NCBI GenBank assembly: GCA_964350645.1
Contig: CAYGJY010000001.1
Location: 142,316-206,315, forward strand
Length of the DNA stretch: 64,000 bases
Source: an uncultured Candidatus Saccharibacteria bacterium
GTDB lineage: Bacteria; Patescibacteriota; Minisyncoccia; Phycocordibacterales; UBA918
Direction: 5' to 3'
Shown here: piece after piece, positions 1 to 64,000 of the stretch
Layout of the letters: each line of letters starts with the position of its first letter
Position numbering within the stretch: position 1 is the stretch's first letter
The notes under the pieces: model-generated
What the model saw: the letters and a program-made list of their open reading frames with translations, nothing else
What the model was told of the DNA's origin: nothing
Databases searched by the model: none
Translations under genes and position numbers: made by a program

Positions 1-400
1 TAAGACGTTGATTATGTCGCCGCGCGGCCAACAATTCACCAATGAACTGGCCAAACAATATGCTAAAAAGTACGACCACTTAGTGCTAATCAGTGGTCGC
101 TATGAAGGACTCGACGCGCGAATTAAAGAAATCACCAACGCCGAAGAGGTGAGTGTGGGTGACTATATTCTAACTGGGGGCGAGCTGCCCGCTTTAGCTA
201 TCATTGATGCGACTGCGCGACAGATTCCTGGAGTACTCGGTGAACAAGAATCACTCGAGGATGACCGAGTAACGACTGGTGAAACTTACACGCGGCCGGA
301 AGTATTTGTCTATAAGAAAAAGCAGTACCGAGTCCCTGAAGTATTTGTGGGTGGCAATCACGCAGAGATTGAAAAGCGTCGTGGCGGCAGCAAAGCCTAA
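1..400 (+). CDS. trmD: tRNA (guanine37-N1)-methyltransferase TrmD, C-terminal portion (5' end lies outside the window)
   Basis: Translation carries TrmD motifs: ISGRYEGLDARI and LTGGELPALAIIDATARQIPGVLG (SPOUT knot, AdoMet pocket). The ORF runs in from the window edge. Confidence 0.8.
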   Translation, partial: KTLIMSPRGQQFTNELAKQYAKKYDHLVLISGRYEGLDARIKEITNAEEVSVGDYILTGGELPALAIIDATARQIPGVLGEQESLEDDRVTTGETYTRPEVFVYKKKQYRVPEVFVGGNHAEIEKRRGGSKA

Positions 401-514
401 GGCTGGTTTTTTAGTTAAAATAAGGCACAACACAAAACAGCGTACGCAAAGCTAGCAGTACGCTTTTTTGTATTGTCGAGAGACAGTTCTATGCTAGTAT
501 CTGAGAGTATTTAT

Positions 515-1354
515 ATGGAAATTCTTGATGGAAAAAAAGTCGCCGATAGCCAAGCAGAGACACTTAAGGAAGCCTTCGCAGCTTTAGACTTCACACCAAA
601 GTTGGTGATTTTTCGCGTGGGGGAGCGGGCGGATTCAAAGAGCTACGTCGAGCGAAAGGTGGCGATGGCAGAGCGTTTGGGAGTACAGGCAGAGGTGGTG
701 CATATGCCTTCGAGTGTCAGTGAGTCAGAATTACTCGCCAGTATTGAAGCGCACAACCAAGCGAGCGACACACACGGCATGATTGTGCAGTTGCCGCTAC
801 CAGAGGGTGTCAATAGTGATCGTATTATCAACGCGATTGATTCGCGTAAGGATGTTGATGGTTTGACCGATCACAACATTGCCAAGTTGGCAGCTAACGA
901 ACCAGGGGTCGTGCCGGCAACACCACGAGGAATCTTGTCTTTGCTTAAGGCCTATGATGTGCCAGTTGCAGGGAAGCATGTGGTGGTGATTGGCCGCTCA
1001 CGCTTGGTGGGGAAAAGTGTCTCACTCTTACTCCAGAATCATGATGCGACGGTCACGATGTGTCACAGTAAGACAACTGATTTGGCCGCTCATACGAGCA
1101 TGGCTGATATCGTGATTGTGGCGACTGGTCAGCAGCGGTTTATTTCGAGCAAACATTTGCGGGACGGGCAGACAGTGATCGACGTCGGTATTGGGGCTGA
1201 CGCTAACGAACGAATTGTCGGCGATGTTGATGTTGAATCGGTACAAGATCTGGATATTAAGCTTTCGCCGGTGCCGGGCGGAGTTGGTCCGATGACGGTC
1301 ATTTCGCTGTTTGAAAATTTGTTGACGGTAGTGAAGGAGTTTCAAAAGAATTAG
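515..1354 (+). CDS. folD: Bifunctional methylene-THF dehydrogenase / methenyl-THF cyclohydrolase FolD
   Basis: The N-terminus MEILDGKKVA is FolD-like. An NAD(P) Rossmann segment VVVIGRSRLVGKSVSLLL and PVPGGVGPMT are present. The start is moved to an internal Met at 515 (the listed ORF begins at 473). Confidence 0.85.
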   Translation: MEILDGKKVADSQAETLKEAFAALDFTPKLVIFRVGERADSKSYVERKVAMAERLGVQAEVVHMPSSVSESELLASIEAHNQASDTHGMIVQLPLPEGVNSDRIINAIDSRKDVDGLTDHNIAKLAANEPGVVPATPRGILSLLKAYDVPVAGKHVVVIGRSRLVGKSVSLLLQNHDATVTMCHSKTTDLAAHTSMADIVIVATGQQRFISSKHLRDGQTVIDVGIGADANERIVGDVDVESVQDLDIKLSPVPGGVGPMTVISLFENLLTVVKEFQKN

Positions 1355-1370
1355 GTAAATTGGAGAGGAT

Positions 1371-1401
1371 AGCTGAGCGGCGGCGAAGCCGCCGCTCAGC
1401 T
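1371..1401. terminator. Perfect 14-bp GC-rich stem-loop downstream of folD (terminator or REP-like element; no U-tract)
   Basis: agctgagcggcggc-gaa-gccgccgctcagct lies directly after the folD stop. Confidence 0.4.
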
Positions 1402-1425
1402 ACCCTGAATTATCAAAATAACTGG

Positions 1426-1453
1426 TTGCACTATTTTGTATATCCTGTATAAT
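1426..1453 (+). promoter_or_regulatory. Candidate sigma-70 promoter for rpoBC (-35 TTGCAC, 16-nt spacer, -10 TATAAT) with a ~190-nt leader
   Basis: TTGCAC at 1426-1431 and TATAAT at 1448-1453 fit a consensus-like arrangement upstream of rpoB. Confidence 0.3.
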
Positions 1454-1641
1454 CTCGCCACTATTTACTCAGATTGAGTCACGGAACGTCGAGTATAAAA
1501 ACGGGGCCTGGGAAACCCCATCTATCATCTAGAGGTGATGTCATTAGTAAACCGTGTATAACTAAAGACACAGCATAAAGAACGCTACGAGCGGGCTTTT
1601 TACGTGTTAGGTGACTGCACAATAATTTATTCATATTTGTT

Positions 1642-4600
1642 ATGAGCACACAAAACGACGCTATCCGATCAGGTGTTTCAGTTGGTAATTTGCCAACTCG
1701 TACTTTCTCTAAGTTCCGCGCTCCTCTGGTAGAGCTACCAGATTTGATTGAACCACAGCGCGAAAGTTTTCGCTGGTTCGTTGAAACAGCTCTGAAAGAA
1801 GTCTTCACTGAGTTTTCACCGATCACTGACTACTCTGAGAAAAAATTTGAACTTGTCTTCAAAAAGTACGAACTAGGAGCTCCAAAGTGCACGCCAGAAT
1901 TCGCAAAGGAAAACAAGCTCACGTACGATGCACCACTGCATGCAACGGTGATTTTGAAGAACAAAACCTTCGAATCAGAAAAAGATCAGGAAATTTTCCT
2001 TGCTGATATTCCAGTGATGACCGACAATGGTACTTTCATCATCAACGGTGTTGAACGTGTGATTGTGCCGCAGCTTGCCCGGTCATATGGTATTTTCTAC
2101 ACCTCTCAAGAACAAAAGGGTAAAACCTACTTTGGCGCTAAAATCATCCCGGCGCGTGGTGCGTGGGTTGAGATCGAGTCAGAACACGACGGCGTTATTT
2201 ACGTCAAAATTGATCGCAAGAAGAAATTCCCAATTACGTCACTCTTGCGTGTATTTGGTCTAACGACAGAAAAAGAAATGCTCGCTCTCTTTAAGGATGT
2301 TGAGCGTGGCGAAGCGTACATTAAAGCCACCCTTGAAAAAGACCCAGCCAAAACAACTGATGACTCATATATCGAAATCTACAAGCGTTTACGTGACGGC
2401 GATCTTGCGACTGTCGATAACGCTAAGGAGTTTGTGAACTCAATCTTTTCTCCAGAGCGATACGATCTTTCAGAGATTGGTCGCCATCACTTTAATGAAC
2501 GAAACGGCCGACCAGTCGATAAAAAAGCGACTGATGAACGAACTATTTCGCTCGAAGATCTTCGCATTATCTTCACCGCAATTATGGAGAAGAACCACAC
2601 TCCAGGAGCGACACCAGACGATATTGACCACCTAGGTTTCCGTCGGATTCGTTACTTTGGTGAAATGGTGCAACAACGAGTACGTGTTGGTATGACACGC
2701 ATGAAGCGAAACATTCAAGATCGTATGAGTACGATTGAGGCCGAAACCTCACTGCCAATTCAGATTCTTAATCCACGACCACTCCAGGCGGCGATTAAAG
2801 AATTCTTCACCACCAACCAGCTATCACAGTTTATGCAACAGCAAAACGTCTTAGCTGAACTCGAAGGTCTGCGGACTATGTCTGCGCTTGGACCAGGTGG
2901 ACTGACGCGCGAACGAGCTGGTTTTGAAGTGCGTGACGTACACACCTCTCACTACGGCCGACTTTGTCCTATTCATACACCAGAAGGACCAAACATTGGT
3001 TTGATTCTTCGCCTCGCTATGTATGCTCGGGTCAATCGCTTCGGTATTATTGAAGCGCCGTATGTAAAGGTAGAGAAAGGAGTAGTCACTGATGAAGTAG
3101 TTTATCTAAACGCCCACGAAGAAGAACAATTCAACATTGCACACGCAGCGGTTGAAGTTGATGCCAAGGGTAAGATTGTTCCAGACTTGGTAGAAGCTCG
3201 GTTCAACGGTGAACCACGGGTAGTGCCACGAAAAGAAATTAGCTACATGGACATTGCTACCAACCAAGCTTTCTCGGTTGCAACTTCAATGATTCCATTT
3301 TTGAACCATGACGATGCCAACCGTACGCTTATGGGTTCAAACATGCAGAAGCAGGCGACTCCGTGTATTATCCCGGAAGCGCCGATTGTAGCGACTGGAG
3401 TAGAAAAAATGGCTGCCCTTGATACTGGTCGAGTAATTACTGCTCACGATGCTGGTGAAGTGATTGAGTGTGACGCCACCTTGATTGTTGTTAAGAACAA
3501 AGATGGTAAGAAGAAAGAGTATCCACTGACAACGTTCCAGCGAACCAATGACTTCTCAGCGTTTTATCATCGTCCAGCAGTGACGGTAGGTGATAAGGTG
3601 AAGCGAGGCGACTTACTCGCCGACACCTCTTCGACTGACAACGGTCAAATGGCCGTGGGACAAAATGCGATGGTGGCGTTCATGAGTTGGTCTGGAGCCA
3701 ACTACGAAGACGCGATTATTATCTCTGAGCGCCTCGTAAAAGAAAGTAAGTTCGCTACGATCCACATGGATGAACTTGATGTATCAGTACGAGACACTAA
3801 GCTTGGTCCAGAAGTAACTACACCAGACATTCCAAACGTCTCAGAACTGAAGCTGCGCAACCTTGATGAGAACGGCATTATCCGTATCGGAGCTGAAATT
3901 CGGCCGGGAGATATTCTAGTTGGTAAGGTGACACCAAAGGGTGAAACGCAACTAACTCCAGAAGAGCGACTACTCCGTTCAATCTTTGGTGAAAAGGCTA
4001 AGGACGTAAAAGATACGTCGCTACGTCTTGAGGCTGGGAAGCGTGGCCGGGTGATTGGGGTCAAAGTCTTCTCACGTGAAAATGGCGATAACCTCGAAAG
4101 TGGCGTGATTAAGCGCATTCATATTACCGTTGCTCAGGTACGAAACGTATCAGTCGGTGACAAGCTGGCTGGACGACACGGTAACAAGGGAGTTATTTCA
4201 CGAATTCTTCCTGAGGAAGACATGCCATACACAGAAGACGGTAAGCCAGTTGATATTCTTCTGACACCACTTGGTGTGCCGTCTCGTATGAACTTGGGAC
4301 AAATTCTAGAGCTTCACCTTGGAATGGCAGCTAACACTATCGGCTATCAAGCGGTCGTTCCACCATTTGGCGGAGCAACTGAAAATGAAGTGAAAGCGGA
4401 ACTCACTGAAGCTGGTCTGCCAACTGACGGAAAGGTACAGCTCCGTGATGGACGAACTGGAGAAGAATTTGCACAGAAAACAGCGATTGGTTACATGTAT
4501 ATCTTGAAGCTGCACCACATGGTGGAAGACAAGATTCACATGCGTTCGATTGGACCATACTCACTTATCACTCAACAACCACTCGGAGGAAAGGCACAGA

Positions 4601-4848
4601 TTGGAGGACAGCGATTCGGGGAAATGGAAGTATGGGCACTCCTTGGATATGGAGCGGCCTACACCCTGCGAGAAATGCTTACCATCAAGTCAGATGATAT
4701 TGTCGGACGAAGTGCAGCCTTTGATTCGATTGTACGCGGTGAGAAAATATCACATCCGCATACACCAGCGGCTTTCAACGTCTTGGTCAATCAGTTGCGA
4801 GGATTATCACTTGACGTTAATCTCGCTCGTGAAGAGCGTGATGTGTAG
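1642..4848 (+). CDS. rpoB: DNA-directed RNA polymerase subunit beta
   Basis: The 1068-aa product has RpoB signatures throughout, e.g. GRHGNKGVISRILPEEDMPY and PSRMNLGQILELHLG. It is directly followed by rpoC. Confidence 0.97.
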   Translation: MSTQNDAIRSGVSVGNLPTRTFSKFRAPLVELPDLIEPQRESFRWFVETALKEVFTEFSPITDYSEKKFELVFKKYELGAPKCTPEFAKENKLTYDAPLHATVILKNKTFESEKDQEIFLADIPVMTDNGTFIINGVERVIVPQLARSYGIFYTSQEQKGKTYFGAKIIPARGAWVEIESEHDGVIYVKIDRKKKFPITSLLRVFGLTTEKEMLALFKDVERGEAYIKATLEKDPAKTTDDSYIEIYKRLRDGDLATVDNAKEFVNSIFSPERYDLSEIGRHHFNERNGRPVDKKATDERTISLEDLRIIFTAIMEKNHTPGATPDDIDHLGFRRIRYFGEMVQQRVRVGMTRMKRNIQDRMSTIEAETSLPIQILNPRPLQAAIKEFFTTNQLSQFMQQQNVLAELEGLRTMSALGPGGLTRERAGFEVRDVHTSHYGRLCPIHTPEGPNIGLILRLAMYARVNRFGIIEAPYVKVEKGVVTDEVVYLNAHEEEQFNIAHAAVEVDAKGKIVPDLVEARFNGEPRVVPRKEISYMDIATNQAFSVATSMIPFLNHDDANRTLMGSNMQKQATPCIIPEAPIVATGVEKMAALDTGRVITAHDAGEVIECDATLIVVKNKDGKKKEYPLTTFQRTNDFSAFYHRPAVTVGDKVKRGDLLADTSSTDNGQMAVGQNAMVAFMSWSGANYEDAIIISERLVKESKFATIHMDELDVSVRDTKLGPEVTTPDIPNVSELKLRNLDENGIIRIGAEIRPGDILVGKVTPKGETQLTPEERLLRSIFGEKAKDVKDTSLRLEAGKRGRVIGVKVFSRENGDNLESGVIKRIHITVAQVRNVSVGDKLAGRHGNKGVISRILPEEDMPYTEDGKPVDILLTPLGVPSRMNLGQILELHLGMAANTIGYQAVVPPFGGATENEVKAELTEAGLPTDGKVQLRDGRTGEEFAQKTAIGYMYILKLHHMVEDKIHMRSIGPYSLITQQPLGGKAQIGGQRFGEMEVWALLGYGAAYTLREMLTIKSDDIVGRSAAFDSIVRGEKISHPHTPAAFNVLVNQLRGLSLDVNLAREERDV

Positions 4849-4871
4849 TCGTCTCTAATTACATTTATAGT

Positions 4872-7800
4872 ATGGAAACAGAAACAAATACAATCAACAA
4901 ACACAGCCGTGTACAAGGCAGTCGACCACGTCAAATCCCGCAACAGTTCAGCGGAGTAAGTTTGAAGCTTGCTTCACCAGAACGAATCCTGGAGTGGTCA
5001 CACGGTGAAATCACCAAACCAGAGACGATCAACTATCGCACCCAGCGACCAGAAAAACACGGTCTATTCGATGAACGAATTTTTGGACCAGTCGAAGACT
5101 ACGAATGTTCGTGTAAAAAATACCGCGGTATTCGCTACAAAGGCATTACATGCGAAAAATGTGGTGTTGAAGTAACTCGTTCAATTGTGCGACGCGAACG
5201 AATGGGACACATCAACCTATGTGTACCGGTATCACACATCTGGTTTCTTCGTGGCATTCCAAGTCGTATCGCGCTGATCCTCGGTATTACCGCTTCAGAT
5301 GTTGAAAAGGTAGTTTACTTTGCGGGCTACATCGTGACCAAAGTCGCTGAGTCAGAACGGGCACGTCTTTTGAATGAACTAGATACTGAGTACAAAAACA
5401 AACTCAAAGAACTCCAAAATGATGATGCAAAAGTTGAGCTGAAGTCACGCATGGACGAGACTAAGAAGGAGATTGAAAAAATCAAAGCTGGTACGGTTCT
5501 CGATGAAACCAACTTCCATAAGTTTTCAATGAAGTATTCGACCTTGTTTGAGGCGCGCATTGGTGCTGAATCAATCTTTGAACTCTTCAAGCAAATTGAT
5601 ATGGTGGCGCTTCGAGAGCGACTTGAAACTGAACGAGAAACAGCCGGAGCGGCTGAGCGAGCGAAGCTCGACAAACGACTGTCACTCATCCGGGGTATGA
5701 TCCAGGCTGAAGTACGTCCTGAGTGGATGTTTTTGACGAACATTCCAGTTATTCCACCAGCCTTGCGTCCAATGGTTGCACTTGAAGGCGGACGACATGC
5801 ATCGTCTGATCTCAACGATCTCTACCGACGTGTGATCAACCGAAACAATCGTCTCAAGAAGTTGATCGATATTATGGCTCCAGACGTGATCTTGCGAAAC
5901 GAGAAGCGTATTTTGCAAGAAGCGGTTGATGCACTGATCGACAACTCAATCCGACACGGCAACACTGCCTACTCAGCCATGAGTCAGGCGCAACGACGAC
6001 CACTCAAGTCACTTTCTGATTACCTTAAGAGTAAGCAAGGGTACTTCCGACAGAACCTTCTTGGTAAGCGAGTTGATTACTCAGGTCGTTCAGTGATCGT
6101 GATTGGTCCAGACCTTGAACTTGACCAATGTGGTCTACCAAAGCACATGGCTCTTGAACTTTTCCGTCCGTTTGTTATCGCACAACTCTTGGAACAAGAA
6201 CTCGCGTATAACATTCGTGGAGCTGGTCGTCTGATTGAAGATGGTGTGCCAGAAGTGTGGGCAATTCTGGAAGACGTGATTCGCGAGAAACACGTGCTCC
6301 TTAACCGCGCACCAACCCTCCACCGACAAGGTATTCAGGCGTTTCGCCCAGTACTGATTGAAGGTAACGCGATTCAGGTTCATCCACTCGTGTGTACGGC
6401 CTTTAACGCTGACTTCGATGGGGACCAAATGGCAGTGCACGTGCCGCTCTCTGATGAAGCTCAGATGGAAGCTCGAGAAATGATCTCAGCGAACAAGAAT
6501 GTTCTGAAGCCGGGTTCAGGTGAGCCAGTAGTATCAGAGTCTCTGATGGATATGGCGCTCGGAGCCTTCTGGATGACAAAGATTGTTGAAGGCGCTCACG
6601 GTGAAGGTAAATTTTTCAGCTCACCAAACGACGCGATTAATGCCTATGATTTTGGCATCGTTGATTTCCGGGCCAAGATTAAGGTGCTTGCAACTGATAC
6701 ACCAAAGTATGCTGAATATGAAGAAGGTCTGTTTGAGACTTCAGTTGGACGACTTCTCTTCAACTCAGTTTTGCCAAGCGATCATAAGTTTGTGAACGAC
6801 ATCGTTAGTCAACGTGATCTCTTCGCGGTTGTGATTGACTTGATCGATGACCAAGGAGTTGATGTGGTTCCGAAAGTGGTCAACAAGATCAAGAAATTTG
6901 GTTTCAAGTACGCAACGCAGTCAGGAACCACTTGGGGAATTGATGAAGTAACTGTGCCGGAGGAAAAGGCAGGCATTATTGCTGCTGCCCGTGAAAAAGA
7001 ATTTATCATTCGTGAACAATTTGCAAATGGTCTTCTCTCACGTGATGAACGACGACGATTGATTGTTGAAATTTGGCACTTAGCTAAAACTGAAATTGAG
7101 GAAGTGATCCCACTTAAAATGGACCAAAATGGTTCCGCCTTTGACCTTTGGAAGTCTGGAGCGCGAGGTTCTATGCGTCAGATTGCTCAAATGGTAGGTA
7201 TGAAGGGACTGATGGTTAATACTCGAGGAGAAACCCTTGAGTTCCCAGTATTATCTTCGATGAAAGAGGGTATGACACCAATCGAGTACTTCAACACCAC
7301 TCACGGTTCACGAAAGGGTCTTGCTGACACAGCGCTTCAAACTGCTAAGGCAGGATACCTTACGCGACGACTCTTCGTTGTTGCGCAAGATGCGATCGTT
7401 ACTGAAGACAATTGTAAGACAAAAGAAGGAACAGAGATTAACCGTATTTCTGCTTCAGGTATTGAGATTGCTTTCTCAAAGGCTATTAAAGGACGAATCC
7501 TCGCTGAAGATGCTGTCGACAGTAAGGGGGTTGTGATCTTCAAGAAAGGACACATGATTTCTCGCCGTGATGCAATTGCGATCGAGGGTACTACGTGTGA
7601 GTCGGTAATCGTTCGCTCGCCGATGACCTGTGCAACACTCCGTGGAGTCTGTCAGCAGTGTTATGGAGTAGACCTTACTACCAATGCGATTGTTGATATT
7701 GGTGAAGCGGTTGGAACTGTTGCTGCCCAAGCAATTGGTGAACCGGGTACACAGCTCACGATGAACACCAAGCACCTTGGGGGTACCTCTGCCGCTGGTG

Positions 7801-8570
7801 GAGACGTAACACAAGGTTTGCCACGTGTAGAAGAGGTTTTTGAGAAACGACTACCGAAGATTCCAGCGGTGATTAGTAAGACTAATGGAGTTGTAACTGA
7901 AATTCGTCGTGAAGGTAAGGATCAAGTGATTGTAGTGGTACCAGAAAAAGGTGCTAAGCACGCTAAGAAGACCAGCGATCACCTCGAGTATGAAGTAAAC
8001 TTCCGACGTATGGTGACTGTGTCAGTTGGCGATGACGTCACTGAAGGTCAACTTATGACTGACGGTTCAGCACACTTGCCTGACCTCTTTAAGTTTGGTG
8101 GCAAAGAAATTACCCAAGACTACATCATTGCTGAAATTAACAAGATCTACGAACTGCAAGGTGTAACGATTGCCCGTAAACACATTGAGCTCATTGTGAA
8201 GCAGATGATGAGTCGAGTGAAGGTGACTGTCCCAGGTGATACTCACTTCACGCCAGGAGATGTGGTTGAAGAGTGGATCTTTGTAGAAACTAACGAAGCC
8301 GCGAAAGCTAGTGGTGGTGAAGTCGCAAAAGCGGACAAGCTCATCATGGGTATCACTGAGACCTCACTCTCACGTAAAAGTTTCCTATCAGCCGCATCGT
8401 TCCAGAACACTACTCGGGTGTTGATTAATGCAGCGGTCCGAGGTTCAGAAGATAACCTCGCTGGTTTGATGGAAAACGTGATCATCGGTCGCCTGATCCC
8501 AGCTGGAACTGGCTACAAGGGTTCAAACAAGCAAGAAATGATTGCTGCTGCTTTCCCGAAGCACGACTAA
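4872..8570 (+). CDS. rpoC: DNA-directed RNA polymerase subunit beta'
   Basis: The 1232-aa product has the zinc-finger [21 protein letters not shown], the catalytic [16 protein letters not shown] motif and the trigger-loop region. Confidence 0.97.
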
Positions 8571-8596
8571 TCAGACAGGGGAGAGATGAATATCAC

Positions 8597-8626
8597 AAAA
8601 GGCCGGCGCAAAGCGCCGGCCTTTTG
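8597..8626 (+). terminator. Rho-independent terminator after rpoC
   Basis: aaaaggccggcgc-aaa-gcgccggcc is followed by TTTTGTGAT. Confidence 0.6.
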
Positions 8627-8643
8627 TGATACAGTATCTCTAT

Positions 8644-9396
8644 ATGCAATTTCTATTCTTCGCGATTGTAGTTTTCGTCTTGGTATTTCCAATCAAACTC
8701 TTGCAGATAATTGCTCGTAGGCTGTTCGCACAACCAGTGTCACTTTTCTGGTCTGCTGCTGTGGTGAGTATTTTTTATGTGGCATCGCTTGCTCTGACAT
8801 TCCTGAGTTCCCTCTTGTTTTCGATGAATCTCTGGGCGGAAATAGTGTTGTTGTGTTCGTTACAATTTGGACTGTTACTGCTCTTGATATATATGCTGTT
8901 GTCAGCCCCCTCGTTAAAGCGGGCAGCTGCCGTTACTGGTCTGCATATATGTGGGGGTATTATATGTACGTTAGTGTTTGTGATCGTTGTGCGACTGTTT
9001 TTGTTCTCACCATTCGTTGTCTCTGGCGAAGCTATGAGCCCAGGGTATGTTACCGGTGATTACTTAGTTATAAATCTACTACAAGAAAAGTATCAGCCAG
9101 GAGATGTCGTCGTTTACAAGTATCCTAGAGACCCATCAAGGTTCTTCATTCATCGGATAGTAGGTGTCCCTGGTGATCAGGTGAGAATAGAAGATGGCAT
9201 ATTGTATATAAATGGTGAGCCTGAAAGCGGTTACTTTCATACAGCAATGGATAAGTCTACGAACCTCGAAGAACGACTCGGTCGCGATGAGTATTTCCTC
9301 ATGGGGGATAATCGTGATCACAGTAGTGATTCACGTATTTTTGGAGTGGTGCAAAGAAAATTCATCCAAGGTACACCTGTCAAATTTGGTTTCTAA
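8644..9396 (+). CDS. lepB: Signal peptidase I (S26) with an extended multi-helix hydrophobic N-terminal region
   Basis: The catalytic Ser box SGEAMSPGY and the C-terminal GDNRDHSSDSRIFG box are present. The start is uncertain: the listed ORF begins at 8626, inside the rpoC terminator, and 8644 is the first ATG after it. Confidence 0.7.
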   Translation: MQFLFFAIVVFVLVFPIKLLQIIARRLFAQPVSLFWSAAVVSIFYVASLALTFLSSLLFSMNLWAEIVLLCSLQFGLLLLLIYMLLSAPSLKRAAAVTGLHICGGIICTLVFVIVVRLFLFSPFVVSGEAMSPGYVTGDYLVINLLQEKYQPGDVVVYKYPRDPSRFFIHRIVGVPGDQVRIEDGILYINGEPESGYFHTAMDKSTNLEERLGRDEYFLMGDNRDHSSDSRIFGVVQRKFIQGTPVKFGF

Positions 9397-9454
9397 TTAG
9401 GCTCTTTTTAGCCATTTAGCGTTGATTGCCGATTTCGCGTATAATAGCTTCATT

Positions 9455-11227
9455 ATGGCTTCCGGTGATGCAGTGCAGCAAATTAAAGATCGTTTGTCGA
9501 TTGTTGACGTGGTGGCACCGTATGTCGAACTGCATCAAGCGGGGAAAAATCTAAAAGGAAAATCTCCCTTTACCCCCGAAAAAACCCCGTCGTTTTTTGT
9601 ATCACCTGATCGAGGTATGTATTACTGCTTCTCGACCAGTAAAGGTGGCGACATGTTCACTTTTGTGCAGGAGATGGAAGGAGTGGATTTCAAAGAAGCC
9701 TTGAAGCAACTCGCCGAAAAGGCGGGCGTAGAGCTGGTAGCCGAGGATCCTCAAAAACGAACCGAACGAGAGCAGGGGTATTCAATCCTCGATACTGCTA
9801 CCACTTTCTTTACTACTAAGCTGAGTGATACACCAAGTGCTCGTGAGTATCTTAAGGATCGTGGCGTGACTGGCGAAACCATCGCTCGTTGGCGTCTTGG
9901 ATACGCCCCAGGCCCACCGACTGGTGGCTGGCGCGACTTGCGAACTCATCTCACGAGCAAAAATTTTACTGATGCTCAGCAGCAGAAAGCTGGCTTGATT
10001 AAAACGGCTGGTGAAGGGAAGGAGCCGTACGATGTGTTTCGTGATCGAGTAATGTTTCCAATTTTTGATGCGGGAGGGAAAGTAGTGGCGTTTTCGGGAC
10101 GGATTCTCACTAAAGATACTGAAGCGCCGAAATATGTAAATTCACCTGAAACTGAATTTTTTAACAAATCTGAGATTCTCTATGGCTATGACAAAGCTAA
10201 GCAGGGGATTCGAAAGTTTGACTTTAGTTTGATTGTTGAAGGGCAATTCGACGTGGTTTTGTGCCACCAGGCCGGCTACAACAATACCGTAGCTGTTTCC
10301 GGAACAGCCCTGACTGCTCATCATGTTGGACTCTTGCAAAGAGTATCAAACCGTGTTGTGTTGGCTCTTGATTCAGATCGAGCGGGGATTGCAGCGGTGA
10401 AACGAGCCGCAGACCTCATGCTTGTACGAGGGATCGATGTTAAGGTAGCACAAATTCCTGATGGACAAGATCCGGCAGACATCATCAAAGCAGATCCAGC
10501 TTCGTTTAAAAATATTATTGGTCATTCAACGCACGTGATCAACTTTTTATTGGCAATTTTAAAATCAGATGCTAAAGACGAGCGCACCTATAAGCTTCGA
10601 GTGCGTGATGAAGTCTTGCCCTACATTGTAAAAATGGATAATAAAATTGATGCCGATCACTTTGAAGGAGTAGTAGCAACGGCGATCGATACGACAAAAG
10701 ATGCCGTGCATGCTGAGGTAATGCGGATTCGGGAGGAACAAGCTGCTAAGCCTAAGTCTATTGGAGCGGTGATTGAAAAGCGGGTGGCACCGAGTGGTTC
10801 GACAGATTCGCAAACACGACAAGCCGACCTCCTGAGTTACTTACTGGTTGCTGCTGATCTAATTGAGGTAGAAAAAAAACAACGTCTTGAAAATGCTTTA
10901 GAAAACATTACTGGGAAAACAGCCGTTGAACTAACCGACGTACTTGATCCTGCGAAGCGTAGTAAGCTTCTGTTTACACTTGAACAAGATTTTGCGAAGT
11001 TGTCATTATTGCAATTAGTGGATGAACTTGATTCAAAGCTGCGTGAGTTTCATATGCAGACAATTCGCACCAAACTAACTACACAAAAAAATGCTTTATC
11101 TGAAGCAGAGCAAACTGGTGATGGGGAGGCCGCTGAAGCGATCCTGGCTACTATTTTAGAGTTGCAGAAAGAAATGGCTCTGGCTGGCGTACCAGAGAGT
11201 GTCCTTAGTCCGCAAGTGGACGTTTAG
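9455..11227 (+). CDS. dnaG: DNA primase DnaG
   Basis: The N-terminus VQQIKDRLSIVDVV is DnaG-like. The zinc-ribbon region is EKTPSFFVSPDRGMYYCF, the TOPRIM region is LIVEGQFDVVLCHQAGY and ALDSDRAGIAA follows. The start is set at Met 9455 after a TATAAT at 9440-9445. Confidence 0.85.
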   Translation: MASGDAVQQIKDRLSIVDVVAPYVELHQAGKNLKGKSPFTPEKTPSFFVSPDRGMYYCFSTSKGGDMFTFVQEMEGVDFKEALKQLAEKAGVELVAEDPQKRTEREQGYSILDTATTFFTTKLSDTPSAREYLKDRGVTGETIARWRLGYAPGPPTGGWRDLRTHLTSKNFTDAQQQKAGLIKTAGEGKEPYDVFRDRVMFPIFDAGGKVVAFSGRILTKDTEAPKYVNSPETEFFNKSEILYGYDKAKQGIRKFDFSLIVEGQFDVVLCHQAGYNNTVAVSGTALTAHHVGLLQRVSNRVVLALDSDRAGIAAVKRAADLMLVRGIDVKVAQIPDGQDPADIIKADPASFKNIIGHSTHVINFLLAILKSDAKDERTYKLRVRDEVLPYIVKMDNKIDADHFEGVVATAIDTTKDAVHAEVMRIREEQAAKPKSIGAVIEKRVAPSGSTDSQTRQADLLSYLLVAADLIEVEKKQRLENALENITGKTAVELTDVLDPAKRSKLLFTLEQDFAKLSLLQLVDELDSKLREFHMQTIRTKLTTQKNALSEAEQTGDGEAAEAILATILELQKEMALAGVPESVLSPQVDV

Positions 11228-11314
11228 GGCTAGTATTTTAAGGAAAATACTGTATAGTTGGGCACATTATACCGGCATGAGAACATGTTCGGTTGGGATT
11301 GCGTATTCGCACAC

Positions 11315-12646
11315 ATGGCAAAAAAGACTACTACAACCAAAAAAACTACTAAAAAAGCGGCCAAAAAATCCGTACCAAAAACCAAAAAAACTGTAGCCAA
11401 GAAAGTTGTCAAAAAGACGCCGGCTAAAAAAACCATAAAGAAAAAAACTGTAGCCAAGAAAGTTGTCAAAAAGACACCGGCTAAAAAACCCGCTGTTAAG
11501 AACGTAGCAGCTAAAGCTGTCAAAAAGACTGTTAAGGCTGCAGCCAAGAAAGCCGCAAAGCCACTCACAAAACCGCAAAAAGAATTGCAGAAGAAAGCCT
11601 CAGAACTATTACAAATGGGTCGTGACCGGGGGTATGTTACCTACGACGAGATTCTTAAGTATTTCCCAGCGATCGAGAAAGATGTTCCGTTCCTGGAAGA
11701 TTTTTACGAAAAGCTTTCTATTGCTAATATCGATGTGCTTCAAAGTGGTGGTTTACTTGGTAGTACAAAAGAAGAAGAGCTTTTAGCAGCGAAGAATGCC
11801 TACAAGCGCAACGACTCTGGGTACGATTCAATCCAGATGTACTTGCGTGAGATCGGCCAGTATCCGCTCTTGACTGCCCAAGAAGAGCGTACGCTGGCGA
11901 AGCGTATTCTAGATGGCGACGAGGAGGCGCGCAACTTGTTGGCTCGAGCCAACCTTCGTTTGGTAGTTTCGATCGCCAAGAAGTATGTTGGACGTTCTCC
12001 AGACCTCACGTTGCTCGACTTGATCCAGGAAGGAAACCTGGGGCTCTTTAAGGCGGTTGATAAGTTTGATCATACTAAAGGCTTTAAGTTTTCAACCTAT
12101 GCGACCTGGTGGATTCGTCAGGCAATTACCCGAGCGCTCGCAGATCAGTCTCGAACAATTCGTATTCCGGTGCACATGGTAGAAACTATGGCCAAGTACA
12201 AGCAGGTCTCACGAAGACTAGCACAAGATTTAGGACGGGATCCAATGCCGGAAGAGATTGCAACTGAAATGGATGTTGAGGTAGAAAAGATTTACCAAAT
12301 TGAAAAAATCTCGCAAGACACTATTTCTCTCGAGCTACCGATTGGTGACGACGATGATCGCTCACGTTTGTCCGACTTCATTTCTGATGACAAGATGGTG
12401 TCACCCGACCAAGAAGTTGCACACAGTATCTTGACTGACCAAATCACTGAGATTCTCGATTCCTTGTCTGAAAAGGAACGAAAGATTCTTGAGATGCGTC
12501 ATGGACTTCTTGATGGTACGTATCACACCCTTGAAGAAGTTGGTAAGGAGTTTGGGGTGACGCGAGAACGGATTCGGCAGATTGAAGCGAAAGCTTTAGA
12601 AAAGATTCGCCAACATGAAAAGGCACGAAGGCTAAAGAGTTATTAA
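11315..12646 (+). CDS. rpoD: RNA polymerase sigma-70 (RpoD-like) with a lysine-rich, histone-tail-like N-terminal extension
   Basis: Regions 2-4 are recognisable: [32 protein letters not shown] and [21 protein letters not shown]. The N-terminus is a KKTxxKK repeat tract. The start is taken at MAKKTT (11315); the listed ORF starts at 11258. Confidence 0.85.
11385..11498 (+). repeat. Tandem 57-bp (19-aa) direct repeat x2 inside the sigma-factor N-terminus ([16 protein letters not shown]...)
   Basis: A near-identical unit ctgtagccaagaaagttgtcaaaaagac(g/a)ccggctaaaaaa occurs at 11391 and again at 11448. Confidence 0.7.
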
Positions 12647-12656
12647 ACACTCATAA

Positions 12657-12688
12657 CAAAAGGCCGTCGCACTGCGCCGGCCTTTTAG
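12657..12688. terminator. Bidirectional terminator hairpin between the convergent rpoD and transporter genes
   Basis: aaaaggccgtcgc-actg-cgccggcctttt forms a stem with one mismatch and is flanked by A/T runs on both sides. Confidence 0.5.
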
Positions 12689-12708
12689 CTACCTAACTAG
12701 GGTGGTGA

Positions 12709-14091
12709 CTAGTTAATATGGTCAGGAGCCACAGGTCCGTGGGTAGCTGTTTCGTGGCTTGTAGGGCTCACATGACCACCCTCAGCATGACCTTCTGCCA
12801 TATAAAATTCAGTAAAGAGAGTGAGTCCAAGAGTAGCGACAACGAGGCCGATAATCATAACTGGAGCACCTTGCTTAATCCAGTCGATGAAGGTGATTGG
12901 ATTGTCGGTCTTTTCAGACTTGGCGACGACGATCACTCCAGCGGTAGATCCGATCGGTGAACCATTACCACCAAACCCAACACCAAATACCAGGGCCCAC
13001 CACAGAATTTCAATTGGTACCCCTTGGGTTCCCAGGAAACCAATAATCGGAATCATCGCCACAGTGAGCGGGATGTTGTCGACAATTGCCGAGAGAATCG
13101 CACTTGACCAGAGGATAATAATAGCTGTGAGCAGGAGGTTTTCACTGGCGCCGGCTGTAAGGAGATCAGCAACACGCTCAAGCACACCAGCGTGCTCGAG
13201 ACCACCAACAATCACGAAGAGTGAGCCGAAGAAGAGGAGTACAGACAACTCACACTTTTCAAGCATGTGTTGTGGATCATGCTTTGGCGAGACGATAATA
13301 AGGGCAAGAGCAGCGCCGATGAGAGCAACCATCGCTGGAGCGAGGTGGAAGTAGGAGTGGGTAAAGAAGAGGACGATGACAAGTGCAAAAACTGCCAGCA
13401 GCTTCTTAAGCATCTTCGGTTCCTTGATAGCACTCTTTTCATCCATTTGCATAAGACGCTCCACGTTTTGAGGTTCTTTCCTGAGGTCTTTTCTGAAGAG
13501 AAAGCGGAAGAGAATGAGCGTGAATACCCATGTGACCAGCACAACTGGCAGCGAGTGGATCAAGAAGTCATTGAAAGAAAAGGCTGCTGCCGAACCAATC
13601 ATAATGTTCGGTGGATCTCCAACGAGGGTGGCGGTACCACCAACGTTAGAAAGGAGGGCTTCTGCCATCAAGATCGGTGTCGGATTGATCTTAAGCATCT
13701 CAGCGATAATGATCGTGATTGGTACAATCAAAATGATTGTCGTTACGTTGTCGAGGATCATTGAGAGAATGGCAGTAATTGCCGAGAGAGCAACCATGAG
13801 TCGCCATGGTTTTCCTTTTGTTTTCTTGGCAGTCCAGATACCGAGGTACTGAAAAGCCCCAGTTTGCTCAAGCATGCCAACGAGGAGCATCATTCCAAAG
13901 AGAAGTCCAAGGGTGTTGAAGTCAACCACTTCCAGCACTTCAGCCGGGTGGTAGAAGTCAAAGTACATTCCAGCGAGGACCATAGTCATGGCTCCGAAGA
14001 GACCAATCACAGTGCGGTGGATTCTTTCAGTCAGAATGAAAAAGAAGGTAACTGAAAAAATAATCAGCGCAATAATTTCGATAGTTTCCAT
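12709..14091 (-). CDS. ArsB/NhaD-superfamily (CitMHS/SLC13-like) polytopic ion transporter
   Basis: The 460-aa product has ~12 predicted TM helices, internal two-fold symmetry and a GS/G-rich re-entrant segment (GGNGSPIGSTAG). The substrate is unknown. Confidence 0.5.
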   Translation of the reverse strand: METIEIIALIIFSVTFFFILTERIHRTVIGLFGAMTMVLAGMYFDFYHPAEVLEVVDFNTLGLLFGMMLLVGMLEQTGAFQYLGIWTAKKTKGKPWRLMVALSAITAILSMILDNVTTIILIVPITIIIAEMLKINPTPILMAEALLSNVGGTATLVGDPPNIMIGSAAAFSFNDFLIHSLPVVLVTWVFTLILFRFLFRKDLRKEPQNVERLMQMDEKSAIKEPKMLKKLLAVFALVIVLFFTHSYFHLAPAMVALIGAALALIIVSPKHDPQHMLEKCELSVLLFFGSLFVIVGGLEHAGVLERVADLLTAGASENLLLTAIIILWSSAILSAIVDNIPLTVAMIPIIGFLGTQGVPIEILWWALVFGVGFGGNGSPIGSTAGVIVVAKSEKTDNPITFIDWIKQGAPVMIIGLVVATLGLTLFTEFYMAEGHAEGGHVSPTSHETATHGPVAPDHIN

Positions 14092-14149
14092 AAAGTGTTA
14101 ATACGATAAATACCCAGCAAAACTCTCGTGTTGCGTAAGGTGGTAATAA

Positions 14150-14611
14150 TTATTCAGTTGAGTTAGGAATGTTGAGGTAGTCAGCAATAATATGCTTCAG
14201 TCCTTGTCGAGAGATGATACCAATCGGCCGATTGTCAGCGTCAACTACAGGAATGCGCGCTCGTTGGTGTCCGATAGCAGTTGCAGCGACAGACATGAGG
14301 CCGTCATTCATTTTTACTACGCTAAAATCCCTAGACATAAAAAACTGAACCTGCTTGGTTTCAGTGTCTTTAACTGCTTCAGCGAACATTTCCTCAGTAG
14401 CAAAGTGAGCAGCGATATTATCGCCATCAAGGTATTCTGGGACGATCGCATCTAGTAAATCAGCTACACTAATTTCACCAGACAACTTTCCTTCAGTGTT
14501 AACTACCAAAAGAGTGTTGGTTTTGCCATTTATCATAGCTTGTACCGCTTCTGTGAAAGAGGCTTCCTCAGAGATGGTAACAGCCGGTTTTACAATATCT
14601 TTTACTTCCAT
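14150..14611 (-). CDS. CBS-pair domain protein
   Basis: The 153-aa product carries two CBS-like segments (KTNTLLVVNTEGKLSGEISVADL and RARIPVVDADNRPIGIISRQGL). Confidence 0.6.
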   Translation of the reverse strand: MEVKDIVKPAVTISEEASFTEAVQAMINGKTNTLLVVNTEGKLSGEISVADLLDAIVPEYLDGDNIAAHFATEEMFAEAVKDTETKQVQFFMSRDFSVVKMNDGLMSVAATAIGHQRARIPVVDADNRPIGIISRQGLKHIIADYLNIPNSTE

Positions 14612-14799
14612 GTTCTTTCATTATACCTTACACAATATAAGGTAATCTTTGTTTTAATCGTCCTACGCACCACTGCAGCAACCTATGCATAATAGATTGT
14701 CACAAGAATGTGTACGACGAGACTATTAACGTGGAGCATAATACTCCTCTTATCTAATTTGTATAGACTGATTATACACAGTGATATACTGTTAGCATT

Positions 14800-17799
14800 A
14801 TGTCAAAATTGGGTGAAACGGGGGCGGCATTCAAAGAAGCATATGCTTCTTTGAATGCCGCCCAGAAGCAAGCGGTCGACACTATCGAAGGTCCCGTTAT
14901 GGTTATTGCGGGCCCAGGGACGGGGAAGACTCAAATCCTCACGCTGCGGATCGCTAATATCCTTCTGAAGACAGATAGCAAACCTGAAAACATCCTTGCT
15001 CTGACCTTCACTGAATCAGGGGCTAAAGCGATGCGTGAGCGCTTGGTGCGCTATATCGGAGCAGAAGCGTATCGCGTAGCTATATTTACGTTCCACAGCT
15101 TTGCGCAGCGTTTAATTGCAGCGTATCCAGATGCTTACCCCGATATCATCGGAGGTAAACCAGCTAGTGATATTGACAAAATATCTATTATTGAAACTAT
15201 CTTAGATAGTGGGGCGGTAGAGACACTTCGTCCTGGTGGCAATCCTCAGTACTATGTCAAACCAGTGCAGAGCATGCTGAGCGATCTAAAGCGGGAGTAT
15301 ATTACTCCAGACCGACTCGCCGAGTTGATTACTCATGATGAAGAATTACTAGCAGGAATAGAGCAGATTCATCAGACAGGCGCTCATAAAGGCAAGGTAC
15401 GAGGTGAATATAAAGATAAAGAGAAAGCGATCGAAAAAAATCGTGCCTTGCTTACGGTGTATCGCCAGTACCAGGCTTTACTACGGGAGCGCAAACTGTT
15501 TGATTTTGATGACATGATTGTCGAGACGGTGGGAGCGTTGGAGAAAAATGAAGATATGCTTCGCGATCTACAGGAGAGTTATCAGTATATTTTGGCTGAT
15601 GAGCATCAAGACGTAAACGGTTCTCAAAATAAAATTCTCGAGTTGTTGGCTTCGTACCACCAATCCCCAAATATTTTTGTGGTAGGCGATGAGAAGCAAG
15701 CGATTTTTCGTTTTCAAGGAGCTTCACTCGATAACTTTTTATATTTCAGTGAGTACTTTAAGGATACGGTAGTCATTTCACTTATCGATAACTATCGTTC
15801 GGGACAACCGATACTGGATGCGGCTCAGAGTTTGATTGCAGTTGCTGATGGCCCACTTAAAGATCTGCGAGTGCCACTTAAGGCAGCGGCGATCAAAAAT
15901 GCGTCTGTAGAAAGAAGATCTTTTTCGCATCAGGCGGTCGAGGATGAGTGGGTAGTTGCAACTATACAAGAAGTAATTGGCAAGGGGACACTAGCGGAAG
16001 AAGTGGCTGTCATCGCTCGCTCAAACCGTGAAGTAGAAGGACTAACTGAGGCGCTACGAGCTAGTGGAGTAGCAGCCTCTGCCTCAGCTGACAGCGATAT
16101 CTTACATCATCCCATTACGCACACGGTAGAGCAGCTCATGCAAGCAGTGGTTTCAACTGACGCAGCCGCTTTATTTACAGTGTTACATGGTAGCTACTGG
16201 GGAATTGATCGCACCGACTTAGTGAAGCTCTTTTCGTCTCAATCGTATAGTCAATCTTTGTTGCTACTGATAACAGATACGGAACTCCTGGCCTCATTGC
16301 AGTTGTCTAAACCAGAGGCTCTCGATCGAGTGAATGAGGTCCTCAATGAGGCTCGTATGAGGTCTTTAACTGAAGCGCCACACCAGGTGCTGGCATATGT
16401 GGTTGAAGCCAGCGGCTTAAAAAACCACCTCATGACTCAAGATCCCCTTTCTGGTACCCGCGTGCTGCGGCGTTTATATGATGAAATAGAAGCTATGGTA
16501 CGAAGTAATAATGCCGCTACTTTGAGTGATGTTGCTGCGATGTTGAAGCAACGACGCGAGTATAATCTGCCCCTTAATGCGCCATTTATTGCAACTGACA
16601 CCGGTGTGGTGCAAGTAATGACAGCACATAAATCAAAAGGCTTAGAGTTTACAGTCGTGATCGCCCCGCACCTGACTGACAACGCTTGGGGTGGCAAGGT
16701 TCGCCGGGATAATTTTAAAATTACCTTGCCGCGCCAGCTTAAAGAGTCAGCAACTGATGCAACCGACGACGAACGACGTTTACTCTATGTGATGATGACG
16801 CGGGCTAAAGAGCGTTTGCTGCTGAGTTCCAGTGAGATGAGCTCTGATGGTAAACCACTCACACCGTCGCGGTTATTTGCTGACATTGAAGATGGGCTCT
16901 TACCAGTGATTGACACTATGAGTGAAGAAGATCAGTTTGATCCAATGGTGTCGATTAGAACCACAGTCACTCCGGCAGTGGTGGACCCGGTTTTTATAAA
17001 GACATTGTTCGCTGCGCGTGGATTTTCGGCGACGTCTCTTAACAACTACCTGCGTAGCCCTTGGGATTTTTACTATCGTAACCTATTGCGGATTCCGGAG
17101 GTGCAGCCAGTGCATATGCAGTTTGGGACCGCAGTGCATAATGTGATGCAGTATGTGACTACGATGCATATGAAAGAGCAGAAACTACCGAGTGATTCAG
17201 TGATCAAAGAGCAGCTTGAGCGGCAACTAGCGCGCCTGCCAGTTGGAGTTGAGGATTACACTCGGTTACATAAAAAAGGCTTAGAAGCACTCCTGACGTA
17301 CATTCCCCAGGTCGCACCACATTGGTCCAAACAGACTTTCGAAGAGTTGGCTGTGAATGTACTACTGGAGACCGGCATACCGGAACTGCCACACCTGCCA
17401 CTTACGGGTAAGCTCGATCGTTTAGACGTAGCTGATGACGGTACCGTCCTTCGGGTGGTTGATTATAAAACTGGCAAGCCGAAGTCTCGCAATGTTATAG
17501 AAGGTAAGACCAAAACTGCAGATGGGGCATACAAACGACAGTTAGTGTTTTATGCACTCCTTCTTGACCTTTATGATGATAAGCGATATCGCTGTCGAGA
17601 AGGAGTCCTGTCTTTTGTTGAAGCAGACGCCAAGGGGGTGGTTCACGAAGAGAGTTTCACCATTACCAATGAAGAAATTATAGCTTTAAAAGATGAGATC
17701 ATTTCTGCAACCAAGGAAATTATTAGTGGTCAATTTTTGACAGTACCCTGTGATCCAGAACAATCGTCGTATTGTCATTTGGTTGAGTTACTTAAGTAG
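14800..17799 (+). CDS. UvrD/PcrA-family SF1 helicase fused to a C-terminal PD-(D/E)XK (AddA/Cas4-like) nuclease domain
   Basis: Helicase motifs are Walker A (AGPGTGKTQILTLR), motif II (ILADEHQD), VVGDEKQAIFRFQGA and motif VI (VMTAHKSKGLEF). The C-terminus carries VVDYKTGKP (the nuclease motif) plus terminal Cys residues. Confidence 0.75.
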   Translation: MSKLGETGAAFKEAYASLNAAQKQAVDTIEGPVMVIAGPGTGKTQILTLRIANILLKTDSKPENILALTFTESGAKAMRERLVRYIGAEAYRVAIFTFHSFAQRLIAAYPDAYPDIIGGKPASDIDKISIIETILDSGAVETLRPGGNPQYYVKPVQSMLSDLKREYITPDRLAELITHDEELLAGIEQIHQTGAHKGKVRGEYKDKEKAIEKNRALLTVYRQYQALLRERKLFDFDDMIVETVGALEKNEDMLRDLQESYQYILADEHQDVNGSQNKILELLASYHQSPNIFVVGDEKQAIFRFQGASLDNFLYFSEYFKDTVVISLIDNYRSGQPILDAAQSLIAVADGPLKDLRVPLKAAAIKNASVERRSFSHQAVEDEWVVATIQEVIGKGTLAEEVAVIARSNREVEGLTEALRASGVAASASADSDILHHPITHTVEQLMQAVVSTDAAALFTVLHGSYWGIDRTDLVKLFSSQSYSQSLLLLITDTELLASLQLSKPEALDRVNEVLNEARMRSLTEAPHQVLAYVVEASGLKNHLMTQDPLSGTRVLRRLYDEIEAMVRSNNAATLSDVAAMLKQRREYNLPLNAPFIATDTGVVQVMTAHKSKGLEFTVVIAPHLTDNAWGGKVRRDNFKITLPRQLKESATDATDDERRLLYVMMTRAKERLLLSSSEMSSDGKPLTPSRLFADIEDGLLPVIDTMSEEDQFDPMVSIRTTVTPAVVDPVFIKTLFAARGFSATSLNNYLRSPWDFYYRNLLRIPEVQPVHMQFGTAVHNVMQYVTTMHMKEQKLPSDSVIKEQLERQLARLPVGVEDYTRLHKKGLEALLTYIPQVAPHWSKQTFEELAVNVLLETGIPELPHLPLTGKLDRLDVADDGTVLRVVDYKTGKPKSRNVIEGKTKTADGAYKRQLVFYALLLDLYDDKRYRCREGVLSFVEADAKGVVHEESFTITNEEIIALKDEIISATKEIISGQFLTVPCDPEQSSYCHLVELLK

Positions 17800-17810
17800 A
17801 TGGGGAATAC

Positions 17811-17847
17811 AAAAGAGCGGCGCCAAAGGCGCCGCTCTTTTGTATTC
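17811..17847. terminator. Bidirectional rho-independent terminator (between the helicase gene on + and the DsbA-like gene on -)
   Basis: aaaagagcggcgcc-aaa-ggcgccgctcttttgtat. Confidence 0.55.
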
Positions 17848-17857
17848 TAGATTGACC

Positions 17858-18607
17858 TTAATTAGCCTGTGGAACACCGTCAAGTTGTTGGATGAGATTC
17901 TCCACAATCCCTTTCACGTTTTGGTAAGGTTGTGCGCCGTTGATGACTCCTTGTTGGTCACCGACGAGTACGATCGTGTGTGGGGTACCGCGTCCACCAA
18001 TCGCAATCGCATTGTTGAAGTCCTCTTCAACTGCCGGGATCGTGCGTCCACTCTGAAGACAGGTTTCAAACTCCGCACGGTCAACACCGGCAAATTCAGC
18101 AAATTCTGGAAGTGAAGCAGGGTTAGTTTGGGCATTAGTTTCACGTTCTTCAAACACTAAGTCTGAAAAGGTCCAAAAGGCATCGTTGCCGCCTAACTCA
18201 GCGACACATTCAGCAGCAGCTGCAATAGCTGGTGCGTTAGGGTGTAGTTGTTCAAGTGGGAAGTGACGATAGACCCAAGCCACTCGGCCATCAGTGCCAT
18301 AGTCAGCCATAATTTGATTCATTGTTTCGTGAAAGTTCTTACAGAACGGGCAGTCATAGTCAGAATACTCTACAAGAATAATCTGAGCGTTAGGGTTGCC
18401 TCGGATGTGGTCGTCTTCGGTAATTGGATTGATATTCTCTGGACTAGCAGGATCAACCGGGGCACTGTTAGTAGTATCAGCTCCTGGCATAGCCACCGTT
18501 GGGTTACTGATTGGCTGGCCACTAAAAAAGATAGCTGCGGCGATTAAACCAAAGCCAGCAATAATGGCGAAGGGAATGGCGAGGGATTGAGTTTTGTTTT
18601 CTTCCAT
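17858..18607 (-). CDS. Membrane-anchored DsbA-like thiol:disulfide oxidoreductase (thioredoxin fold)
   Basis: An N-terminal TM anchor is followed by the CPFC active site (YDCPFCKNFH) in a thioredoxin-like domain. Confidence 0.65.
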   Translation of the reverse strand: MEENKTQSLAIPFAIIAGFGLIAAAIFFSGQPISNPTVAMPGADTTNSAPVDPASPENINPITEDDHIRGNPNAQIILVEYSDYDCPFCKNFHETMNQIMADYGTDGRVAWVYRHFPLEQLHPNAPAIAAAAECVAELGGNDAFWTFSDLVFEERETNAQTNPASLPEFAEFAGVDRAEFETCLQSGRTIPAVEEDFNNAIAIGGRGTPHTIVLVGDQQGVINGAQPYQNVKGIVENLIQQLDGVPQAN

Positions 18608-18695
18608 AAAATCAAATTAACGTTAATTTAATCGAGTATACCACACTCTATTTATGAGTTCAGGGGCTGTGCGTGGTACAATTTTGCCAAGAAAT

Positions 18696-19505
18696 ATGGG
18701 TATTTTTGAAGCATTGTTATTAGGGATACTACAAGGTTTGACCGAATTCTTGCCGGTGTCTTCTTCTGGGCATCTGATTCTGGCGCGGGAGCTGTTTCAT
18801 ATTGAAAGTGAGTATGCGCTTGCCTTTGACGCGATTTTACACCTAGCGACCGCTGCAGCGGTTGTTGTGTATTTTTTCAAAGATATTAGTGTCTTAGTGA
18901 ATACCGCCTTACGTAAACTTAGTCGCCTACCAGTCAACCAGTCAGATCTGACCCTCCTCTATGCGCTTATGATTGGTACTATACCAGCAGTACTGCTTGG
19001 CTTAGCACTAGAGTCAACTATGGAAACGTTGTTCCGCAACCCACTCTTGGTGGCTGGAGTCTTGGTGGCTGGATCGCTCTTCTTTATGTATGCCGAATGG
19101 GTCTATATGAATAATTACCAGAATAATGAGATGAACGTGAAGAAAGGCCTAAATATTGGTCTCTTCCAGTGTTTAGCATTAGTGCCTGGCATGTCCCGCT
19201 CTGGCTCAGCGATTGCTGGTGGTATGTTACTTGGTCTGACACGCAGTGAAGCGGCTCGGTTTGCATTTCTGCTTGCTATTCCGCTTATGTTGGGAGCGGG
19301 TTCTAAAAAATTGCTTGAGCTGATTGTGTCAGATGGATCGGTCGCGTGGCTGGCGGTTGGAGTGGGGGCAACGACGGCCTTTGTCGTGGGGCTGCTGGCC
19401 ATTCATTTTATGTTGTCCTTTGTCCGTAGCCATACTCTATGGCCGTTTATTTGGTACCGGTTGATCCTCGCTGCCTTTGTGGTATTTGTGGCAGTGTTTG
19501 GTTAG
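18696..19505 (+). CDS. uppP: Undecaprenyl-diphosphate phosphatase (BacA/UppP)
   Basis: Motifs LPVSSSGHL and PGMSRSGSAIAGG are present with ~8 TM helices. The start is taken at MGIFEALL. Confidence 0.8.
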   Translation: MGIFEALLLGILQGLTEFLPVSSSGHLILARELFHIESEYALAFDAILHLATAAAVVVYFFKDISVLVNTALRKLSRLPVNQSDLTLLYALMIGTIPAVLLGLALESTMETLFRNPLLVAGVLVAGSLFFMYAEWVYMNNYQNNEMNVKKGLNIGLFQCLALVPGMSRSGSAIAGGMLLGLTRSEAARFAFLLAIPLMLGAGSKKLLELIVSDGSVAWLAVGVGATTAFVVGLLAIHFMLSFVRSHTLWPFIWYRLILAAFVVFVAVFG

Positions 19506-19509
19506 AAGG

Positions 19510-20097
19510 TTAGAAAGGGAGTGAGTGCGTCATCGACGCGTCTTCGCGAGTAATCCAACGCGACGTATCAATTGGAATTTCTTGTTTGCGGTACCCGTCT
19601 TTAAATTTGAGATGACCATGTTCGAGAGCGTAATCAAAGATCTTCTTCGTCACTTTCACATCTTGCTCGCAGTATTTGATGATCTCTTCGATCTTACCTT
19701 CACGCCACCAGCGGACGGCCTGCAGGCCGTCCGCACTTTTCTTTGCTCCGATTGTCGCTTGCGCTACACTATCGAGTCGTAAGCGGCGACCAAGTGATTC
19801 TTTAATATCTTCTAAGATATCGATACTTTTAATCTGGGTCAGGTCACCTGGGTAGTATTTATTGAGGAGGGGAATATCAAAGTGGTTAGAGTTATAACCG
19901 ACGATCGCGTCAGCTGCTTCAAAGATAGGCCAGACGTCGTGGAGTTTATCTTCAGTCACACTCGTATAGGTGTCGGTCCCACTGTCATAGAGCGAGAGGA
20001 CACTGATATCAAGCGCCGTCGGATCAGATGAGCCAACGTCTTGAAAGATATTCTGTGTTTCAATATCAAAAATAACGTAGCGCATAATGGGCTTCAT
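19510..20097 (-). CDS. DEDD-family (DnaQ-like) 3'-5' exonuclease
   Basis: Exo I motif VIFDIETQN, Exo II-like YNSNHFDIPLL and Exo III YCEQDVKVT are present. Confidence 0.55.
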   Translation of the reverse strand: MKPIMRYVIFDIETQNIFQDVGSSDPTALDISVLSLYDSGTDTYTSVTEDKLHDVWPIFEAADAIVGYNSNHFDIPLLNKYYPGDLTQIKSIDILEDIKESLGRRLRLDSVAQATIGAKKSADGLQAVRWWREGKIEEIIKYCEQDVKVTKKIFDYALEHGHLKFKDGYRKQEIPIDTSRWITREDASMTHSLPF

Positions 20098-20107
20098 GCT
20101 ACCACAG

Positions 20108-21367
20108 CTACCGTACCACCTCGATTAATTTTTCCAGAGTACCAACAGTTTCTTCACCTGTAGAGAGATCTTTAAGGGTGTAGTTTTGCGTTTTTACTTC
20201 ATCTTCACCCAGAATCAAGGCGTATTCCACAAAGGCTTTGCCAGCAGCGTCGAGCTTTTTGCCAACTTTCCGGTCGGAAATGTCTGTTGCTACTGAGATC
20301 TGAGCGGCTCGGAAAGCTTGGGCGAGTTTCTGACTCGCTAAGTTTAAACTCGGTTCGATTGGGAGGATCATGAGCGTTGGCGAGGTCAGATCAGCGGTCA
20401 GGAGGTCGTGGCTTTCGAGGAAGTTGCGCAGCGTCACATCACCAAAACCAAAGCCAATCCCCGGGATCGGGTCGCCACCAAACAGGCCGGTCAGGTTATC
20501 GTAGCGACCACCACCCATCATTGAGCGGTTATTCTCTGGGTCAGTGTCTTTAAATTCAAAAATCGTTCCGGTGTAGTAGTCGAAGCCACGAGCGAGTGAA
20601 CGGTCGATCCGGACATTGGTGATCCCGAGTTCTTTGAGTCCAGCCACTACGGCATTATCACCAGGGTCAGTCGACTCGATCATGTGCTTGATCTCTTTGG
20701 CTAGGGCTTTGTCACCGACAATCTCCTGCAGTGCTTCCAGATATTCATTGGCTTCGATCTTGTCTTTGCGGTCGTTGAGACGGGTGATCGCAGTTACCGT
20801 TGCTTCGTCTGTTATTCCAAGGAGTGCGTAGGCGTGCTTCATCGTGGCGCGATTGTTTACCAGGATTTCAAACATGCTTTCGTCCGCGCCAAAATTCATG
20901 AAAATCGCGTGAGCCAGCGCAATTACTTCAACATCCGCGGTGTAGTCATTGCTGCCAAAGATGTCACAGTTTAGTTGCCAGTGCTCGCGAAGGCGACCAC
21001 GCTGGGTGCGCTCGTAACGAAAGAGGTTGGGGATTGAGTACCAACGGACCGGGAAGGCAAGCTCACGCCGCTTGCCGGCGATCATCCGGGCGACAGTTGG
21101 CGTCATCTCAGGACGCAGCGTCACTTCGCGGTCACCGCGGTCGGTGAAAGTGTAGGTCTGTTCGTTGACCATTTCAGCGTTCTCAGCCCCCTTAGCTTTA
21201 TAAAGTTCTGAGGGTTCAAGCACAGACGCGTCGTAGCGTTCATAGCCAAAGCTTTCAGCGGTCTGTTCCCACACTGAAAACATATACCGCTGCACGGCCA
21301 TATCATCGGGATAAAAATCACGCACACCTTTGTACGGAGCTGTTCCTAGTTCATTTTTGTTAGACAT
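20108..21367 (-). CDS. hisS: Histidine--tRNA ligase
   Basis: The product has class II aaRS motifs and HisRS-specific segments (FPVRWYSIPNLFRYERTQRGRLREHWQLNCDIFG, GGGRYD) plus a C-terminal anticodon-binding domain. Confidence 0.9.
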   Translation of the reverse strand: MSNKNELGTAPYKGVRDFYPDDMAVQRYMFSVWEQTAESFGYERYDASVLEPSELYKAKGAENAEMVNEQTYTFTDRGDREVTLRPEMTPTVARMIAGKRRELAFPVRWYSIPNLFRYERTQRGRLREHWQLNCDIFGSNDYTADVEVIALAHAIFMNFGADESMFEILVNNRATMKHAYALLGITDEATVTAITRLNDRKDKIEANEYLEALQEIVGDKALAKEIKHMIESTDPGDNAVVAGLKELGITNVRIDRSLARGFDYYTGTIFEFKDTDPENNRSMMGGGRYDNLTGLFGGDPIPGIGFGFGDVTLRNFLESHDLLTADLTSPTLMILPIEPSLNLASQKLAQAFRAAQISVATDISDRKVGKKLDAAGKAFVEYALILGEDEVKTQNYTLKDLSTGEETVGTLEKLIEVVR

Positions 21368-21442
21368 ATGTAGCCATTAGAATACCAGAAAACACACGAA
21401 TCGGTAGGGGATTTAGCCTAAAACAAATACATTTTGTAATAT

Positions 21443-21470
21443 TTGACAATTTACAGATTTAAAGTATTAT
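21443..21470 (+). promoter_or_regulatory. Candidate sigma-70 promoter (TTGACA, 16-nt spacer, TATTAT) driving the small lipoprotein-like ORF and the structured element downstream
   Basis: TTGACA is at 21443-21448 and TATTAT at 21465-21470. A GGAG RBS sits before the ATG at 21538. Confidence 0.3.
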
Positions 21471-21537
21471 TTTTCAGTCACGGAGGAGAGTTGGGAAGCC
21501 CTCCAAAGTGACATTCCGACCAACTGAAGGAGTGATC

Positions 21538-21696
21538 ATGAAGATCTTGTGTGTATTGGCGACCCTTTTGGTTGCTGCAGCATGCGCGACGCCACCTGGC
21601 GTTGTGTCACCAAATCGAGAAAAACCGCTTGGGGCGAATCCTCAACCGGTGAAGCCGATGAAGATCGTAAGACCGTCGACATCGCACTGGATTTGA
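21538..21696 (+). CDS. Small (52 aa) lipoprotein-like/secreted Pro-rich peptide
   Basis: The peptide MKILCVLATLLVAAAC has a signal-peptide and lipobox-like N-terminus. It follows a good RBS (gaaggagtgatc) and the stop is immediately followed by a 9-bp GC stem-loop. It could be spurious. Confidence 0.25.
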   Translation: MKILCVLATLLVAAACATPPGVVSPNREKPLGANPQPVKPMKIVRPSTSHWI

Positions 21697-21956
21697 TCCA
21701 CCGGGCGCCCCTTTATGGGGCGCCCACCGGGTAGACGACCAAAATCGTCTGTGGTATGATCCTTACATGATCCTCCTGGTCGGATCTGCTACTCGGGAGC
21801 CTGGCTTCCCACCATATCGTCGGGATTCGACGATAGAGGTTCTCGAGCTTCTTTTAGGCGGCTGACGCGCAATCCGGTGCGTCGGCCGCTACAAAGGCCG
21901 GTAACTATCTTTTGCACACTGGTGCAAGGACAAAGACAAGTTATCCGGCCTTTTTT
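21697..21956 (+). ncRNA. GC-rich, highly structured non-coding element ending in an intrinsic terminator (candidate cis-regulatory leader, riboswitch or small RNA) upstream of the sulfotransferase gene
   Basis: Multiple nested hairpins are present. They are gggcgcccc/ggggcgccc at 21703-21725, atcgtcg/cgacgat, and gcggctgacgc/gcgtcggccgc. The last contains a U-G wobble that forms only on the + strand. A further hairpin ttgcac/gtgcaa is enclosed by ggccggtaac...gttatccggcc, which is followed by TTTTTT at 21951-21956. Confidence 0.3.
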
Positions 21957-22039
21957 CGTGCAAATTTTTTATGGTAGTGGTCACAAAATTAAAGTGTTTT
22001 ACATTTACAAGGCAGTCTATTTACACTATTATCATATAA

Positions 22040-22873
22040 ATGATGACTCCAAAGAACGACCAGACACTGATCTTATTCGGGGGACTACCACGCAGTGGTT
22101 CAACGGTGCTGGGTGAAATACTAGCCCAGAATCCGCAGGTGTATGTTTCACCGACGAGTGGTCTCCTGGCGACAGTCGACCTACTGTGGCGGCAGTGGGA
22201 TAGTATTTCGCAGCACACTGTCGTGCCCCATGAAGAGAATCGTCGTAATGTACTGCAGGCAACTATTGCCAGCTACCATCAGCATCAGTCAGCGCCGTAT
22301 GTAATCGATAAGTCACGTTGTTGGGCCAATCGATTGGAGTTGCTGAATGATTTATTGGGGTACAAAGTTAAACTCATTGCTCCGGTACGCGATGTACGAC
22401 AAATTCTCGCGAGCTTTGAGCAGCTGTGGCGGACAGAGTCACGCATACGCTGCATTAAGCAAGAGCAGCAAGCCGGAGTTTCTTTTCAGACGCTTGAAGG
22501 GCGGATGGCGTACTGGATGTCACCAGCTGAAGCCGTGGGGAAGGCACATAACTCACTCGTGGATGCCTGTCGGCGCGGACTGCAAGACCAGATACTATTT
22601 GTTGACTATGAGCGACTGCTGGCTGATCCGCAAGGAGCTCTCGACACAATCTATCGCTTTCTTGATCTGGAAGCCTGTACACACGATTTTGCAACCATAA
22701 CGGATCGTTTTACAGAAGACAGTTTGGTCTACGGTATTCGTGATTTGCATACTATCCGTCCAGCATTGTCGCCTTCGCAGACGAAGTGGGAAGAGCTCCT
22801 TGGTCCGGCCGCTGAGCAGTACGCTGAGCACAACTTTTGGCTGCATTCACAACTGAATCTACATACTATCTAA
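22040..22873 (+). CDS. Sulfotransferase-family protein (PAPS-dependent type)
   Basis: The N-terminal 5'-PSB loop is LILFGGLPRSGSTVLGEIL. The product is 277 aa with a sulfotransferase-like architecture. Its GC is modestly above the genome average. Confidence 0.6.
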   Translation: MMTPKNDQTLILFGGLPRSGSTVLGEILAQNPQVYVSPTSGLLATVDLLWRQWDSISQHTVVPHEENRRNVLQATIASYHQHQSAPYVIDKSRCWANRLELLNDLLGYKVKLIAPVRDVRQILASFEQLWRTESRIRCIKQEQQAGVSFQTLEGRMAYWMSPAEAVGKAHNSLVDACRRGLQDQILFVDYERLLADPQGALDTIYRFLDLEACTHDFATITDRFTEDSLVYGIRDLHTIRPALSPSQTKWEELLGPAAEQYAEHNFWLHSQLNLHTI

Positions 22874-22896
22874 GCTATTGACTTTTTAATATAACT
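22868..22896 (+). promoter_or_regulatory. Candidate promoter (TTGACT, 17-nt spacer, TATAAA) upstream of the high-GC lipoprotein gene
   Basis: TTGACT is at 22868-22873 and TATAAA at 22891-22896. Confidence 0.25.
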
Positions 22897-23018
22897 GGTG
22901 TATAAAGTACGCACCAACTCACCAATTCTTAATGAATCAGGGTGGGGTGTTCTTCAGGTCTCACAAGGCCTATTAAATGCAACGCGCCCAAGCGAGGCGC
23001 TAAACAAGGACTGAAACG

Positions 23019-23591
23019 ATGAAGATGCTCTATGTTTTGTTGACTGTTCCGTTTATCCTCGGCGCTTGCGGCGCTGAAACCACCGGGACGGCGAGCGCTC
23101 CGGCGCCGGATGCGCCGGCGGCTGAGACTGTCGCGGTGACGGAATCGACTGCCCCGGCGACCAAGCCGGTCACTGAGGTCGATGTCGCGGCGGCTCCGAC
23201 CGAGCCGGCGCCGGCCGCTTCGGAAGAAGTTGAGGTCGCGGCGGTGGAGCCGACGGCTCCGACCGAGCCGGTCCCGGCCGACCCGCGGATGAAGGCGGCT
23301 GCCTTCATGGCTGCAGTCACGAGCTGCGAGGTCAGCACCGGCACGGTGCCGATGTCATTCATCGGCGATGAGACGGGGGGTTCCATGGTGGTGGGCGCAG
23401 GGCGCATCACGGTTCCGTACCGCATGAAGCTCGATGGTGATGGTGAGCTGGTTTTCCAGCGGGACTACCAGGGTTGGGGCACCCGCCCCTTCGAAGTCCG
23501 CAAGGACTCTGTGTGGCTCCGGGGGGACAGCTCTGATTTCGATTGCCCTGTGCCGCAGGAAGTCGCCGCACGCTTCAATGCGGAGACCTGA
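23019..23591 (+). CDS. Lipoprotein with an Ala/Pro/Thr/Glu-rich linker and a small C-terminal globular domain; very high GC, probably horizontally acquired
   Basis: A lipobox is present (FILGAC) and the linker is low-complexity APAPDAPAAETVAV. GC3 is heavily biased (gcg/ccg/gcc codons) at ~68% GC against ~45% in the flanks. Confidence 0.55.
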   Translation: MKMLYVLLTVPFILGACGAETTGTASAPAPDAPAAETVAVTESTAPATKPVTEVDVAAAPTEPAPAASEEVEVAAVEPTAPTEPVPADPRMKAAAFMAAVTSCEVSTGTVPMSFIGDETGGSMVVGAGRITVPYRMKLDGDGELVFQRDYQGWGTRPFEVRKDSVWLRGDSSDFDCPVPQEVAARFNAET

Positions 23592-23595
23592 GAGT

Positions 23596-23655
23596 GGCGG
23601 GGGCGGGTGCTTGCATCCCGCCCCCACCGAACGATGCATTCATTGAATGCCACCG
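23596..23655. terminator. Two consecutive GC-rich hairpins after the high-GC gene, between it and the convergent SagB-like gene
   Basis: The first is gggggcggg-tgcttgcat-cccgccccc. The second is tgcattca-ttgaatgca. Confidence 0.45.
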
Positions 23656-23671
23656 TTAGAGAAAACCATCT

Positions 23672-24391
23672 CTAGCGGTTTTCTTTTGTCTCGACGTCGG
23701 TTTTTCCAAGGGCAAGGGTGTAGATGACATGTTCTGAGCCAGCGATTGTTACAAAAGAGTCATCAAGGAGATCATACAACGGTGCTCCGATAGCCCGGCA
23801 GCCGATGTTAAGTGCGGCAGCAGTTAAATAAATATTTTGTCCGATATGACCAGCTTCGAGGAAAGCGTGTGTATACCCCAGGGTGCCGTATTGAAATAAA
23901 TTGCGGGCTTTTACATGACTGATACATATATATAAAGAAGCACGTTCGATCTTTTCTGGGTCTGGCATTCGACCGCCTATGTCTGGTGCGGATCGACTCA
24001 ACAAGTCAAGGCTATGTTCTTTCGTGTTGTAGTAGTAGGTGCCGGTAGCAAGTGCCGGAGTGTCTTTGGGGACGACTAGGTAGAGATTTAGTGGTTGTAA
24101 GCCGCCAGCTGAAGGAGCGGGGCGTTTGTCTACATCACTCGTTGTGTAGGAGGACAGAAGAATGGTCTCAATCTCGGTGAGTGATAGAGATTCAGTGGTT
24201 GAAAAGGTTTGGGCGGACTGACGAGCAGCTAGTGCGTCACTAAGAGAGATGGGTAGTGGGTTTGGTTCTCTTAGTGGGGTACTCTCATATGTATTGCGGA
24301 GTTGGTTGTCGGCCTGTTCGTAGAGTGCACCAATATTCGAGTGACGGTTCGCTTTTATAAATGAAAAGAAATAGTCCATAGGCTTAGGCAA
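23672..24391 (-). CDS. SagB/McbC-type FMN-dependent dehydrogenase (nitroreductase fold), the azoline oxidase component of TOMM-type pathways
   Basis: A nitroreductase-family core AFLEAGHIGQNIYLTAAALNIGCRAIGA is present along with YLVVPKDTPALATGTYYY. The start overlaps the stop of the upstream YcaO gene by 8 nt. Confidence 0.7.
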   Translation of the reverse strand: MPKPMDYFFSFIKANRHSNIGALYEQADNQLRNTYESTPLREPNPLPISLSDALAARQSAQTFSTTESLSLTEIETILLSSYTTSDVDKRPAPSAGGLQPLNLYLVVPKDTPALATGTYYYNTKEHSLDLLSRSAPDIGGRMPDPEKIERASLYICISHVKARNLFQYGTLGYTHAFLEAGHIGQNIYLTAAALNIGCRAIGAPLYDLLDDSFVTIAGSEHVIYTLALGKTDVETKENR

Positions 24392-25883
24392 AAGGATGAG
24401 GAACAGTATTGATAGTGTCTTTAGTTAATGGTTTGTTGTACTGTGCTTCGTAGAATTTTTGTAGTCTAGGTTGGTTGATTGGTCGTTCAACATCGGCAAA
24501 ATACATATCAATCATATCAGGACTCATCATGCGAACTACTTTGAGTCCATGAGCTTGCGCTAAGGGAGTGGTTTGATCGACCGTATACATAGTAATATTT
24601 TTTCTACGCAAAAAACTTCTGAGCGACAGGTATGTGTTTGGGATACTACTCAGATCAAACTGCGCTTGATAATCCTCAAATGAGATAGTAGTACCCGAGA
24701 TGAAAAAATCAGCCAGAGCGATAATTTGTGGGGTAGACCAAAACCGGTTGCGGTCTTGGATTGATTCTAGATTTGAACCTTCAACCCCCCATGAATATTG
24801 TTTTTCAGGCTGCTCATAGACGTGTGGCCATTTCATAATACTGTACTGTAGTTTTTCAAGCATTGCATGGATGTCAGCGCCCGCGACACCACTCAGTCTA
24901 AGGATAGACGAACGTTTACGATCAACGAGTACCATAATGAGTGATGGGATACCAAGGTCAGTACTACAATCAAGCAGATGTATGTCTAAGTCAGCCTGCT
25001 TTGTTTCAGTAATAAATTCCTGGAATGATGGGACAGTAATTGAGCTCAAGTCGATCTGTTTTGGTGCCGTTGTCGTGAGCCAGTGCAGCAGGAAGCCATC
25101 ACGTTCGATTAGCTCAAAGAAGCCACGCAGGCATGCCTGATCATAAGATGTGTAGGTAGCACAACCGTTAGTATTAGAGCTGCCGAGTAAGGTGCGGTTT
25201 TGGGGGTTTTGATACTGGTAGTAGAGATGGGTTAGTGCCACTGGTAGGTAGACATTTTTTTTGGTTACCATATTTCTCCCAGCTACCCAGTATTCATTTT
25301 TATACAAGGTGTCATCGTATGAGCCGTAATAGGTAAAGAAACTGGGTGCAATATACGTGGAGTCGTCTAAAAAAGAAGGATTGATGTGCCAGTCTGAGTA
25401 GTTGGTTGCGACACCGCTGATTCTTTCGATTGTTTCAGCTAGCGCCACTGTCATGGCCTCGTTATGGCTTTTGTGGGCACTGGACGCCCAGAGATTATGA
25501 AACAGGTGTGGAGCTTGAGGGTTTGGCTGGAGTTTTAAAACTGCCAGAGGCACTCGAGGAAAGCCTGGAGACATAAAGCCAAACGTCCAGTGCGAGACAT
25601 AGCCATCCTGCAGAAGTTTCTCTAAGGTTAGACGATTAAGTGTAGAAAGGGTCTCCAATTCATCATGTTTGCTCTGCAGATAAATTTTACTTTTTGTCAG
25701 TCTTTCAAGTAGGAGACAAAGTTTCCTGGTGATATAAACTCGACAACGATTAGTGAGATTGTCTGGATAGAAGGTTGATTGACTAACTCGGGCCTGATCA
25801 GCAATACGGCTTTCGCTGGTAATAACTTTCTGTAGAGAAATAGTATCAGAGTCGTGTTGGGCTAGTCTGCTCATGTACGACAC
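24384..25883 (-). CDS. YcaO-domain ATP-dependent cyclodehydratase with an N-terminal extension and a proline-rich C-terminus
   Basis: YcaO signature motifs are EAMTVALAETIERISG and FFELIERDGFLLHW. The C-terminus ends ...VPHPFA, a PxPxP-like tail typical of azoline-forming YcaOs. The product is 499 aa. Confidence 0.75.
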   Translation of the reverse strand: MSYMSRLAQHDSDTISLQKVITSESRIADQARVSQSTFYPDNLTNRCRVYITRKLCLLLERLTKSKIYLQSKHDELETLSTLNRLTLEKLLQDGYVSHWTFGFMSPGFPRVPLAVLKLQPNPQAPHLFHNLWASSAHKSHNEAMTVALAETIERISGVATNYSDWHINPSFLDDSTYIAPSFFTYYGSYDDTLYKNEYWVAGRNMVTKKNVYLPVALTHLYYQYQNPQNRTLLGSSNTNGCATYTSYDQACLRGFFELIERDGFLLHWLTTTAPKQIDLSSITVPSFQEFITETKQADLDIHLLDCSTDLGIPSLIMVLVDRKRSSILRLSGVAGADIHAMLEKLQYSIMKWPHVYEQPEKQYSWGVEGSNLESIQDRNRFWSTPQIIALADFFISGTTISFEDYQAQFDLSSIPNTYLSLRSFLRRKNITMYTVDQTTPLAQAHGLKVVRMMSPDMIDMYFADVERPINQPRLQKFYEAQYNKPLTKDTINTVPHPFA

Positions 25884-25899
25884 TCTACACCGAAAGTGT

Positions 25900-27075
25900 T
25901 TATTGTGTCCAATCCGTTAGAAAAGCAATATTTTGGTCGAATTCAGCAAGCGAGATTGTACGAAGAGCTGAAACGTCATCTTGTGTAAGGTCATAAATTT
26001 CCACTCGAGCATTGCGGTTGCTAGGATCGTTGTCGATAACCTGCAGAGCCAGATAGCGCCCTTCTGGTGAAATAGTTGGCCAGATGGTCTGCACATCATT
26101 TTGCGCAAATTGGAAGACGGTACGAAGTGCTACTGGTGCAGCGTTAGAGCTCTGATCGTTGTCCTCAATCTTAAATACTGTCAACCTGTTGATGGTACTG
26201 CTGTCTTCTGATGGATCAGTCAAAAGCAGATACTCACCATCTGGACTGATAGTAATCTGACTTCCATAACCAAGTCCTGTCTGTAGAGGATTCCAGAGAT
26301 TGTAGATAGAGTTTTCAGGATCTTTAACATCAATCACATAAATACCATCAGTCTTGATCACAAAAACAAAATTGTCATCTTTTGACCAAGTTGGATACGC
26401 TGCGTTTTGCGCTAGCACCTGTTCGTCGCTGCTGCCGGTGATAAGTATTGCGTCCCAATTGTCTAGATCACGAAAAGCGAGTATGTCTTCCAGGGCTTCT
26501 GTACCACGCTGTTGTGAAAAAAGTATTTTAGTAGCATCAGTATTTGCAATTTGAGGAAGTCTTTTTCTAATTATTGGAGTGTCATTACTTGTGACAGCAG
26601 TGGTTAGTTGAGTGATTCTTTCTTCATCTTTGACAAAGATTTGTGGGGTGACGGGTTCAGTAACTTCTACTGCCATAGTGGTTGAGATAGCCGGAACTAG
26701 TGCAGCATAGGCTACTACACCAAGTGGGCTAGAATCGTAGGTATAGGCGATGTTTGTGATTTCAGTATTCTGACTGATTGAATTTGATTCAAAGTCGTAT
26801 GTATGTAATTGGTAGGGTAAAAAATCGCTAGCCTGACTAATTTCTTCATCAGCAAGAGTTATATGAAGTGAGCCAGATAACTCTTCTAGAGGGTTTGAGG
26901 CCGTGTATTGATTAGGTACGGTAACAACGTATGTTGGACGAACATCTTCAGGTGACTGCACCTGTGGAGTCAGTGTTGTTGGTTCAGTGACTGAGAGTAG
27001 ATTTGTGGCGTACCAGACTGTCAATCCACTGAGTAGTAGAATTATCAATAAAAGAACTAAGTGTACTTTTTTCAT
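25900..27075 (-). CDS. Secreted beta-propeller protein (TolB/PD40-like repeats)
   Basis: An N-terminal signal/TM segment (MKKVHLVLLLIILLLSGLTVW) is followed by repeated ISPDGEYL / ISPEGRYL blades. Confidence 0.45.
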   Translation of the reverse strand: MKKVHLVLLLIILLLSGLTVWYATNLLSVTEPTTLTPQVQSPEDVRPTYVVTVPNQYTASNPLEELSGSLHITLADEEISQASDFLPYQLHTYDFESNSISQNTEITNIAYTYDSSPLGVVAYAALVPAISTTMAVEVTEPVTPQIFVKDEERITQLTTAVTSNDTPIIRKRLPQIANTDATKILFSQQRGTEALEDILAFRDLDNWDAILITGSSDEQVLAQNAAYPTWSKDDNFVFVIKTDGIYVIDVKDPENSIYNLWNPLQTGLGYGSQITISPDGEYLLLTDPSEDSSTINRLTVFKIEDNDQSSNAAPVALRTVFQFAQNDVQTIWPTISPEGRYLALQVIDNDPSNRNARVEIYDLTQDDVSALRTISLAEFDQNIAFLTDWTQ

Positions 27076-28604
27076 ATAACAGTATTAGAATTTACCTGAT
27101 ACATCTCATCGAGAAGTTGTTGCGAATCTTTGTCGAGACTTTGTAACCACGTAGCTGAGACCTTGGGCATTCCGCCAGGAAGTGGTCCGTATACACCTCC
27201 GAAGTCAAATACAAAACTACGCGTCATGTCTTTGTCTAGTGTGTGCTTGTATGATGCTGGGGCGGTAAACTCTAGTTCAATCCGGTCTTGAAACTTAGCG
27301 TAGACAAACTCGCTGTTATTTTTTTTGCTCAACTTTGCTTTAACAACGGCAGGCTCGTCTGCGGTTGTGGTAGTAAGAACTTCTGAGAGTTCAAACTTTT
27401 CTTCGGTGGTTTCATTTTTAAGAGCCTCAGTTTCAGACACAGCAGGGAATGCAGACAGTAGCTGATGGTTTTTAGTAGCTTCAACAGTTGCATTCACTTG
27501 CCCGTCAGCGGCTATGAATTCGGCTGGGATTTTAATTGCTGTCTTAGTTGCGGCAAAATATCGTGGCTCAATCACAACGGTCTCACTTTTGGTGCCGTCT
27601 TTACTAAAGGTAACTAATAAGGACTTATTGCCAGTAGAAACAGCGTCAGCTTGGGCAGTTTTGATTCCAAAAGAGTCCATAAATGATTTGTCTTGAGGAG
27701 TATCCTGGTTGGTACTCATAAATGATCCAACCAACATAGATAAGGTTCCGGCGAGCATGAACTTACCTAGCTTACTTTTACGAGATGTAAAAGGGGAGGC
27801 TGTAAGGACACCGGCTTCTTGCTGTGGGTAGACGTCGTCGATATGCCAATCCCGGTAGACAGAACTTATAATCAAGTATGTATCAACAGCCTGATCAGCT
27901 ACGAAGGTAAATGAAGCCACATCACCATTACGTAGTGTGCTTTGTTCCTTACTAGCTGAAGGGCAGATGCGGGCAGTCTCAGTAAGTTTTGTATTAGCTC
28001 GATAGACAGTTGCTTCTGTCCCGGCTTTTTCAGATTCTGAGATTGATTTTTTAGAGAAATAAATAGGGGTACCATAATTGCAGTCGACAACGGGTTCAAG
28101 ATTTGCGGGGTGAGTGATTGCTGTGATGCCAACAAAGTCATAGAGACTTTCTTCTGGCTCAATCTCTTGAATCATAAGTTTCACTTTGCCATCTTGGTCT
28201 ACGTGGAGTGGTTTTTGGAGAACATACTTATCAGGAATAATCTCACCAGCGAGATATAGCTCTTTACCGACGCTTAGTACAGGAAAGTGTGAACGCGGCT
28301 TCCCAAACATTACATCGTTGTCCATTACGTATTTTTGTCCGTCCCAGGCGTAGAGAAAAGGGGTTGAGTATGGTCCACCATCACCACCACCACTACAGGA
28401 ACCTGTGCAGCCCGAACAGCCCCCGGCACAGAGGCTGAATAACATTAGGGGGTAGCCACCAAGTAGAGCAGCAAATTCTGAACCAAAAAGGAAGCTAGCT
28501 ACAACAATAATGAAGCCAGTCAAGATTTTTATACACGCTTCTGGCCCTATGTTGCTGATAATTTGACGAGTTTGTGTCAGAAATAGTAGTTGATAAGTAG
28601 GCAT
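27072..28604 (-). CDS. Membrane-anchored protein with a juxtamembrane Cys/Gly/Ser-rich segment (CAGGCSGCTGSCSGGGDGG); otherwise of unknown function
   Basis: Two N-terminal hydrophobic helices are followed by the Cys/Gly/Ser-rich stretch (nt 28374-28430) and then ~430 aa of uncharacterised extracytoplasmic domain. The stop overlaps the start of the beta-propeller gene. Confidence 0.5.
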   Translation of the reverse strand: MPTYQLLFLTQTRQIISNIGPEACIKILTGFIIVVASFLFGSEFAALLGGYPLMLFSLCAGGCSGCTGSCSGGGDGGPYSTPFLYAWDGQKYVMDNDVMFGKPRSHFPVLSVGKELYLAGEIIPDKYVLQKPLHVDQDGKVKLMIQEIEPEESLYDFVGITAITHPANLEPVVDCNYGTPIYFSKKSISESEKAGTEATVYRANTKLTETARICPSASKEQSTLRNGDVASFTFVADQAVDTYLIISSVYRDWHIDDVYPQQEAGVLTASPFTSRKSKLGKFMLAGTLSMLVGSFMSTNQDTPQDKSFMDSFGIKTAQADAVSTGNKSLLVTFSKDGTKSETVVIEPRYFAATKTAIKIPAEFIAADGQVNATVEATKNHQLLSAFPAVSETEALKNETTEEKFELSEVLTTTTADEPAVVKAKLSKKNNSEFVYAKFQDRIELEFTAPASYKHTLDKDMTRSFVFDFGGVYGPLPGGMPKVSATWLQSLDKDSQQLLDEMYQVNSNTVI

Positions 28605-28679
28605 AGTTTGTTATTAGGATTGATACATATAATGTATACATTATACACCGATGTGGGTGATAGGTTTCGTTGAGCTTGT

Positions 28680-29651
28680 TTATAGTGTAGCGGTAATAAT
28701 GTGCGAAATGTCGTCGCAGCTATATATGGTTATGTCTTTAAGATGGGTATTCTCGCAGATTGATTTCCAGTCACTGAGTGTTCGAAGTCCGGTTTGATTG
28801 GTTAATGTATGCACGTGTTGGTATACCGCAACCAGTTTTCTCGTCTCAGCGTTAAGTGAGTTCAATTGCTCATCTGTAAAATAGCTTTGTTCTGCAAAAA
28901 GTAACTGGGCGCCAGGGAAATGATTTTGAAGCGAAGTTATGTAGTTTATAAATTCAGAATTAGTCGGTGTAATTTCATGTAGTACTGTCATAAAGGTAAT
29001 GAGGCACCCTGCGTAGGCAGCCTTCCCCCCTAGTCCTGCTCGGTCTTTCCAATCGATAATATCTTTGACGTCAGCTTTAATAAACTGGAATTGTTCTCTT
29101 AGCGACCGATACGGTTCTCCCCGATCAATACCAATGAGTTTTATGTTTTTTGCTTCTAGCTGGGAAAGAAATGCCCCTGAACCACAACCAAGATCAATAA
29201 TAGTATGAGGATCAGAAAGCTTTGGGAGTATTTCCTTATTGATCTTAGTGACAAACTTTTGGCTATATATTTCACTTGAAATATTAAGTGCTGAGCTTGT
29301 TGCCGATCCTATTAGAGTTGCTGCAGAGAGGTTTTCATCAGATGTCTTTGTTAGTACGTCATGATAGGCTTCAGTAAAATGTAATAAATTTTTTACCTGG
29401 TCGGTAACTAAGCTTTTTCCTGCAGTAACAAATATTCCGTCATAGCTAAGGTAATTGTTATCATAGTTACTAAGAAAAGTGCAGAGGTTGTGAATGTCAC
29501 TGAGATTGATATTCTTATTTTTTACCCAGTGAGAAAGTTCGATCCGTGTGTGCTCACTTAGTTCACTTAGTAACCCGTAACGTTGCAGTTTTAGTAATTG
29601 AGAAAAGAAGCACCAGTTAAAGACGAGGTCAGAGATTGGTAATTTGTTCAT
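28680..29651 (-). CDS. Class I SAM-dependent methyltransferase
   Basis: Motif I IIDLGCGSGAFLSQL and a post-I acidic residue (IGIDRGE) are present. The start is uncertain because the listed ORF (to 29702) overlaps the upstream gene. Confidence 0.6.
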   Translation of the reverse strand: MNKLPISDLVFNWCFFSQLLKLQRYGLLSELSEHTRIELSHWVKNKNINLSDIHNLCTFLSNYDNNYLSYDGIFVTAGKSLVTDQVKNLLHFTEAYHDVLTKTSDENLSAATLIGSATSSALNISSEIYSQKFVTKINKEILPKLSDPHTIIDLGCGSGAFLSQLEAKNIKLIGIDRGEPYRSLREQFQFIKADVKDIIDWKDRAGLGGKAAYAGCLITFMTVLHEITPTNSEFINYITSLQNHFPGAQLLFAEQSYFTDEQLNSLNAETRKLVAVYQHVHTLTNQTGLRTLSDWKSICENTHLKDITIYSCDDISHIITATL

Positions 29652-30804
29652 ATAATTTTTCACGTTCAGTTTGCGTTGCTGCTGTGATATAGAAGAATAC
29701 ACGCCCTAAGTGGCCAGTAAAAAACATAAAAGGTATCACACCACGGGCTGAGGCTTTCGAGAAAAGTATACCGCGATTACGACATTGCTCAATTAGGGTA
29801 TCGATTGGTATGTGTTTCCAGTCTGGATTAGACACTTCAAGTGCTACATACGGCTGTTTAGTCGCGATTTTTTCATAGATACCGTATGCATATGAGGAGA
29901 TGACTCGACGAGGATTTGCTTCAACCCAGAGTAGGCCACTTGATTTTGAGAGAATGGCGTTTAGGCCAAGGTGACCACGGTAGCCCATCTTTTGGTAGGC
30001 AGAACCTATTTTTACGGCGTCGCGTTCGATTACTTGGCGAAGTTCAGGATCGATTGTATGGTACGACTCACAGCCTCGATATGAGCGTTTGTTCTGGTAA
30101 AAAAGTTGATTATGAAGCGATAGGGTCTGCACCGCTGCCCCGGTAACTAGTAGTTGTATACTAGGTGAGAGTGATACATCTGGAATCCAAGCCTCTACGA
30201 TATATTTACCAGTTCCTGTTAACTCGTGAGCGGGCCGAATGTCTTTATGGGTGCTTATGGCGTGGTGCAGGGTGTCTGGATTATATACCTCGGCATTTAA
30301 ACCACTTACGCCGTCCTCAGCTTTAATGATGACACTGTTGTTACCTGACCAGAAGAGACGCATTATCTTTACGTAATTCAACCACTTACTTGTGCGGGCT
30401 ACGTGACTGCCGGCTGGTGTAGAGATGTCAATATTGGCACATATTTTCTTAAACAAGGCTTTGCTTACAAAATCGTTATAGCAGCTTGGTATAGTGACAG
30501 ATCCTAGTTGTTGCGCGAGTGTTTCTTCTTTCTCAGTCCAGTTAAATACATCGAGTTCGGTTGGGGTAATGGCAGTAATTTGCTTGAGTGAGTTGCCGCT
30601 GATTGGGTTAGTAACAGTGCGAAGTTCTTCAGGTATGATCCCAATTTCTGCATAAAACGCACATAGTTTTGGGCTTTCATAGGGGATAACCACTGTAGTA
30701 TCAGGGGTGCTGAATACTAAGCCAGAAAATCCAAAATGAGTGATGTCTGTATTAGTAGTGTGCTTAAAAGGGATGTGGAGTCGATGCCAAATTACTGATT
30801 CCAT
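29629..30804 (-). CDS. ATP-grasp-fold enzyme (peptide/amide ligase-like)
   Basis: The segment VIIKAEDGVSGLNAEVY has an ATP-grasp Lys and Gly-rich loop. The C-terminal LWVEANPRR is an E-x-N Mg/ATP motif. Confidence 0.5.
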   Translation of the reverse strand: MESVIWHRLHIPFKHTTNTDITHFGFSGLVFSTPDTTVVIPYESPKLCAFYAEIGIIPEELRTVTNPISGNSLKQITAITPTELDVFNWTEKEETLAQQLGSVTIPSCYNDFVSKALFKKICANIDISTPAGSHVARTSKWLNYVKIMRLFWSGNNSVIIKAEDGVSGLNAEVYNPDTLHHAISTHKDIRPAHELTGTGKYIVEAWIPDVSLSPSIQLLVTGAAVQTLSLHNQLFYQNKRSYRGCESYHTIDPELRQVIERDAVKIGSAYQKMGYRGHLGLNAILSKSSGLLWVEANPRRVISSYAYGIYEKIATKQPYVALEVSNPDWKHIPIDTLIEQCRNRGILFSKASARGVIPFMFFTGHLGRVFFYITAATQTEREKLYEQITNL

Positions 30805-30865
30805 GGTGCTTTAAAAGTTAATCATTTTAGATTTACTTGTGTAACGTATTGTATACTTTTATAAC

Positions 30866-31693
30866 ATGACTGGAAAACGTATTAGTTATTATGTGACTGT
30901 ATTTAGTATCTGTACGATAGCAGGAGTAACTTACTTTTTTTTAATGGAGAGAGGTGACTCAGCTTTATACAAGGAAAATTATGATGCTGTAAACATCAGT
31001 GATACAGCAACGACTGAAGAATTGTTTCAAAAAGGTGAATATTACTTCAATCACGATGATGATCCGGCTGGTCCGTATGATATCAAAGAGGCGCGACGGT
31101 ACTATGAAGCGACGATTCGAAAAGATCCGCAAGCAATCGGGGCAGCCTGGTATCAGTTGGGCCGGATTGATTTTATTGAAGGAAAATTCAATGCAGCGTT
31201 GTATAAGTTTGAAAAATTAGAAGAGTATTTTCCAGAATCAGAAAGTAATATCAATCCTAACTACATGGCGGGATTGGTGTATGGTTATCAAGCTAGAAGG
31301 ACGAAAGACCAAGCTGACTGGGACGCTGCAGAGGCTGCTTTTGTTGACTATATAGAGTATGAACCGTATGCACCGTGGCCGCGGGTTGATTTAGCCTGGA
31401 TATATTTTGCACAGGGGAAGTTTGAGGAGATGAAGCCAGTACTAGGTGAAGGTCTCGTTTATGATGGCGATAATGCTTGGTTGCACAATATGTATGGACT
31501 GGCGATGCTTAATACTGGAGAAAAAGCAATTGCTCAAGAGCATTTTGGTTTTGCTGCTACGCTAGCTGAGGCACTCACACCGGAAGATTGGGGACAATCA
31601 TATCCGGGTAATAATCCCGCAGACTGGGAACAGGGTTTGGAAGAATTTAAAATTGCGATCCAGAGAAATCAAAATTTGGCAGCAGTTGAGTAA
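30866..31693 (+). CDS. Membrane-anchored TPR-like repeat protein
   Basis: An N-terminal TM helix is followed by helical repeats with TPR-like spacing (ARRYYEATIRKDPQAIGAAWYQLGRIDFIEGKFNAAL). Confidence 0.4.
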   Translation: MTGKRISYYVTVFSICTIAGVTYFFLMERGDSALYKENYDAVNISDTATTEELFQKGEYYFNHDDDPAGPYDIKEARRYYEATIRKDPQAIGAAWYQLGRIDFIEGKFNAALYKFEKLEEYFPESESNINPNYMAGLVYGYQARRTKDQADWDAAEAAFVDYIEYEPYAPWPRVDLAWIYFAQGKFEEMKPVLGEGLVYDGDNAWLHNMYGLAMLNTGEKAIAQEHFGFAATLAEALTPEDWGQSYPGNNPADWEQGLEEFKIAIQRNQNLAAVE

Positions 31694-31716
31694 ATTGTTG
31701 TAGGTTATACTGCAGT

Positions 31717-33936
31717 ATGCATCGGTTAGTGCCAGTTTTGGCGTTTTTATCAGGAGTCTGTGGAATTGCTTATGAGTTACTGTACTTCAGGATAATCAGC
31801 GCTTACTTAGGAGATATTTTTTATGTCGGTGCCGCAGTGGTAACTGTTTTTTTTCTCGGTATAGCCTTCGGGTCTTTATACGCTACTGATAAGTATCGTT
31901 ATTTGCCACTTGCAGAGTTTGCCTTAGGGGTTTATGCCATCATTGTAAGTTTCGGACTTCTGCATTTTGGATTGTCTATCACGACAGCCGTCGCACAGTT
32001 ACCTTTCTCTGAAATGATGAATCTGCTTGTAGCAGTTTTTGTAATCCTCGTACCGCCAGCATTTTTGGTCGGTCTGACGGCTCCATGGTTTGTATTTTAT
32101 GTCAGAAACACGAATTTATTTGTCAATAATTTTAGTATCGTGTACTGGCTATACAATCTTGGGGCGGCAGCTTCAGTTTTGTTGGTTGAGTACGTTTTCA
32201 TTAGGTCTTTGGGAATTTCAGCCAGCTTACTGCTAGTGAGCGTTATTAATTTTATTGTCGCTGGGACTCTGTTTCGAATCAAGGCTCCCGCAAAGGTTTC
32301 TGGGGAGATTGTTGCAAGAAACACCGTACCACAACAAGCTGTGCTTCTGCTCAGTGCACTTAGTTTTGTTAGTGGGATACTCCAAATGCTCGTTTTATAT
32401 CAAGTTATTCGCTATGTGGGTCCAATAGCAGAGAATTTTGCATTGTTTATGGTGGCTACACTAACGAGTATTTCAGTCGGAACAGTACTGGTTAGTTATG
32501 GTCGCATTAGTTTCGCTACTATTTGTTTGTGGATTCCGGCCATTATCGGAGTACAGTTTTTGTTGTTGCCTGAATTGATCTGGCTTTATTCAGTGCTATA
32601 CACCAACGGTGGAGTATTTCTAGGCAAGCTGTGTTTAATTGGGTTACTGGTAGTGCCAGTATTCAGTTGGTTTGGAGCAACCGCCGCAGCGTTAGTTGAA
32701 GAGCATAAGATCGCTCACACAGGTTGGGTGTTAGCTGTTACTGCTGGGAGTAATGTATGTGGCTTTTTAGGTTTTTTATTAGTGTTACATCGACCAGACG
32801 TAGCGTTATCTTGGATCATTTTTGGTTGTGGAGTTGGCATCGGTTTGCTAGTGCTGTTCTCAAGACCGTATGCTCTTAACGTATTACTGGTGTTAGCGCT
32901 TAGTGTGGTTTTGCTTGTCAGCGTGCTTGTCCGTTGGCCATCATATCTCGATTCAGTTGCTTATCATAAGGTCCCGGAAACTGTCATGCAGGGGGATGTT
33001 TTTTCAGATGAGACGTTACTGGTAGAGCAGCAATTTGGAGAAGATGTGCGGGTAGTACGTTCAGCAGTAAACAACGATGTGGTGAGATTGCAGTTCAACG
33101 GGTATCACTCATTAACTATCGGACCAGGCACAAACGCCGTTCGTAATGAAGCATTTGTCGGTATCGTAGGCTCTCATTTTACGGCCGCCACTGAGTCCGC
33201 GTTAGTGCTTGGGTTGGGGGCTGGCTTTACAACAGCAGCAGTAGTTGATCGGTATGACACCGTGACAGTGGTTGAGATTAACCCCTTAATGAAAAAGATA
33301 GTCACCTATTTTTCTAAAGAAAATAATAGTGTGAGCTTGGCGAAAAATCTAACAGTCCTTGAACAAGATGGGATCGTCGCACTCGCCAATAGTGCTGAAC
33401 AGTATGATTTAGTCGTGAATACCGTGACTACACCAGCTTATTTTTCAGCTAATAAATTGTGGACGGCAGATGTGTTTGATTTGATCAAACAGCGTTTAAG
33501 TCCCGGTGGTGTGTTTGTCGGGTGGCTCGACAGTCGGTTGGGTGATGTCGGTACCAATATCATGCTCGACACGCTCGAGTCGGTCTTTGCCGAGTGTTCA
33601 TACGCCTATATCAATCAGGAATATTTTGCTTTTGTGTGTAGTGATGGACCACTGACGCATCAAGATCGATCGTGGCCGGCCGATTACTTTAGTGGCCTGT
33701 TAGCTGAAGATTGGCCAGGAGTGTCCGAAATTTTGCTACTTGATTCGCTTATGTTTGATCATGTCCAGCCTGAATCAAGTGCAAAAATGATCAATACGCT
33801 GGACCATCCGGTGTTGTCATATTTAGTACTTAAGCAGGATCTGAGGTCATCAACATTCTCGAGGACAGCACTGGTTGAGTCATTTGCAGCGAAAGATCGT
33901 AGCAGTAGCAGTCAGTCAATTTTAGATCAATGGTAA
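31717..33936 (+). CDS. Polytopic membrane domain fused to a spermidine-synthase-like (aminopropyltransferase-fold) C-terminal domain
   Basis: ~12 TM helices are followed by VLGLGAGFTTAAVVDRYDTVTVVEINPLM and LSPGGVFVGW, a spermidine synthase-like Rossmann domain. Confidence 0.5.
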   Translation: MHRLVPVLAFLSGVCGIAYELLYFRIISAYLGDIFYVGAAVVTVFFLGIAFGSLYATDKYRYLPLAEFALGVYAIIVSFGLLHFGLSITTAVAQLPFSEMMNLLVAVFVILVPPAFLVGLTAPWFVFYVRNTNLFVNNFSIVYWLYNLGAAASVLLVEYVFIRSLGISASLLLVSVINFIVAGTLFRIKAPAKVSGEIVARNTVPQQAVLLLSALSFVSGILQMLVLYQVIRYVGPIAENFALFMVATLTSISVGTVLVSYGRISFATICLWIPAIIGVQFLLLPELIWLYSVLYTNGGVFLGKLCLIGLLVVPVFSWFGATAAALVEEHKIAHTGWVLAVTAGSNVCGFLGFLLVLHRPDVALSWIIFGCGVGIGLLVLFSRPYALNVLLVLALSVVLLVSVLVRWPSYLDSVAYHKVPETVMQGDVFSDETLLVEQQFGEDVRVVRSAVNNDVVRLQFNGYHSLTIGPGTNAVRNEAFVGIVGSHFTAATESALVLGLGAGFTTAAVVDRYDTVTVVEINPLMKKIVTYFSKENNSVSLAKNLTVLEQDGIVALANSAEQYDLVVNTVTTPAYFSANKLWTADVFDLIKQRLSPGGVFVGWLDSRLGDVGTNIMLDTLESVFAECSYAYINQEYFAFVCSDGPLTHQDRSWPADYFSGLLAEDWPGVSEILLLDSLMFDHVQPESSAKMINTLDHPVLSYLVLKQDLRSSTFSRTALVESFAAKDRSSSSQSILDQW

Positions 33937-33937
33937 T

Positions 33938-35044
33938 CTACTGGATTGTCGTACGTGGCTGTGTTTGTAATTTTTTGCAAATCGGATATATGAACACTAA
34001 AGTCAACATAGAAACAATTGCAGCAAGGAAGAGATTGTCTTCCTCAAATACGAAGAAGCTCACTATAAATAATGCATACAGATGTAGTACATAACACACA
34101 AGTGGTGAACGACCGAATACTGATAAGACAACACCCCAGGAACGTTTTGAGCTCAAGTGCATAAGTATACCCAGAAGGAGGAAGTTGCAACCGATGGTGA
34201 TTAATAAAAATACAATGCTGGGGGGATATTTACTCAGCGTTATGAAGGACAGAGGGATACTGTAGTCATTAAGGCCGTAATTACCAATCTCAAATATGCG
34301 GAGTATAAGGCCAGTACAGAGGAGAACAAGGCCTGATTTGAACAGTGTTATAGAAACTTTTTCAGGTTGCTTGATAAGTAGTCGGCCGCATACCATTCCT
34401 AGTAGAGCGACACCAAACCAAGGCAGCAAAGGGTATAAGACAGATATATGACTTGAAAATCCTGGTTGCAGGAGTGGCCAAAAGTAAAAGGGAAGTATTA
34501 TTTTAGAGTGGGAAACTATGGCCGAGAATACAATGATTAACATTGAACCGCTGAATAGATACCAACTTTTAGCCCGGTAGAGTAAAGCGCACAGTGAAAG
34601 TGTGACCCCGAGGCAGTATAAGACGCCGAAATAGTAATAGGTGTTTTGGGAGTCAGTTAGGTGCTTAAAATGTTCTTGTATTGATGCAAATATAGTGTCA
34701 GTATCGGACACCCATACGAGATTAATGACTGCGAATTGCAGAAGAATGAGTAATATGCCCCGGAGGAATAACTGCAGTCTAATCTTAGTATGGGACCAAC
34801 CGATAGAGATTCTGTGATTCACAAAGAGGACTATACTGACACCGAGTACAAGAAAGAAACCTGGAGCAACAATGTGAGATATCAATCTTGGTATAGCAGT
34901 TAGATATGAGGTGTAAGGGGTGCTGGTATTTGAGTACATCTCTAAGAACGATACACCGGCAATAAAATACAGTGCATGGTCAAAAACCATACTAATCAGT
35001 AGCACACCCCGTAAGTGATCAATGGCGATAATTCTGTTTATCAT
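33938..35044 (-). CDS. DUF1624-like membrane acyltransferase-family protein
   Basis: The N-terminus IAIDHLRGVLLISMVFDHALYF is typical of the DUF1624 / heparan-glucosaminide N-acetyltransferase-like family. ~9 TM helices are predicted. Confidence 0.4.
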   Translation of the reverse strand: MINRIIAIDHLRGVLLISMVFDHALYFIAGVSFLEMYSNTSTPYTSYLTAIPRLISHIVAPGFFLVLGVSIVLFVNHRISIGWSHTKIRLQLFLRGILLILLQFAVINLVWVSDTDTIFASIQEHFKHLTDSQNTYYYFGVLYCLGVTLSLCALLYRAKSWYLFSGSMLIIVFSAIVSHSKIILPFYFWPLLQPGFSSHISVLYPLLPWFGVALLGMVCGRLLIKQPEKVSITLFKSGLVLLCTGLILRIFEIGNYGLNDYSIPLSFITLSKYPPSIVFLLITIGCNFLLLGILMHLSSKRSWGVVLSVFGRSPLVCYVLHLYALFIVSFFVFEEDNLFLAAIVSMLTLVFIYPICKKLQTQPRTTIQ

Positions 35045-35115
35045 TGTTGATACAGTAAGTGTAGCGCACCAGAGATATGAAATGTGCTCTAGCGCAGCAT
35101 TGTGTATAAAGGAGT

Positions 35116-37776
35116 ATGTTGAAGAACAAGTGTGACATAATTAAATTAGTAATAACACTCGTATTTATGAAATTGGGACTTTTCAAACGATATTTTTATA
35201 CTGGACTTTTCCTGTGTCTCGGAGCCGTACTGGCGACAGCCTGTTACTTATTTTTCCAGTCTTCTGAGACGCTGGTTGTTGATCAAGATAGTAATTCAGT
35301 GGAGCTTGGTCTGCTCGAGCTTTCGCCACTTGGTGAGGCTGGTGGCTACGCCATGCCGGCTAGTGGCTGTAGTGTGATTCACCGTGATTGTACTGGTGGT
35401 TATGGCTGTACTGGTAAAGATTGTACTCCAGTTTGCCAAGGTTGGGGCCCTCGATATGTAAACTCTTGTTCAATTAGTACTGATCTACGCACTCGCAAAT
35501 ATGCCGATGGCAGCTGGAGTGGGTACAGTGTTAATGACAGGAACATGGTAAATGGTAATAGTATTCAGGTTAATTGGAGTACGTCACTGAGTGATCCAGG
35601 CGATAACAGTCGGATCGTCTGTACACAAGAAAACTTTTCCGATGGAGGATTGAGTGGAAATAATATTAATGTGGTAGAGCCGACAGCTGGGAATAGCACT
35701 AACTATCGAGTTGTCTGTTCCTACTATAACCGAAGTTCAGCTTCAGCTGTGAGAGTGACAAATATATCGCCACTTGCTGTAAACGGATCGTGTGGAACTG
35801 CTAACGGCCGAACATTTTCGCATACTGATACGAGCTACGGTAGTTACACTGCCTGTAGCGCTGGTTCTGCTTCTGGATTTTCATTTCCTGCTGCCGGCTC
35901 GAGTGACTCTTGGACTTGTTCAGGTAGTAACGGGGGTGCACCAGCGAGTTGTTCTGCAAGCAGGAGTGCGGTCCCAGCTGATGACGATCTTACACCTGAT
36001 GAGCCGACTATTGATGGCGTCATTCCGACGACTGTCAATACTCGAATTCCGGTAGGGACGGCTGCTAGTCTCTACACGGTCCAACGAAATATCGGGAATG
36101 CTAACAGCGCAACGTATCGTCTTCGTTTCTACGTTGATCAACCAGTCAGTTCTGCTATTAACGCGGGTGGTATTTTCGACAACCAAGGAGCGTTGGCTCC
36201 AAATGGAAATCGTCCACACCCTAGGACTTGGACTCCAACTGAGACGGGTGTGCATGCAATTCGAGTCGAGACTGAAAACTCTGGCACATGGACTCAGTAC
36301 AACCAAGATACAGATCTTGCAGCCAATAATGACGATAGTAGTACCTACAGTTTTTGGGTAATTCCACAGCCGGTTGATGACTTAACATACACGTGCAGCG
36401 CGGATGGGTCTCAGATTACCTTCAATTGGACTGCTCCAGCTGGTACAGTTGGCAACACATTTGCTTGGCGGTTTGACAATATTACTCAGGGAGGATGGAC
36501 AAATACCTGCAGTAGTATTAATCCAGGTGATGAATGTCTCGATATAACGAGTACTTCTCGGACGGTTAACATTTCACCAGGTGATTCAGTAAGCGCTTGG
36601 GTGCACGCACGAGGGAACGATAGTGTGTGGGGAGCTAGTGACTCAACTGGTACGTTTACGTGTGGACAGAGCGACCTTGATCCTAATAATCCATTGTTCA
36701 ATGGTAGCAACCCAAATGGTCAAGATTACAGAATCGGAACACCAATTACCATCAGTTCTATTCAGCAGAATAAGGGCGGAGTGACTAGTGGACAGTATCG
36801 GTTCCGATTCTTGGTTGATCAGCCAATATCAGCCAATATCGCTCCAGGAGGAAATCTTGATGGACAAGGTCCGATTATTGCAGGTGGCACAAATTCTCAT
36901 TCAACAACTTGGACGCCAACCGAATTAGGGGTTCACACAGTCTCGGCACAAACATTTGCCAATGGTTCGTTTGGTACCTATGTCGACTCAGATACCAGCA
37001 ATAATAATTCAGCCGCTCTAAGCTTTAACATTGTCCCTGTACCAGAATGTATTGATGGTTCTGATAATGATAATGATGGTTTGACAGATAGTGCAGATCC
37101 CGATTGTCCCGGCGGCGGTGCAGATGGTTGTTCATCACCACCATGTAATGAGGGTACCAACGATACACCAGTAGATGCCGATATTGAGGTATGTCTCTTA
37201 GGTGATACCGGTGGTAGTAGTTGTACACCAGACACACTGAGTATTGTTGGGGTTGATGAGGTTGAGATTTCCTGGGACAGTACCTTTGCGAGCAATTGTA
37301 CGTTTACCAATTTTGATGGCGGTGGTCTGACTGGTTCGGCATCTCGAAATGGAACTGACGACACCATTGCTGAACCAAGTGATAGTTCAAGAACATATAC
37401 GGTAACGTGTATTGATTCGAGTGATGGCACATCTATCAGTGACAGTGTAATAGTGAGTCATGCAGCTTCAGGCAGCACAGATGCTTGTGTTCCACCATAT
37501 GACATTTCAGCTGATCCAAGAGTGGTGCGTTCAGGTACTAATTCGACGATTTCCTTCACCAATTATAATGAAGCAACTGGCTGTACGTTGCATCAAAATG
37601 ATATTACCAATCCAGCTGTGTCAACTTCGGGGACACGCTCATGCGGAGTTCCAACAACGTATACTGCAGGTCCACTTACTAGTGCTTCAACGTATGTCTT
37701 AAATTGTCCAGATGATCCAGGGCCGACACGACCAACTGTTACTATTCCCGTTATCCCAGTCATTGACGATAACTAG
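35116..37776 (+). CDS. Large secreted/surface-anchored Cys-rich protein with internally duplicated domains (candidate adhesin or surface-layer component)
   Basis: A signal/TM N-terminus is present (likely true start MKLGLF at 35167). Duplicated ~60-aa modules occur (YRLRFYVDQPVSSAINAGG...TWTPTETGVHAI and YRFRFLVDQPISANIAPGG...TWTPTELGVHTV). A DGSDNDNDGLTDSADPDCPGG Ca-binding-like loop is present and the composition is S/T/G/N-rich. Confidence 0.5.
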   Translation: MLKNKCDIIKLVITLVFMKLGLFKRYFYTGLFLCLGAVLATACYLFFQSSETLVVDQDSNSVELGLLELSPLGEAGGYAMPASGCSVIHRDCTGGYGCTGKDCTPVCQGWGPRYVNSCSISTDLRTRKYADGSWSGYSVNDRNMVNGNSIQVNWSTSLSDPGDNSRIVCTQENFSDGGLSGNNINVVEPTAGNSTNYRVVCSYYNRSSASAVRVTNISPLAVNGSCGTANGRTFSHTDTSYGSYTACSAGSASGFSFPAAGSSDSWTCSGSNGGAPASCSASRSAVPADDDLTPDEPTIDGVIPTTVNTRIPVGTAASLYTVQRNIGNANSATYRLRFYVDQPVSSAINAGGIFDNQGALAPNGNRPHPRTWTPTETGVHAIRVETENSGTWTQYNQDTDLAANNDDSSTYSFWVIPQPVDDLTYTCSADGSQITFNWTAPAGTVGNTFAWRFDNITQGGWTNTCSSINPGDECLDITSTSRTVNISPGDSVSAWVHARGNDSVWGASDSTGTFTCGQSDLDPNNPLFNGSNPNGQDYRIGTPITISSIQQNKGGVTSGQYRFRFLVDQPISANIAPGGNLDGQGPIIAGGTNSHSTTWTPTELGVHTVSAQTFANGSFGTYVDSDTSNNNSAALSFNIVPVPECIDGSDNDNDGLTDSADPDCPGGGADGCSSPPCNEGTNDTPVDADIEVCLLGDTGGSSCTPDTLSIVGVDEVEISWDSTFASNCTFTNFDGGGLTGSASRNGTDDTIAEPSDSSRTYTVTCIDSSDGTSISDSVIVSHAASGSTDACVPPYDISADPRVVRSGTNSTISFTNYNEATGCTLHQNDITNPAVSTSGTRSCGVPTTYTAGPLTSASTYVLNCPDDPGPTRPTVTIPVIPVIDDN

Positions 37777-37797
37777 GTCTACGTACGTGTACTAGCC

Positions 37798-37846
37798 CAG
37801 ATACACAAACGACCTGCAACACTGTTGCAGGTCGTTTGTGTATCTG
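37798..37846. terminator. Perfect 23-bp inverted repeat with a 3-nt loop (bidirectional terminator or protein-binding palindrome)
   Basis: cagatacacaaacgacctgcaac-act-gttgcaggtcgtttgtgtatctg lies between convergent genes. Confidence 0.45.
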
Positions 37847-37916
37847 TGTATGATCCGTTAATCAATAGGTCATGTTTGACCTCGACTCTGATAGTGTGTT
37901 TATTTTAGCGGATAGT

Positions 37917-38492
37917 TTAGACTGCAGTCTCGTCAGGCTTGGTTGGTAAGCGCTCGTCAGCTGCTTTCAAGATGAGGGCTTTAATGTCACGAGGCCTTGG
38001 CATGTTGTGGCTAGTGAATTCTTCATTACTGCCACCAGCTGTTTGTGCTTCGATGGTACCAAAGTCGAGAAGGGTAGGGATCACACCATTGACCTCAATG
38101 TTCATATCCTGCAATCGTTCAAGTCTAAATGAACTCACAAAACGATGGAAAAAGCCTCGTTGGTCAACTAAAATGACACGTTTATTGGTGATGGCCCAGA
38201 GGTCAAGATAATGGTCGGTCCAGGCATTGGCAAGGGAAATCCATAAGAGTAAAAGCCATGCCGTATAGATGGTCCACAATTCACTGCTATAACCCTCAGC
38301 GTACTCAGTCAAGCTCGTTAGACCGGTTGCAGCTTCGGGTAAGGTAAGAGATTTTATCAGCAGGAATGCAATCAAAGGAAACAGCGCTAAGAAGGCGATA
38401 AAGAAACAGCGCATAGCAATAATCCACCAGTGTTTGCGGACAATCTTGATGACGTATTCGTCAACTTCGAGGTTGATACGTTCGAGGAGCAT
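37917..38492 (-). CDS. Membrane protein with a bacterial PH (YdbT/DUF304-like) domain
   Basis: Two TM helices are followed by a ~100-aa domain starting WAITNKRVILVDQRGFF, which is bPH_2-like. Confidence 0.35.
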   Translation of the reverse strand: MLLERINLEVDEYVIKIVRKHWWIIAMRCFFIAFLALFPLIAFLLIKSLTLPEAATGLTSLTEYAEGYSSELWTIYTAWLLLLWISLANAWTDHYLDLWAITNKRVILVDQRGFFHRFVSSFRLERLQDMNIEVNGVIPTLLDFGTIEAQTAGGSNEEFTSHNMPRPRDIKALILKAADERLPTKPDETAV

Positions 38493-38495
38493 GGT

Positions 38496-38693
38496 TTATA
38501 AAAATATTATCAGCGCTAAACCGGTTAAAATGATCACATCACCCGCGATAAAAATACTGGTACCGATAAACGAGACGCGAGGTTCAGCACCGAACGAGAA
38601 CCAGTGATAGCCGAGCACAACGGCATGGATTAGTGTTCCCAGCATCAATACATAAAATAAGAGCTGAAAGATGAGGGTAGGATCAAAGGTCAT
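38496..38693 (-). CDS. Small two-helix membrane protein
   Basis: The 65-aa product is highly hydrophobic and immediately follows the PH-domain gene. Confidence 0.3.
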   Translation of the reverse strand: MTFDPTLIFQLLFYVLMLGTLIHAVVLGYHWFSFGAEPRVSFIGTSIFIAGDVIILTGLALIIFL

Positions 38694-38697
38694 TGAA

Positions 38698-39477
38698 TTA
38701 TTGTAGCACCAAAATACTATAGCGATCTACTCCGTATTGGTCAGGTCTGGTTGTGACCACAAAATTGTGCTTGGTGCCAAGACTTTGAATAAAGGCCGCC
38801 TGTTCTGGTTCATGTTCAAGCCAGAGTTCACCAGCTGGCTTTAGGTGGTTGGGGGCAGTAGCGATAATCTTGGAAATTAATTTTAGGCCATGCATACCGC
38901 CATAGAGGGCTGTGGCTGGTTCATATAGCACGACACTGGCGTCAACTCGATTGAGCGTTTTGTCTATATAAGGTGGGTTACTGAGGATGACATTGTAGGT
39001 TTTAGTTACTTTAGAAAATAAGTCTGAGGCAATGATTTCTGTGCGAGCTAGGTTAATGTGATTGTGTTCAAGATTGTGTTTGATAGTGGGTAGGTGAGCT
39101 GGCTCGATCTCAGAGAAATCTACTTGGATATTAGGAAGAGCTTTGGCAATAGCTATACCGATGCAGCCTGAGCCAGCACAGAGATCAAGTATGTGAGGTG
39201 TGTGGTCATCAGTCAGTGTTTTAGGAGAGGGTTTCCGTGAGATCTGCTCGAATCGTTGTCTGATGTGATCAATTGCATGTTCAGTCCAATATTCAGTTTC
39301 AGCACGGGGGATAAGTGGACGCGAATCAAGTAAAATGGTGGTGTTGAGAAAAGGAACTGAGCCGATGACATAGCCAAGCGGCTCGCCCGCGGCGAGTCGC
39401 TTACAGTCAGCAAGAAATGCCTCAGATGTAACTCCGTCATATTTTTCTTGCAGTAGCCAGTCGACTTCTCTGTGCAT
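38698..39477 (-). CDS. prmC: Release-factor glutamine N5-methyltransferase PrmC/HemK
   Basis: The NPPY motif is present (VILSNPPYIDKT) along with the AdoMet motif LDLCAGSGCIGIAIA. The start is taken at MHREVDWLL (the listed ORF extends to 39588). Confidence 0.75.
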   Translation of the reverse strand: MHREVDWLLQEKYDGVTSEAFLADCKRLAAGEPLGYVIGSVPFLNTTILLDSRPLIPRAETEYWTEHAIDHIRQRFEQISRKPSPKTLTDDHTPHILDLCAGSGCIGIAIAKALPNIQVDFSEIEPAHLPTIKHNLEHNHINLARTEIIASDLFSKVTKTYNVILSNPPYIDKTLNRVDASVVLYEPATALYGGMHGLKLISKIIATAPNHLKPAGELWLEHEPEQAAFIQSLGTKHNFVVTTRPDQYGVDRYSILVLQ

Positions 39478-39519
39478 GTAGAAGCATGGTATGCTTCTAA
39501 CCATATGAATGCAACCCCG

Positions 39520-40248
39520 ATGCTCGAGATTAAAGATCTCGTTAAAGTGTATGGTACTGGCAAAGATGCCAAGACAGCCGTTGACCATATTTCTTTATCG
39601 ATCCCTAAAGGTAGCTTCTATGGCCTTTTAGGACCTAATGGGGCAGGGAAAAGTACCACTATTCATTGTATTACAGGGATCGCTCAGCCGACTTCAGGTC
39701 AGATTTTGGTTGATGGAGTCGATGTAGTGACTGATTACAAGGTGGCTCGTACCAAAGTGGGACTCTCACCGCAAGAATTTAACGTTGATATTTTTTCAAC
39801 TCCGCGTGAATTGATGGATTTTATGGGCGGCTATTATGGTATTGGAGCCGGTCAGCGGAAAGAGCGAGTGGAAGAACTTATAGCCCGTTTTGACCTTGAG
39901 CAGCACGCTGATATCAAGTTTCAAAAATTGTCGGGAGGACTAAAGCGGCGAGCGATGCTTGGGCGAGCTTTGATTCATACTCCAGATCTCTTAATACTTG
40001 ATGAGCCAACTGCTGGAGTTGATGTCGAACAACGTCATGATTTATGGGAGTATCTTAAAGAAATGAACGAGCGGGGGAAGACGATCATTTTAACTTCACA
40101 TTACCTTGAAGAGATCCAGTATCTCTGCCGAGACATTGCAATCATTAACCACGGTAAGATTGTCGCAGAGGGTACCAAAGAAGAATTCATGAAAGACGGA
40201 AAATCGATCGAACAGCGCTATTTAGAAATCACTAAAGAAACTAATTAA
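39520..40248 (+). CDS. ABC transporter ATP-binding protein
   Basis: Walker A GPNGAGKST, the signature LSGGLKRR and Walker B LLILDEPTAGVD are present. The start is taken at MLEIKDL. Confidence 0.85.
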   Translation: MLEIKDLVKVYGTGKDAKTAVDHISLSIPKGSFYGLLGPNGAGKSTTIHCITGIAQPTSGQILVDGVDVVTDYKVARTKVGLSPQEFNVDIFSTPRELMDFMGGYYGIGAGQRKERVEELIARFDLEQHADIKFQKLSGGLKRRAMLGRALIHTPDLLILDEPTAGVDVEQRHDLWEYLKEMNERGKTIILTSHYLEEIQYLCRDIAIINHGKIVAEGTKEEFMKDGKSIEQRYLEITKETN

Positions 40249-40249
40249 T

Positions 40250-41017
40250 ATGTCTATCAACTGGATCGGTATCGGTACCTTCATTCGGCGTGAAATCAAA
40301 CGGACATTTCGAGTGATCATTCAGACACTGGTTGCTCCAGTAATTTCAGCGGCACTCTACATCTTTATCTTTGGAACAGTTATTGGTACCAAAATTGATG
40401 AGATTTTAGGGGTACCGTATATATCATTTGTATTTCCTGGGGTACTCATGCTATCGATTATTAATGCGAGTTTCGCCAGTGCTTCTTCTGGTCTGTACTT
40501 CATGCGTTTCACCCGTGGTATTGAAGAAATTTTAATCGCCCCGTTTTCGTATTTGGAGATGATTTTCGGGTTTGTGGTCGGTTCAGTGGCTCGGTCAATT
40601 ATGGTTGCTGTGTTGATTCTTTTAGTAGGTCTTCTTTTTGGAGCTGTAACACTGGCGAATCCAATTGCCTTCCTACTGTATGTCATTGGCATCTCGGCTA
40701 TCTTCTCGATGCTAGGGATTCTTGTTGCATTGTGGGCTGAGAGTTTCGAACAACTCCAGGTTTTGAATACCTTTATTATAACGCCGCTCACGTACTTGGG
40801 AGGGATTTTTTATTCAATCAGTTTTTTACCGCCACTGGCTGAGACCATTACACGCTTGAATCCTTTTTTCTACTTTGCTGACGGGATCCGTAGTAGTATG
40901 ATCGGGGTGAGCGAGGCAGATACGACACTAGGGGCGGTCATTATTATTGCTCTCGTCATTTTGCTCGGTGCAACGGTAAACTATCTCTTTAGTATTGGTT
41001 GGAAAATCCGCTCATAG
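40250..41017 (+). CDS. ABC-2 type transporter permease
   Basis: Six TM helices are predicted. The gene is adjacent to the ATPase and separated from it by 1 nt. Confidence 0.7.
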   Translation: MSINWIGIGTFIRREIKRTFRVIIQTLVAPVISAALYIFIFGTVIGTKIDEILGVPYISFVFPGVLMLSIINASFASASSGLYFMRFTRGIEEILIAPFSYLEMIFGFVVGSVARSIMVAVLILLVGLLFGAVTLANPIAFLLYVIGISAIFSMLGILVALWAESFEQLQVLNTFIITPLTYLGGIFYSISFLPPLAETITRLNPFFYFADGIRSSMIGVSEADTTLGAVIIIALVILLGATVNYLFSIGWKIRS

Positions 41018-41072
41018 GTATTGCTCACACATTGGAGTATTGCTGACGGCATCATCTGATACACTTAAGGTG

Positions 41073-42089
41073 ATGTCAGATCATTCAAAACTATACGCAA
41101 CTGCAGCACAGCTTCTTACCAAGAACAAGGGTATTTTGGCGGCTGATCAGAGTGCGAGTACCATGAACAAACAGTTAGCCGCTATTGGCGTACCTGAAGA
41201 GGCCGAGATGCGCCGACAGTACCGCCAATTACTTTTTACTAGTCCAGGTATTGAGGAGTACACCACTGGGGTAATTTTATACGACGCAACCATTAGAAAT
41301 CAAACCGACGATGGGACACCGTTTGTTGATGTGTTGGCGGCAAAAGGAATCATCCCGATCATTAAGGTTGACAAGAGTACTACAGACCATACTGGGTTCC
41401 CGGGTGAGTTGATCACGGAGGGTCTAGATGGACTTGATGACCGTTTGGCTGAATATTTTCAACTTGGGGCGCGGGCAGCAAAGTGGCGAGCCGTCTTTAA
41501 CATTACCGATGAGATACCAACGGAGCAGAATATTCTATTTGATTGCATCCAGCTAGTGCGGTATGCACAATTATGTCACGAAGCTGGCATTGTACCGATT
41601 GTTGAACCAGAAGTAATTTATGCCGGCACACATTCAATTGAACGGGCTGAGGAGGTGACCACTATGGTTTTAACTAAGCTCTTTGAGTTGTTGGCATGGT
41701 ATCAAGTTGATCTTAAGGCGGTTATTCTAAAATCAAGTATGGTCTTGGCCGGTAAAGAATCTGGTCAGGATTCATCTCCTGAAGCAGTAGCGGCAGCTTC
41801 AGTACGCACATTTAAAGCTAGTGTTCCAGAGGCGGTACCAGGGATTGTCTTCCTTTCTGGAGGACAGACACCTGAGCAGGCAACTGAGAACCTCAATGCG
41901 ATTGCTAAAATCGAGCAGACAGAAGGTGGTCTACCGTGGGAGTTTGCTTTTTCATTTTCTCGAGGTCTTGAACAGCCAGTGCAACAGGTATGGCAAGGTA
42001 AACCGGAAAATATTGAAGCAGCACAAGCAACGCTACTAGAAAGGTTGCGTATCAACTGTCTAGCTGACCGAGGTCAGTATGAGGGATAG
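41073..42089 (+). CDS. fba: Fructose-bisphosphate aldolase, class I
   Basis: KGILAADQSASTMNKQL (class I aldolase signature) is present, with the Schiff-base Lys region IILKSSMV. The start is taken at MSDHSK. Confidence 0.8.
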   Translation: MSDHSKLYATAAQLLTKNKGILAADQSASTMNKQLAAIGVPEEAEMRRQYRQLLFTSPGIEEYTTGVILYDATIRNQTDDGTPFVDVLAAKGIIPIIKVDKSTTDHTGFPGELITEGLDGLDDRLAEYFQLGARAAKWRAVFNITDEIPTEQNILFDCIQLVRYAQLCHEAGIVPIVEPEVIYAGTHSIERAEEVTTMVLTKLFELLAWYQVDLKAVILKSSMVLAGKESGQDSSPEAVAAASVRTFKASVPEAVPGIVFLSGGQTPEQATENLNAIAKIEQTEGGLPWEFAFSFSRGLEQPVQQVWQGKPENIEAAQATLLERLRINCLADRGQYEG

Positions 42090-42109
42090 GGAAGAAGAAG
42101 TAAGACACA

Positions 42110-42142
42110 AAAAAAGCGCCCTTGTGGCCGCTTTTTTTTGTG
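42110..42142. terminator. Putative bidirectional terminator between fba and rpmG
   Basis: aaaaaaagcgcccttgtggccgcttttttttg is an imperfect stem flanked by A and T runs. Confidence 0.35.
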
Positions 42143-42144
42143 TC

Positions 42145-42324
42145 CTACTTCTTTTGGGTATACACCGTATGAGATTTTGAGACTGGGTTAAACTTCTTTA
42201 GTTCAAGTTTTTTACTTGGGTCTTTTTTATTTTTATTGTTGTAACGTGAGTAGTAGACGTGACCTTTACCCACGCCTTTGTCGTCGCCCTTACTAACTAA
42301 TTTTATGAGTCTATCTTGTGACAT
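42145..42324 (-). CDS. rpmG: 50S ribosomal protein L33 (Cys-less, zinc-independent form)
   Basis: IKLVSKGDDKGVGKGHVYY...LELKKFNPVSKSHTVYTQKK aligns with L33 (IKLVSSAGTGHFYTT...LELKKFDPVVRQHVIYKE). The zinc-ribbon Cys positions are not conserved. Confidence 0.8.
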   Translation of the reverse strand: MSQDRLIKLVSKGDDKGVGKGHVYYSRYNNKNKKDPSKKLELKKFNPVSKSHTVYTQKK

Positions 42325-42481
42325 AGTGGCCAGCATAGTACCAGACCAGGGTCAGCCGGTCAATAGAGATTAATTGGGGAGTTTGATAAAAGTCACACAA
42401 GGGTGCGTGTTATTATTAAGTCGATCTGTATGTTTTTCATAGTCTCTGCTCATTACAGGTCATATATGATCTAGTTTAGCC

Positions 42482-43705
42482 ATGAAAGTTCTTACATTTG
42501 GCTGGGATTTTCCACCGTATACAACCGGCGGGCTGGGGTTTGCCTGCCATGGTCTTTCTCATGAACTTACCAATCAGGGCATTGAGGTTGTTTTCGTATT
42601 ACCCCGTAGCCAGCCAGTGACTGGGAAACATCGATTTGTGTTTGCTGATGTTGAGCACTACGCCAGAGTTCGTTATGTTGATTCACTCTTGCAGCCATAC
42701 CAGGCTTCAAGTTCGCGACTTGACGTCTACGATGAAACTGGGCGCCGCCGTCTTTATTCTCGCAGTATTCTAGAAGAGGTTCATCACTACGCACACAAAG
42801 CAGCAGCGATTGCTGAGGAAGAAGAGTTTGAACTAATCCATGCCCACGACTGGACTGCGTATTTAGCTGGTATAGCAGCAAAGACCGTCTCGGGCAAGCC
42901 ATTGATTCTTCATGTGCACGCTACGTCGTTTGATCAGGCGGCCGGTGATAATGTTGATCCGGAAGTGTATAAAATTGAACAAGAAGCTTTTGCTGCTGCC
43001 GACTGTATAGTCGCTATCAGTCAGTACGTCAAGAATATGATAGTCACCAAGCATCAAGCTGACCCAGCTAAAATTACCGTGGTGCACAATGGTAGTGATA
43101 CTGATGAGCCGGTCAGGCATGAACCAACGCTACAAGAATTAAAAGCTCGTGGTACCAAGGTTGTTTTGTATCACGGGCGCATTACTGTCCAGAAGGGGGT
43201 TGATTATTTTGTCCAGGCTGCTAAGCGAGTTTTGGAGAGGGAACCCAATGTCGTGTTTGTTATCTCAGGCAAAGGTGATATGGAAGGTCAAATTATGCAG
43301 CAAGTTGGGGCGATGGGGTTGTCGTCGCACTTTATATTTGCTGGTGCACTTTGGTATGAAGAGCGCGATCAGATGTATCAGAGCGCTGACTTAGTGGTCA
43401 TGCCCTCGGTATCAGAGCCCTTTGGCCTAGTGCCACTTGAAGCAATCAGGCACGGCACGCCAGCTGTGATCAGTAAGCAGTCAGGAGTCTCCGAGGTGAT
43501 GGCTCATGTGCTTAAAGTTGATTTCTGGGATATTGACGATATGGCTAATAAAATTATTGCCGGACTACGGTATCCGGTGATGCATCAGCAGCTGGTTAGT
43601 TATGGTAAACAAGAATTACTCGGGCTGACGTGGGCTAAGGCAGCTGACAAGGTACGATCAATTTATCAGCGTCTGTTACAATACTTGGACACGAAAGTGG
43701 TTTAG
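42482..43705 (+). CDS. Glycogen/starch-synthase-like glycosyltransferase (GT5/GT4 GT-B fold)
   Basis: The N-terminus MKVLTFGWDFPPYTTGGLGFA resembles the KTGGL motif. A C-terminal GT-B domain with E-x7-E-like SEPFGLVPLEA is present. Confidence 0.6.
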   Translation: MKVLTFGWDFPPYTTGGLGFACHGLSHELTNQGIEVVFVLPRSQPVTGKHRFVFADVEHYARVRYVDSLLQPYQASSSRLDVYDETGRRRLYSRSILEEVHHYAHKAAAIAEEEEFELIHAHDWTAYLAGIAAKTVSGKPLILHVHATSFDQAAGDNVDPEVYKIEQEAFAAADCIVAISQYVKNMIVTKHQADPAKITVVHNGSDTDEPVRHEPTLQELKARGTKVVLYHGRITVQKGVDYFVQAAKRVLEREPNVVFVISGKGDMEGQIMQQVGAMGLSSHFIFAGALWYEERDQMYQSADLVVMPSVSEPFGLVPLEAIRHGTPAVISKQSGVSEVMAHVLKVDFWDIDDMANKIIAGLRYPVMHQQLVSYGKQELLGLTWAKAADKVRSIYQRLLQYLDTKVV

Positions 43706-43707
43706 TC

Positions 43708-45039
43708 ATGCTCTCCGTCTGTCCTTATTTTCACGTTCATCAGCCATACCGGATTAAGCAATACCGGGCTTTTGATATTGGTAATGATAATCAATATTTT
43801 AATGACGCTGGTCCAAGTGATCTTAACAATCGGAAAATCGTCGAAAAAGTAGCAGATAAGTCGTATCGTCCGATGAATGCGGTCTTGACCGAATTGTTAG
43901 AAGAGCATCCAGACTTCCGCTTCGCACTGTCGTTTTCTGGAACGGTGTTGGATCAATTTGCCGAGTATACGCCAGATGTACTAGAGAGTTTTCAGAAATT
44001 AGTGGCGACTGGTCGAGTGGAAATTTTGGCTGATACCTACCATCACTCGCTCGCATTTTTTTATTCAGTACCCGAGTTTGAACGTCAGGTAGCTAAACAT
44101 GCTAAGCGTATTCACGAATTGTTTGGCTATACACCACGGGTGTTTCGAAACACTGAACTTTCGTATCGTAATGATCTGGCTAAATGGTGTGATGATAACG
44201 GGTACTTAGGGATCATGGCTGAAGGATGGGATCCTGTTTTAGGTTGGCGGAGTCCAAATTATGTCTATCGACCAGTTGGGTGTGATCGAATTAAGGTCTT
44301 GTTGAAAAACTATAAGCTTTCTGATGATGTTGCATTCCGGTTTGGCAATCAGGGCTGGGAAAGTTGGCCACTTGATGCTCCAACCTATGCAGATTGGATT
44401 CACTCGCATCACGGTGATGGGCAAACGATTAATCTTTTCATGGACTATGAGACGTTTGGCGAACATCAATGGGAAGATACTGGAATTTTTAACTTTATTC
44501 GAAGTTTGCCAGGTGAACTGATGCGGCGTGAGGACACAACATTTAAAACTCCTACTGAAACAATTTTAAGCTATGCTGATGTCGGTGAGATTGATGTACC
44601 TGATGTCCTTACTTGGGCTGACACTGATCGTGATTTGACCGCTTGGGTTGGAAATGACATCCAGCGTGATGCGATTCGCGTTATCTATGATCTTGAAAAT
44701 AATGTCATGAAGACGAAGGATGAAGAATTGATTGAAACCTGGCGAAAGTTACAGACTTCAGATCATTTTTATTACATGTGTACTAAGTGGTTTGCTGATG
44801 GTGATGTGCATGCTTATTTCTCTCCATACCAATCCCCATATGATGCATATATCGCTTTCATGAATGCAATAAGTGATTTACAATTGAGAGTATCACATGC
44901 TGTATCCGAAGCGGAACAACAGCAACGTAGGGATGATGAAGCGGTGGGCCCAACGACACTTTGGGAGCAGTTCCGTACGTGGGTGGTTCGTCGCTATCAA
45001 GCGATGGTCGAGTTCTTTAAAAGACCCTCATTTCAATAG
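43708..45039 (+). CDS. Glycoside hydrolase family 57 (alpha-amylase / branching-enzyme-like)
   Basis: The N-terminal CPYFHVHQPYR motif and GH57 catalytic-region features (WxxExxY-like segments) are present in a 443-aa product. Confidence 0.7.
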   Translation: MLSVCPYFHVHQPYRIKQYRAFDIGNDNQYFNDAGPSDLNNRKIVEKVADKSYRPMNAVLTELLEEHPDFRFALSFSGTVLDQFAEYTPDVLESFQKLVATGRVEILADTYHHSLAFFYSVPEFERQVAKHAKRIHELFGYTPRVFRNTELSYRNDLAKWCDDNGYLGIMAEGWDPVLGWRSPNYVYRPVGCDRIKVLLKNYKLSDDVAFRFGNQGWESWPLDAPTYADWIHSHHGDGQTINLFMDYETFGEHQWEDTGIFNFIRSLPGELMRREDTTFKTPTETILSYADVGEIDVPDVLTWADTDRDLTAWVGNDIQRDAIRVIYDLENNVMKTKDEELIETWRKLQTSDHFYYMCTKWFADGDVHAYFSPYQSPYDAYIAFMNAISDLQLRVSHAVSEAEQQQRRDDEAVGPTTLWEQFRTWVVRRYQAMVEFFKRPSFQ

Positions 45040-45043
45040 TAGT

Positions 45044-45454
45044 ATGCCAAGCAAAAAAACTACCAGTTCACCCAAAACCAGTAGAAAAAAAACGGCTACA
45101 AAAAAAGCAGTTGCTAAGAAGGCGTCTGTCAAACCAGCTAAAAAAGCAGTAGCTAAAAAATCTACATCCAAAAAACAAACTACTGCAAAGGTGCTTGTCT
45201 GTGCTGGTCCGGACGCATGTTTTTGGACGACAGATGGTGCAATTTTAAAAGATTTACAAGAACTACGTGACGCACTTCAGATAATGTCAGATAGTGTATT
45301 CTCGTATCATGTGCAAAAAGAAAAGAATGATTTTGCCGAGTGGGTTGAGTTTGTTTTGAAAGATCCGGCCTGTGCTGAAGCATTGCGTAAAGCACGCAAG
45401 CCGAGCACAGCTCGTACCGCCGTTGAGCGTCACTTACGTTTATATATCTCCTAG
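45044..45454 (+). CDS. Small protein with a lysine-rich, histone-H1-like N-terminal tail and an unknown C-terminal domain
   Basis: The N-terminus MPSKKTTSSPKTSRKKTATKKAVAKKASVKPAKKAVAKKSTSKKQTT is followed by a ~90-aa Cys-containing domain. The start is taken at 45044. Confidence 0.4.
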   Translation: MPSKKTTSSPKTSRKKTATKKAVAKKASVKPAKKAVAKKSTSKKQTTAKVLVCAGPDACFWTTDGAILKDLQELRDALQIMSDSVFSYHVQKEKNDFAEWVEFVLKDPACAEALRKARKPSTARTAVERHLRLYIS

Positions 45455-45455
45455 T

Positions 45456-47438
45456 ATGGCTCGAGCGGTTACATTAGGAAATGGAAATATGTTGGTAGGA
45501 CTTGATTATCATGGTCAGGTAAGAGATTTTTATTATCCGCATGTTGGACACTCTAACCACGTTAGTGGAGCAAGTGGTTCGTTCGTGCACCGCATCGGAG
45601 TGTATGTGGGGGACACTTTACTCTGGCTTGACGACCCATCTTGGGAAGTGACGGTCGGGTATGACTCCGATACGGTCGTTGGGAGTATGCATGCAGTGAA
45701 TGAGAAGTATGGTATTACACTCACCAGTACTGACGTAGTACATAATGAAGAAAATCTGTTTATACGTTCTTTTGTCGTTGGTAACGAGCGACCTGAGACT
45801 AGAACCGTTACGCTTTTTTTAGCACAACAATTTAGAATTGCAGAGTCTCGTCGAGGTGACACCGGTTTTTATGATCCACGGGTTCGCTCAGTGATTCATT
45901 ACAAAGGACACACCAAAATTCTTATTAATGCGTTTCATGGAGAGACGCAATTTACAGAGTATAATATTGGTTTGTTTGGTATTGAAGGCCGGGAAGGGAC
46001 CTTTCACGATGCCGAAGATGGTATTCTTGAGAAGAATCCTATCGAGCATGGTTCAGTCGATTCAATTATTGGACTACCAGTAACATTGGCCGCAGAATCT
46101 CATACTGAAATGCATTACTGGATTGCGTGTGCAGAAACTATTGATAAAGTACATGATCTTAATCAGCATGTTCTTGATGAAACACCTGAGGTATTGATGC
46201 GTTCAACTCAGAATTACTGGCGAGCATGGCTCGAGATTGATGATCATGATCATAATTTTCTCAGTCCAGAACTCCAGACCTTATATCATCGGTCGCTAAC
46301 TACTATCCGTGTTCACGCTGATAATGGTGGAGGAATTATCGCTTCGAGTGATACCGCGATGCTGCATCACGGACGTGATACTTATAGCTACGTGTGGCCA
46401 CGTGATGCATCGATTATCGCGAATGCGCTTGATCGCTCAGGACACCACGAAGTAGCTCAGAAGTATTTTACCTTTATGACGGCACGTCTAGAGCGAGGTG
46501 GCTATCTAATGCATAAGTACCGAGTTGATGGAGTATTAGGAAGCTCGTGGCATCCATGGATGCATGATGGCGAAGCGCGCTTACCGATCCAAGAAGACGA
46601 AACAGCCCTGACGTTAGTTATGCTGTGGCGACACTATGAGGAAGCACGCGATCTTGAATTTATAGAGTCTGTGTACAATCCCTTTGTTGAACCAGTGACG
46701 GCTTTTTTGATTGACTACATGGAAGCATCACTGGGACTGCCCGATAGTTCGTATGATTTGTGGGAGGAAAAATATGGAATTTCCACTTATACTGCTTGCT
46801 CGGTCTATGCAGCTTTACAAGCCTCTGCAAATTTTGCCAATTTACTCGGTAAAGATGAAGCGGCGCGGACGTGCGCGGCGGTGGCGCAGAGAATTAGAAG
46901 TAGTATTTTGGAGCGTCTCTATGATGAAGAGTTAGGTATGTTTGTGAAGTTAGTTCGTCTTGATCGTGATGGTGAACTTGAGGTGGATAAGACTATCGAC
47001 ATGAGTAGTTTCTTTGGCCCACTTTTCTTTGGTGTAATTGAAGCAGATGATGAACGTGCTAAGCGTAGTTTTGAAACAGTTGAGCGAACCTTAAAGGTGG
47101 CTGGAGCGAGTGCTGGATACGTGCGCTATCAGGCTGACAACTATTACACCCTGCAGGATGCCGGTAGCCCTAATCCTTGGGTAATTACTACTCTTTGGAT
47201 GGCACAATATCATATTATGAAAGCTAAAACACTCGAAGATCTTGAAGTCGCTTATGGCATCCTAGAGTGGACTTGTGGTCACGCAACAAAGAGCGGTGTA
47301 CTAGCAGAGCAAATGCACCCACACACAAGAGAGCATCTTTCAACCGCACCGCTTACTTGGAGTCATGCTGAGTTTGTAATCACTGTCGATGAATATATTA
47401 AAAAATATCATGAATTAGTGAGTGGAAAAACTAACTAA
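45456..47438 (+). CDS. Glycoside hydrolase family 15 (glucoamylase/glucodextranase/trehalase-like), with an N-terminal beta-sandwich domain
   Basis: An (alpha/alpha)6 catalytic-domain region is present (YVWPRDASIIANAL, LWEEKYGISTYTACSVYAAL). The start is taken at MARAVTLG. Confidence 0.65.
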   Translation: MARAVTLGNGNMLVGLDYHGQVRDFYYPHVGHSNHVSGASGSFVHRIGVYVGDTLLWLDDPSWEVTVGYDSDTVVGSMHAVNEKYGITLTSTDVVHNEENLFIRSFVVGNERPETRTVTLFLAQQFRIAESRRGDTGFYDPRVRSVIHYKGHTKILINAFHGETQFTEYNIGLFGIEGREGTFHDAEDGILEKNPIEHGSVDSIIGLPVTLAAESHTEMHYWIACAETIDKVHDLNQHVLDETPEVLMRSTQNYWRAWLEIDDHDHNFLSPELQTLYHRSLTTIRVHADNGGGIIASSDTAMLHHGRDTYSYVWPRDASIIANALDRSGHHEVAQKYFTFMTARLERGGYLMHKYRVDGVLGSSWHPWMHDGEARLPIQEDETALTLVMLWRHYEEARDLEFIESVYNPFVEPVTAFLIDYMEASLGLPDSSYDLWEEKYGISTYTACSVYAALQASANFANLLGKDEAARTCAAVAQRIRSSILERLYDEELGMFVKLVRLDRDGELEVDKTIDMSSFFGPLFFGVIEADDERAKRSFETVERTLKVAGASAGYVRYQADNYYTLQDAGSPNPWVITTLWMAQYHIMKAKTLEDLEVAYGILEWTCGHATKSGVLAEQMHPHTREHLSTAPLTWSHAEFVITVDEYIKKYHELVSGKTN

Positions 47439-48262
47439 CGATAGCGTTTTTTCCAGAAGCCAAGCCCTAAGGGAAGAGATTGAAAGACGCCAATTTTTGT
47501 TCGATGGATTGAGTAGGCGAGGCCTTGAGTTCCAATTTCTTTGGCTATTTCGTTGGCCAGAGTACGCATATACGTACCAGAACTCGCGATACACCGAACG
47601 GCGGCAATAGTGTAGTCAGTTGGATTGGCGTCAGTTTGTAAAAAGTTTTGCCAAGATTCACGCACGAATGGACGTCGGAAATCATTACCGAGGGCTTTGC
47701 GAAGATCTGTGACTGGGGGTATGGTCTCAATTTTGTTGGTCGCGTAGTTGTACACGCTGGTTTTACTTTCAGTCCGGAGTGACAAAATGTCTAGACGATG
47801 GATCATTGAAGTTTTGGTCGGAATAGTTATTTCATGTAATCGGCCCTCAACCGACCAGGTGTGGAGGGGTTTCCCTTGAACAGTTTTTGCTGAGTAGTGC
47901 GGGTAGGGGAGTTTAATACTACCAAGGAGGTTATGGCAGCCGCGCCTCAGGTGAGCCTCGCTCACCTGAGGCGCGGCGATGTCAGTCTCTAATAACCCCA
48001 GCACGTCACCAGTATCAGACGATATTCCAAATAGAATTTCTACCACATATTCCTTATCGAGAGCGTGAAAGTTACTTTGTTGTTTACAGGCATCTCCGAC
48101 GAGTACGAGCAGTAACCCTGAAGCCATTGGATCTAGTCTGCCGGCGTACGCGAGCGGCACTGCAGCCGGAAGATTCATCTCTTTACGCAACCGTTCAGTT
48201 GCTTCGAGGGGTGTTTCACCAACCGCTTTTTCTATTACGTGATAGTCTCTGCCACTTCTCAT
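47435..48262 (-). CDS. truB: tRNA pseudouridine synthase, TruB family
   Basis: The catalytic Asp motif AYAGRLDPMASGLLLVLVGDACK is present in a 275-aa product. Confidence 0.55.
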   Translation of the reverse strand: MRSGRDYHVIEKAVGETPLEATERLRKEMNLPAAVPLAYAGRLDPMASGLLLVLVGDACKQQSNFHALDKEYVVEILFGISSDTGDVLGLLETDIAAPQVSEAHLRRGCHNLLGSIKLPYPHYSAKTVQGKPLHTWSVEGRLHEITIPTKTSMIHRLDILSLRTESKTSVYNYATNKIETIPPVTDLRKALGNDFRRPFVRESWQNFLQTDANPTDYTIAAVRCIASSGTYMRTLANEIAKEIGTQGLAYSIHRTKIGVFQSLPLGLGFWKKRYR

Positions 48263-48342
48263 GTTACGAACAATACCATAATTTATGTGTAGTGGATTAG
48301 TTTGACTACGTTATAGTTTTTGAATGGTATGATGTTGATCAT

Positions 48343-48801
48343 ATGGAGAGAACAGTTCCTTTTTTAAATGGTTGTATTTCGTTTGTGGCATTCGTGACTG
48401 CGGCTACATTAGTGCTGTACATGCTGGTGGTGATTGTGACTGGAACCTTCGACGTCGCGAGCACGATTTATCAGACTATCTTACTTGATTCAACCGAACG
48501 TCAAAAAGTTTTTAATGTGTTGAATGCAGAATTTTTGCATAACGTCGCCGTATTATTGATTCTCATGAAGGCTTACCGTGTCTTGGTTGAGTACATGCGT
48601 TTCCATCATATTGATATCAAGTTTATGGTAGAGATCGCGATTATCGCTTCAGTGCTTGAGCTGTTATTCAATTTTGCTTCATATAGTATTGAAATGCGGT
48701 ATATCCTCCTTGGTTTAGCGGTAGCATTCCTTGGCATGTATGTGTTTGGCTACAAGCAGATCAAGCAAGCGAGCAAAGACGCTCAAAAGGAGCTCAGATA
48801 G
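48343..48801 (+). CDS. PsiE-like small membrane protein
   Basis: Four TM helices are predicted. The segment LILMKAYRVLVEYMRFHHIDIKFMVEIAIIASV resembles the PsiE family core. Confidence 0.3.
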   Translation: MERTVPFLNGCISFVAFVTAATLVLYMLVVIVTGTFDVASTIYQTILLDSTERQKVFNVLNAEFLHNVAVLLILMKAYRVLVEYMRFHHIDIKFMVEIAIIASVLELLFNFASYSIEMRYILLGLAVAFLGMYVFGYKQIKQASKDAQKELR

Positions 48802-48806
48802 ATTTA

Positions 48807-49763
48807 CTATTCATCATCTTCATCCTCAATTTCTACTTGGATGATCTCTTCGATAATATCTTCGAGACTAATCACGCCAACGACAATTTTATTGCGGTTC
48901 TCAACGACAGCAATGTGTCGTTTTTGCTTGAGCATTTTAGTGAGGACAACATCGAGAAATTCACTACGACGCACCCGCATAAAGTTTTTTTCCAAGGCAT
49001 CTTCAGTAGCGTGGATGGATATCCCGTCATCTTCAGTTAGTAAGTCTTTGGCGTATAGAATACCAACGATATTTTCTCGTTTACCGCTATAGACTGGATA
49101 GCGTGAAAAGCCTTCATCGGTGACCGTTTCATAAAATGTGTCAGTCAGCCGCTGACCAGCTTCAAACATAACTACTTCTTCAAGTGGTGTCATTACTTCT
49201 GAAACGCGTAAGTGTGAAAACTGAAGAGCGCCGTGAACAATACGTTCCTCGTCTTCATCGATCGGGCTATGTTCTGAGTCTTCATGCTCACTAATGATCT
49301 GCATGATTTCACTTTTTGAATACACTGTTGGGAGCTCTTCACCGAGGGCACGGTCAAGTGCGTATGAAATAGGCCAGGTTATAGGGTAGAGTACCCAGAT
49401 AAGTAGGCGCACAAAGGGTGCGGTTTTGGAGCCAAAGTACAAAGCATGACGCGAAATCACTGCTTGGGGAATAATTTCACCGAATAAAAATATTGCCGCG
49501 GTCGCTATAATTCCCGCTACAATACCACTGGCGATTGAGCCAAGAAAAATTGAGAGGGCGGTGTTTACACCAACATTACCGAGTAGAAGCGTAGTTAATA
49601 AGAGGTTGCCTTTCTTTCGAATTGGAAAAATGCGCGCCGCTTGGCGGTCACCTGCGTCAGCTCGACGTTTGAGAGTTTGGGTATCAAGTGTGAGTAATCC
49701 CAAGGTGAGACCAGAAAATAGTGCTGAAAAACCAATTAATATAAATGAGATGAGGTACTCCAT
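48807..49763 (-). CDS. CNNM/CorC-family transporter (DUF21 membrane domain plus CBS pair)
   Basis: The DUF21 N-terminus FSALFSGLTLGLLTLD is present, with a CBS pair (VGILYAKDLL) and an acidic C-terminal tail. Confidence 0.7.
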   Translation of the reverse strand: MEYLISFILIGFSALFSGLTLGLLTLDTQTLKRRADAGDRQAARIFPIRKKGNLLLTTLLLGNVGVNTALSIFLGSIASGIVAGIIATAAIFLFGEIIPQAVISRHALYFGSKTAPFVRLLIWVLYPITWPISYALDRALGEELPTVYSKSEIMQIISEHEDSEHSPIDEDEERIVHGALQFSHLRVSEVMTPLEEVVMFEAGQRLTDTFYETVTDEGFSRYPVYSGKRENIVGILYAKDLLTEDDGISIHATEDALEKNFMRVRRSEFLDVVLTKMLKQKRHIAVVENRNKIVVGVISLEDIIEEIIQVEIEDEDDE

Positions 49764-49848
49764 GTTATAAGTTATTGACGTATGTGTTGACCATCAACAG
49801 TAGAATAAATAGCAAAATAGTAATAGCAATGGTTTTTAACATAGGTAC

Positions 49849-50406
49849 TTATGTGGTTGGAGTATCAAGTTCACTCAAAAATAGTATAAGGTTTTCTACG
49901 TGTTCATCTAGCGTCATGCCAAAATCTTCAGTGCCGTTTAGTATGTGTGAGCGATCAATGCCTGGCGCAAATCGTTCTTCCCTGAGACGTTTTTTGATTG
50001 ACTTTGCTTTCATTTCACCAAACGGAATAGGGTTTAGTTTTTGGTACGCGTAAAAAATACCACAGATTTCGTCGCAGGCAATCAGGGCCTTGGCTAGGGG
50101 TGTTTCAGGTTTAGTATCAAAACCGTTAAAACCATTAGCATGCGCTTCGACAGCGTGAATGAGGGTGTCAGGATAACCCCACTCTTTGAACCACACCAGA
50201 GATGGACCGGGATGCTGGGTTGGGTGCTGGTCATAGTCGACGTCATGTACATAGCCAGTTAACCACCAGAGCTGCTCATTTTCGCCTAATTTTTTTGCGT
50301 AACCAGCCATAGCCGCACCCACCATAAGGGCATGGAATCGCTGGTATTCGTCATTGACGTGCTTGAAAAGGAGTGTGGTGGCTTCGGCTTTGGTCGGCAG
50401 ATCCAT
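49849..50406 (-). CDS. HD-domain phosphohydrolase
   Basis: H...HD metal-binding residues are present (HALMVGAAMAGYA ... YVHDVDYDQH). Confidence 0.5.
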   Translation of the reverse strand: MDLPTKAEATTLLFKHVNDEYQRFHALMVGAAMAGYAKKLGENEQLWWLTGYVHDVDYDQHPTQHPGPSLVWFKEWGYPDTLIHAVEAHANGFNGFDTKPETPLAKALIACDEICGIFYAYQKLNPIPFGEMKAKSIKKRLREERFAPGIDRSHILNGTEDFGMTLDEHVENLILFLSELDTPTT

Positions 50407-50456
50407 ATAGCCAGTATTTTAGCACGATGTCACGAATGTGATACATTGAAAAGGTT

Positions 50457-51599
50457 ATGGTACGCAATACTAATGGCTCTGGATTTAGTTTGAAAGATGA
50501 GCTCTTTAATGCCAAAAAAGTTGCCTATTTGAGTACGCTTCTCAGTGCTGCTGATGAGCAGTTTGATACAGTTGGCTTTGAGAAAGCAGTTAACAAAGAA
50601 TTATCACAGCTAGAGTTAAAAGCTCGCATCATGCATATTGCGACTTGTTTGGAAAAATTTTTACCAGTAAATTACGAACAAGCGATCAAGGTGATTTTAA
50701 GAGCTCTACCACCACCACTTGATCCTCATAAAACTGATAATGATTTCGGCAGTTTTATATTTGCTCCATTTGGTGAATATGTAGTTCGTAATGGTCTGTC
50801 AGACAAGTATCTGAACCTTTCTTTGGTAGCACTGCGTGAACTCACAAAGCGATTTTCAATGGAGTTTTACATCCGACCATTTATTGATGCGTATCAAGTT
50901 GAAACATTGAAAGAGTTGCGCCTCTGGATGACCGATGAGCATTATCACGTACGAAGGTTAGTGAGTGAAGGAACGCGGGCTCGGCTACCGTGGGCAGGGC
51001 GGATATCGATTGATCCATTAGCACCACTAGAGTTTTTAGAAGTGCTCCATACTGATGCTGCGCGCTATGTCACACGTTCAGTAGCTAACCATTTAAACGA
51101 TATTACAAAAATTGATCCAGATATAGTAGTTACAACATTGAAACGCTGGCAGCATGACAAGAAACAAGGTGAAAAAGAACTGGCATGGATTACTCGTCAT
51201 GCTCTGCGAACGTCAGTGAAAGCTGGTCACCAAGCGTCTTTAAAACTGTTAGGGTATCAACCTAATCCCCGCATTAGTGTGTCGCAGATTGAACTCAAGC
51301 AGTCGGTTGTGCAGGTGGGAGAGGCTGTTGTGTTTTCGTTTTTAATTACCGCTGACTGTCCAGAGAATTTGTTAATTGACTACGTGGTTGATTTTGTAAA
51401 AGCCAATGGTACCACGCAGCCAAAGGTGCATAAAATTACAACTGTGCACGTGCTGGCAGGTGAAACTCTAAAATATACTAAGCGACATCACTTTCGCGCT
51501 GGAGCAACAACGTTGTCGTTTTATCCGGGTAGGCATACGGTCACTTTGCAGATTAATGGACGACGCTATACTAGTGCTGATTTTGAACTACAGGTTTAG
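50457..51599 (+). CDS. AlkC/AlkD-family HEAT-like repeat DNA glycosylase (DNA alkylation repair) with a C-terminal extension
   Basis: TDEHYHVRRLVSEGTRARLPW and RYVTRSVANHLNDITKIDPDIV resemble the AlkD segments (...ENEWVRRSSIV..., ...YVQKGVGWALRE...). Confidence 0.45.
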   Translation: MVRNTNGSGFSLKDELFNAKKVAYLSTLLSAADEQFDTVGFEKAVNKELSQLELKARIMHIATCLEKFLPVNYEQAIKVILRALPPPLDPHKTDNDFGSFIFAPFGEYVVRNGLSDKYLNLSLVALRELTKRFSMEFYIRPFIDAYQVETLKELRLWMTDEHYHVRRLVSEGTRARLPWAGRISIDPLAPLEFLEVLHTDAARYVTRSVANHLNDITKIDPDIVVTTLKRWQHDKKQGEKELAWITRHALRTSVKAGHQASLKLLGYQPNPRISVSQIELKQSVVQVGEAVVFSFLITADCPENLLIDYVVDFVKANGTTQPKVHKITTVHVLAGETLKYTKRHHFRAGATTLSFYPGRHTVTLQINGRRYTSADFELQV

Positions 51600-51967
51600 A
51601 GTTCAGTAAAATCAAATAGCACTTCTTCAAAGTCGATAATACGGTTTTTGTCAGTCAGACGAATACCTTCGCGCTTGTAGAGTTTGCGACGTTTCTGCTC
51701 GAATGCTTTAGTAAACCACACCTTACCGTCACTGTAGACAATGCGATGATAGGGGATAGCCCCCTGATTAGGAGCTTTGCTTAAGACATGGGAGATACTT
51801 CGGGCAGATTGAGCGCCGCCTCCGGCGGCGCGCGCCAAGGCCCCGTAGGTCGTTACCCGACCAACTGGAACGGCGATTGCTAATTCCCATACCCGCTGAC
51901 TGAAACTAGACATCGCTGTAGTATAAAAGATTAGCTGCGAAAGCGAAATTTCTTGGCGCACTCCCAA
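51596..51967 (-). CDS. Alkyltransferase-like protein (MGMT/Ogt C-terminal DNA-binding domain with the active-site Cys replaced by Tyr)
   Basis: QRVWELAIAVPVGRVTTYGALA...NQGAIPYHRIV aligns to the Ogt helix-turn-helix and PCHRV box, with Tyr in the Cys position. Its stop overlaps the AlkD-like gene stop by 4 nt (convergent). Confidence 0.6.
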   Translation of the reverse strand: MGVRQEISLSQLIFYTTAMSSFSQRVWELAIAVPVGRVTTYGALARAAGGGAQSARSISHVLSKAPNQGAIPYHRIVYSDGKVWFTKAFEQKRRKLYKREGIRLTDKNRIIDFEEVLFDFTEL

Positions 51968-52449
51968 TCGCGTGTGCCGTTGATGCGGTAGAGCATGAGG
52001 GCGTAACCGAGATTACCCTCGACTGTCGTTATATCAAGATCTGCTACAGTGAGATCAGTTTGTGTACGGGTATTATAACGGTACACAATTTTTGGGTCTG
52101 GGTGTTTAGAGGCAATAATTTGAGCTATGCCAGTAGCACTCGAACCAGCTTTGTTGGTGAGAACAGTGCCATCAGGATTAAAGTGTCTAAAGTGTGATTC
52201 ACATTTTATGATAGGAATCATTTCAGGGGCATCATTGTCAGTAAAAAACTCAATGACACGTTGCTCGAGACCGATGTTTGGATCGATTGTGACTGCAATC
52301 GGTGCAGGTTGGGGGGCAGCTTGAACAAAGTGATAGACACTCAGGCCTGCGGTCGACAATAAAAATGCTGCTCCAAAGATAAGTTTGGTGTGCAGATGTA
52401 TAAGCGTAGCTTTTTTAGGAGTATGCGTGCGACGGTTTTTACGCGCCAT
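51931..52449 (-). CDS. Secreted lytic-transglycosylase-like protein
   Basis: An N-terminal signal anchor is followed by an SLT-like ES...GIAQI core (CESHFRHF...SSATGIAQII). Confidence 0.35.
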   Translation of the reverse strand: MARKNRRTHTPKKATLIHLHTKLIFGAAFLLSTAGLSVYHFVQAAPQPAPIAVTIDPNIGLEQRVIEFFTDNDAPEMIPIIKCESHFRHFNPDGTVLTNKAGSSATGIAQIIASKHPDPKIVYRYNTRTQTDLTVADLDITTVEGNLGYALMLYRINGTRDWECAKKFRFRS

Positions 52450-52554
52450 AAATTGTAGGAACTTATCTACGTGTGGTGGGAGATACGTTACCTGTCTTGT
52501 ATCTGTAATCGTAGCATGTTGAATACTGAAGGGATGTTGTTATCCACTTAGGGT

Positions 52555-53301
52555 ATGATTGAACTAATGTACATCTGGCTGACAGGAATCATTATTTTTT
52601 TGCTTGGAGCGGTTGCTTTGCTGGTGTTCACTGATGTGCTCCGCCTACTGAAGGTTGGGTACCTTGTACTGGTGGCAACGCCGTACCAGCAATCGGTGAC
52701 TGAAGCTGAAGGAAATATTTTGGTAGTCGGAGACAGTACTGCCTACGGTACTGGAGCAAAAGATACTACTAAGACAATTGCTGGTCGTATCGGAGCAGAT
52801 TTCCCAGAGTATTCACTTGAAAACCGAGGAGTGAATGGCTGGACGACTGGTGATCTAGCACTTGCTCTAGAATCTGGTGATCAGACTGAACGATTTTCCT
52901 TAATTGTGATCCAAATTGGAGGGAATGATACACTCCAAAAACGTTCTGCTGCAGATGTTGAGCGTGATATTAGAAGGGTATATGAAGCTACAACAAAGCG
53001 AAGTGACCGAGTAGTGATGATTTCTTCTGGTAATGTCGGCGCAGCGTCTGCCTTTGTCGTTGCTGGTCAAGCAGACAAAAGCTTTGAAAACCAAACGCGT
53101 GTGGTCAGAGAGATATTTACTAGAGTTGCTCCCGAATATGGTGTTACGTTTGTCGATTTGTTTGTTGAGCCTTCGGACGATGTCTACTTGCAGGATCCAA
53201 AAAAATACTTGGCCTTTGATGGACTCCATCCAAATGAGACTGGCTATGGGTACTGGTATGAGTCACTTGGCCCAGTCGTGCGAACACTGTTGGCTAAGTA
53301 G
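52555..53301 (+). CDS. SGNH/GDSL-family hydrolase with an N-terminal membrane anchor
   Basis: Block I ILVVGDSTAYG is present, plus the GxND block (IQIGGNDT) and a DGLHP block. Confidence 0.6.
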   Translation: MIELMYIWLTGIIIFLLGAVALLVFTDVLRLLKVGYLVLVATPYQQSVTEAEGNILVVGDSTAYGTGAKDTTKTIAGRIGADFPEYSLENRGVNGWTTGDLALALESGDQTERFSLIVIQIGGNDTLQKRSAADVERDIRRVYEATTKRSDRVVMISSGNVGAASAFVVAGQADKSFENQTRVVREIFTRVAPEYGVTFVDLFVEPSDDVYLQDPKKYLAFDGLHPNETGYGYWYESLGPVVRTLLAK

Positions 53302-54670
53302 TTCGTTGTTGTTCGAGATCTCGAGCAAGTGACAACAAAATCTCAGCGTAGGTTGGGTGGTACCAGGTCATATCTATAATGTCAGCAGCAGTATTTCGGT
53401 TATAAACGATCGGTACGAGGAGCTGGATTAGTTCACCAGCGCTGTCAGGACCGAGAATTTGTGAACCAATAATCTTCCCAGTAGTCTTTTCGGCCACCAC
53501 TTTCCATAAGCCATATTCTTGTCGCTTGAGGATGCCGAGACCAATGCTATTGAAATGTCTGGTGGCTGTGATTACTTCAACCCCACGAGACTCTGCCTCT
53601 TTTTGAGTCACGCCAATAAGAGCTGATGGAAATTGGTCAAAAGAAACAGCTAACATGTGACGGTCATAGTCCATGACTTTTTCAGGAGTATTCACTGCTG
53701 CGTTATATCCGGCTACTTTACCCATTTCGGCAGCAAAGTGTAGAATCTGGTGATGACCGGTCACGTCACCGGCTAGATATATATGGGGGACTGAAGTCTG
53801 TAGCGATGGAGTATGAGAGATAGTGCCGCGTTCATCGATTTCAATATCAGTCTGGTCAAGTCCAATATCAGCAATATTTGGTCGCCGGCCAGTGGCAATA
53901 AGAAGTAAATCGTAGCGTTTTTCAATAGTCGTATTGCTGTGCACAATAGTGGCAATTATTTCATCGCCGTCGAGTCGAACTGAGGTAAGTTTAGCATTAA
54001 GGTGAATAGGAAAGCTGTTGGGATCTTTTGAGGCACGCACACGTTCTTCTCCAAATTCAGGGTCATAAGGACCGAGTGCAGCGCCTCGCTGCAGGACATC
54101 TACCTCGGTGCCTAGGTCATGGAAAAAAGTGGACAACTCAAGACCAATTGGACCGCCACCAATGGTCAGGAGCCGTTTGGGAACTGTGGCAAACTGAGCC
54201 TCTTTTGAAACTAAATCATGACTTAAGATTACTTTATCGCCGAGTGTATCAAGTCCTGGGATAGGAACAGTAAATGAATGTGAACCCGTCGCGATTACAA
54301 TACTCGCAGCCCAGTATACTGTTGTGCTGCCATCAGTATGTGTGATGGTGACAGTATGGTTATCGACAAACGTAGCGTGCCCGATGTCGATATGGAGTTG
54401 GTCGGCCGCGAAGCTGTCGGTTAAGGCTTTAAGGAGGCGGTCAATGTGCGCGTTTCGTTCTTGTATTACCGTTTCGAGGCTGCGACCTTGATGTGCTCCC
54501 GCTAGAATACTTTTACTTGGCATGCAGCCTTCTTCAACGCAGGTATTAATAATCTTTGGGGTATGCACCATCACTACTTTTTTTGCACCGGCACGCAGTG
54601 CGGCGCGAGTACTATTACTGCCAGCGGTGCCGCTACCAATAACGAGAACATCAATTTCTTTACTAGACAT
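53294..54670 (-). CDS. FAD-dependent pyridine nucleotide-disulfide oxidoreductase (dihydrolipoamide dehydrogenase-like)
   Basis: The FAD-binding motif VLVIGSGTAGS is present, with the redox-active disulfide CVEEGCMPSK, the NAD-binding motif LTIGGGPIGLE and a C-terminal dimerisation domain (HPTYAEIL). Confidence 0.7.
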   Translation of the reverse strand: MSSKEIDVLVIGSGTAGSNSTRAALRAGAKKVVMVHTPKIINTCVEEGCMPSKSILAGAHQGRSLETVIQERNAHIDRLLKALTDSFAADQLHIDIGHATFVDNHTVTITHTDGSTTVYWAASIVIATGSHSFTVPIPGLDTLGDKVILSHDLVSKEAQFATVPKRLLTIGGGPIGLELSTFFHDLGTEVDVLQRGAALGPYDPEFGEERVRASKDPNSFPIHLNAKLTSVRLDGDEIIATIVHSNTTIEKRYDLLLIATGRRPNIADIGLDQTDIEIDERGTISHTPSLQTSVPHIYLAGDVTGHHQILHFAAEMGKVAGYNAAVNTPEKVMDYDRHMLAVSFDQFPSALIGVTQKEAESRGVEVITATRHFNSIGLGILKRQEYGLWKVVAEKTTGKIIGSQILGPDSAGELIQLLVPIVYNRNTAADIIDMTWYHPTYAEILLSLARDLEQQRTT

Positions 54671-54743
54671 ATGTGGGTACTATACCAGATACTACGATAG
54701 TTGAGACTTTTTCCTGCAGCGGCAAACATCGTATACTTACTAT

Positions 54744-55847
54744 ATGACTACCTTGCACATTGCTTCGACCAGAGATCCATATATGCTCTATCGGTTACAG
54801 TATCTGATCGCTGATCCTTTTTATCTACTTGAGGTGGCCGGGAAGAAATATGTGTTTTTGTCAATGTTGGATATTGATGCCTTTCGAGCCGCGCATGAGG
54901 GCGATGTGGAAGCTGTTGACGTCGGGCCGCTTAGACGCGAAGCGTCTAAGCGGCCGGGTAACTCAATCGTTAATCTCGGCATATTGATCATTGAAACCTA
55001 TGCACCAGGTGAAGTGCTGATTATTCCAGACAATTTTCCAGTTATCGTGGCTGATGGCTTGCGAGCTGCAGGTATGTCACTGAAGGTTAATGATAATTTT
55101 TGTCCTGAGCGTCAGGTGAAGTCTTTGCTTGAAATCGAGAATATTCGAGAAAACTTTAAACATACAACCAAAGCGTATACATTGATTGAAGCGGTCTTAA
55201 AAGAAGCAGTGATTGATAACAATACGTTACTCTATAATGGTGAACTCCTCACCAGTGAATGGCTGAAGCGCGAGGTAGCAAAGCTGTTCTTGGAAGCTGA
55301 CCTCGTGAACACTGAAGGTATCATTATTGCTGGCGGCAGACAGGCGGCTGAACCGCATAATCTTGGCAGTGGACCATTACGCCCACATGAAACAATTGTA
55401 GTTGATATTTTCCCGCAAAGTGCAAAGAATCATTATTTTGCTGACATGACCCGCACATACGTAAAAGGAGACGTTAGTGATGAGATAGCTGCACTGTATG
55501 CTGCTGTTGCCGAAGCTCAAGCGAGTGCCCTGGCAGTGCTACAGCCAGGTCTTTCATATCAAGAAGCGTACGAAGAATCAGCCGAAGTGATCAAAGAACA
55601 TGGTTTTGATGTTGGCGATATAGGCTATATTCACTCGCTGGGTCATGGCTTAGGGGTCGAGTTACATGAAGCTCCTACGCTTGGACCAAACAGCGAGGGT
55701 GTCTTGCAGATTGGAGAGGTGGTAACCATAGAACCAGGTTTGTATTATCCTGATCTAGGTGGTGTGCGCATAGAGGATACGGTGGTGATTACCGAAGACG
55801 GTTATGAAAACCTCACCAACCACCCGCAGCACTGGCACATTTCCTAA
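54744..55847 (+). CDS. M24-family Xaa-Pro aminopeptidase/dipeptidase
   Basis: Pita-bread-fold metal ligands are present (DIFPQ...DMTRT, HSLGHGLGVELHEAP, EPGLYY, VRIEDTV). Confidence 0.8.
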   Translation: MTTLHIASTRDPYMLYRLQYLIADPFYLLEVAGKKYVFLSMLDIDAFRAAHEGDVEAVDVGPLRREASKRPGNSIVNLGILIIETYAPGEVLIIPDNFPVIVADGLRAAGMSLKVNDNFCPERQVKSLLEIENIRENFKHTTKAYTLIEAVLKEAVIDNNTLLYNGELLTSEWLKREVAKLFLEADLVNTEGIIIAGGRQAAEPHNLGSGPLRPHETIVVDIFPQSAKNHYFADMTRTYVKGDVSDEIAALYAAVAEAQASALAVLQPGLSYQEAYEESAEVIKEHGFDVGDIGYIHSLGHGLGVELHEAPTLGPNSEGVLQIGEVVTIEPGLYYPDLGGVRIEDTVVITEDGYENLTNHPQHWHIS

Positions 55848-55870
55848 CCAGAAATGATGCGTTATAGTAT

Positions 55871-56707
55871 ATGATCATGAAGAGTCAATTTATCACTGCA
55901 TGGCACGAGGCCCGGAAAAATAAACAGAGCAACGTGATTGCTGGACTAGACCCCGCTCTTTTTGAGATTGGTCACGGTGAACGGGGTCTCCCTGAAGAAG
56001 CCGATCTGCTAGCGTGGTGTAGTGCTTATATTGATGCAGTTGAACCATATGTAGTTGGTATCAAAATAAATCAAGCGTATTTTCAGGGAGTTGGCTATCG
56101 AGGGATTCTTGAAGAGCTCATGCATAAAATAAGAAATTTCGGTCTGTTGGCTATTTCTGATAATAAACTAGCTGATATCGGTAATACAAATGAGGCTTGG
56201 ATTTATTTTAATAGTCTTTTGAAGTTTGATGCGCTCACGATCGCACCGTATGGCGGTAATATTGAAGAAGCGATTGCAATGACACACAAGGCCGGTATGG
56301 CAGCGATTACTCTTGGACTAATGTCAAACCCGGAATATCGCACTGAAATGATGTTTATTTCAAGTGAAACTAGTGAGCCACTGTGGCAGAGTAGGGTCAG
56401 GCGAGCTGTAGAAGCTCGGGTCGATGCGATCGTAGTTGGGGGTACCTATACAACTGCTGACCAGGCTTTTGTTGAGTTAGTTGCCACAACCAATGATACT
56501 GAGGTGTTGTATTTAGTGCCTGGTATTGGTGCTCAAGGCGGAAGTCTTGAAGCTTTCTTAGCTTCAGGCATTAATCCAGAGAAGTGTATGATTAACTCTG
56601 GACGCGCGGTGATGTTTCCGAATGGTTCGGGATCTACTCCAGCAGAACAAGCTGAGGCTGCCGAATCTTTACGAGATATGTTTACTACAATTGCGTATGC
56701 AGAATAA
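55871..56707 (+). CDS. pyrF: Orotidine-5'-phosphate decarboxylase (type 2)
   Basis: AGLDP, the catalytic box KINQAYF...ISDNKLADIGNT and a C-terminal PGIGAQGG are present. Confidence 0.75.
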   Translation: MIMKSQFITAWHEARKNKQSNVIAGLDPALFEIGHGERGLPEEADLLAWCSAYIDAVEPYVVGIKINQAYFQGVGYRGILEELMHKIRNFGLLAISDNKLADIGNTNEAWIYFNSLLKFDALTIAPYGGNIEEAIAMTHKAGMAAITLGLMSNPEYRTEMMFISSETSEPLWQSRVRRAVEARVDAIVVGGTYTTADQAFVELVATTNDTEVLYLVPGIGAQGGSLEAFLASGINPEKCMINSGRAVMFPNGSGSTPAEQAEAAESLRDMFTTIAYAE

Positions 56708-56750
56708 TGATTGGGGAACACGTTTAGAAACTGAAGGAGTACTATGGCGG

Positions 56751-57326
56751 ATGAATCACGTTGCTACTGGAGCTCACGCTGAGCTCACCTCAGGTAAGCA
56801 TAGCGATGGGTATTGTAACTGCGCAAAAATTGCGGTTGATCCAGCGCTGACAACCGAAGTCGCGACAGCCATGATTGGAAAGTTGTTACCTGCTCTTGGT
56901 GATGAACGGCCTGATTTTGTCATTGGTCCGGCATATGGAGCGATTACCTTTGCGTATGAGATCGCTCGTCAATTGGGGGTGCAGTTTGGTTTTACCGAGA
57001 TTGAATATACTGAAGCGGGGAAGATGCAAGTCTTGAAGCGATTTGAGATTCCAGCTGGTGCTAAGGTACTCGTGGTTGAAGATATTAAATCAACTGGCGG
57101 CTCAGCCAATAAAACAATCGAAGCACTTGAGGCCGCCGGAATTTCGGTTTTGCCGGTGGTTGGCTTGATTGGTAATTGGAGTGGAGAAGCAACGGTTGGG
57201 AATAAACAAGCCATAGCTCTCTTTGAGGGAACAATGAATATATATGACCCTGAGTCATGTCCACTGTGTGCAGCTGGAGGAAAAGCAGTGCGCCCAAAGT
57301 CACATTGGGATGAGTTAGCTAGGTAA
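56751..57326 (+). CDS. pyrE: Orotate phosphoribosyltransferase
   Basis: The PRPP-binding motif VLVVEDIKSTGGS is present. The gene is adjacent to pyrF and the start is taken at MNHVATG after GGAG. Confidence 0.7.
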   Translation: MNHVATGAHAELTSGKHSDGYCNCAKIAVDPALTTEVATAMIGKLLPALGDERPDFVIGPAYGAITFAYEIARQLGVQFGFTEIEYTEAGKMQVLKRFEIPAGAKVLVVEDIKSTGGSANKTIEALEAAGISVLPVVGLIGNWSGEATVGNKQAIALFEGTMNIYDPESCPLCAAGGKAVRPKSHWDELAR

Positions 57327-57336
57327 GATGAGTACA

Positions 57337-57371
57337 TAAAACGCCGCCGGGACTATGTCCCGGCGGCGTTT
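57337..57371. terminator. Bidirectional rho-independent terminator between the convergent pyrE and prs genes
   Basis: aaaacgccgccgggac-tatg-tcccggcggcgtttt is a perfect 12-bp stem with an A-run and a U-run. Confidence 0.65.
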
Positions 57372-57381
57372 TATGTTGAGC

Positions 57382-58356
57382 CTAATCAAAGAGTACACTC
57401 ACAGAAGTTCCTTCGTGAACGTTTTTAATTGCATCAGCCAGAAGTGGCGCTAAGCTCACAACGGTAAAATTTTTTGATCCGGCTAACTCAGGATGAGGAA
57501 TTGAGTCGGTGACAATGAGGGTATCAATCGGTGATGTTGTTAAGCGTTCAATCGCATCTTTTGAAAGGACGGCATGTGAAGCACAGACCGAAATCGAGGC
57601 TGCTCCAGCAGTCTGCAGGGCTCTAGCGGCTGTGATCAGAGTGCCACCGGTGTCAATCATGTCTTCGGTTATTAGACAGTGTTTCCCGGCTACTTCACCA
57701 ATGATATGCATCGCTTCAGCTTCACCAGGGAGGCCACGACGTTTGTCGATAATCGCTAGTGGCGCATTAAGGAGTGATGCGAATACACGAGAGCGTTTTA
57801 CGCCGCCAGCGTCAGCGCTGACGACAGTGTAGTCTCGTTTTGATTCTGCAAGTGCTTCAAGGAGTACATTGGTAGTATAGAGATGATCGAGGGGAATATC
57901 GAAAAAACCTTGGATTTGGGCACTGTGTAAGTGCACAGTAATAACCCGGTCTACTCCAGCAGCTTCAATCATGTCAGCGACCAAGCGAGCGGTAATTGGT
58001 ACTCGGAGTTTATCTTTGCGATCTTGTCTAGCGTATGCATAGTACGGCATAACGACCGTCACCCTTCGAGCTGAAGCACGCTTCAGGGCGTCGGTGAGCA
58101 CTAAGAGTTCCATTAAGTTTTCGTGCACTGGCGGGTTAGAACCTTGGATAATGTAAACATCACAATCACGGACGTTGTCATGGACTTCACACCTAATCTC
58201 ACCATCGTTAAATCGCTCGAGGGTCAGTTCACTCAAAGGTACTTCCAGGGTACTGGCAATAGCGTCTGCAAGAGAGGTATTGGCATTGCCGGCAAAGAGT
58301 TTGAGTGAGCAATCAGTGTGATTCTGGTGGGCGTGTGGACTAGGTTGATGTTTCAT
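57382..58356 (-). CDS. prs: Ribose-phosphate pyrophosphokinase
   Basis: FAGNANTSLADAIA, DGEIRCEV and the PRPP-binding loop MIDTGGTLITAARAL are present. Confidence 0.9.
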   Translation of the reverse strand: MKHQPSPHAHQNHTDCSLKLFAGNANTSLADAIASTLEVPLSELTLERFNDGEIRCEVHDNVRDCDVYIIQGSNPPVHENLMELLVLTDALKRASARRVTVVMPYYAYARQDRKDKLRVPITARLVADMIEAAGVDRVITVHLHSAQIQGFFDIPLDHLYTTNVLLEALAESKRDYTVVSADAGGVKRSRVFASLLNAPLAIIDKRRGLPGEAEAMHIIGEVAGKHCLITEDMIDTGGTLITAARALQTAGAASISVCASHAVLSKDAIERLTTSPIDTLIVTDSIPHPELAGSKNFTVVSLAPLLADAIKNVHEGTSVSVLFD

Positions 58357-58422
58357 GGTCCTGAGTATAGCAAAGTCAGTTAAGGGCTGTATAGAGGCGA
58401 AAAATATCGTATACTAAAATCA

Positions 58423-58794
58423 ATGAAATTTTCTGGTACGGTTGTGCATGGTGATGGATATGGCAGACAACTTGGTTATCCAACGGCTAATATCGACACA
58501 ATTGATTACCAGAAACAGGAACTAGCTTTGGCACAAGGTATCTACGCAGGTTGGGTGCATATTGAGGGTGGTGAAGTACCACATGTGGCAGCGATTGTAG
58601 TGAGTACTCAAGACGGAGTTGTTAAAATAGAAGCGCATGTCATTGATTTTGAGGGAGATCTCTATGGCCAGACAGTTTCGTTTGAAATATTACAATTTAT
58701 CCGCCCTTATGAGTCATACCAAGATGAGGAAGATCTAAAGAGTGCTATTGCAGAAGATCTTATTAAAGTACGTATGGTCTGCACCCATTTATAA
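58423..58794 (+). CDS. Riboflavin kinase (stand-alone flavokinase domain)
   Basis: GTVVHGDGYGRQLGYPTANI is present, with the GDLYGQ...FIRPY...F flavokinase fold. The product is 123 aa with no FAD-synthetase domain. Confidence 0.7.
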   Translation: MKFSGTVVHGDGYGRQLGYPTANIDTIDYQKQELALAQGIYAGWVHIEGGEVPHVAAIVVSTQDGVVKIEAHVIDFEGDLYGQTVSFEILQFIRPYESYQDEEDLKSAIAEDLIKVRMVCTHL

Positions 58795-58802
58795 TTACTG
58801 TC

Positions 58803-59705
58803 ATGGATATAAAGAAATACAGCTTACTTTTAATTTTTATCGCGGCCATTTTGTGGGCAAGCGACGCGCCTTTTCGGGTTGGTCTAACGGAGTCGCTCTC
58901 AAGCAGTACGATCGTGTTTCTGGAACACATTATTGCGCTCTTGATTGTGACTCCACTGCTACCTTCAGTGTGGCGAGAAGTGCGCATCCTGCAACTAACT
59001 GATTGGCTGGCCATTCTCTTTATCGGTATTGGTGGCTCAGCGGTCGCACTGTTTCTCTTTACAGAAAGTTTTGCCTATATGAATCCATCTGTAGTTATCT
59101 TATTGCAGAAGTTGCAGCCATTGATTGCGATCGGGTTGGCTACTGTGGTGTTGAAAGAAGTGCTTACGCGACATTTCTGGGTATGGACAGGAGTTGCACT
59201 TGCAGCGGCCTACGTGATTTCTTTTCCGACTTTGGTACCACAGCTGTATGTCGGGGAACAGTTTAATCCCAGCCTGATTGGGGCTGCACTCGCACTTGCT
59301 GCTGCCTTCCTCTGGGGGGCTTCGACTGTCTTTGGACGGTATGTTCTCAAGACTGTTGGTTTTAAAACGATGACCTATCTACGCTTTTTGGTGGGTAGTA
59401 TTTTTCTGTTATTACTAACAGTAAAACAAGGTACCCTGGCCGAGATCCCAACGATGACTCGCCATGACTGGTTTTTCATGCTGATCATTGCCTTCACTTC
59501 TGGGGCAGTGGCTTTATATATCTATTACCGTGGTTTAAGTGGCGCATCAGCATCAACAGCGACAATCGCTGAGCTCGGCTTCCCAGTTGGAGCAGTGGTA
59601 GTGAATTATTTCTTTTTAGATGCAACCTTGTCTCTGGTACAAATTTTGGCTGTAGCGGTATTACTGTTTGCAGTCTTGCGGCTTAATCGGATAACGACCA
59701 CCTAA
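58803..59705 (+). CDS. EamA/DMT-family transporter
   Basis: Ten TM helices form two EamA repeats. The gene is sandwiched between the riboflavin genes. Confidence 0.6.
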   Translation: MDIKKYSLLLIFIAAILWASDAPFRVGLTESLSSSTIVFLEHIIALLIVTPLLPSVWREVRILQLTDWLAILFIGIGGSAVALFLFTESFAYMNPSVVILLQKLQPLIAIGLATVVLKEVLTRHFWVWTGVALAAAYVISFPTLVPQLYVGEQFNPSLIGAALALAAAFLWGASTVFGRYVLKTVGFKTMTYLRFLVGSIFLLLLTVKQGTLAEIPTMTRHDWFFMLIIAFTSGAVALYIYYRGLSGASASTATIAELGFPVGAVVVNYFFLDATLSLVQILAVAVLLFAVLRLNRITTT

Positions 59706-59708
59706 GGT

Positions 59709-60302
59709 ATGTTTACCGGGATTATTGAGACAACAGCAAATATTACAAAGCGGACAAACATAGCTGATGTGTTGACCTTAGAAATTTCCAAACCGGTTGA
59801 CTGGGAAGTAAGTATTGGACAGTCGATTGCAGTTAATGGGGCCTGTCTGACTGTTGTGATTTTTGATGAGACAACATTTACTGTCGAACTCATGACTGAG
59901 ACCTTAACAAAGACAACCTTCGCAGATGAAGGGTTGGTTACTGTTAACCTCGAACGAGCAATGCCAGCCAAGGGTCGCTTTGAGGGACATATTGTTCAGG
60001 GGCACGTCGATACAGTCGGTTCAATTAGATCAGTTGATGTAACCGAGCAAAGTTGGCTTATATGGGTGTCGTACGATCCGAGTTTTGATTATTTAGTGGT
60101 TGAAAAGGGTTCGATTACTATCGATGGTATAAGTCTTACCGTCATTGATACGATACCGGGGGGATGCTCAGTGGGCATTATTCCACATACATTACAGATG
60201 ACTGCTCTTTCTACCAAGGAGGTGGATGCTGCAGTTCAGCTAGAGTTTGATATTATTGGTAAATATTTGCATAAAAAATTTGATTATGGCCGACCACAAT
60301 GA
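59709..60302 (+). CDS. ribE: Riboflavin synthase alpha subunit
   Basis: The N-terminus MFTGIIE and duplicated lumazine-binding repeats (SIAVNGACLTV / SITIDGISLTV) are present. Confidence 0.85.
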   Translation: MFTGIIETTANITKRTNIADVLTLEISKPVDWEVSIGQSIAVNGACLTVVIFDETTFTVELMTETLTKTTFADEGLVTVNLERAMPAKGRFEGHIVQGHVDTVGSIRSVDVTEQSWLIWVSYDPSFDYLVVEKGSITIDGISLTVIDTIPGGCSVGIIPHTLQMTALSTKEVDAAVQLEFDIIGKYLHKKFDYGRPQ

Positions 60303-60756
60303 TGCTGCTTTCTTAGAACCATTTGACGCCAGCTCCTACCGAGTAGGAATTGCTGTTGGGTTGTTCAATGGTCATATTACAAAGCCGATGGAAGAATTGG
60401 CTATTAAGACGTTGACTGAAGTGTACCAAATCCCTCGCGATCAGATCACGGTGATCGAGGTAGCTGGCGCCGCGGATATGCCGGTGGCGCTTGAAGCCTT
60501 GGCTCGTCGTGACGACATTGATTGTCTTATGAGTATCGCTTGTATCATCCGCGGCGCCACTGCTCATTTCGATTTTGTCGCTAAGATTGTGACTGAAGCC
60601 GTTAAGGATGTGCAACTTTCGCACTGTAAACCAGTTTCATTTGGTGTACTTACGACTGATACTGAGGGTCAGGCAACGAGTCGAATTGAACATGCTGCTG
60701 GCTATGCTGCCGCTTCTGTTCATGCGTGTAAGCAGATTAATCAACTAGATTCATAA
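60286..60756 (+). CDS. ribH: 6,7-dimethyl-8-ribityllumazine synthase
   Basis: RVGIAVGLFNGHITK and AGAADMPVALE...ACIIRGATAHFDFV are present. The start overlaps the ribE 3' end. Confidence 0.85.
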   Translation: MADHNDAAFLEPFDASSYRVGIAVGLFNGHITKPMEELAIKTLTEVYQIPRDQITVIEVAGAADMPVALEALARRDDIDCLMSIACIIRGATAHFDFVAKIVTEAVKDVQLSHCKPVSFGVLTTDTEGQATSRIEHAAGYAAASVHACKQINQLDS

Positions 60757-60758
60757 TT

Positions 60759-61961
60759 ATGTCTACCGTTCAAGCACTTACTTTTGATAAAGATACTGAT
60801 GGTTGGGAAGCCAGTACTGGTTTTGTAAAGCGTGAAGTCCCTATGCCGGTACTTGATGAAGACACACATCCAGATGATGCGATTTCGGTAATTCTGAAAA
60901 TTCAGTATGCGGGTGTCTGTGGTACGGATCGTGGCCTTTGGTGTCGGTGTACCTTTAAGGACCTGGTACATGATTCACTCGAGCGTGAAGGGAAGTCGAT
61001 GCGGATTATGGGGCATGAGTTCGTCGGTGAAGTAGTAGAAGTTGGTTCAATGGTAAAGCGGATCTATGAAGATGCAGACCCATTGAATAAAGCTAAGGTA
61101 GAAGTAGGAGGTCTAGTGTCAGGTGATTCACACGTGACCTGTGGACGCTGTTTTCAGTGTCGTGTCGGCGAAGCTAACGTTTGTATGAATGAGTCAATTC
61201 TCGGTATTTCGATTGACGGGATTTTTGCTGAGTACGTTAAAGTACCGGCTAAAAATCTCTGGCCAATTGATCTCGATCGGATTCGTCCAGAGATTGCTTC
61301 GATTATGGATCCATTTGGTAACGCTGTACATACTGCCACTAAGGTAGATTTTCGTGGACAGCGAGTCGCTGTGTTCGGTTGCGGACCGATTGGTTTGTTT
61401 ACTATTTTGCTCGCACAAAACTTCGGCGCTGCCAAAATCATCGCTGTCGATACTAATGAAGACAACCTCAAGATGGCGAAAGACCTTGGGGCACACGAAA
61501 CAATTTTGATTGATACAAAAAAAGAACGAACCAACAATTATCACGCTGACGCTGAAGTGATTGATCGAATTATGGAACTCACCTACGGCAAAGGAGTTGA
61601 TGTCTCACTTGAAATGGCTGGACCATTTTCGTCAGTTAATAACGCTATAGATGCGACCCGTCGTGGTGGGGAGGTAGTTTTCTTTGGTCTTAAAGATGGT
61701 GATCTTACAATCCCTAAGTTTAACCGTGTTATCGCCCGTGGGCTCACGTTCCACAATGTCATCGGTAGAGAAATTTTCCGGACTTGGCAGGTTGCTCAGC
61801 GTATCCTGTCAAACAAAGATAATGGTATTCAAGATGCTATCTGGAATGTCATTCTCAAAGGTGGAAAGGGGACGTTGCTACCGTTTTCAACGTTCACTCC
61901 TGAAGCATTTGAAAAAGCTATGGCTGAACACCCAAAAGTAATCTTTGATATGCAAAATTAG
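60759..61961 (+). CDS. tdh: Zinc-dependent MDR dehydrogenase, probably L-threonine 3-dehydrogenase
   Basis: GHEFVGEVVEVG, the structural-zinc motif CGRCFQCRVGEANVC and the Rossmann motif VFGCGPIGL are present. The gene is immediately followed by kbl. Confidence 0.7.
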   Translation: MSTVQALTFDKDTDGWEASTGFVKREVPMPVLDEDTHPDDAISVILKIQYAGVCGTDRGLWCRCTFKDLVHDSLEREGKSMRIMGHEFVGEVVEVGSMVKRIYEDADPLNKAKVEVGGLVSGDSHVTCGRCFQCRVGEANVCMNESILGISIDGIFAEYVKVPAKNLWPIDLDRIRPEIASIMDPFGNAVHTATKVDFRGQRVAVFGCGPIGLFTILLAQNFGAAKIIAVDTNEDNLKMAKDLGAHETILIDTKKERTNNYHADAEVIDRIMELTYGKGVDVSLEMAGPFSSVNNAIDATRRGGEVVFFGLKDGDLTIPKFNRVIARGLTFHNVIGREIFRTWQVAQRILSNKDNGIQDAIWNVILKGGKGTLLPFSTFTPEAFEKAMAEHPKVIFDMQN

Positions 61962-61981
61962 CAGTAGACATAACGTAATGT

Positions 61982-63166
61982 ATGAATCAGAAATTTACCG
62001 ACCATCTCACCAAAGAAATTGAAGCTATCAAAGACGCCGGTGTCTACAAGAGCGAGCATGTTATGGAGTCACCACAAGGACGAACCGTGACAGTAGGAGG
62101 CAAAGAATATATAAACTTCTGCGCCAACAACTACCTGGGTCTTGCAGGTACTAAATTGCTGGAAGAAGCTTCTGAGGCAGTCTTGAAACAGTGGGGCTAT
62201 GGTCTGGCCTCAGTGCGGTTTATCTGCGGCACGCAGACGATTCATAAAGAGCTTGAACAGAAAATGGCAGAATTTGTAGGGACCGAAGACGCTGTGCTGT
62301 ATTCATCATGCTACATGGCCAACATTGGCCTGATGCAAACGTTCTTTACCGACGAAGACGCAATTATTTCTGACGCCCTCAATCACGCTTCGATTATCGA
62401 TGGCGTCCGTCTGACTAAGTCAGAACGTCATATTTACGAACACCTGAACATGGCTGACTTGGAGGAGAAGCTCAAAGCGACGCAGGATAAGCGGTATCGC
62501 CTGATAGCGACTGATGGCGTCTTCTCGATGGATGGGCATATTGCACCACTGAAAGAAATAGTGGCGCTAGCGAAGCAGTATGATGCCTTGGTGTATGTTG
62601 ATGACGCGCACTCGACTGGAGTGATGGGCGAGACTGGTCGAGGCACAGCTGAGGCGTGTGGAGTACTTGGCGAAATTGATTTTATTGTTGGTACGTTCGG
62701 GAAGGCACTCGGTGGTGCTGGGGGCGCTTTCACAGCTACATCTGCTAAAGCTGCCGAGTACTTACGTCAAAAGTCTCGCAGCTACCTTTTTTCTAATAGT
62801 CTCGACACGGTGATTACTGGGATGTCTATTTTTGTGATTGATCATCTGCAAGCACATCCAGAATTACTTGATACCTTATGGAGTAACACTAGGCGTTTTC
62901 GAGAAAAAATGACCGCCGCGGGCTTCACTGTCTCAGACGCACCACATCCGATTACCCCAATTATGATCAACGACGAAGCCAAAACCGCCAAGTTGGCTGC
63001 CAAGCTCTTCGAAGAGGGGATATATGCAGTTGGTTTTACCTATCCAGTGGTACCAAAAGGCACTGCTCGTATCCGGGTACAGATCTCAGCAGCGCACACT
63101 GAAGCTGATATCGATCATGCGGTAGAGGTGTTTACCAAAGTGGGAAAGGAGTTTGGGGTGATTTAA
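61982..63166 (+). CDS. kbl: 2-amino-3-ketobutyrate CoA ligase (glycine C-acetyltransferase), PLP-dependent
   Basis: This is an AONS-family fold with the PLP Lys in TFGKALGGAGGAF. NNYLGLA and SDALNHASIIDG are present. Confidence 0.85.
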   Translation: MNQKFTDHLTKEIEAIKDAGVYKSEHVMESPQGRTVTVGGKEYINFCANNYLGLAGTKLLEEASEAVLKQWGYGLASVRFICGTQTIHKELEQKMAEFVGTEDAVLYSSCYMANIGLMQTFFTDEDAIISDALNHASIIDGVRLTKSERHIYEHLNMADLEEKLKATQDKRYRLIATDGVFSMDGHIAPLKEIVALAKQYDALVYVDDAHSTGVMGETGRGTAEACGVLGEIDFIVGTFGKALGGAGGAFTATSAKAAEYLRQKSRSYLFSNSLDTVITGMSIFVIDHLQAHPELLDTLWSNTRRFREKMTAAGFTVSDAPHPITPIMINDEAKTAKLAAKLFEEGIYAVGFTYPVVPKGTARIRVQISAAHTEADIDHAVEVFTKVGKEFGVI

Positions 63167-63221
63167 TCCTCATTGCTAATATTATTGCCAAAGTTATACA
63201 TGTGGCCGAATGATATTGATT

Positions 63222-63941
63222 TTAAGTATCTTTTTCTAAATGCAGTGGACGACTTAGCTTAAAGGATAAACTAAATGTATCGCGCAGTTCATCTCGGCTG
63301 TATCCAATATCACTTATAGTGCCAGTGTAACCGATTATATAGGCATATTTATGAGGGTACTCTTTTGAGTCCGACGGGGGTACAAGAACATACGCATCGT
63401 CTTCAGAAACTTTATCGGCTGGCTTGGTGTTCTCATAGATTTCTTTTTCCTTAGGATTAGAAAATGTAAAGCCATTTTTCAAAGCCCAAGAAACAATATA
63501 AACATTGCCACTCGTAAGGACAAGTGGCCTCTCTGGAAGGACAGCTTTTTCAATCAATATCTTCATCATATCTATCGCTTTATGTAACAACTCGGTACCA
63601 GATACACCCCGCTCTCTTATAAGAGATTCCCGGTGTACCAGATTGATTTCTTCTTTTCCCCATATAAATTCAAAGGCAGCTTGTTCTACTAGTTCGTCTT
63701 CGCCGTTTTCTTCAAATACAGTAAGTGTTAGATATGGAAATGATGTATGACCGTCACTGAGACTGAGTGCTCTAATTATAAGCTGGACACTTTTCCCTAA
63801 ATGTTCAGTGTAAATTGTTTCGTCGGTTCTTGGATTCCATCCAGCACTCAATAATTCTGATAGATTTAAATTTTCCTGAATAATAATTGGACTAATCGAA
63901 AGCTCTTGTCTTTGAGGTAGTTCGTTATTAAATAAATTCAT
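63222..63941 (-). CDS. Hypothetical protein
   Basis: This is a 240-aa ORF with no recognisable motifs. The start is trimmed to the Met at 63941 so that it does not overlap the tRNA. Confidence 0.35.
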   Translation of the reverse strand: MNLFNNELPQRQELSISPIIIQENLNLSELLSAGWNPRTDETIYTEHLGKSVQLIIRALSLSDGHTSFPYLTLTVFEENGEDELVEQAAFEFIWGKEEINLVHRESLIRERGVSGTELLHKAIDMMKILIEKAVLPERPLVLTSGNVYIVSWALKNGFTFSNPKEKEIYENTKPADKVSEDDAYVLVPPSDSKEYPHKYAYIIGYTGTISDIGYSRDELRDTFSLSFKLSRPLHLEKDT

Positions 63942-63947
63942 ACGTTG

Positions 63948-64000
63948 TGGACCCGCGGGGAATCGAACCCCGAACTCATCCATGCCATGGATGTGTGTTA
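63948..64000 (-). tRNA. tRNA-Ala (GGC), 3' portion only (5' half lies beyond the window end)
   Basis: The reverse complement reads ...CATCC-ATGGCAT-GGATG-AGTT-CGGGG-TTCGATT-CCCCG-CGGGTCC-A. It has an anticodon stem-loop with GGC, a canonical T-arm, U70 for a G3:U70 pair, and discriminator A. CCA is not encoded. Confidence 0.6.

Follow-up and report, generated by a model that had tools for sequence, protein, structure and literature searches.

How does a gene with a GC content of 66.1% come to lie in DNA of a very different composition, and from where did it come? The gene in question is found in a 64-kb stretch of DNA (referred to as the window in the following) with an overall GC content of 45.4%, and it encodes a predicted lipoprotein. 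The original prediction regarded it as a recent acquisition from an actinobacterial-type donor of high GC content, plausibly the host of a Saccharibacteria-like epibiont. In our assessment, it is probably a genuine lipoprotein gene of foreign origin that resides in an insertion-prone accessory region of a Parcubacteria-type genome.

The ORF spans 190 codons, while the database gene call begins at Met3 and yields a protein of 188 residues (Table 1). The putative signal peptide has a lysine in its n-region (MK), a hydrophobic core of 11 residues and the lipobox ILGA-C, with Cys17 encoded at 23067-23069; a strict match to the lipobox pattern [LVI][ASTVGI][GAS]C, placed among the initial ~35 residues, occurs in this ORF only, among the ORFs of the window. 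The linker that follows holds a 30-nt direct repeat (23188-23217 and 23251-23280, 90% identical), which encodes APTEP. For the C-terminal domain, a single-sequence AlphaFold model of low confidence (pLDDT 61.7, pTM 0.49) predicts a helix, eight strands and a further helix. These features bear out the earlier description of a lipoprotein with a lipobox, an Ala/Pro/Thr/Glu linker and a small domain with two cysteines and, judging by its sequence, we take the ORF to be a genuine protein-coding gene with a predicted signal peptide and lipobox.

Table 1. Coordinates of the lipoprotein gene, its signals and its surroundings. Positions are those of the window, except where L002, the locus of the closest relative, is named.
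Feature	Position	Strand	Description
Accessory insertion	21368-37916		16.5 kb; between hisS (20108-21367, -) and the bPH_2-domain gene (37917-38492, -)
Sigma-70-type promoter-like element, TTGACT - 17 nt - TATAAA	22878-22906	+	TTGACT 22878-22883; TATAAA 22901-22906; near-consensus
Small GC-rich hairpin, GCGCC-caagcga-GGCGC	22984-23000	+	In the 5' UTR
Shine-Dalgarno-like AAGGA	23006-23010	+	8 nt before ATG
Orphan lipoprotein gene	23019-23591	+	190 aa; stop at 23589-23591; ORF call
Predicted type II signal peptide, MKMLYVLLTVPFILGA-then-C	23019-23069	+	GC 0.48; read from the sequence
Acidic Ala/Pro/Thr/Glu/Val-rich linker	23070-23279	+	Residues 18-87; ~70 aa; GC 0.74
C-terminal domain	23280-23588	+	~100 aa; Cys103 and Cys176
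GC-rich hairpin, GGCGGGGGCGGG-N9-CCCGCCCCCACC	23596-23628	+	12 bp; followed by ACCGAACGATG; without a T-run
Intrinsic-terminator-like hairpin, then TTTCTTTTGT	23652-23689	+	Hairpin 23652-23679, 11 pairs; host-like composition, AT-richer; followed by a T-run
L002 orphan lipoprotein gene	L002 8675-9181	-	169 aa; lipobox, Ala/Pro linker, small C-terminal domain

The compositional anomaly is pronounced and confined to this gene. Compared with background windows of 573 bp (mean 0.452, sd 0.029, maximum 0.546), the ORF deviates in its GC content by z = 7.3, and it is the sole outlier of its kind in the 64 kb, as all other windows of this length have a GC content of at most 54.6%. In its tetranucleotides, too, it lies further from the remaining sequence of the 64 kb than any other window does (z = 10.0), while its Karlin delta*, a GC-normalised dinucleotide signature, is only moderately unusual and is exceeded by 46 of 620 background windows. 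A maximum-likelihood fit with two change points places the GC-rich segment at 23057-23629 (0.691 inside vs 0.467 outside), so that the earlier figure of ~68% GC falls between that of the ORF and that of the segment (~69%). The boundaries are sharp: the 3' edge (23622-23641) coincides with the end of the GC-rich hairpin downstream of the gene, and the 5' edge (23049-23069) coincides with the lipobox, inside the ORF. A simple whole-gene insertion does not require such a 5' edge within the ORF, but signal peptides have a low GC content on account of their amino acids, and the position of the edge is therefore not decisive.

The codons deviate as well. If its residues were encoded with the codon preferences that the 52 other ORFs of the window show, the ORF would have a GC3 of 0.42, whereas 0.76 is observed (z = 10.1). 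The excess holds separately for the linker (0.77, z = 6.7) and for the non-repetitive C-terminal domain (0.77, z = 7.5); since it is found at synonymous sites, the Ala/Pro-rich linker does not account for the bias. The claim that GC-ending codons prevail overwhelmingly is thus confirmed: proline, for instance, is encoded by CCG in 17 of 19 cases, and A-ending codons are almost missing. Moreover, the codon positions follow the order GC3 > GC1 > GC2 (0.76, 0.67 and 0.55) in the plus frame, as they do in genuine genes of GC-rich genomes.

The promoter-like element upstream of the gene, which had already been recognized as AT-rich, resembles the host genome in this respect. Its motif TTGACTTTTT-N5-10-TGGTGTATAAAG has four matches in a scan of metagenomes, all at unrelated loci, and we therefore regard it as a generic strong promoter rather than as a specific conserved element. 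At the other end, the gene had been credited with a GC-rich terminator of its own, but the GC-rich hairpin is directly followed by ACCGAACGATG and lacks a U-run at this place. The 3' UTR as a whole is highly structured (MFE -52 kcal/mol, z = -5.8), with a small further hairpin behind the GC-rich one, and the element that resembles an intrinsic terminator is the AT-richer hairpin beyond it, which is followed by TTTCTTTTGT and overlaps the 3' end of a convergent nitroreductase gene. The functional terminator is more likely this hairpin with its T-run, common to the lipoprotein gene and the convergent nitroreductase gene. The GC-rich hairpin, by contrast, ends where the island ends on its 3' side and probably came along with the lipoprotein gene.

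Searches for homologues returned the protein itself and little else. In an indexed search of 5.8 billion proteins, the full-length lipoprotein matched only itself (P0001), and in an exhaustive phmmer search of 1.84 billion representatives, the C-terminal 103 residues matched themselves and six highly repetitive proteins, none of them a real homologue, as their low E-values result from the summation of many repeat units. Of these six, P0004 alone shows a coherent motif match: in this IPTL-CTERM protein, which has six beta-propeller-like repeats, a single repeat unit resembles residues 120-152 (GGSMVVGAGRITVPYRMKLDGDGELVFQRDYQG), with 45% identity over 33 residues; this similarity is a weak lead, which may serve as a motif-level pointer rather than as established homology. 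No homologue was found in protein scans of metagenome contigs and viral contigs or in plasmid and phage tblastn searches, and plasmid blastn yielded only short matches to the linker. On the family level, Pfam gave no match at E <= 0.01 and NCBIfam only matches to the low-complexity linker at E >= 0.11; neither contained a significant profile match to an actinobacterial lipoprotein family such as the 19-kDa LpqH. A sequence search of the PDB gave nothing significant, and a Foldseek search of the PDB and BFVD with the low-confidence model gave no match at E <= 0.001, the best fold match having an E-value of 0.03 and a lipocalin-like protein one of 0.22.

The codon table nevertheless says something about the donor. 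Aspartate is encoded more often by GAT (7) than by GAC (4) and alanine by GCT in 9 of 30 cases (30%); such a preference for GAT, such a share of GCT and a GC3 of 0.76 are unlike those of genomes with more than 68% GC. The donor should therefore have been moderately GC-rich, and as a rough guess, based on how GC3 generally relates to genomic GC content, GC3 suggests a moderate rather than extreme genomic GC content of roughly 60%. This argues against the proposed high-GC, actinobacterial donor, for which the searched collections provide no homologue either.

As for the recipient, the HisS protein encoded next to the accessory region has 80 species-level relatives with sequence identities of 55-83%, and those named independently are MAGs of Kaiserbacteria, Paceibacteria, Parcubacteria and Nomurabacteria. 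Within this range of identity, some MAGs from TPA co-assemblies bear the label 'uncultured Candidatus Saccharibacteria'; we treat this label as generic, because these MAGs interleave with Kaiserbacteria at every identity level. The NCBI taxonomy places Kaiserbacteria within the Parcubacteria group of Patescibacteria. By this measure, the genome appears to resemble those of Kaiserbacteria and Paceibacteria (Parcubacteria group) and not those of Saccharibacteria, which does not support the notion of a Saccharibacteria-like epibiont of Actinobacteria. We know of no host for the Kaiserbacteria/Paceibacteria (Parcubacteria) group.

The surroundings of the gene had been described as an accessory patch, marked by a YcaO operon and a sulfotransferase gene, and the comparison with related loci supports this description. 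In 62 of the 80 relatives, a homologue of the bPH_2-domain gene directly precedes hisS (<400 nt), whereas in the window the two genes are separated by the accessory insertion. Nine other relatives carry insertions of 0.7-7.3 kb at this junction, and another nine have no bPH_2 homologue within the locus. The insertion encodes a small lipoprotein (lpp1), the sulfotransferase (22040-22873), the GC-rich lipoprotein, a nitroreductase/SagB-like protein, YcaO and two unknown proteins, as well as a methyltransferase, an ATP-grasp protein, a TPR protein, a spermine-synthase-like protein, an acyltransferase and an unknown protein of 886 residues. All of these genes have a host-like GC content of 0.41-0.51, except for that of the GC-rich lipoprotein, which is absent from all of the 80 related hisS loci. 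Their counterparts are also missing from the related loci, apart partly from the closest relative (L002): the sulfotransferase, the nitroreductase and a 391-residue protein occur in none of the 79 related loci, and YcaO is found elsewhere only in L002, in a distant form.

Within this patch, the GC-rich gene constitutes a layer that is later than, or separate from, the rest. It was not acquired together with the nitroreductase/YcaO operon, because it is convergent to this operon and compositionally unlike it. The sulfotransferase was considered as a co-transferred marker of the donor and rejected, as even its best homologues reach no more than 42% identity and its GC3 is close to native values (z = 2.7). 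Among the usual traces of mobility, we found no direct repeats flanking the 570-bp segment, no integrase domain among the scanned neighbouring proteins and no tRNA target near the segment, the only tRNA call lying antisense inside hisS. The intergenic gaps near the YcaO operon contain no small ORF that would qualify as a RiPP precursor.

The most informative comparison is that with L002, whose HisS is 83% identical and which also carries an insertion at the hisS junction. Leading away from hisS, this locus contains a homologue of lpp1 (36% identity, E = 7e-9), a structured non-coding element, a promoter and the gene for a 169-residue lipoprotein. The structured, RNA-like element is found at 21731-21965 of the window and is conserved in L002; a tmRNA or another known RNA at 21700-21965 was rejected, as ARAGORN and Rfam were negative. 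The two promoters are near-identical (TTGACTTTTT-N7/8-TGGTGTATAAAG), and in L002 a ribosome-binding site, CTAACAAGGA, is found at the matching place. A local alignment of promoter and UTR between the window and L002 scores 38, compared with 15 +/- 2 in shuffles, but the similarity of the UTR beyond the promoter is marginal, with 35 of 500 shuffles being as good (p ~0.07).

Thus, a gene of the same kind occupies comparable positions in the window and in L002, and only the copy in the window is foreign at synonymous sites. The two proteins share the lipobox, the Ala/Pro linker and their orphan status, as a homologue search with the L002 lipoprotein was empty, too. By contrast, they show no homology in protein or coding DNA, and L002 lacks the sulfotransferase gene that stands between the RNA-like element and the lipoprotein gene in the window. 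The L002 lipoprotein gene is the GC maximum of its locus (0.60 vs 0.48), but the first and second codon positions carry this excess, and GC3 is native-like (0.57 vs 0.49, z = 2.1). Homologues with a similar bias in the same low-GC lineage, which would speak for a native gene, were not found: the counterpart in L002 lacks homology to the lipoprotein, and amino acids explain most of its excess in GC. The arrangement is compatible with, rather than proof of, the replacement of a resident lipoprotein gene by the incoming one.

Could the gene nevertheless be native, i.e. a fast-evolving surface lipoprotein at a variable position behind a conserved small-lipoprotein gene and a structured RNA, whose GC content is intrinsic and stems from an Ala/Pro/Gly-rich composition together with a local mutation or selection bias? 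L002 lends some substance to this idea, given that an orphan lipoprotein with an Ala/Pro linker forms its GC maximum behind a near-identical promoter. However, the kind of excess seen there differs from that in the window, which affects synonymous sites even in the C-terminal domain; in addition, the two proteins are dissimilar, their UTRs barely resemble each other past a promoter whose motif is generic, and the sulfotransferase gene interrupts the shared order. We therefore consider a native origin unlikely. Still less probable is a foreign fragment without a functional gene, in which the ORF arose by chance because stop codons are scarce at 69% GC. Such DNA readily yields long ORFs, as illustrated by antisense ORFs of 131, 94 and 62 residues; the chance of a 190-codon ORF in any of the six frames is estimated at a few per cent, and with no homologues, purifying selection cannot be seen. 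Yet the GC pattern of the codon positions fits the plus frame, while the antisense ORF of 131 residues opposite the lipoprotein gene has GC2 > GC1, as shadow ORFs do. Furthermore, a signal peptide and a lipobox stand exactly at the start of the ORF, AAGGA and a consensus promoter precede it, a terminator follows it, and the predicted domain has a regular secondary structure.

A recent transfer from the actinobacterial host of a Saccharibacteria-like epibiont, with the lipoprotein as a host-interaction factor, would account for the high GC content, the foreign codon use and the Ala/Pro-rich linker. It could also draw on a very weak similarity of 23605-23697 to the actinobacterial NLPC-P60 RNA motif (RF03033), but at 25.8 bits, far short of the gathering threshold of 53.7 bits, and with an E-value of 0.14 for 2.5 kb searched, this match is at chance level and reaches into sequence of host composition; we reject this identity, and in an Rfam search over the whole window nothing attained the gathering score. 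Given that no actinobacterial or other homologue was found at the protein or DNA level, that the preference for GAT, the share of GCT and a GC3 of only 0.76 are not those of a very GC-rich genome, and that the organism groups with Kaiserbacteria and Paceibacteria, this scenario is very unlikely. The remaining alternative, an assembly chimera or contaminant reads, comes to mind because the genome is assembled from a metagenome and the gene is known from one sample. We regard it as the most improbable of all. The lipoprotein is present in two assemblies, an NCBI contig (464,680 bp) and an independent Logan contig built from run ERR3534981 alone; a literature search on the provenance of this sample (ERP117304, ERR3534981) gave no result. 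The Logan contig matches the window with 100% identity along 13,887 bp that include both junctions, so that the two assemblies agree. Moreover, the reading frame runs unbroken from the low-GC signal peptide into the high-GC part, and an internal chimera of 570 bp with two clean junctions would be improbable in itself. Taken together, a foreign origin is the best account of the gene, and a reasonably likely one, despite the missing donor homologue, the missing marks of mobility and the mild Karlin delta*.

If the gene is indeed of foreign origin, its body (~23057-23629, including the GC-rich hairpin at its 3' end) would have come from a GC-richer genome via horizontal transfer. Its arrival would postdate the divergence from the closest relative sampled, with a composition that is still un-ameliorated toward that of the host. 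Transcription would then proceed from the AT-rich, near-consensus promoter and end at the host-type terminator with its T-run. The product would be exported by the Sec system, receive a lipid, undergo cleavage at Cys17 and remain anchored to the outside of the membrane, where the acidic and probably disordered linker of ~70 residues may display the beta-rich domain of ~100 residues, possibly stabilized by a disulfide bond. Most likely, the displayed domain would bind something.

Several features of this proposal have parallels in known systems. The putative processing would follow that of lipoproteins matured by Lgt and LspA, with which the protein shares the MK n-region, the hydrophobic core, the L-G-A-C lipobox with Cys17, the low-complexity tether and the small globular domain; what sets it apart is the mature domain, which neither Pfam nor NCBIfam assigns to a lipoprotein family. 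A literature search on the candidate phyla radiation and lipoprotein signal peptidase found nothing. In its size, its predicted helix and eight strands, its two cysteines, its lipid anchor and its YcaO/dehydrogenase neighbour, the lipoprotein also recalls lipocalin-like/MliC-type and LanI-type immunity lipoproteins, but there is no sequence similarity to these, and the fold matches are non-significant and derived from a low-confidence model. An immunity role, as the YcaO/dehydrogenase operon might suggest, is disfavoured, given that LanI similarity is lacking and that the gene is convergent to this operon and compositionally unrelated to it.

The comparison with L002 also invites a more far-reaching proposal. 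In this Kaiserbacteria-like lineage, the region downstream of hisS could reserve one place for a surface lipoprotein that varies between genomes, composed of the conserved lpp1 gene, a conserved structured sRNA, a strong promoter and a replaceable lipoprotein gene behind it, and in the window this place would have been filled from a GC-richer cohabitant, possibly the host, with a surface factor for episymbiosis. We consider this improbable.

Single-gene compositional islets are a familiar mark of horizontal transfer, and the event as such would be an ordinary one. Like other single-gene GC islands, the gene shows a sharp discontinuity of GC content and codon usage, is missing at the syntenic site in relatives and lies within an insertion hotspot with accessory genes. 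It differs from them in that it comes with no donor homologue, mobility gene or flanking repeats, comprises only ~570 bp and has its 5' edge within an ORF. What the gene would document is that foreign DNA, not yet ameliorated, has entered a small genome of the Parcubacteria type at a hotspot of repeated insertion. Its product, which has no relative in the billions of proteins searched, is a new orphan; the event is of a known sort. Should its donor be identified in the same sample, it would provide a rare clue to the neighbours of an uncultured lineage.

The junction between hisS and the gene encoding a bPH_2-domain protein (window 21368-37916) is a recurrent insertion hotspot: the two genes are adjacent in 62 of the 80 relatives, while nine others (L004, L017, L027, L033, L035, L042, L047, L048 and L071) carry unrelated insertions of 0.7-7.3 kb at this position. 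At its start, at about 600-2100, the insertion of locus L048 is elevated in GC content (0.55-0.62 vs 0.49).

Features in and around the insertion
Feature	Location	Strand	Remarks
lpp1, small lipoprotein-like ORF	window 21538-21696	+	52 aa (MKILCVLATLLVAAAC...KPMKIVRPSTSHWI)
GC-rich hairpin	window 21697-21735		directly after lpp1
Candidate structured sRNA	window 21731-21965	+	between lpp1 and sulfotransferase genes
Counterpart of candidate sRNA	L002 9355-9625	-	conserved in closest relative
YcaO operon	window 23672-30804	-	

The small lipoprotein-like gene lpp1 is conserved in the locus of the closest relative, L002 (36% identity, E 7e-9). Over its first 26 nucleotides, lpp1 shares 73% identity with the beginning of the GC-rich lipoprotein gene, a likeness between the two sequences that may be due to chance.

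The candidate sRNA has a promoter-like sequence of its own (TAGACG-17-TGgTATGAT), as well as a long hairpin of the terminator type that carries a T-run. Its minimum free energy corresponds to a z of -6.9 in the window, compared with -5.4 in L002, and a 14-bp hairpin shows compensatory changes between the two. We found this element in none of the remaining 79 hisS loci; an Rfam search returned zero matches even at E <= 10, and ARAGORN recognized neither a tRNA nor a tmRNA in it. Within hisS itself, ARAGORN called a tRNA-Arg(TCT) at window 20294-20373 (+), which lies wholly inside the coding sequence on the opposite strand and is probably a false positive, as Rfam reports no tRNA there.

Copies of the promoter motifs also occur elsewhere. 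The -10-like motif (TTGTGTATAAAG) recurs at window 35100-35111 (+), just 5 nt ahead of where ORF 35116-37776 begins, which points to a leaderless transcript or else to a wrongly assigned start codon. Furthermore, the unrelated metagenome contig L083 (55% GC) features, at 189-660 (oriented), the same consensus promoter as the GC-rich lipoprotein gene, followed by a 66% GC ORF with repeated CxxC...CxxC zinc-ribbon-like units.

The YcaO operon encodes the 499-aa YcaO itself and a nitroreductase/SagB-like dehydrogenase; its other products are a protein of 391 aa that weakly resembles PD40, a 510-aa protein of unknown function, a methyltransferase and an ATP-grasp protein. A YcaO is also present in L002, distantly related (27% identity) and oppositely oriented. 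A search of the operon's intergenic gaps for a small precursor-like ORF yielded none. The operon resembles an azoline-type RiPP cluster, here in a genome of the Parcubacteria type.

Follow-up and report, generated by a model that had tools for sequence, protein, structure and literature searches.

A YcaO cyclodehydratase and a SagB-type dehydrogenase form, together with a two-domain, membrane-anchored protein (which we refer to as Memb), a genetically coupled module that is conserved across CPR/Patescibacteria and, in our best reading, specific to them, and the placing of such an enzyme pair beside Memb appears to be a new context. We infer from sequence that Memb is the substrate of both enzymes, and likewise what its modification would do; azol(in)e formation inside its segment C59-S71 stands, in our estimate, at about an even chance. 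If true, RiPP chemistry would here be used structurally, at the level of a protein, instead of for antibiotics.

The operon and its enzymes

An ORF check of the 64-kb window (the whole stretch of DNA analysed) found all six minus-strand ORFs of the original prediction at their coordinates, as a co-directional operon (23672-30804) encoding an ATP-grasp ligase, a SAM methyltransferase, the 510-aa Memb, a TolB-like propeller, YcaO and the SagB-type dehydrogenase. Intergenic gaps are ≤80 nt, and a 4-nt overlap joins the Memb stop to the propeller gene start. The locus is no assembly artefact, because two sequencing runs (L001 and L002) yielded it in independent assemblies, and two other assemblies contain the six ORFs intact and unchanged. 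The features are as follows:

29629-30804, minus strand: ATP-grasp ligase, 391 aa, first gene of the operon (PF02655, 27.6 bits)
28680-29651, minus strand: SAM-dependent methyltransferase, 323 aa (PF13489, 30.1 bits)
27072-28604, minus strand: Memb, membrane-anchored, 510 aa, proposed YcaO/SagB substrate (no Pfam or NCBIfam match)
28374-28430, minus strand: Cys/Gly/Ser/Thr low-complexity segment C59-G77 of Memb, candidate azol(in)e core (translation)
25900-27075, minus strand: TolB-like PD40 beta-propeller, 391 aa, N-terminal signal anchor (weak PD40 match)
24384-25883, minus strand: YcaO cyclodehydratase, 496-499 aa (PF02624, 137.5 bits)
23672-24391, minus strand: SagB-type FMN dehydrogenase, 235 or 239 aa (TIGR03605, 95.8 bits)
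30866-31693, plus strand: TPR-repeat protein, 275 aa, divergently transcribed (TPR Pfam matches)

The YcaO gene begins at a GTG (499 aa; 24384-25883) or at ATG 25874 (496 aa), and its product carries the motifs VALAETIERISGV and FFELIERDGF, with NTVPHPFA as its C-terminal residues. PF02624 bears out the identity proposed for the 499-aa ORF (137.5 bits, well over the cutoff of 25.7, residues 139-457); the best NCBIfam match, TIGR03604 SagD, reaches 165.1 bits, below its cutoff of 219.25. Searched against the PDB, a profile of the YcaO family retrieved MusD (6e-48), TruD (5e-44) and LynD (1e-43), the terminal PHPF of the family falling on the C-terminal PMPF of TruD in the alignment, and scored azoline-forming heterocyclases better than MJ1094 and E. 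coli YcaO by 16 to 40 orders of magnitude. All family members close with the Pro-rich ending N..PHP[F/M]x. No variation occurs among 22 family members, that of the window included, at E147, E150, R151, E254, E257, R258 and D259, and P492-H493-P494 is likewise invariant; the acidic residues of ExxER and ExxERD bind ATP/Mg2+ in YcaO enzymes. The window YcaO is the most divergent member, deviating at 8 of 44 conserved columns. Judged by these matches the enzyme is of the azoline-forming kind, closest to MusD, TruD and LynD, which agrees with the type first assigned to it. The contexts that had been named as pointing to another function, pairing with TfuA or with ribosomal protein S12, are both absent: Pfam and NCBIfam profiles gave no TfuA match in the window, and the identifiable gene beside YcaO in related loci is SagB or Memb.

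The N-terminal extension of the YcaO (~140 aa) had been suggested to provide substrate recognition, a role that our searches do not bear out: the 21 such domains scanned contained no recurrent Pfam family, the winged-helix matches from a profile search of the PDB all stayed below threshold (E 0.035-1), and the AlphaFold model of the region, at a pLDDT of 39.8, is too poor to show a fold, so that a cryptic RRE may yet be hidden there. Neither an E1-like (C protein) nor an Ocin-ThiF-like (F protein) partner nor a fused RRE was detected across the six operon proteins, as the original prediction had said of E1-like and RRE partners.

The dehydrogenase contains FLEAGHIGQNIYLTAAALNIGCRAIGA and matches PF00881 (58.3 bits) and TIGR03605 SagB (95.8 bits vs. 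a cutoff of 78.4), which upholds its SagB-type assignment, and its family profile retrieved CyaGox (2.7e-35), BmdC (1e-31) and McbC (1.6e-26) from the PDB. It starts at TTG 24391 (239 aa) or at ATG 24379 (235 aa), the latter being chosen by an independent gene call; the reported 8-nt overlap with YcaO exists with the TTG start, but with the ATG the gene begins 4 nt past the YcaO TAA. The two genes are tightly coupled whichever start is used. The Lys-Tyr pair with a catalytic role in this family (K201/Y202 in McbC; PMC6395948) is present in 28 of 29 SagB homologues, and is Gln-Tyr (FQYG) in the window protein, which also departs from the family at 7 of 35 conserved columns, more than any other member.

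Family profiles also placed the accessory genes. That of the ATP-grasp protein matched BesA (8yi6, 1.7e-14), PGM1 (3wvq, 1.7e-11) and the peptide ligase 8ynd (1.5e-7), a pattern by which it is an amide-forming peptide or amino-acid ligase of the PGM1/BesA type. PGM1, of pheganomycin biosynthesis, joins a non-proteinogenic acid to a ribosomal peptide. A graspetide (microviridin, MdnB/MdnC) system was rejected, as the profile finds BesA and PGM1 and no graspetide ligase. The methyltransferase spans 323 aa from ATG 29651 (the longest ORF, from GTG 29702, has 340 aa) and its closest solved relatives are C-methyltransferases, its profile matching MppJ (3e-15), 2-ketoarginine methyltransferase (2e-12) and CouO (9e-11). 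The likeness of these accessory enzymes to PGM1, BesA, MppJ and 2-ketoarginine methyltransferase is at family level only (E 1e-11 to 1e-15), and the operon has no aminotransferase or other unusual-amino-acid genes. The ATP-grasp gene was seen solely in type I loci with YcaO, the methyltransferase joins it in most of these, and two loci have the methyltransferase alone. The propeller has a sub-threshold Pfam match to PD40 only, its profile retrieves Atu1656 (3.8e-8) and TolB (5.5e-7), and it follows Memb in nearly all assessable type I loci. Pfam and NCBIfam profiles found no leader peptidase, protease or dedicated exporter among the six genes and their immediate neighbours; an ABC-2 transporter lies ~8 kb away, and its conservation with the module was not seen.

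Memb, its Cys-rich segment and their distribution

By its domain content Memb is neither an enzyme nor a transporter. From the N-terminus onwards it consists of a hydrophobic region, a low-complexity linker 1, a beta jelly-roll domain A (~81-253), a second hydrophobic helix (~283-302), an AQAD motif (317-320) and a domain B (~328-503). Both jelly-roll domains have CBM-like folds, which are usually extracytoplasmic, and a cytoplasmic YcaO might therefore act before export; positive-inside analysis of the topology gave contradictory signals. In most loci, with or without YcaO, Memb has the divergently transcribed TPR protein as a conserved neighbour (of 18 first-round loci, 13 have a TPR homologue of 33-53% identity downstream of Memb), and since both persist in loci without YcaO, Memb has a function of its own. 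Other envelope-related genes nearby encode a surface protein, an acyltransferase and BacA, and a DsbA-like thioredoxin is found ~6 kb from the operon.

Positions 28374-28430 (minus strand) translate exactly to CAGGCSGCTGSCSGGGDGG, the segment originally noted in the membrane protein. This stretch, C59-G77, follows the hydrophobic N-terminus of Memb and precedes its conserved STPFLY motif, and packs 4 Cys, 3 Ser and 1 Thr into 13 residues (C59-S71, C-A-G-G-C-S-G-C-T-G-S-C-S), a composition that resembles the core of microcin B17. In Memb homologues at 25-30% identity a Cys/Gly/Ser/Asp segment occupies this place too; that of L003 reads GGGGGGGGDCASCGSCGSCDSCSS. The earlier remark that no precursor is evident overlooks this segment, the best candidate, which is conserved in position and enriched in Cys where YcaO is present.

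Among 1.84 billion proteins, the Memb family occurred in Patescibacteria genomes only (298 representatives). YcaO/SagB adjoin Memb in 34 of 42 non-redundant classifiable loci, and with Memb homologues of 25-30% identity the arrangement takes at least four orders (Memb-Prop-YcaO-SagB; YcaO-SagB-Memb-Prop; divergent SagB-YcaO beside Memb; YcaO-Memb), and co-occurrence of the six genes, in identical or permuted order, was found in several CPR lineages. Such machinery had been thought very unusual for a minimal epibiont genome, which is overstated: the excerpts of Sharrar et al. (2020, mBio, PMC7298704) count 110 YcaO clusters across 93 additional CPR genomes, and in 89 of the clusters a nitroreductase is adjacent; some of these clusters are probably loci of the present module.

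The Cys content of Memb follows the presence of YcaO. Its non-globular parts contain a median of 4 Cys (range 1-11) with YcaO vs. 1 (0-2) without (Mann-Whitney p = 4e-4), and at least 3 Cys in 16 of 22 proteins with YcaO vs. 0 of 8 without (Fisher p = 5e-4), statistics that are inflated by relatedness among the loci, as the three YcaO-less loci of type I represent a single lineage (70-73% identical), and so do the four complete YcaO-bearing loci of type II (88-97%). The trend holds inside each Memb type, and Cys is entirely lacking from type I Memb where YcaO is absent. Several YcaO loci (L010, L011, L018 and L041) have a Memb with just 0-2 Cys, and low-complexity Gly/Asp/Ser linkers also occur in Memb proteins without YcaO (L051, L064 and L078). 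Three loci encode stand-alone Cys-rich ORFs of 92-113 aa (L009 868-1209, L016 819-1097, L041 4345-4653), built of a membrane helix, an AxA(D/E)xP motif that is shared with Memb linker 2, and a Cys-rich tail; two of the three lie beside a divergently transcribed YcaO.

Predicted modification of Memb and its alternatives

We propose that a cytoplasmic YcaO, with ATP, would cyclodehydrate the Cys, and possibly the Ser/Thr, of Memb C59-S71 to thiazolines and oxazolines, which SagB would next oxidise to azoles. Oxidation may be weak or absent in the present genome, because the catalytic Lys of its SagB is Gln. The outcome would be the conversion of a flexible Gly/Cys linker into a rigid, thiol-free, protease-resistant polyazole stalk inside a resident membrane protein, not a released antibiotic peptide, and the ATP-grasp ligase and methyltransferase would be optional tailoring enzymes in a subset of lineages. 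The full form of this proposal seems to us a real prospect, if short of an even one: heterocycles in the juxtamembrane stalks of a full-length CBM-like surface protein and of its detached ~100-aa versions, installed by a leader- and RRE-independent YcaO with a new N-terminal domain, with PGM1-like ligase and C-methyltransferase tailoring in some lineages.

Alternatively, the enzymes could belong to a conventional LAP/TOMM pathway whose small precursor is encoded at another genomic site, with Memb and the propeller being export, anchoring, immunity or co-regulated envelope proteins. Precursors encoded away from their enzymes are common for heterocycloanthracins (PMC4603692), an 84-aa precursor is proposed for a Microgenomates cluster in the excerpts of Sharrar et al. 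(PMC7298704), some YcaO-linked Memb proteins have few Cys, and L009, L016 and L041 contain stand-alone Cys-rich ORFs of ~100 aa. However, those ORFs are membrane-anchored and share the AxA(D/E)xP motif of Memb, and therefore look like detached Memb modules, not leader-core peptides; the 64-kb window and most other loci have no small Cys-rich ORF outside larger genes, the operon has neither leader peptidase nor ABC exporter, and it is in Memb that Cys tracks YcaO. We regard this pathway as unlikely, but the most credible of the alternatives.

The Cys/Gly segments could also be ordinary extracellular stalks (disulfide, metal-binding or flexible spacer), with YcaO/SagB acting on another target and neighbouring Memb through an envelope gene island. 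The Gly/Asp/Ser low-complexity linkers of Memb in loci without YcaO, the envelope-related neighbours with the DsbA-like thioredoxin, and the extracellular location suggested by the CBM-like domains fit such an arrangement, to which we give a small chance: the Memb-YcaO adjacency outlasts repeated gene-order rearrangement across CPR classes, YcaO is tracked by Cys specifically and not by general low complexity, and additional YcaOs adjoin additional Cys-rich modules. A slight chance is left for other YcaO chemistry (thioamidation or amidine formation on a protein) alongside a generic nitroreductase, or for a pathway decaying in this genome, as might be read from the TIGR03604 score (165 vs. a curated cutoff of 219), the divergence of both enzymes at conserved columns (8/44 and 7/35), the Lys to Gln change in SagB and the known action of YcaO on a whole protein in thioamide formation (MCR). 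TfuA is absent, however, the PHPF ending is kept in a family whose profile scores azoline heterocyclases far above MJ1094 and E. coli YcaO, the SagB family matches azoline oxidases, and decay is at odds with the intact YcaO catalytic residues and with six intact ORFs that recur unchanged in other assemblies.

Comparison with known systems

Microcin B17 (McbB-C-D) likewise pairs a YcaO with a SagB/McbC-type FMN dehydrogenase, our family profiles match the McbD (8e-10) and McbC (1.6e-26) structures, and the McbA core and the candidate core of Memb are closely alike in being Gly-rich with Gly-Cys and Gly-Ser pairs. However, the McbB/E1-like scaffold with its RRE, the TldD/E-type maturation and the McbEF exporter have no counterpart in the operon, Lys201-Tyr202 of McbC is Gln-Tyr in the window dehydrogenase, and the McbA core is the C-terminus of a 69-aa peptide, whereas the candidate core is internal to the 510-aa Memb, with ~430 residues after it. 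The closest solved relatives of the two enzymes are the cyanobactin-type LynD/TruD/MusD, with the PxPF ending aligned, and CyaGox; cyanobactin heterocyclases carry a fused N-terminal E1-like and RRE region of ~380 aa, in place of which the YcaO has an unrelated ~140-aa extension, and the PatA/PatG proteases are without counterpart in the operon.

The YcaO-TfuA system, which thioamidates methyl-coenzyme M reductase, offers a precedent for YcaO action on a full-length protein in place of a leader-bearing peptide. Unlike the present module, that system makes a thioamide, depends on TfuA and has no dehydrogenase, and the thioamide YcaO MJ1094 gave a much weaker, partial match to our YcaO family profile (9e-28). 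Like the module, the CPR LAP clusters in the excerpts of Sharrar et al. (PMC7298704) have a YcaO with an adjacent nitroreductase, to which the Microgenomates cluster adds a peptidase and an 84-aa peptide; those excerpts mention neither the Memb/propeller/TPR context, nor ATP-grasp and methyltransferase genes, nor a membrane-protein substrate. A cyclodehydratase and a dehydrogenase (MicD-F / ArtGox) have been used to install thiazol(in)es in the loops and linkers of folded proteins, which restricts backbone flexibility (Walker et al. 2022, PMC9052802), which is the outcome proposed for Memb; theirs is a laboratory construct, of which Memb would be a natural counterpart.

The YcaO/SagB operon and its enzymes

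The six co-directional open-reading frames of the original prediction are present on the minus strand at 23672-30804. The first four encode an ATP-grasp enzyme, a SAM methyltransferase, a 510-aa protein without family match (the membrane protein Memb, 27072-28604) and a propeller-like protein; they are followed by a 499-aa YcaO (24384-25883), with ALAETIERISG and ELIERD in its sequence and VPHPFA at its C-terminus, and by SagB. The predicted 8-nt overlap of YcaO and SagB stands if SagB begins at a TTG and falls if it begins at an equally possible ATG 4 nt past the YcaO stop. Two independent sequencing runs each gave an assembly of the same locus, identical in sequence, and the window is chromosomal, with rpoB, rpoC, dnaG, rpoD, hisS and folD also on board. 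Promoter and terminator scans gave counts no higher than in shuffled sequence.

The underlying observation was confirmed and both enzyme calls were right: YcaO reaches 137.5 bits with the Pfam YcaO model (cutoff 25.7) and SagB 95.8 bits with TIGR03605 of NCBIfam (cutoff 78.4). A YcaO family profile, aligned from 22 orthologues in related loci, found its best PDB matches in the azoline-forming cyanobactin-type heterocyclases MusD (6e-48), TruD (5e-44) and LynD (1e-43), the alignment covering the YcaO domain only and ending at the very C-terminus, with the invariant PHPF set against the PMPF of TruD; the profile thus favours the azoline-forming type already read from the proline-rich C-terminus. 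Much weaker matches were to E. coli YcaO (4e-8), McbD (8e-10) and the thioamide YcaO MJ1094 (9e-28 vs. 6e-48 for MusD), and TfuA-type thioamidation was rejected on this comparison and on HMM scans that found no TfuA. In all 22 orthologues the two ExxER motifs keep their acidic and arginine residues, and the top NCBIfam match is TIGR03604 (SagD) at 165 bits, under its curated cutoff of 219. As predicted, no RRE, E1-like or Ocin-ThiF partner was detected by HMM scans and N-terminal domain searches, and a Pfam scan of 21 YcaO N-terminal domains (E <= 1) returned no recurrent family. The PDB profile search with the N-terminus gave solely DEP, CRP and Lrp winged-helix matches (E 0.035-1), which are suggestive but not evidence. 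An AlphaFold2 model of YcaO from a 3-sequence alignment reached pLDDT 39.8, too low for the fold to be read. Two distant YcaO matches, one beside a trypsin-like protease (P0003) and one a fused nitroreductase-YcaO (P0004), have no Cys-rich neighbour and lie in contexts unrelated to the module, from which they were excluded.

The SagB family profile matches the azoline oxidases CyaGox (2.7e-35), BmdC (1e-31) and McbC (1.6e-26). The catalytic Lys-Tyr pair, K201/Y202 in McbC (PMC6395948), is K-Y in 28 of 29 SagB homologues and Q-Y (FQYG) in the window, at residue ~163 of the 235-aa SagB (23672-24391, minus strand). Further motifs are altered there (RxSxR to RQSAQ, PSGG to PSAGG, YPxE to QPLN), and the window holds the most deviant member of both families, SagB differing at 7 of 35 and YcaO at 8 of 44 otherwise conserved columns. 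In three related loci (L017 at 6404-7906, L072 and L076) an MTS-type methyltransferase domain (PrmC/HemK-like, NPPY) precedes SagB in a single fused protein of 500 aa, which is a second, independent methyltransferase link to the module.

Distribution and gene order of the module

The predicted rarity of such machinery in a minimal epibiont genome was overstated: Sharrar et al. 2020 report 110 YcaO 'LAP' clusters from a further 93 genomes of CPR bacteria, with a nitroreductase adjoining YcaO in 89 of the 110 (PMC7298704), and a 2025 survey lists YcaO clusters in CPR once more. The searchable literature text yielded no description of the Memb/YcaO/SagB gene context. Memb homologues share 25-30% identity. 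Scanning one genome per species gave 14 loci, in Patescibacteria only (Saccharibacteria, Kaiserbacteria, Sungbacteria, Nomurabacteria, Parcubacteria, UBA918 and UBA6201), metagenomes supplied 61 more, and an exhaustive HMMER search returned 298 representatives among 1.84 billion proteins. A profile search with a 15-sequence Memb alignment against a 5.8-billion-protein database returned two proteins, its candidate list being filled by low-complexity words.

Profile-based synteny placed YcaO/SagB in 34 of the 42 non-redundant Memb loci whose flanking DNA was long enough for a call. The comparative survey proposed with the prediction found the six-gene order (ATP-grasp, methyltransferase, Memb, propeller, YcaO, SagB) in the window, L009 and L012; a permuted order, in which YcaO-SagB stands between the ATP-grasp/methyltransferase pair and Memb-propeller, occurs in L010, L011, L024 and others, and elsewhere we found YcaO-SagB-Memb-propeller, a divergent SagB-YcaO beside Memb, and YcaO-Memb. 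The propeller beside Memb is TolB-like. Only some of the YcaO-positive type I loci carry the ATP-grasp and methyltransferase pair (type I and type II being two Memb types). The ATP-grasp profile matches BesA (1.7e-14), PGM1 (1.7e-11) and an ATP-grasp peptide ligase (1.5e-7), by which the enzyme is predicted to be of the amide-forming ligase kind and not a graspetide macrocyclase; a graspetide system was rejected on this PGM1/BesA likeness. The link of YcaO to ATP-grasp noted by Makarova et al. 2022 concerns only another branch of ATP-grasp enzymes. The methyltransferase profile matches MppJ (3e-15), 2-ketoarginine methyltransferase (2e-12) and CouO. A TPR protein (30866-31693) and a large surface protein lie near Memb with or without YcaO. 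Two genes of this neighbourhood in the window are:

31717-33936, plus strand: polytopic membrane protein, 739 aa, with a fused spermidine-synthase-like domain (NF037959, 40.9 bits, cutoff 40)
35116-37776, plus strand: Cys-containing repeat surface protein, 886 aa, no Pfam match; its family lies 3' of the TPR gene in 13 related loci

The 739-aa protein gene interrupts the pair of TPR and surface-protein genes, which are adjacent in other loci, and the L010 homologue of the surface protein carries a thrombospondin-type-1-like WSGWSSCSVTCGGG motif.

Cysteine-rich segments of Memb and stand-alone proteins

The AlphaFold2 model of Memb, from a shallow alignment, has two confident beta-rich domains (~81-253 and ~328-503, pLDDT 70-93) with disordered linkers and hydrophobic helices between them, and a Foldseek search with it returned nothing significant. 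Memb is therefore taken for a structural or binding protein with no enzymatic, proteolytic or transport role. By the positive-inside rule its two hydrophobic segments give contradictory orientations; if the CBM-like domains are extracellular, the cytoplasmic enzymes must act before export. In two related loci (L018 7623-9494, L019 7707-9416) Memb is two genes in swapped order, the domain-B half first, and as each half has its own N-terminal hydrophobic segment, the two resemble autonomous 'anchor + linker + jelly-roll' modules.

Every type I homologue carries a low-complexity Gly/Ser/Asp/Cys segment at the same position, after the N-terminal hydrophobic region and before the invariant S-T-P-F-L-Y / END.MFGKP motif. 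In the window it is linker 1 (28374-28430, translated as CAGGCSGCTGSCSGGGDGG); examples are GGGGGGGGDCASCGSCGSCDSCSS; ...CACATGSPTGCISGSTGTSGTGDCTCAGCS; ...SACSCGDCVGGCCGG; and CCSNGNC...SCSCSSGSSCSSCGSGSSC. The segment has the make-up of a microcin B17-type core. A lipoprotein signal at the Cys was rejected, the preceding residues forming no canonical lipobox on inspection. Short motifs, ..GCGN.. or ..CSNGNC.., recur where the segment begins (P0012-P0031, L009-L012, L025, L035) and could be a recognition or first-cyclisation site. Linker 2, past the second hydrophobic helix and an AxA(D/E)xP motif, is Cys-rich too in some members. The longer motif [F/W]G..A.A[D/E].P stands ~20 residues past the hydrophobic helix, right before the low-complexity segment, in linker 2 (AQAD, residues 317-320 in the window) and, in many loci, in linker 1 of type II. 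Though too distant from the helix to be a canonical one, it looks like an AxA signal-peptidase site, and it is kept with or without YcaO.

Cysteines in the non-globular parts of Memb number a median of 4 (range 1-11) in 22 loci with YcaO/SagB vs. 1 (0-2) in 8 loci without (Mann-Whitney p = 4e-4), and at least three occur in 16/22 vs. 0/8 (Fisher p = 5e-4). The difference holds within type I (1-11 vs. 0, 0, 0; p = 0.004) and type II (4-5 vs. 1-2; p = 0.008), statistics which overstate independence, since all type I negatives belong to a single lineage, as do the complete type II positives. At some loci Memb is very poor in Cys although YcaO is linked to it.

We screened the YcaO/SagB/Memb gaps of 11 loci, and every small open-reading frame in all loci and the window, for precursors. 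Only three convincing stand-alone Cys-rich candidates (92-113 aa) emerged:

868-1209, plus strand, L009: beside a second, divergent YcaO, L009 thus having two
4345-4653, plus strand, L041: beside the divergent YcaO of that locus
819-1097, plus strand, L016

Each has a membrane helix, AxA(D/E)xP, the motif of Memb linker 2 in the same genomes, and a Cys/Gly/Ser-rich C-terminal tail (7-9 or more Cys); none had a Pfam match. Memb linker 1 has 0-1 Cys in L016 and L041. The stand-alone proteins are a second tie between the low-complexity modules of Memb and YcaO. No such open-reading frame occurs in the 64-kb window.

Candidate substrates and significance

The reading we favour, with a chance of being right about equal to that of being wrong, is that YcaO/SagB would heterocyclise the Cys-rich juxtamembrane segment of Memb itself, oxidation possibly being impaired in this genome by the Q-Y of SagB. 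The locus works like a TOMM/LAP system but fails on several features by which that class is defined, namely small precursor, leader-recognition partner, and peptidase or exporter. A classical LAP with its precursor gene distant in the genome is doubtful, though heterocycloanthracin is a precedent for a precursor encoded away from its enzymes (PMC4603692). That Memb and YcaO/SagB are coincidental envelope neighbours seems improbable to us. Least probable is some other YcaO chemistry, or a decaying pathway; the operon frames are all intact despite the deviant residues of the window's SagB and YcaO.

The biosynthetic capacity of CPR bacteria is minimal, and they rely on hosts that they contact through the cell surface. 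To our knowledge, azole-forming YcaO/SagB chemistry has so far been confined to small leader-guided peptides, cleaved and exported as toxins or antibiotics. Were a 500-residue resident membrane protein the target, it would be the first natural remodelling of a linker by backbone heterocyclisation, so far reached by engineering only (PMC9052802). It would also give many CPR 'LAP' clusters a concrete, testable function, and a YcaO whose substrate recognition is free of RRE or E1-like partners would be useful in protein engineering. If the favoured reading is wrong, a well-delimited, conserved, CPR-specific module of four to six genes is still worth annotating.

Around the operon, an Rfam scan of the window gave no match, and an ARAGORN tRNA-Arg(TCT) call at 20294-20373 (plus strand), within the hisS frame at 20108-21367 (minus strand), is probably a false positive. 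Directly downstream, 21400-23650 has a GC content of 0.54 vs. ~0.44 around it and holds three genes:

21508-21696, plus strand: small lipoprotein-like ORF
22040-22873, plus strand: sulfotransferase
23019-23591, plus strand: Ala/Pro-rich lipoprotein

This GC-rich stretch is found in L001 and L002, the independent assemblies of the locus, too, and may be a foreign island.

Follow-up and report, generated by a model that had tools for sequence, protein, structure and literature searches.

Protein X, the 510-aa membrane protein that carries the Cys/Gly/Ser tract CAGGCSGCTGSCSGGGDGG, is probably itself the substrate of the YcaO/SagB pair encoded beside it. We place the probability at about 0.55; the case is a comparative one, and the chemistry is that which we infer for enzymes of this type. 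X rather than a small peptide is the likely substrate because cysteine occurs in the X linkers only where YcaO/SagB is encoded next door. Based on established TOMM/LAP chemistry, the SagD-type YcaO would use ATP to convert linker Cys, and possibly Ser/Thr, to azolines, which the SagB-type flavoprotein would oxidize to azoles. The product would be a rigid or metal-binding poly-azole segment, uncleaved and kept in full-length X, where it would anchor a beta-sandwich domain at the membrane. Members of the subfamily whose tract is N-terminal may be modified further by an ATP-grasp ligase and a methyltransferase.

A Cys/Gly/Ser tract in a two-domain membrane protein

The window is the whole 64-kb stretch of DNA that was analysed. 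The initial annotation placed a Cys/Gly/Ser tract at 28374-28430 in a 510-aa ORF, and both the coordinates and the translation match exactly. The tract is aa 59-77 of the minus-strand ORF at 27072-28604, in the context MPTYQ...LFSL-C59...G77-PYSTPFLY. The ORF is intact, and a 100% identical copy is present in NCBI and Logan assemblies. X is organized as follows.

27072-28604, minus strand: protein X, membrane protein with two beta-sandwich domains, 510 aa (AF2 mean pLDDT 81, pTM 0.75)
28482-28532, minus strand: hydrophobic segment h1, aa 25-41, which pairs with h2, aa 44-58 (28431-28475)
28437-28451, minus strand: leader-like motif P52-L-M-L-F56 (P-h-h-x-h), right before the tract (sequence comparison)
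28374-28430, minus strand: the tract, core of junction 1 (J1, aa 57-79, 28368-28436), candidate cyclodehydration substrate
28359-28367, minus strand: S80-T81-P82, start of domain 1 (family alignment)
27840-28367, minus strand: beta-sandwich domain 1, aa 80-255 (AF2 and alignment)
27720-27782, minus strand: middle hydrophobic helix, aa 275-295 (AF2)
27645-27656, minus strand: A317-Q-A-D320 motif (A-x-A-D/E) of junction 2 (sequence comparison)
27090-27632, minus strand: beta-sandwich domain 2, aa 325-505, with invariant R348, H380 and G470 (AF2)

The tract is real and exceeds chance expectation. Cys makes up 0.9% of the window proteome (55 ORFs), in which no 19-aa segment other than the tract has 4 or more Cys together with 17 or more C/G/S/T residues. 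None of 300 residue shuffles (0/300) yielded a comparable Cys/small-residue window. A search of the 64-kb window, covering every ORF of 25 aa or longer, for 20-aa segments with 4 or more Cys and 16 or more small residues recovered the X ORF alone. The composition is microcin B17-like, that is, Gly-rich with Cys and Ser in G-C, G-S, S-C and C-S contexts, and is also seen in subfamily A homologues such as L007, L083 and L082. The four Cys of the J1 tract (C59, C63, C66 and C70) lie in G/S/T context, and the next residue is A, S or T each time. AF2 predicts that the tract is disordered (pLDDT 35-47), so it would be sterically accessible. Assignment of X as a lipoprotein, with the tract Cys as the +1 residue of a lipobox (L-[ASTVI]-[GAS]-C), was rejected since the -1 residue is usually Leu (L-x-L-C) and Ser or Gly replaces Cys in several homologues.

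The tract had been described as directly following a second TM helix. It does follow two hydrophobic stretches, h1 and h2, which are separated by a short polar/acidic turn (S42-E43), and this layout is kept in subfamily A. However, AF2 models aa 2-39 as one helix and aa 40-79 as coil.

X has no Pfam or NCBIfam match. It founds a family that, clustered at 50% identity, has 298 representatives. Here the family appears in Patescibacteria alone, and 10/10 genome loci of X are from Patescibacteria MAGs. Each X has two junctions, in which a hydrophobic helix is followed by a leader-like motif, a low-complexity linker and a beta-sandwich domain. The leader-like motif is either A-x-A-D/E-x-P or P-h-h-x-L/G, and the latter precedes the tract at junction 1 in subfamily A and at junction 2 in subfamily B. 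In X, junction 2 consists of A317-Q-A-D320, a short linker (A321-V-S-T-G-N-K327) and the near-invariant S328. Within domain 1, N96, E147, E149 and E151 are invariant, and D97 and R251-D252-W253 are near-invariant; Foldseek matches to this domain are weak (jelly-roll, Eph-LBD or CBM-like). Subfamily B carries an equivalent Cys tract in mid-protein, between two conserved domains, which rules out the reading that subfamily B is tract-less and YcaO/SagB unrelated to the tract. In L010 the junction 2 tract reads VQCGCSCAC, and the locus has its own YcaO and an MT-SagB fusion.

Cues to the topology of X conflict. The middle helix has a family mean Kyte-Doolittle value of 1.73 (best 19-mer), with K+R of 2.33 upstream vs 1.33 downstream, and by the positive-inside rule the tract would be cytoplasmic. 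Conversely, subfamily C N-termini resemble Sec signal peptides of the cleavable kind, and the partner proteins lie outside the cytoplasm. Enzymes that depend on ATP and FMN could act on an extracytoplasmic tract only if they modified it before export.

X could instead be a pro-protein. A leader and modified core of about 80 aa would be heterocyclized and then cut at S-(T/C/S)-P, or between A-x-A and D, releasing a membrane-anchored or secreted azole peptide and leaving the 430-aa body to serve as a carrier, a chaperone or a domain for self-processing. In the alignment of 96 family members, residue 81 is always T (73), C (18) or S (5), and P82 occurs in 94/96. Restriction to T/C/S is the pattern expected of a nucleophile in N-to-O/S acyl-shift autoprocessing. 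Furthermore, A-x-A followed by D/E/G resembles signal-peptidase sites and comes directly after a short h-region in subfamily C. The free-standing Cys-rich precursors of some related genomes (see below) stop right after the core, showing that a leader-plus-core unit can function alone. Against cleavage, which we consider improbable, no protease is conserved in the operon, and excision of the mid-protein tract of subfamily B would split X. The start of domain 2 also has a conserved Ser/Cys (S328), which suggests a structural role in capping a strand and not a point of cleavage.

The operon and its putative modifying enzymes

Six minus-strand genes form the operon, with a TPR gene on the opposite strand beyond it.

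29629-30804, minus strand: ATP-grasp ligase, 391 aa, of a narrow subfamily found only beside subfamily A X
28680-29702, minus strand: class I SAM methyltransferase, 340 aa, tied to subfamily A X
27072-28604, minus strand: protein X
25900-27075, minus strand: TM-anchored PD40-like beta-propeller, 391 aa, translationally coupled to X
24384-25883, minus strand: YcaO cyclodehydratase, 499 aa, with a 138-aa N-terminal domain that has no family match (Pfam YcaO E = 8e-40)
23672-24391, minus strand: SagB-type FMN dehydrogenase, 239 aa (TIGR03605, 95.8 bits, above the 78.4 cutoff)
30866-31693, plus strand: TM-anchored TPR protein, 275 aa, divergently oriented, near X in most loci

The initial annotation was right that X lies two genes upstream of YcaO and that the gaps are 75 nt or less. 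Reading along the minus strand, from ATP-grasp to SagB, the successive gaps are an overlap, 75 nt, an overlap, 16 nt and an overlap. A promoter/terminator scan gave nothing above chance, with no minus-strand terminator within the operon. The propeller gene is kept beside X of subfamilies A and C, and the TPR gene accompanies X of all three subfamilies in most loci with a long enough contig. The X operon conserves neither a peptidase nor an ABC exporter. The tie of the ATP-grasp and methyltransferase genes to the N-terminal-tract subfamily had not been weighed in the initial annotation.

The best NCBIfam match of the YcaO is TIGR03604, SagD (E = 2e-48), at 165 bits, which is below the cutoff of 219. 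Its nearest solved structures are those of the azoline-forming LynD, TruD and MusD. The ATP-Mg residues E150, E153, E257, E260 and R261 are invariant in 20 homologues. A proline-rich C-terminus is defined for TOMM/LAP YcaO proteins as PxPxP. The window YcaO ends in ...VPHPFA, and P-H-P is invariant. N-x-x-P-H-P-F/M-x is found in 20/21 homologues, L009 having P-H-P-F without the Asn, and the third Pro is missing in all homologues but one. At the position of the catalytic pair the window SagB has Q-Y-G, where 20/21 family SagBs have K-Y-G; the role of the Lys-Tyr pair and the McbC mechanism have been described (PMC6395948). Because of the Q-Y in the window SagB, a product that stays at the azoline stage is plausible. 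With the YcaO motifs and P-H-P invariant, LynD/TruD/MusD the nearest structures and SagB above its cutoff, the enzymes look competent and of the azole type. The sub-cutoff SagD score and the Q-Y of the window SagB count against X as the substrate of the pair.

Azoline-forming YcaOs normally require an E1-like/RRE partner. No E1-like, Ocin-ThiF or RRE partner was found among the operon genes (Pfam, NCBIfam) or conserved neighbors. The N-terminal 140 aa of YcaO matched no consistent Pfam family in 16 homologues, even at E up to 5, and the window YcaO has no fused E1-like domain. Thioamidation of McrA and of thioamide RiPPs involves delivery of sulfur by a TfuA-type partner. TfuA was absent from the operon and the conserved neighborhood, and the YcaO is always paired with SagB.

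The N-terminal tract could also be primarily a substrate of the ATP-grasp and methyltransferase, for example for ligation or cross-linking plus methylation, with YcaO/SagB acting elsewhere on X (e.g. S80-T81 or S328) or on another target. All ATP-grasp matches (14/14) and 16/17 methyltransferase matches adjoin X with an N-terminal P-h-h-x-L tract, and a reverse search from the ATP-grasp returns only such loci. A word-indexed search for distant ATP-grasp relatives with discrete precursors gave the same narrow subfamily only. The P-h-h-x-h motif matches the graspetide leader signature, P-h-h-x(1,2)-h, of Makarova et al. 2022 (PMC8939145). That work also notes ATP-grasp branches with YcaO and SagB that have no identified precursor. 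In its 'branch 6' and candidate-phyla-radiation branches, ATP-grasp occurs with YcaO and a SagB-like nitroreductase, and many loci have no identifiable precursor. Its candidate-phyla-radiation loci include TPR proteins and UbiE-like methyltransferases. The X locus resembles them in these associations. The work does not propose protein X as a precursor.

Several results argue against the ATP-grasp as the principal enzyme, and we doubt this alternative strongly. Many subfamily A tracts lack the Asp/Glu or Lys to activate or attack. The only PDB matches of the ATP-grasp are the amino-acid/peptide ligases BesA and PGM1, both weak (E about 1e-3). In loci L001 and L025 the J1 tract is Cys-rich and neither an ATP-grasp nor a methyltransferase gene lies upstream, and the Cys/YcaO correlation described below holds in subfamily B, which has no ATP-grasp. 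Graspetide systems combine an MdnC-type ATP-grasp with a core in which Thr/Ser and Asp/Glu (or Lys) pairs are conserved. The operon has no MdnC-type ATP-grasp match, and many tracts contain no Asp/Glu at all; the leader-like P-h-h-x-h motif is all that is shared.

Co-occurrence of linker cysteine and YcaO/SagB

In 29/35 informative lineages, the YcaO and SagB genes are no more than 3 kb from X. Gene order varies (ATP-grasp-methyltransferase-X-propeller-YcaO-SagB vs ATP-grasp-methyltransferase-YcaO-SagB-X-propeller vs YcaO-SagB-X-TPR) while membership is constant, and membership is retained at only 20-45% protein identity. The initial annotation had named a tract found only where YcaO/SagB is present as support for a substrate relationship, and this is the pattern observed. 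Linker Cys is present in 25/29 lineages with the pair vs 0/6 lineages without it (Fisher p = 1.3e-4). Lineages were below 70% identity and treated as independent, and a 50% identity cut gave the same result. Four lineages with the pair have Cys-free linkers, and X persists in the six that lack it. In L013, an X with minimal linkers has the remnant of a SagB pseudogene immediately upstream.

The presence of YcaO/SagB was predicted from linker sequence before look-up in six extra contexts, and the prediction held in 4-5/6. P0080, P0100 and P0115 have extended or Cys-bearing linkers and, as predicted, the pair. P0099 and P0143 have minimal Cys-free linkers and, as predicted, lack it. P0118 was predicted to be negative yet has the pair; on inspection its J1 carries an extra Cys. 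A column-wise comparison of S/T/C between subfamily B proteins with and without YcaO gave no informative position. X and YcaO identities correlate (r = 0.95, Mantel p about 5e-4, mirror-tree); this was not counted as independent evidence because the shared species tree gives the same result. The comparison favors the proposal that the heterocyclase acts on X, but the YcaO/SagB linkage extends to the entire X family and both linker junctions rather than to the J1 tract alone.

The absence of a small Cys/Ser/Thr-rich precursor from the operon, noted initially, was borne out, and no small ORF with a C/S/G-rich tail occurs anywhere in the 64-kb window. No conserved small precursor ORF was found in more than 25 divergent X-linked operons, in which gaps are at most about 110 nt, and a comparison of 85 loci revealed no family of small ORFs that is conserved. 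When 2,151 small ORFs from 81 loci plus the window were clustered all-vs-all, the only clusters were artefacts of tRNA regions, near-identical loci, ribosomal protein S20 and a SagB pseudogene.

Cys-dense small-residue windows in about 1 Mb are confined to X proteins and five free-standing ORFs of 92-113 aa (L004/L030, two in L009, and L032). In these ORFs a TM helix and a spacer lead to A-x-A-D/E-P, and the C-terminal core is rich in Cys and Gly. Such conventional-looking short precursors thus occur in related genomes, but they adjoin only a second, divergent YcaO/SagB pair, which in L004 is present in addition to the X-linked one. In leader layout they match the A-x-A-D junctions of X, and the cores are alike (CADASCSNCG vs CADACCSNGNC). 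Pairwise BLAST of a free-standing precursor against the X N-terminus was not significant (E = 0.32), so the leader resemblance rests on layout and the A-x-A-D/E-x-P motif. The free-standing ORFs look like unfused versions of the X junction module rather than a refutation of X as substrate.

A less probable explanation, which we rate as unlikely though the strongest of the alternatives, is that the tract is a flexible, perhaps metal- or disulfide-forming, juxtamembrane stalk. Together with the TPR protein and the propeller, X would then make up a complex in the envelope with a receptor, exporter or immunity function for a LAP-type peptide; the precursor of that peptide would lie elsewhere or have been missed. 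The distal tract is slippage-prone, as poly-Ser differs by 8 aa between the otherwise identical L004 and L030. Some tracts are nearly pure Gly or consist of (SP)n or (GQGSYY)n repeats typical of passive spacers. Retention of X without YcaO/SagB in six lineages, the signal-anchor N-termini of the partner proteins and the signal-peptide-like N-termini of subfamily C X also fit a stalk. Some related genomes do encode short Cys-rich precursors, and a LAP cluster from a candidate-phyla-radiation genome has an 84-aa precursor (PMC7298704). On the other hand, linker Cys vanishes exactly where YcaO/SagB is absent, the tightly spaced X-linked operons conserve neither a precursor ORF nor a peptidase or ABC exporter, and the short precursors belong to the other YcaO pair. 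The initial suggestion of a metal-binding loop with a precursor elsewhere is weakened.

Taking X as the substrate, a broader model can be put forward tentatively, with odds slightly below even. The YcaO/SagB pair, without E1/RRE, would read the embedded leader-like motifs (A-x-A-D/E-x-P and P-h-h-x-L/G) and make the linkers poly-azole. In this model the module would also exist unfused, as the free-standing Cys-rich mini-proteins, and the modification would be a lineage-wide envelope feature.

Relation to known modification systems

The X system would be TOMM/LAP-type chemistry acting on a full-length protein. To our knowledge, YcaO enzymes act on full-length proteins only in forming thioamides, and YcaO/SagB azoles are known from small ribosomal peptides. 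Modified X would, as far as we know, be the first azole-containing natural product that is a protein and not a peptide, and no natural example of a large protein as substrate of an azole-forming enzyme was found in the literature. If X is the substrate, azole heterocycles would join the natural post-translational modifications of proteins, and a mode of leader recognition independent of an E1/RRE partner would be implied. It would also explain the precursor-less 'LAP clusters' and ATP-grasp/YcaO clusters mined from candidate-phyla-radiation genomes. Finally, it would point to a specialized rigidified or metal-binding envelope component in a group whose cell-surface biology is little understood.

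X resembles microcin B17 and other LAPs (McbA with McbBCD; SagA with SagBCD) in its Gly/Ser/Cys-rich segment, in the co-encoded SagD-type YcaO and SagB-type dehydrogenase and in the P-x-P at the YcaO C-terminus. In contrast, the X locus has no short leader-core precursor, E1-like scaffold (McbB/SagC), leader peptidase or exporter. Its candidate core is internal to a 510-aa membrane protein with a folded domain after it, and its YcaO scores below the SagD cutoff. Among candidate-phyla-radiation genomes, Sharrar et al. 2020 (PMC7298704) described 110 LAP clusters, with YcaO beside a nitroreductase in Parcubacteria and Microgenomates, including the one with the 84-aa precursor and a peptidase. 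The free-standing ORFs probably correspond to that kind of precursor. Protein X, its two-junction architecture and the ATP-grasp/methyltransferase association are not mentioned there.

YcaO proteins act on large folded proteins in forming McrA thioglycine and the uL16 backbone thioamide (PMC13063428). These reactions are thioamidations by a YcaO without a SagB partner, unlike the X locus, where SagB is paired with a relative of azoline-forming YcaOs. A closer parallel in chemistry is MicD-F/ArtGox (Walker et al. 2022, PMC9052802), a cyclodehydratase/dehydrogenase pair that puts thiazol(in)es in the linkers of folded proteins without unfolding them. That system is artificial, engineered and leader-free; X would be its natural, genomically hard-wired counterpart.

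Bufferins carry Sec signal peptides. In bufferins (PMC12452194) and peptides with NHLP/Nif11-type long leaders (PMC12455567), the N-terminal part is large or resembles a signal peptide, and the Cys-containing core after it is modified while still in the cytoplasm, ahead of export. There the cores are C-terminal and the products small, unlike X, in which 430 conserved folded residues follow the core.

The Cys/Gly/Ser tract of X and its operon

Amino acids 59-77 of X, the 510-aa membrane protein encoded at 27072-28604 on the minus strand, read CAGGCSGCTGSCSGGGDGG and span exactly nt 28374-28430 in the translation of that ORF. Two hydrophobic stretches (aa 25-41 and 44-58) precede the tract and P-Y-S-T-P-F-L-Y follows it. 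Cys makes up 0.9% of the window proteome (55 ORFs), in which no other 19-aa segment reaches both 4 Cys and 17 C/G/S/T; 0/300 shuffles matched it. The operon is listed in order.

Genes of the X operon
29629-30804, minus strand, ATP-grasp protein, first
28680-29702, minus strand, methyltransferase, second
27072-28604, minus strand, X, third
25900-27075, minus strand, TM-anchored PD40 propeller, fourth
24384-25883, minus strand, YcaO, fifth
23672-24391, minus strand, SagB-type nitroreductase, sixth

Neighboring genes overlap or stand at most 75 nt apart, no terminator-like site was found on the minus strand between ATP-grasp and SagB, and no small ORF with a Cys/Ser/Gly-rich tail occurs across the whole 64-kb window. 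The tract position, gene order, gaps and lack of such an ORF therefore bear out the description in the initial annotation, except that its "second TM helix" spans 15 hydrophobic residues whose TM status is uncertain. Its claim that the operon holds no short precursor extends to the entire window, and clustering of 2,151 small ORFs yielded no conserved family fit to be a precursor. Compared with canonical TOMM systems, in which a YcaO cyclodehydratase and a SagB-type FMN dehydrogenase form azol(in)es, the X system is without short precursor, E1/RRE partner, peptidase and exporter; it keeps the enzyme pair and the core composition. LAP-type YcaO/nitroreductase clusters are common in candidate-phyla-radiation genomes (PMC7298704), and ATP-grasp/YcaO/SagB loci without identifiable precursors have already been noted (PMC8939145). 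No published description of X or its junction architecture was found in the literature searched.

A segment at about 21400-23650, adjoining the 3' end of the operon, is higher in G+C (0.586 at 23-24 kb vs about 0.41-0.45 in the flanks); it may have been inserted from foreign DNA or mark a join in the assembly. On the strand opposite the operon it encodes a sulfotransferase (22040-22873, plus) and a lipoprotein that is rich in Pro/Ala and has a canonical lipobox (23019-23591, plus). After the TPR gene, 31717-33936 (plus) encodes a polytopic membrane protein of 739 aa whose C-terminal domain is spermidine-synthase-like (40.9 bits to NCBIfam fused MFS/spermidine synthase, cutoff 40); other loci do not conserve it beside X.

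Junctions of the X family and linker Cys

Neither Pfam nor NCBIfam has a model that matches X. Searched by profile, 1.84 billion cluster representatives yielded 298 relatives, mostly 460-560 aa long and 124 of them at E <= 1e-30; among 185,579 species genomes X had ten matches, 10/10 in Patescibacteria MAGs. The AlphaFold model (alignment of 96 sequences; pLDDT 81, pTM 0.75) has a long N-terminal helix, a disordered region at aa 45-75 that includes the tract (pLDDT 35-47), and confident beta domains at aa 80-255 and 325-505 with a helix (aa 275-295) between them. The high pTM suggests that the two predicted domains pack together. Foldseek against the PDB returned nothing at E <= 1e-3; its matches were weak and of jelly-roll-like type (Eph ligand-binding domain, CBM-like). 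N96, E147/E149/E151, R348 and H380 are among the invariant residues.

About 110 N-termini and middle regions of X proteins were compared. Every X has two junctions of one design, in which one or more hydrophobic helices lead to a short motif (A-x-A-D/E-x-P or P-h-h-x-L/G), a low-complexity linker and the first beta-domain strand. The first (J1) ends at S80-T81-P82 and the second (J2) at S328. Three subfamilies were distinguished. In subfamily A, which includes the window, J1 carries P-h-h-x-L and a G/S/C/D-rich tract and J2 carries A-x-A-D (A317-Q-A-D320 in the window); in subfamily B, A-x-A-D is at J1 and J2 has P-h-h-x-G plus the tract; in subfamily C the N-termini are signal-peptide-like and the J1 linkers are long and S/T/Y/G-rich.

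Position 81 (S80-T81-P82, nt 28359-28367) is T in 73, C in 18 and S in 5 of the 96 sequences, with no other residue; Cys there mostly accompanies His83 (C-P-H-V). Judging from the alignment, this nucleophile-only position at a domain boundary could be a site of modification or self-processing. Such a site would suit a pro-protein that is cut at the invariant S-(T/C/S)-P boundary to release leader and core, a reading we regard as improbable; the system has no peptidase.

Tract length is hypervariable, from 2 to about 70 aa. The distal parts resemble slippage-prone spacers, with poly-Ser variation and (SP)n and (GQGSYY)n repeats, and in the motif-proximal part Cys often recurs in patterns, for example L-C-x(2-7)-C-G-N or CADACCSNGNC. 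The spacer-like parts would fit a stalk that is passive or binds metal, the precursor then being encoded at another site; we doubt this reading, and the distribution of linker Cys speaks against it. Both linkers of all X with known context were scored, leaving out the conserved Cys that opens the domain-2 strand. Linker Cys was present in 25/29 lineages with adjacent YcaO/SagB vs 0/6 informative lineages without (Fisher p = 1.3e-4; <70% identity), and in 24/26 vs 0/5 at a 50% identity cut, counts drawn from lineages that are not fully independent phylogenetically. X identity tracks YcaO identity (r = 0.95), a correlation that common ancestry by itself would also give. The check named in the initial annotation, whether the tract occurs only where YcaO/SagB is present, came out in favor of the association. 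Of six further X-family members whose context was looked up after prediction from the linkers, P0080, P0100 and P0115 (extended or Cys-containing linkers) have YcaO and/or SagB upstream, and P0099 and P0143 (minimal, Cys-free linkers) have neither. The negative prediction for P0118, made from J2 alone, failed: YcaO and a methyltransferase-SagB fusion are present, and J1 on inspection has an extra Cys.

The favored reading, at slightly better than even odds (about 0.55), is that the X linkers, flagged tract included, would be substrates of the adjacent YcaO/SagB, with the modified segment staying in the protein. Thioamidation is a documented YcaO reaction on whole proteins (PMC13063428); azole installation in protein linkers is documented in engineered systems only (PMC9052802).

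In L013, L033, L034, L035 and L038, related loci with minimal, Cys-free X linkers, broken small ORFs lie at about 9130-9770 directly upstream of X, with a 52-aa C-terminal SagB fragment ending in FCQLAVGQPQNK. This lineage appears to have lost YcaO/SagB by decay, which makes their absence secondary. The X of L004 (9944-11581) and of L030 (9944-11557) are identical except for an 8-residue poly-Ser deletion in the tract, whose length is thus polymorphic between samples.

Modifying enzymes and their neighborhoods

The best family match of YcaO is the SagD-type TOMM cyclodehydratase, below the curated cutoff, and its nearest solved structures are the azoline-forming LynD, TruD and MusD. Its ATP/Mg Glu/Arg motifs and C-terminal P-H-P are invariant in 20 homologues, and its 140-aa N-domain matches no family. 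Unlike LynD it has no fused E1-like domains, being only 499 aa, and no E1-like, Ocin-ThiF or RRE protein was found in the X neighborhood. SagB clears its family cutoff. Around aa 165-170 the window SagB (23672-24391) reads Q-Y-G, where 20/21 family members have K-Y-G. Since the replaced Lys belongs to the Lys-Tyr pair that is catalytic in TOMM dehydrogenases (K201/Y202 in McbC; PMC6395948), oxidation may be impaired or slowed and the product might be azolines rather than azoles. The missing E1/RRE partner and this Q-Y weigh against the substrate proposal of the initial annotation, while the Cys/YcaO co-occurrence and the lack of a precursor in the window speak for it; it keeps a probability just over one half.

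The analysis drew on 85 loci in total; in the 81 plus the window that were covered by iterative profile searches, three layouts recur: ATP-grasp-methyltransferase-X-propeller-YcaO-SagB, ATP-grasp-methyltransferase-YcaO-SagB-X-propeller, and YcaO-(methyltransferase-)SagB-X-TPR-TPR. They persist at 20-45% protein identity with intergenic gaps below precursor-gene size. The ATP-grasp protein weakly resembles the amide-forming ligases BesA and PGM1. It adjoins subfamily A X only, as does the methyltransferase except for one weak match in L011, and searching outward from ATP-grasp recovered no other subfamily than this narrow one, again in the X context. This tight linkage could mean that the ATP-grasp/methyltransferase pair is the tract's main modifier, which we consider unlikely; L001 and L025 have a Cys-rich J1 with no ATP-grasp upstream.

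In several subfamily B loci (L010 8404-9906, L069 8184-9686, L075 7628-9133, L091 4390-5907) the N-terminal part of SagB is a fused methyltransferase domain, about 250 aa long and HemK/PrmC-like (MTS-family), and in L036 a separate 208-aa methyltransferase lies between YcaO and SagB, so methylation goes with the azole enzymes in both subfamilies via unrelated methyltransferases. In some subfamily B loci (L088 619-1437, L086 2121-2987) the YcaO-SagB-X operon contains or adjoins genes of the Asp/Asn beta-hydroxylase-like or 2OG-Fe(II) oxygenase type, which could encode further tailoring enzymes. In L084 a 1039-aa fusion (2707-5826, minus) of an AMMECR1 domain, a long middle region and a C-terminal YcaO domain is oriented divergently to an ATP-grasp/methyltransferase pair that belongs to the X-associated subfamily.

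Topology and free-standing ORFs

The hydrophobicity of the middle helix of X (mean Kyte-Doolittle 1.73) suffices for a TM segment. K+R averages 2.33 upstream vs 1.33 downstream, with an upstream excess in 56 sequences vs 10 with the opposite; under the positive-inside rule, J1 and domain 1 would lie on the cytoplasmic side. In subfamily C the N-terminus resembles a canonical cleavable signal peptide with A-x-A at its end, and the TPR and propeller partners start with signal anchors. No one topology suits all three subfamilies. Cytoplasmic modification of X followed by export is possible by analogy: bufferin-type RiPP precursors carry Sec signals, a precedent for modification ahead of export.

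A composition scan, repeated under stricter limits, covered all ORFs of 25 aa or more in the collected loci plus the window (about 1 Mb). Cys-dense small-residue segments were confined to X proteins and five short ORFs, which come from three distinct loci and from L030, a duplicate of L004.

Free-standing Cys-rich ORFs
L004/L030, 2868-3209, plus strand, 113 aa
L009, 1059-1382, plus strand, 107 aa
L009, 2819-3097, plus strand, 92 aa
L032, 6345-6653, plus strand, 102 aa

All four begin K/R-rich and continue with a TM helix, about 5-20 spacer residues and A-x-A-D/E-x-P; a Cys/Gly/Asp/Ser core of 40-55 aa then extends to the stop codon. None of this type occurs in the 64-kb window. A second, more divergent YcaO/SagB pair lies immediately beside the ORFs in L004/L030 and L032 and about 3-5 kb away in L009; in L004 it exists alongside the X-linked pair. 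These ORFs do not obviously serve the X-linked enzymes. Their leader layout and motif align with the A-x-A-D junctions of X, and we read them as a putative unfused form of the junction module; pairwise BLAST of a free-standing precursor against X was not significant (E = 0.32). Both L009 paralogues end in GDELY, and in L004 and L032 a helical protein with a TM anchor, about 380 aa long, follows each free-standing ORF.
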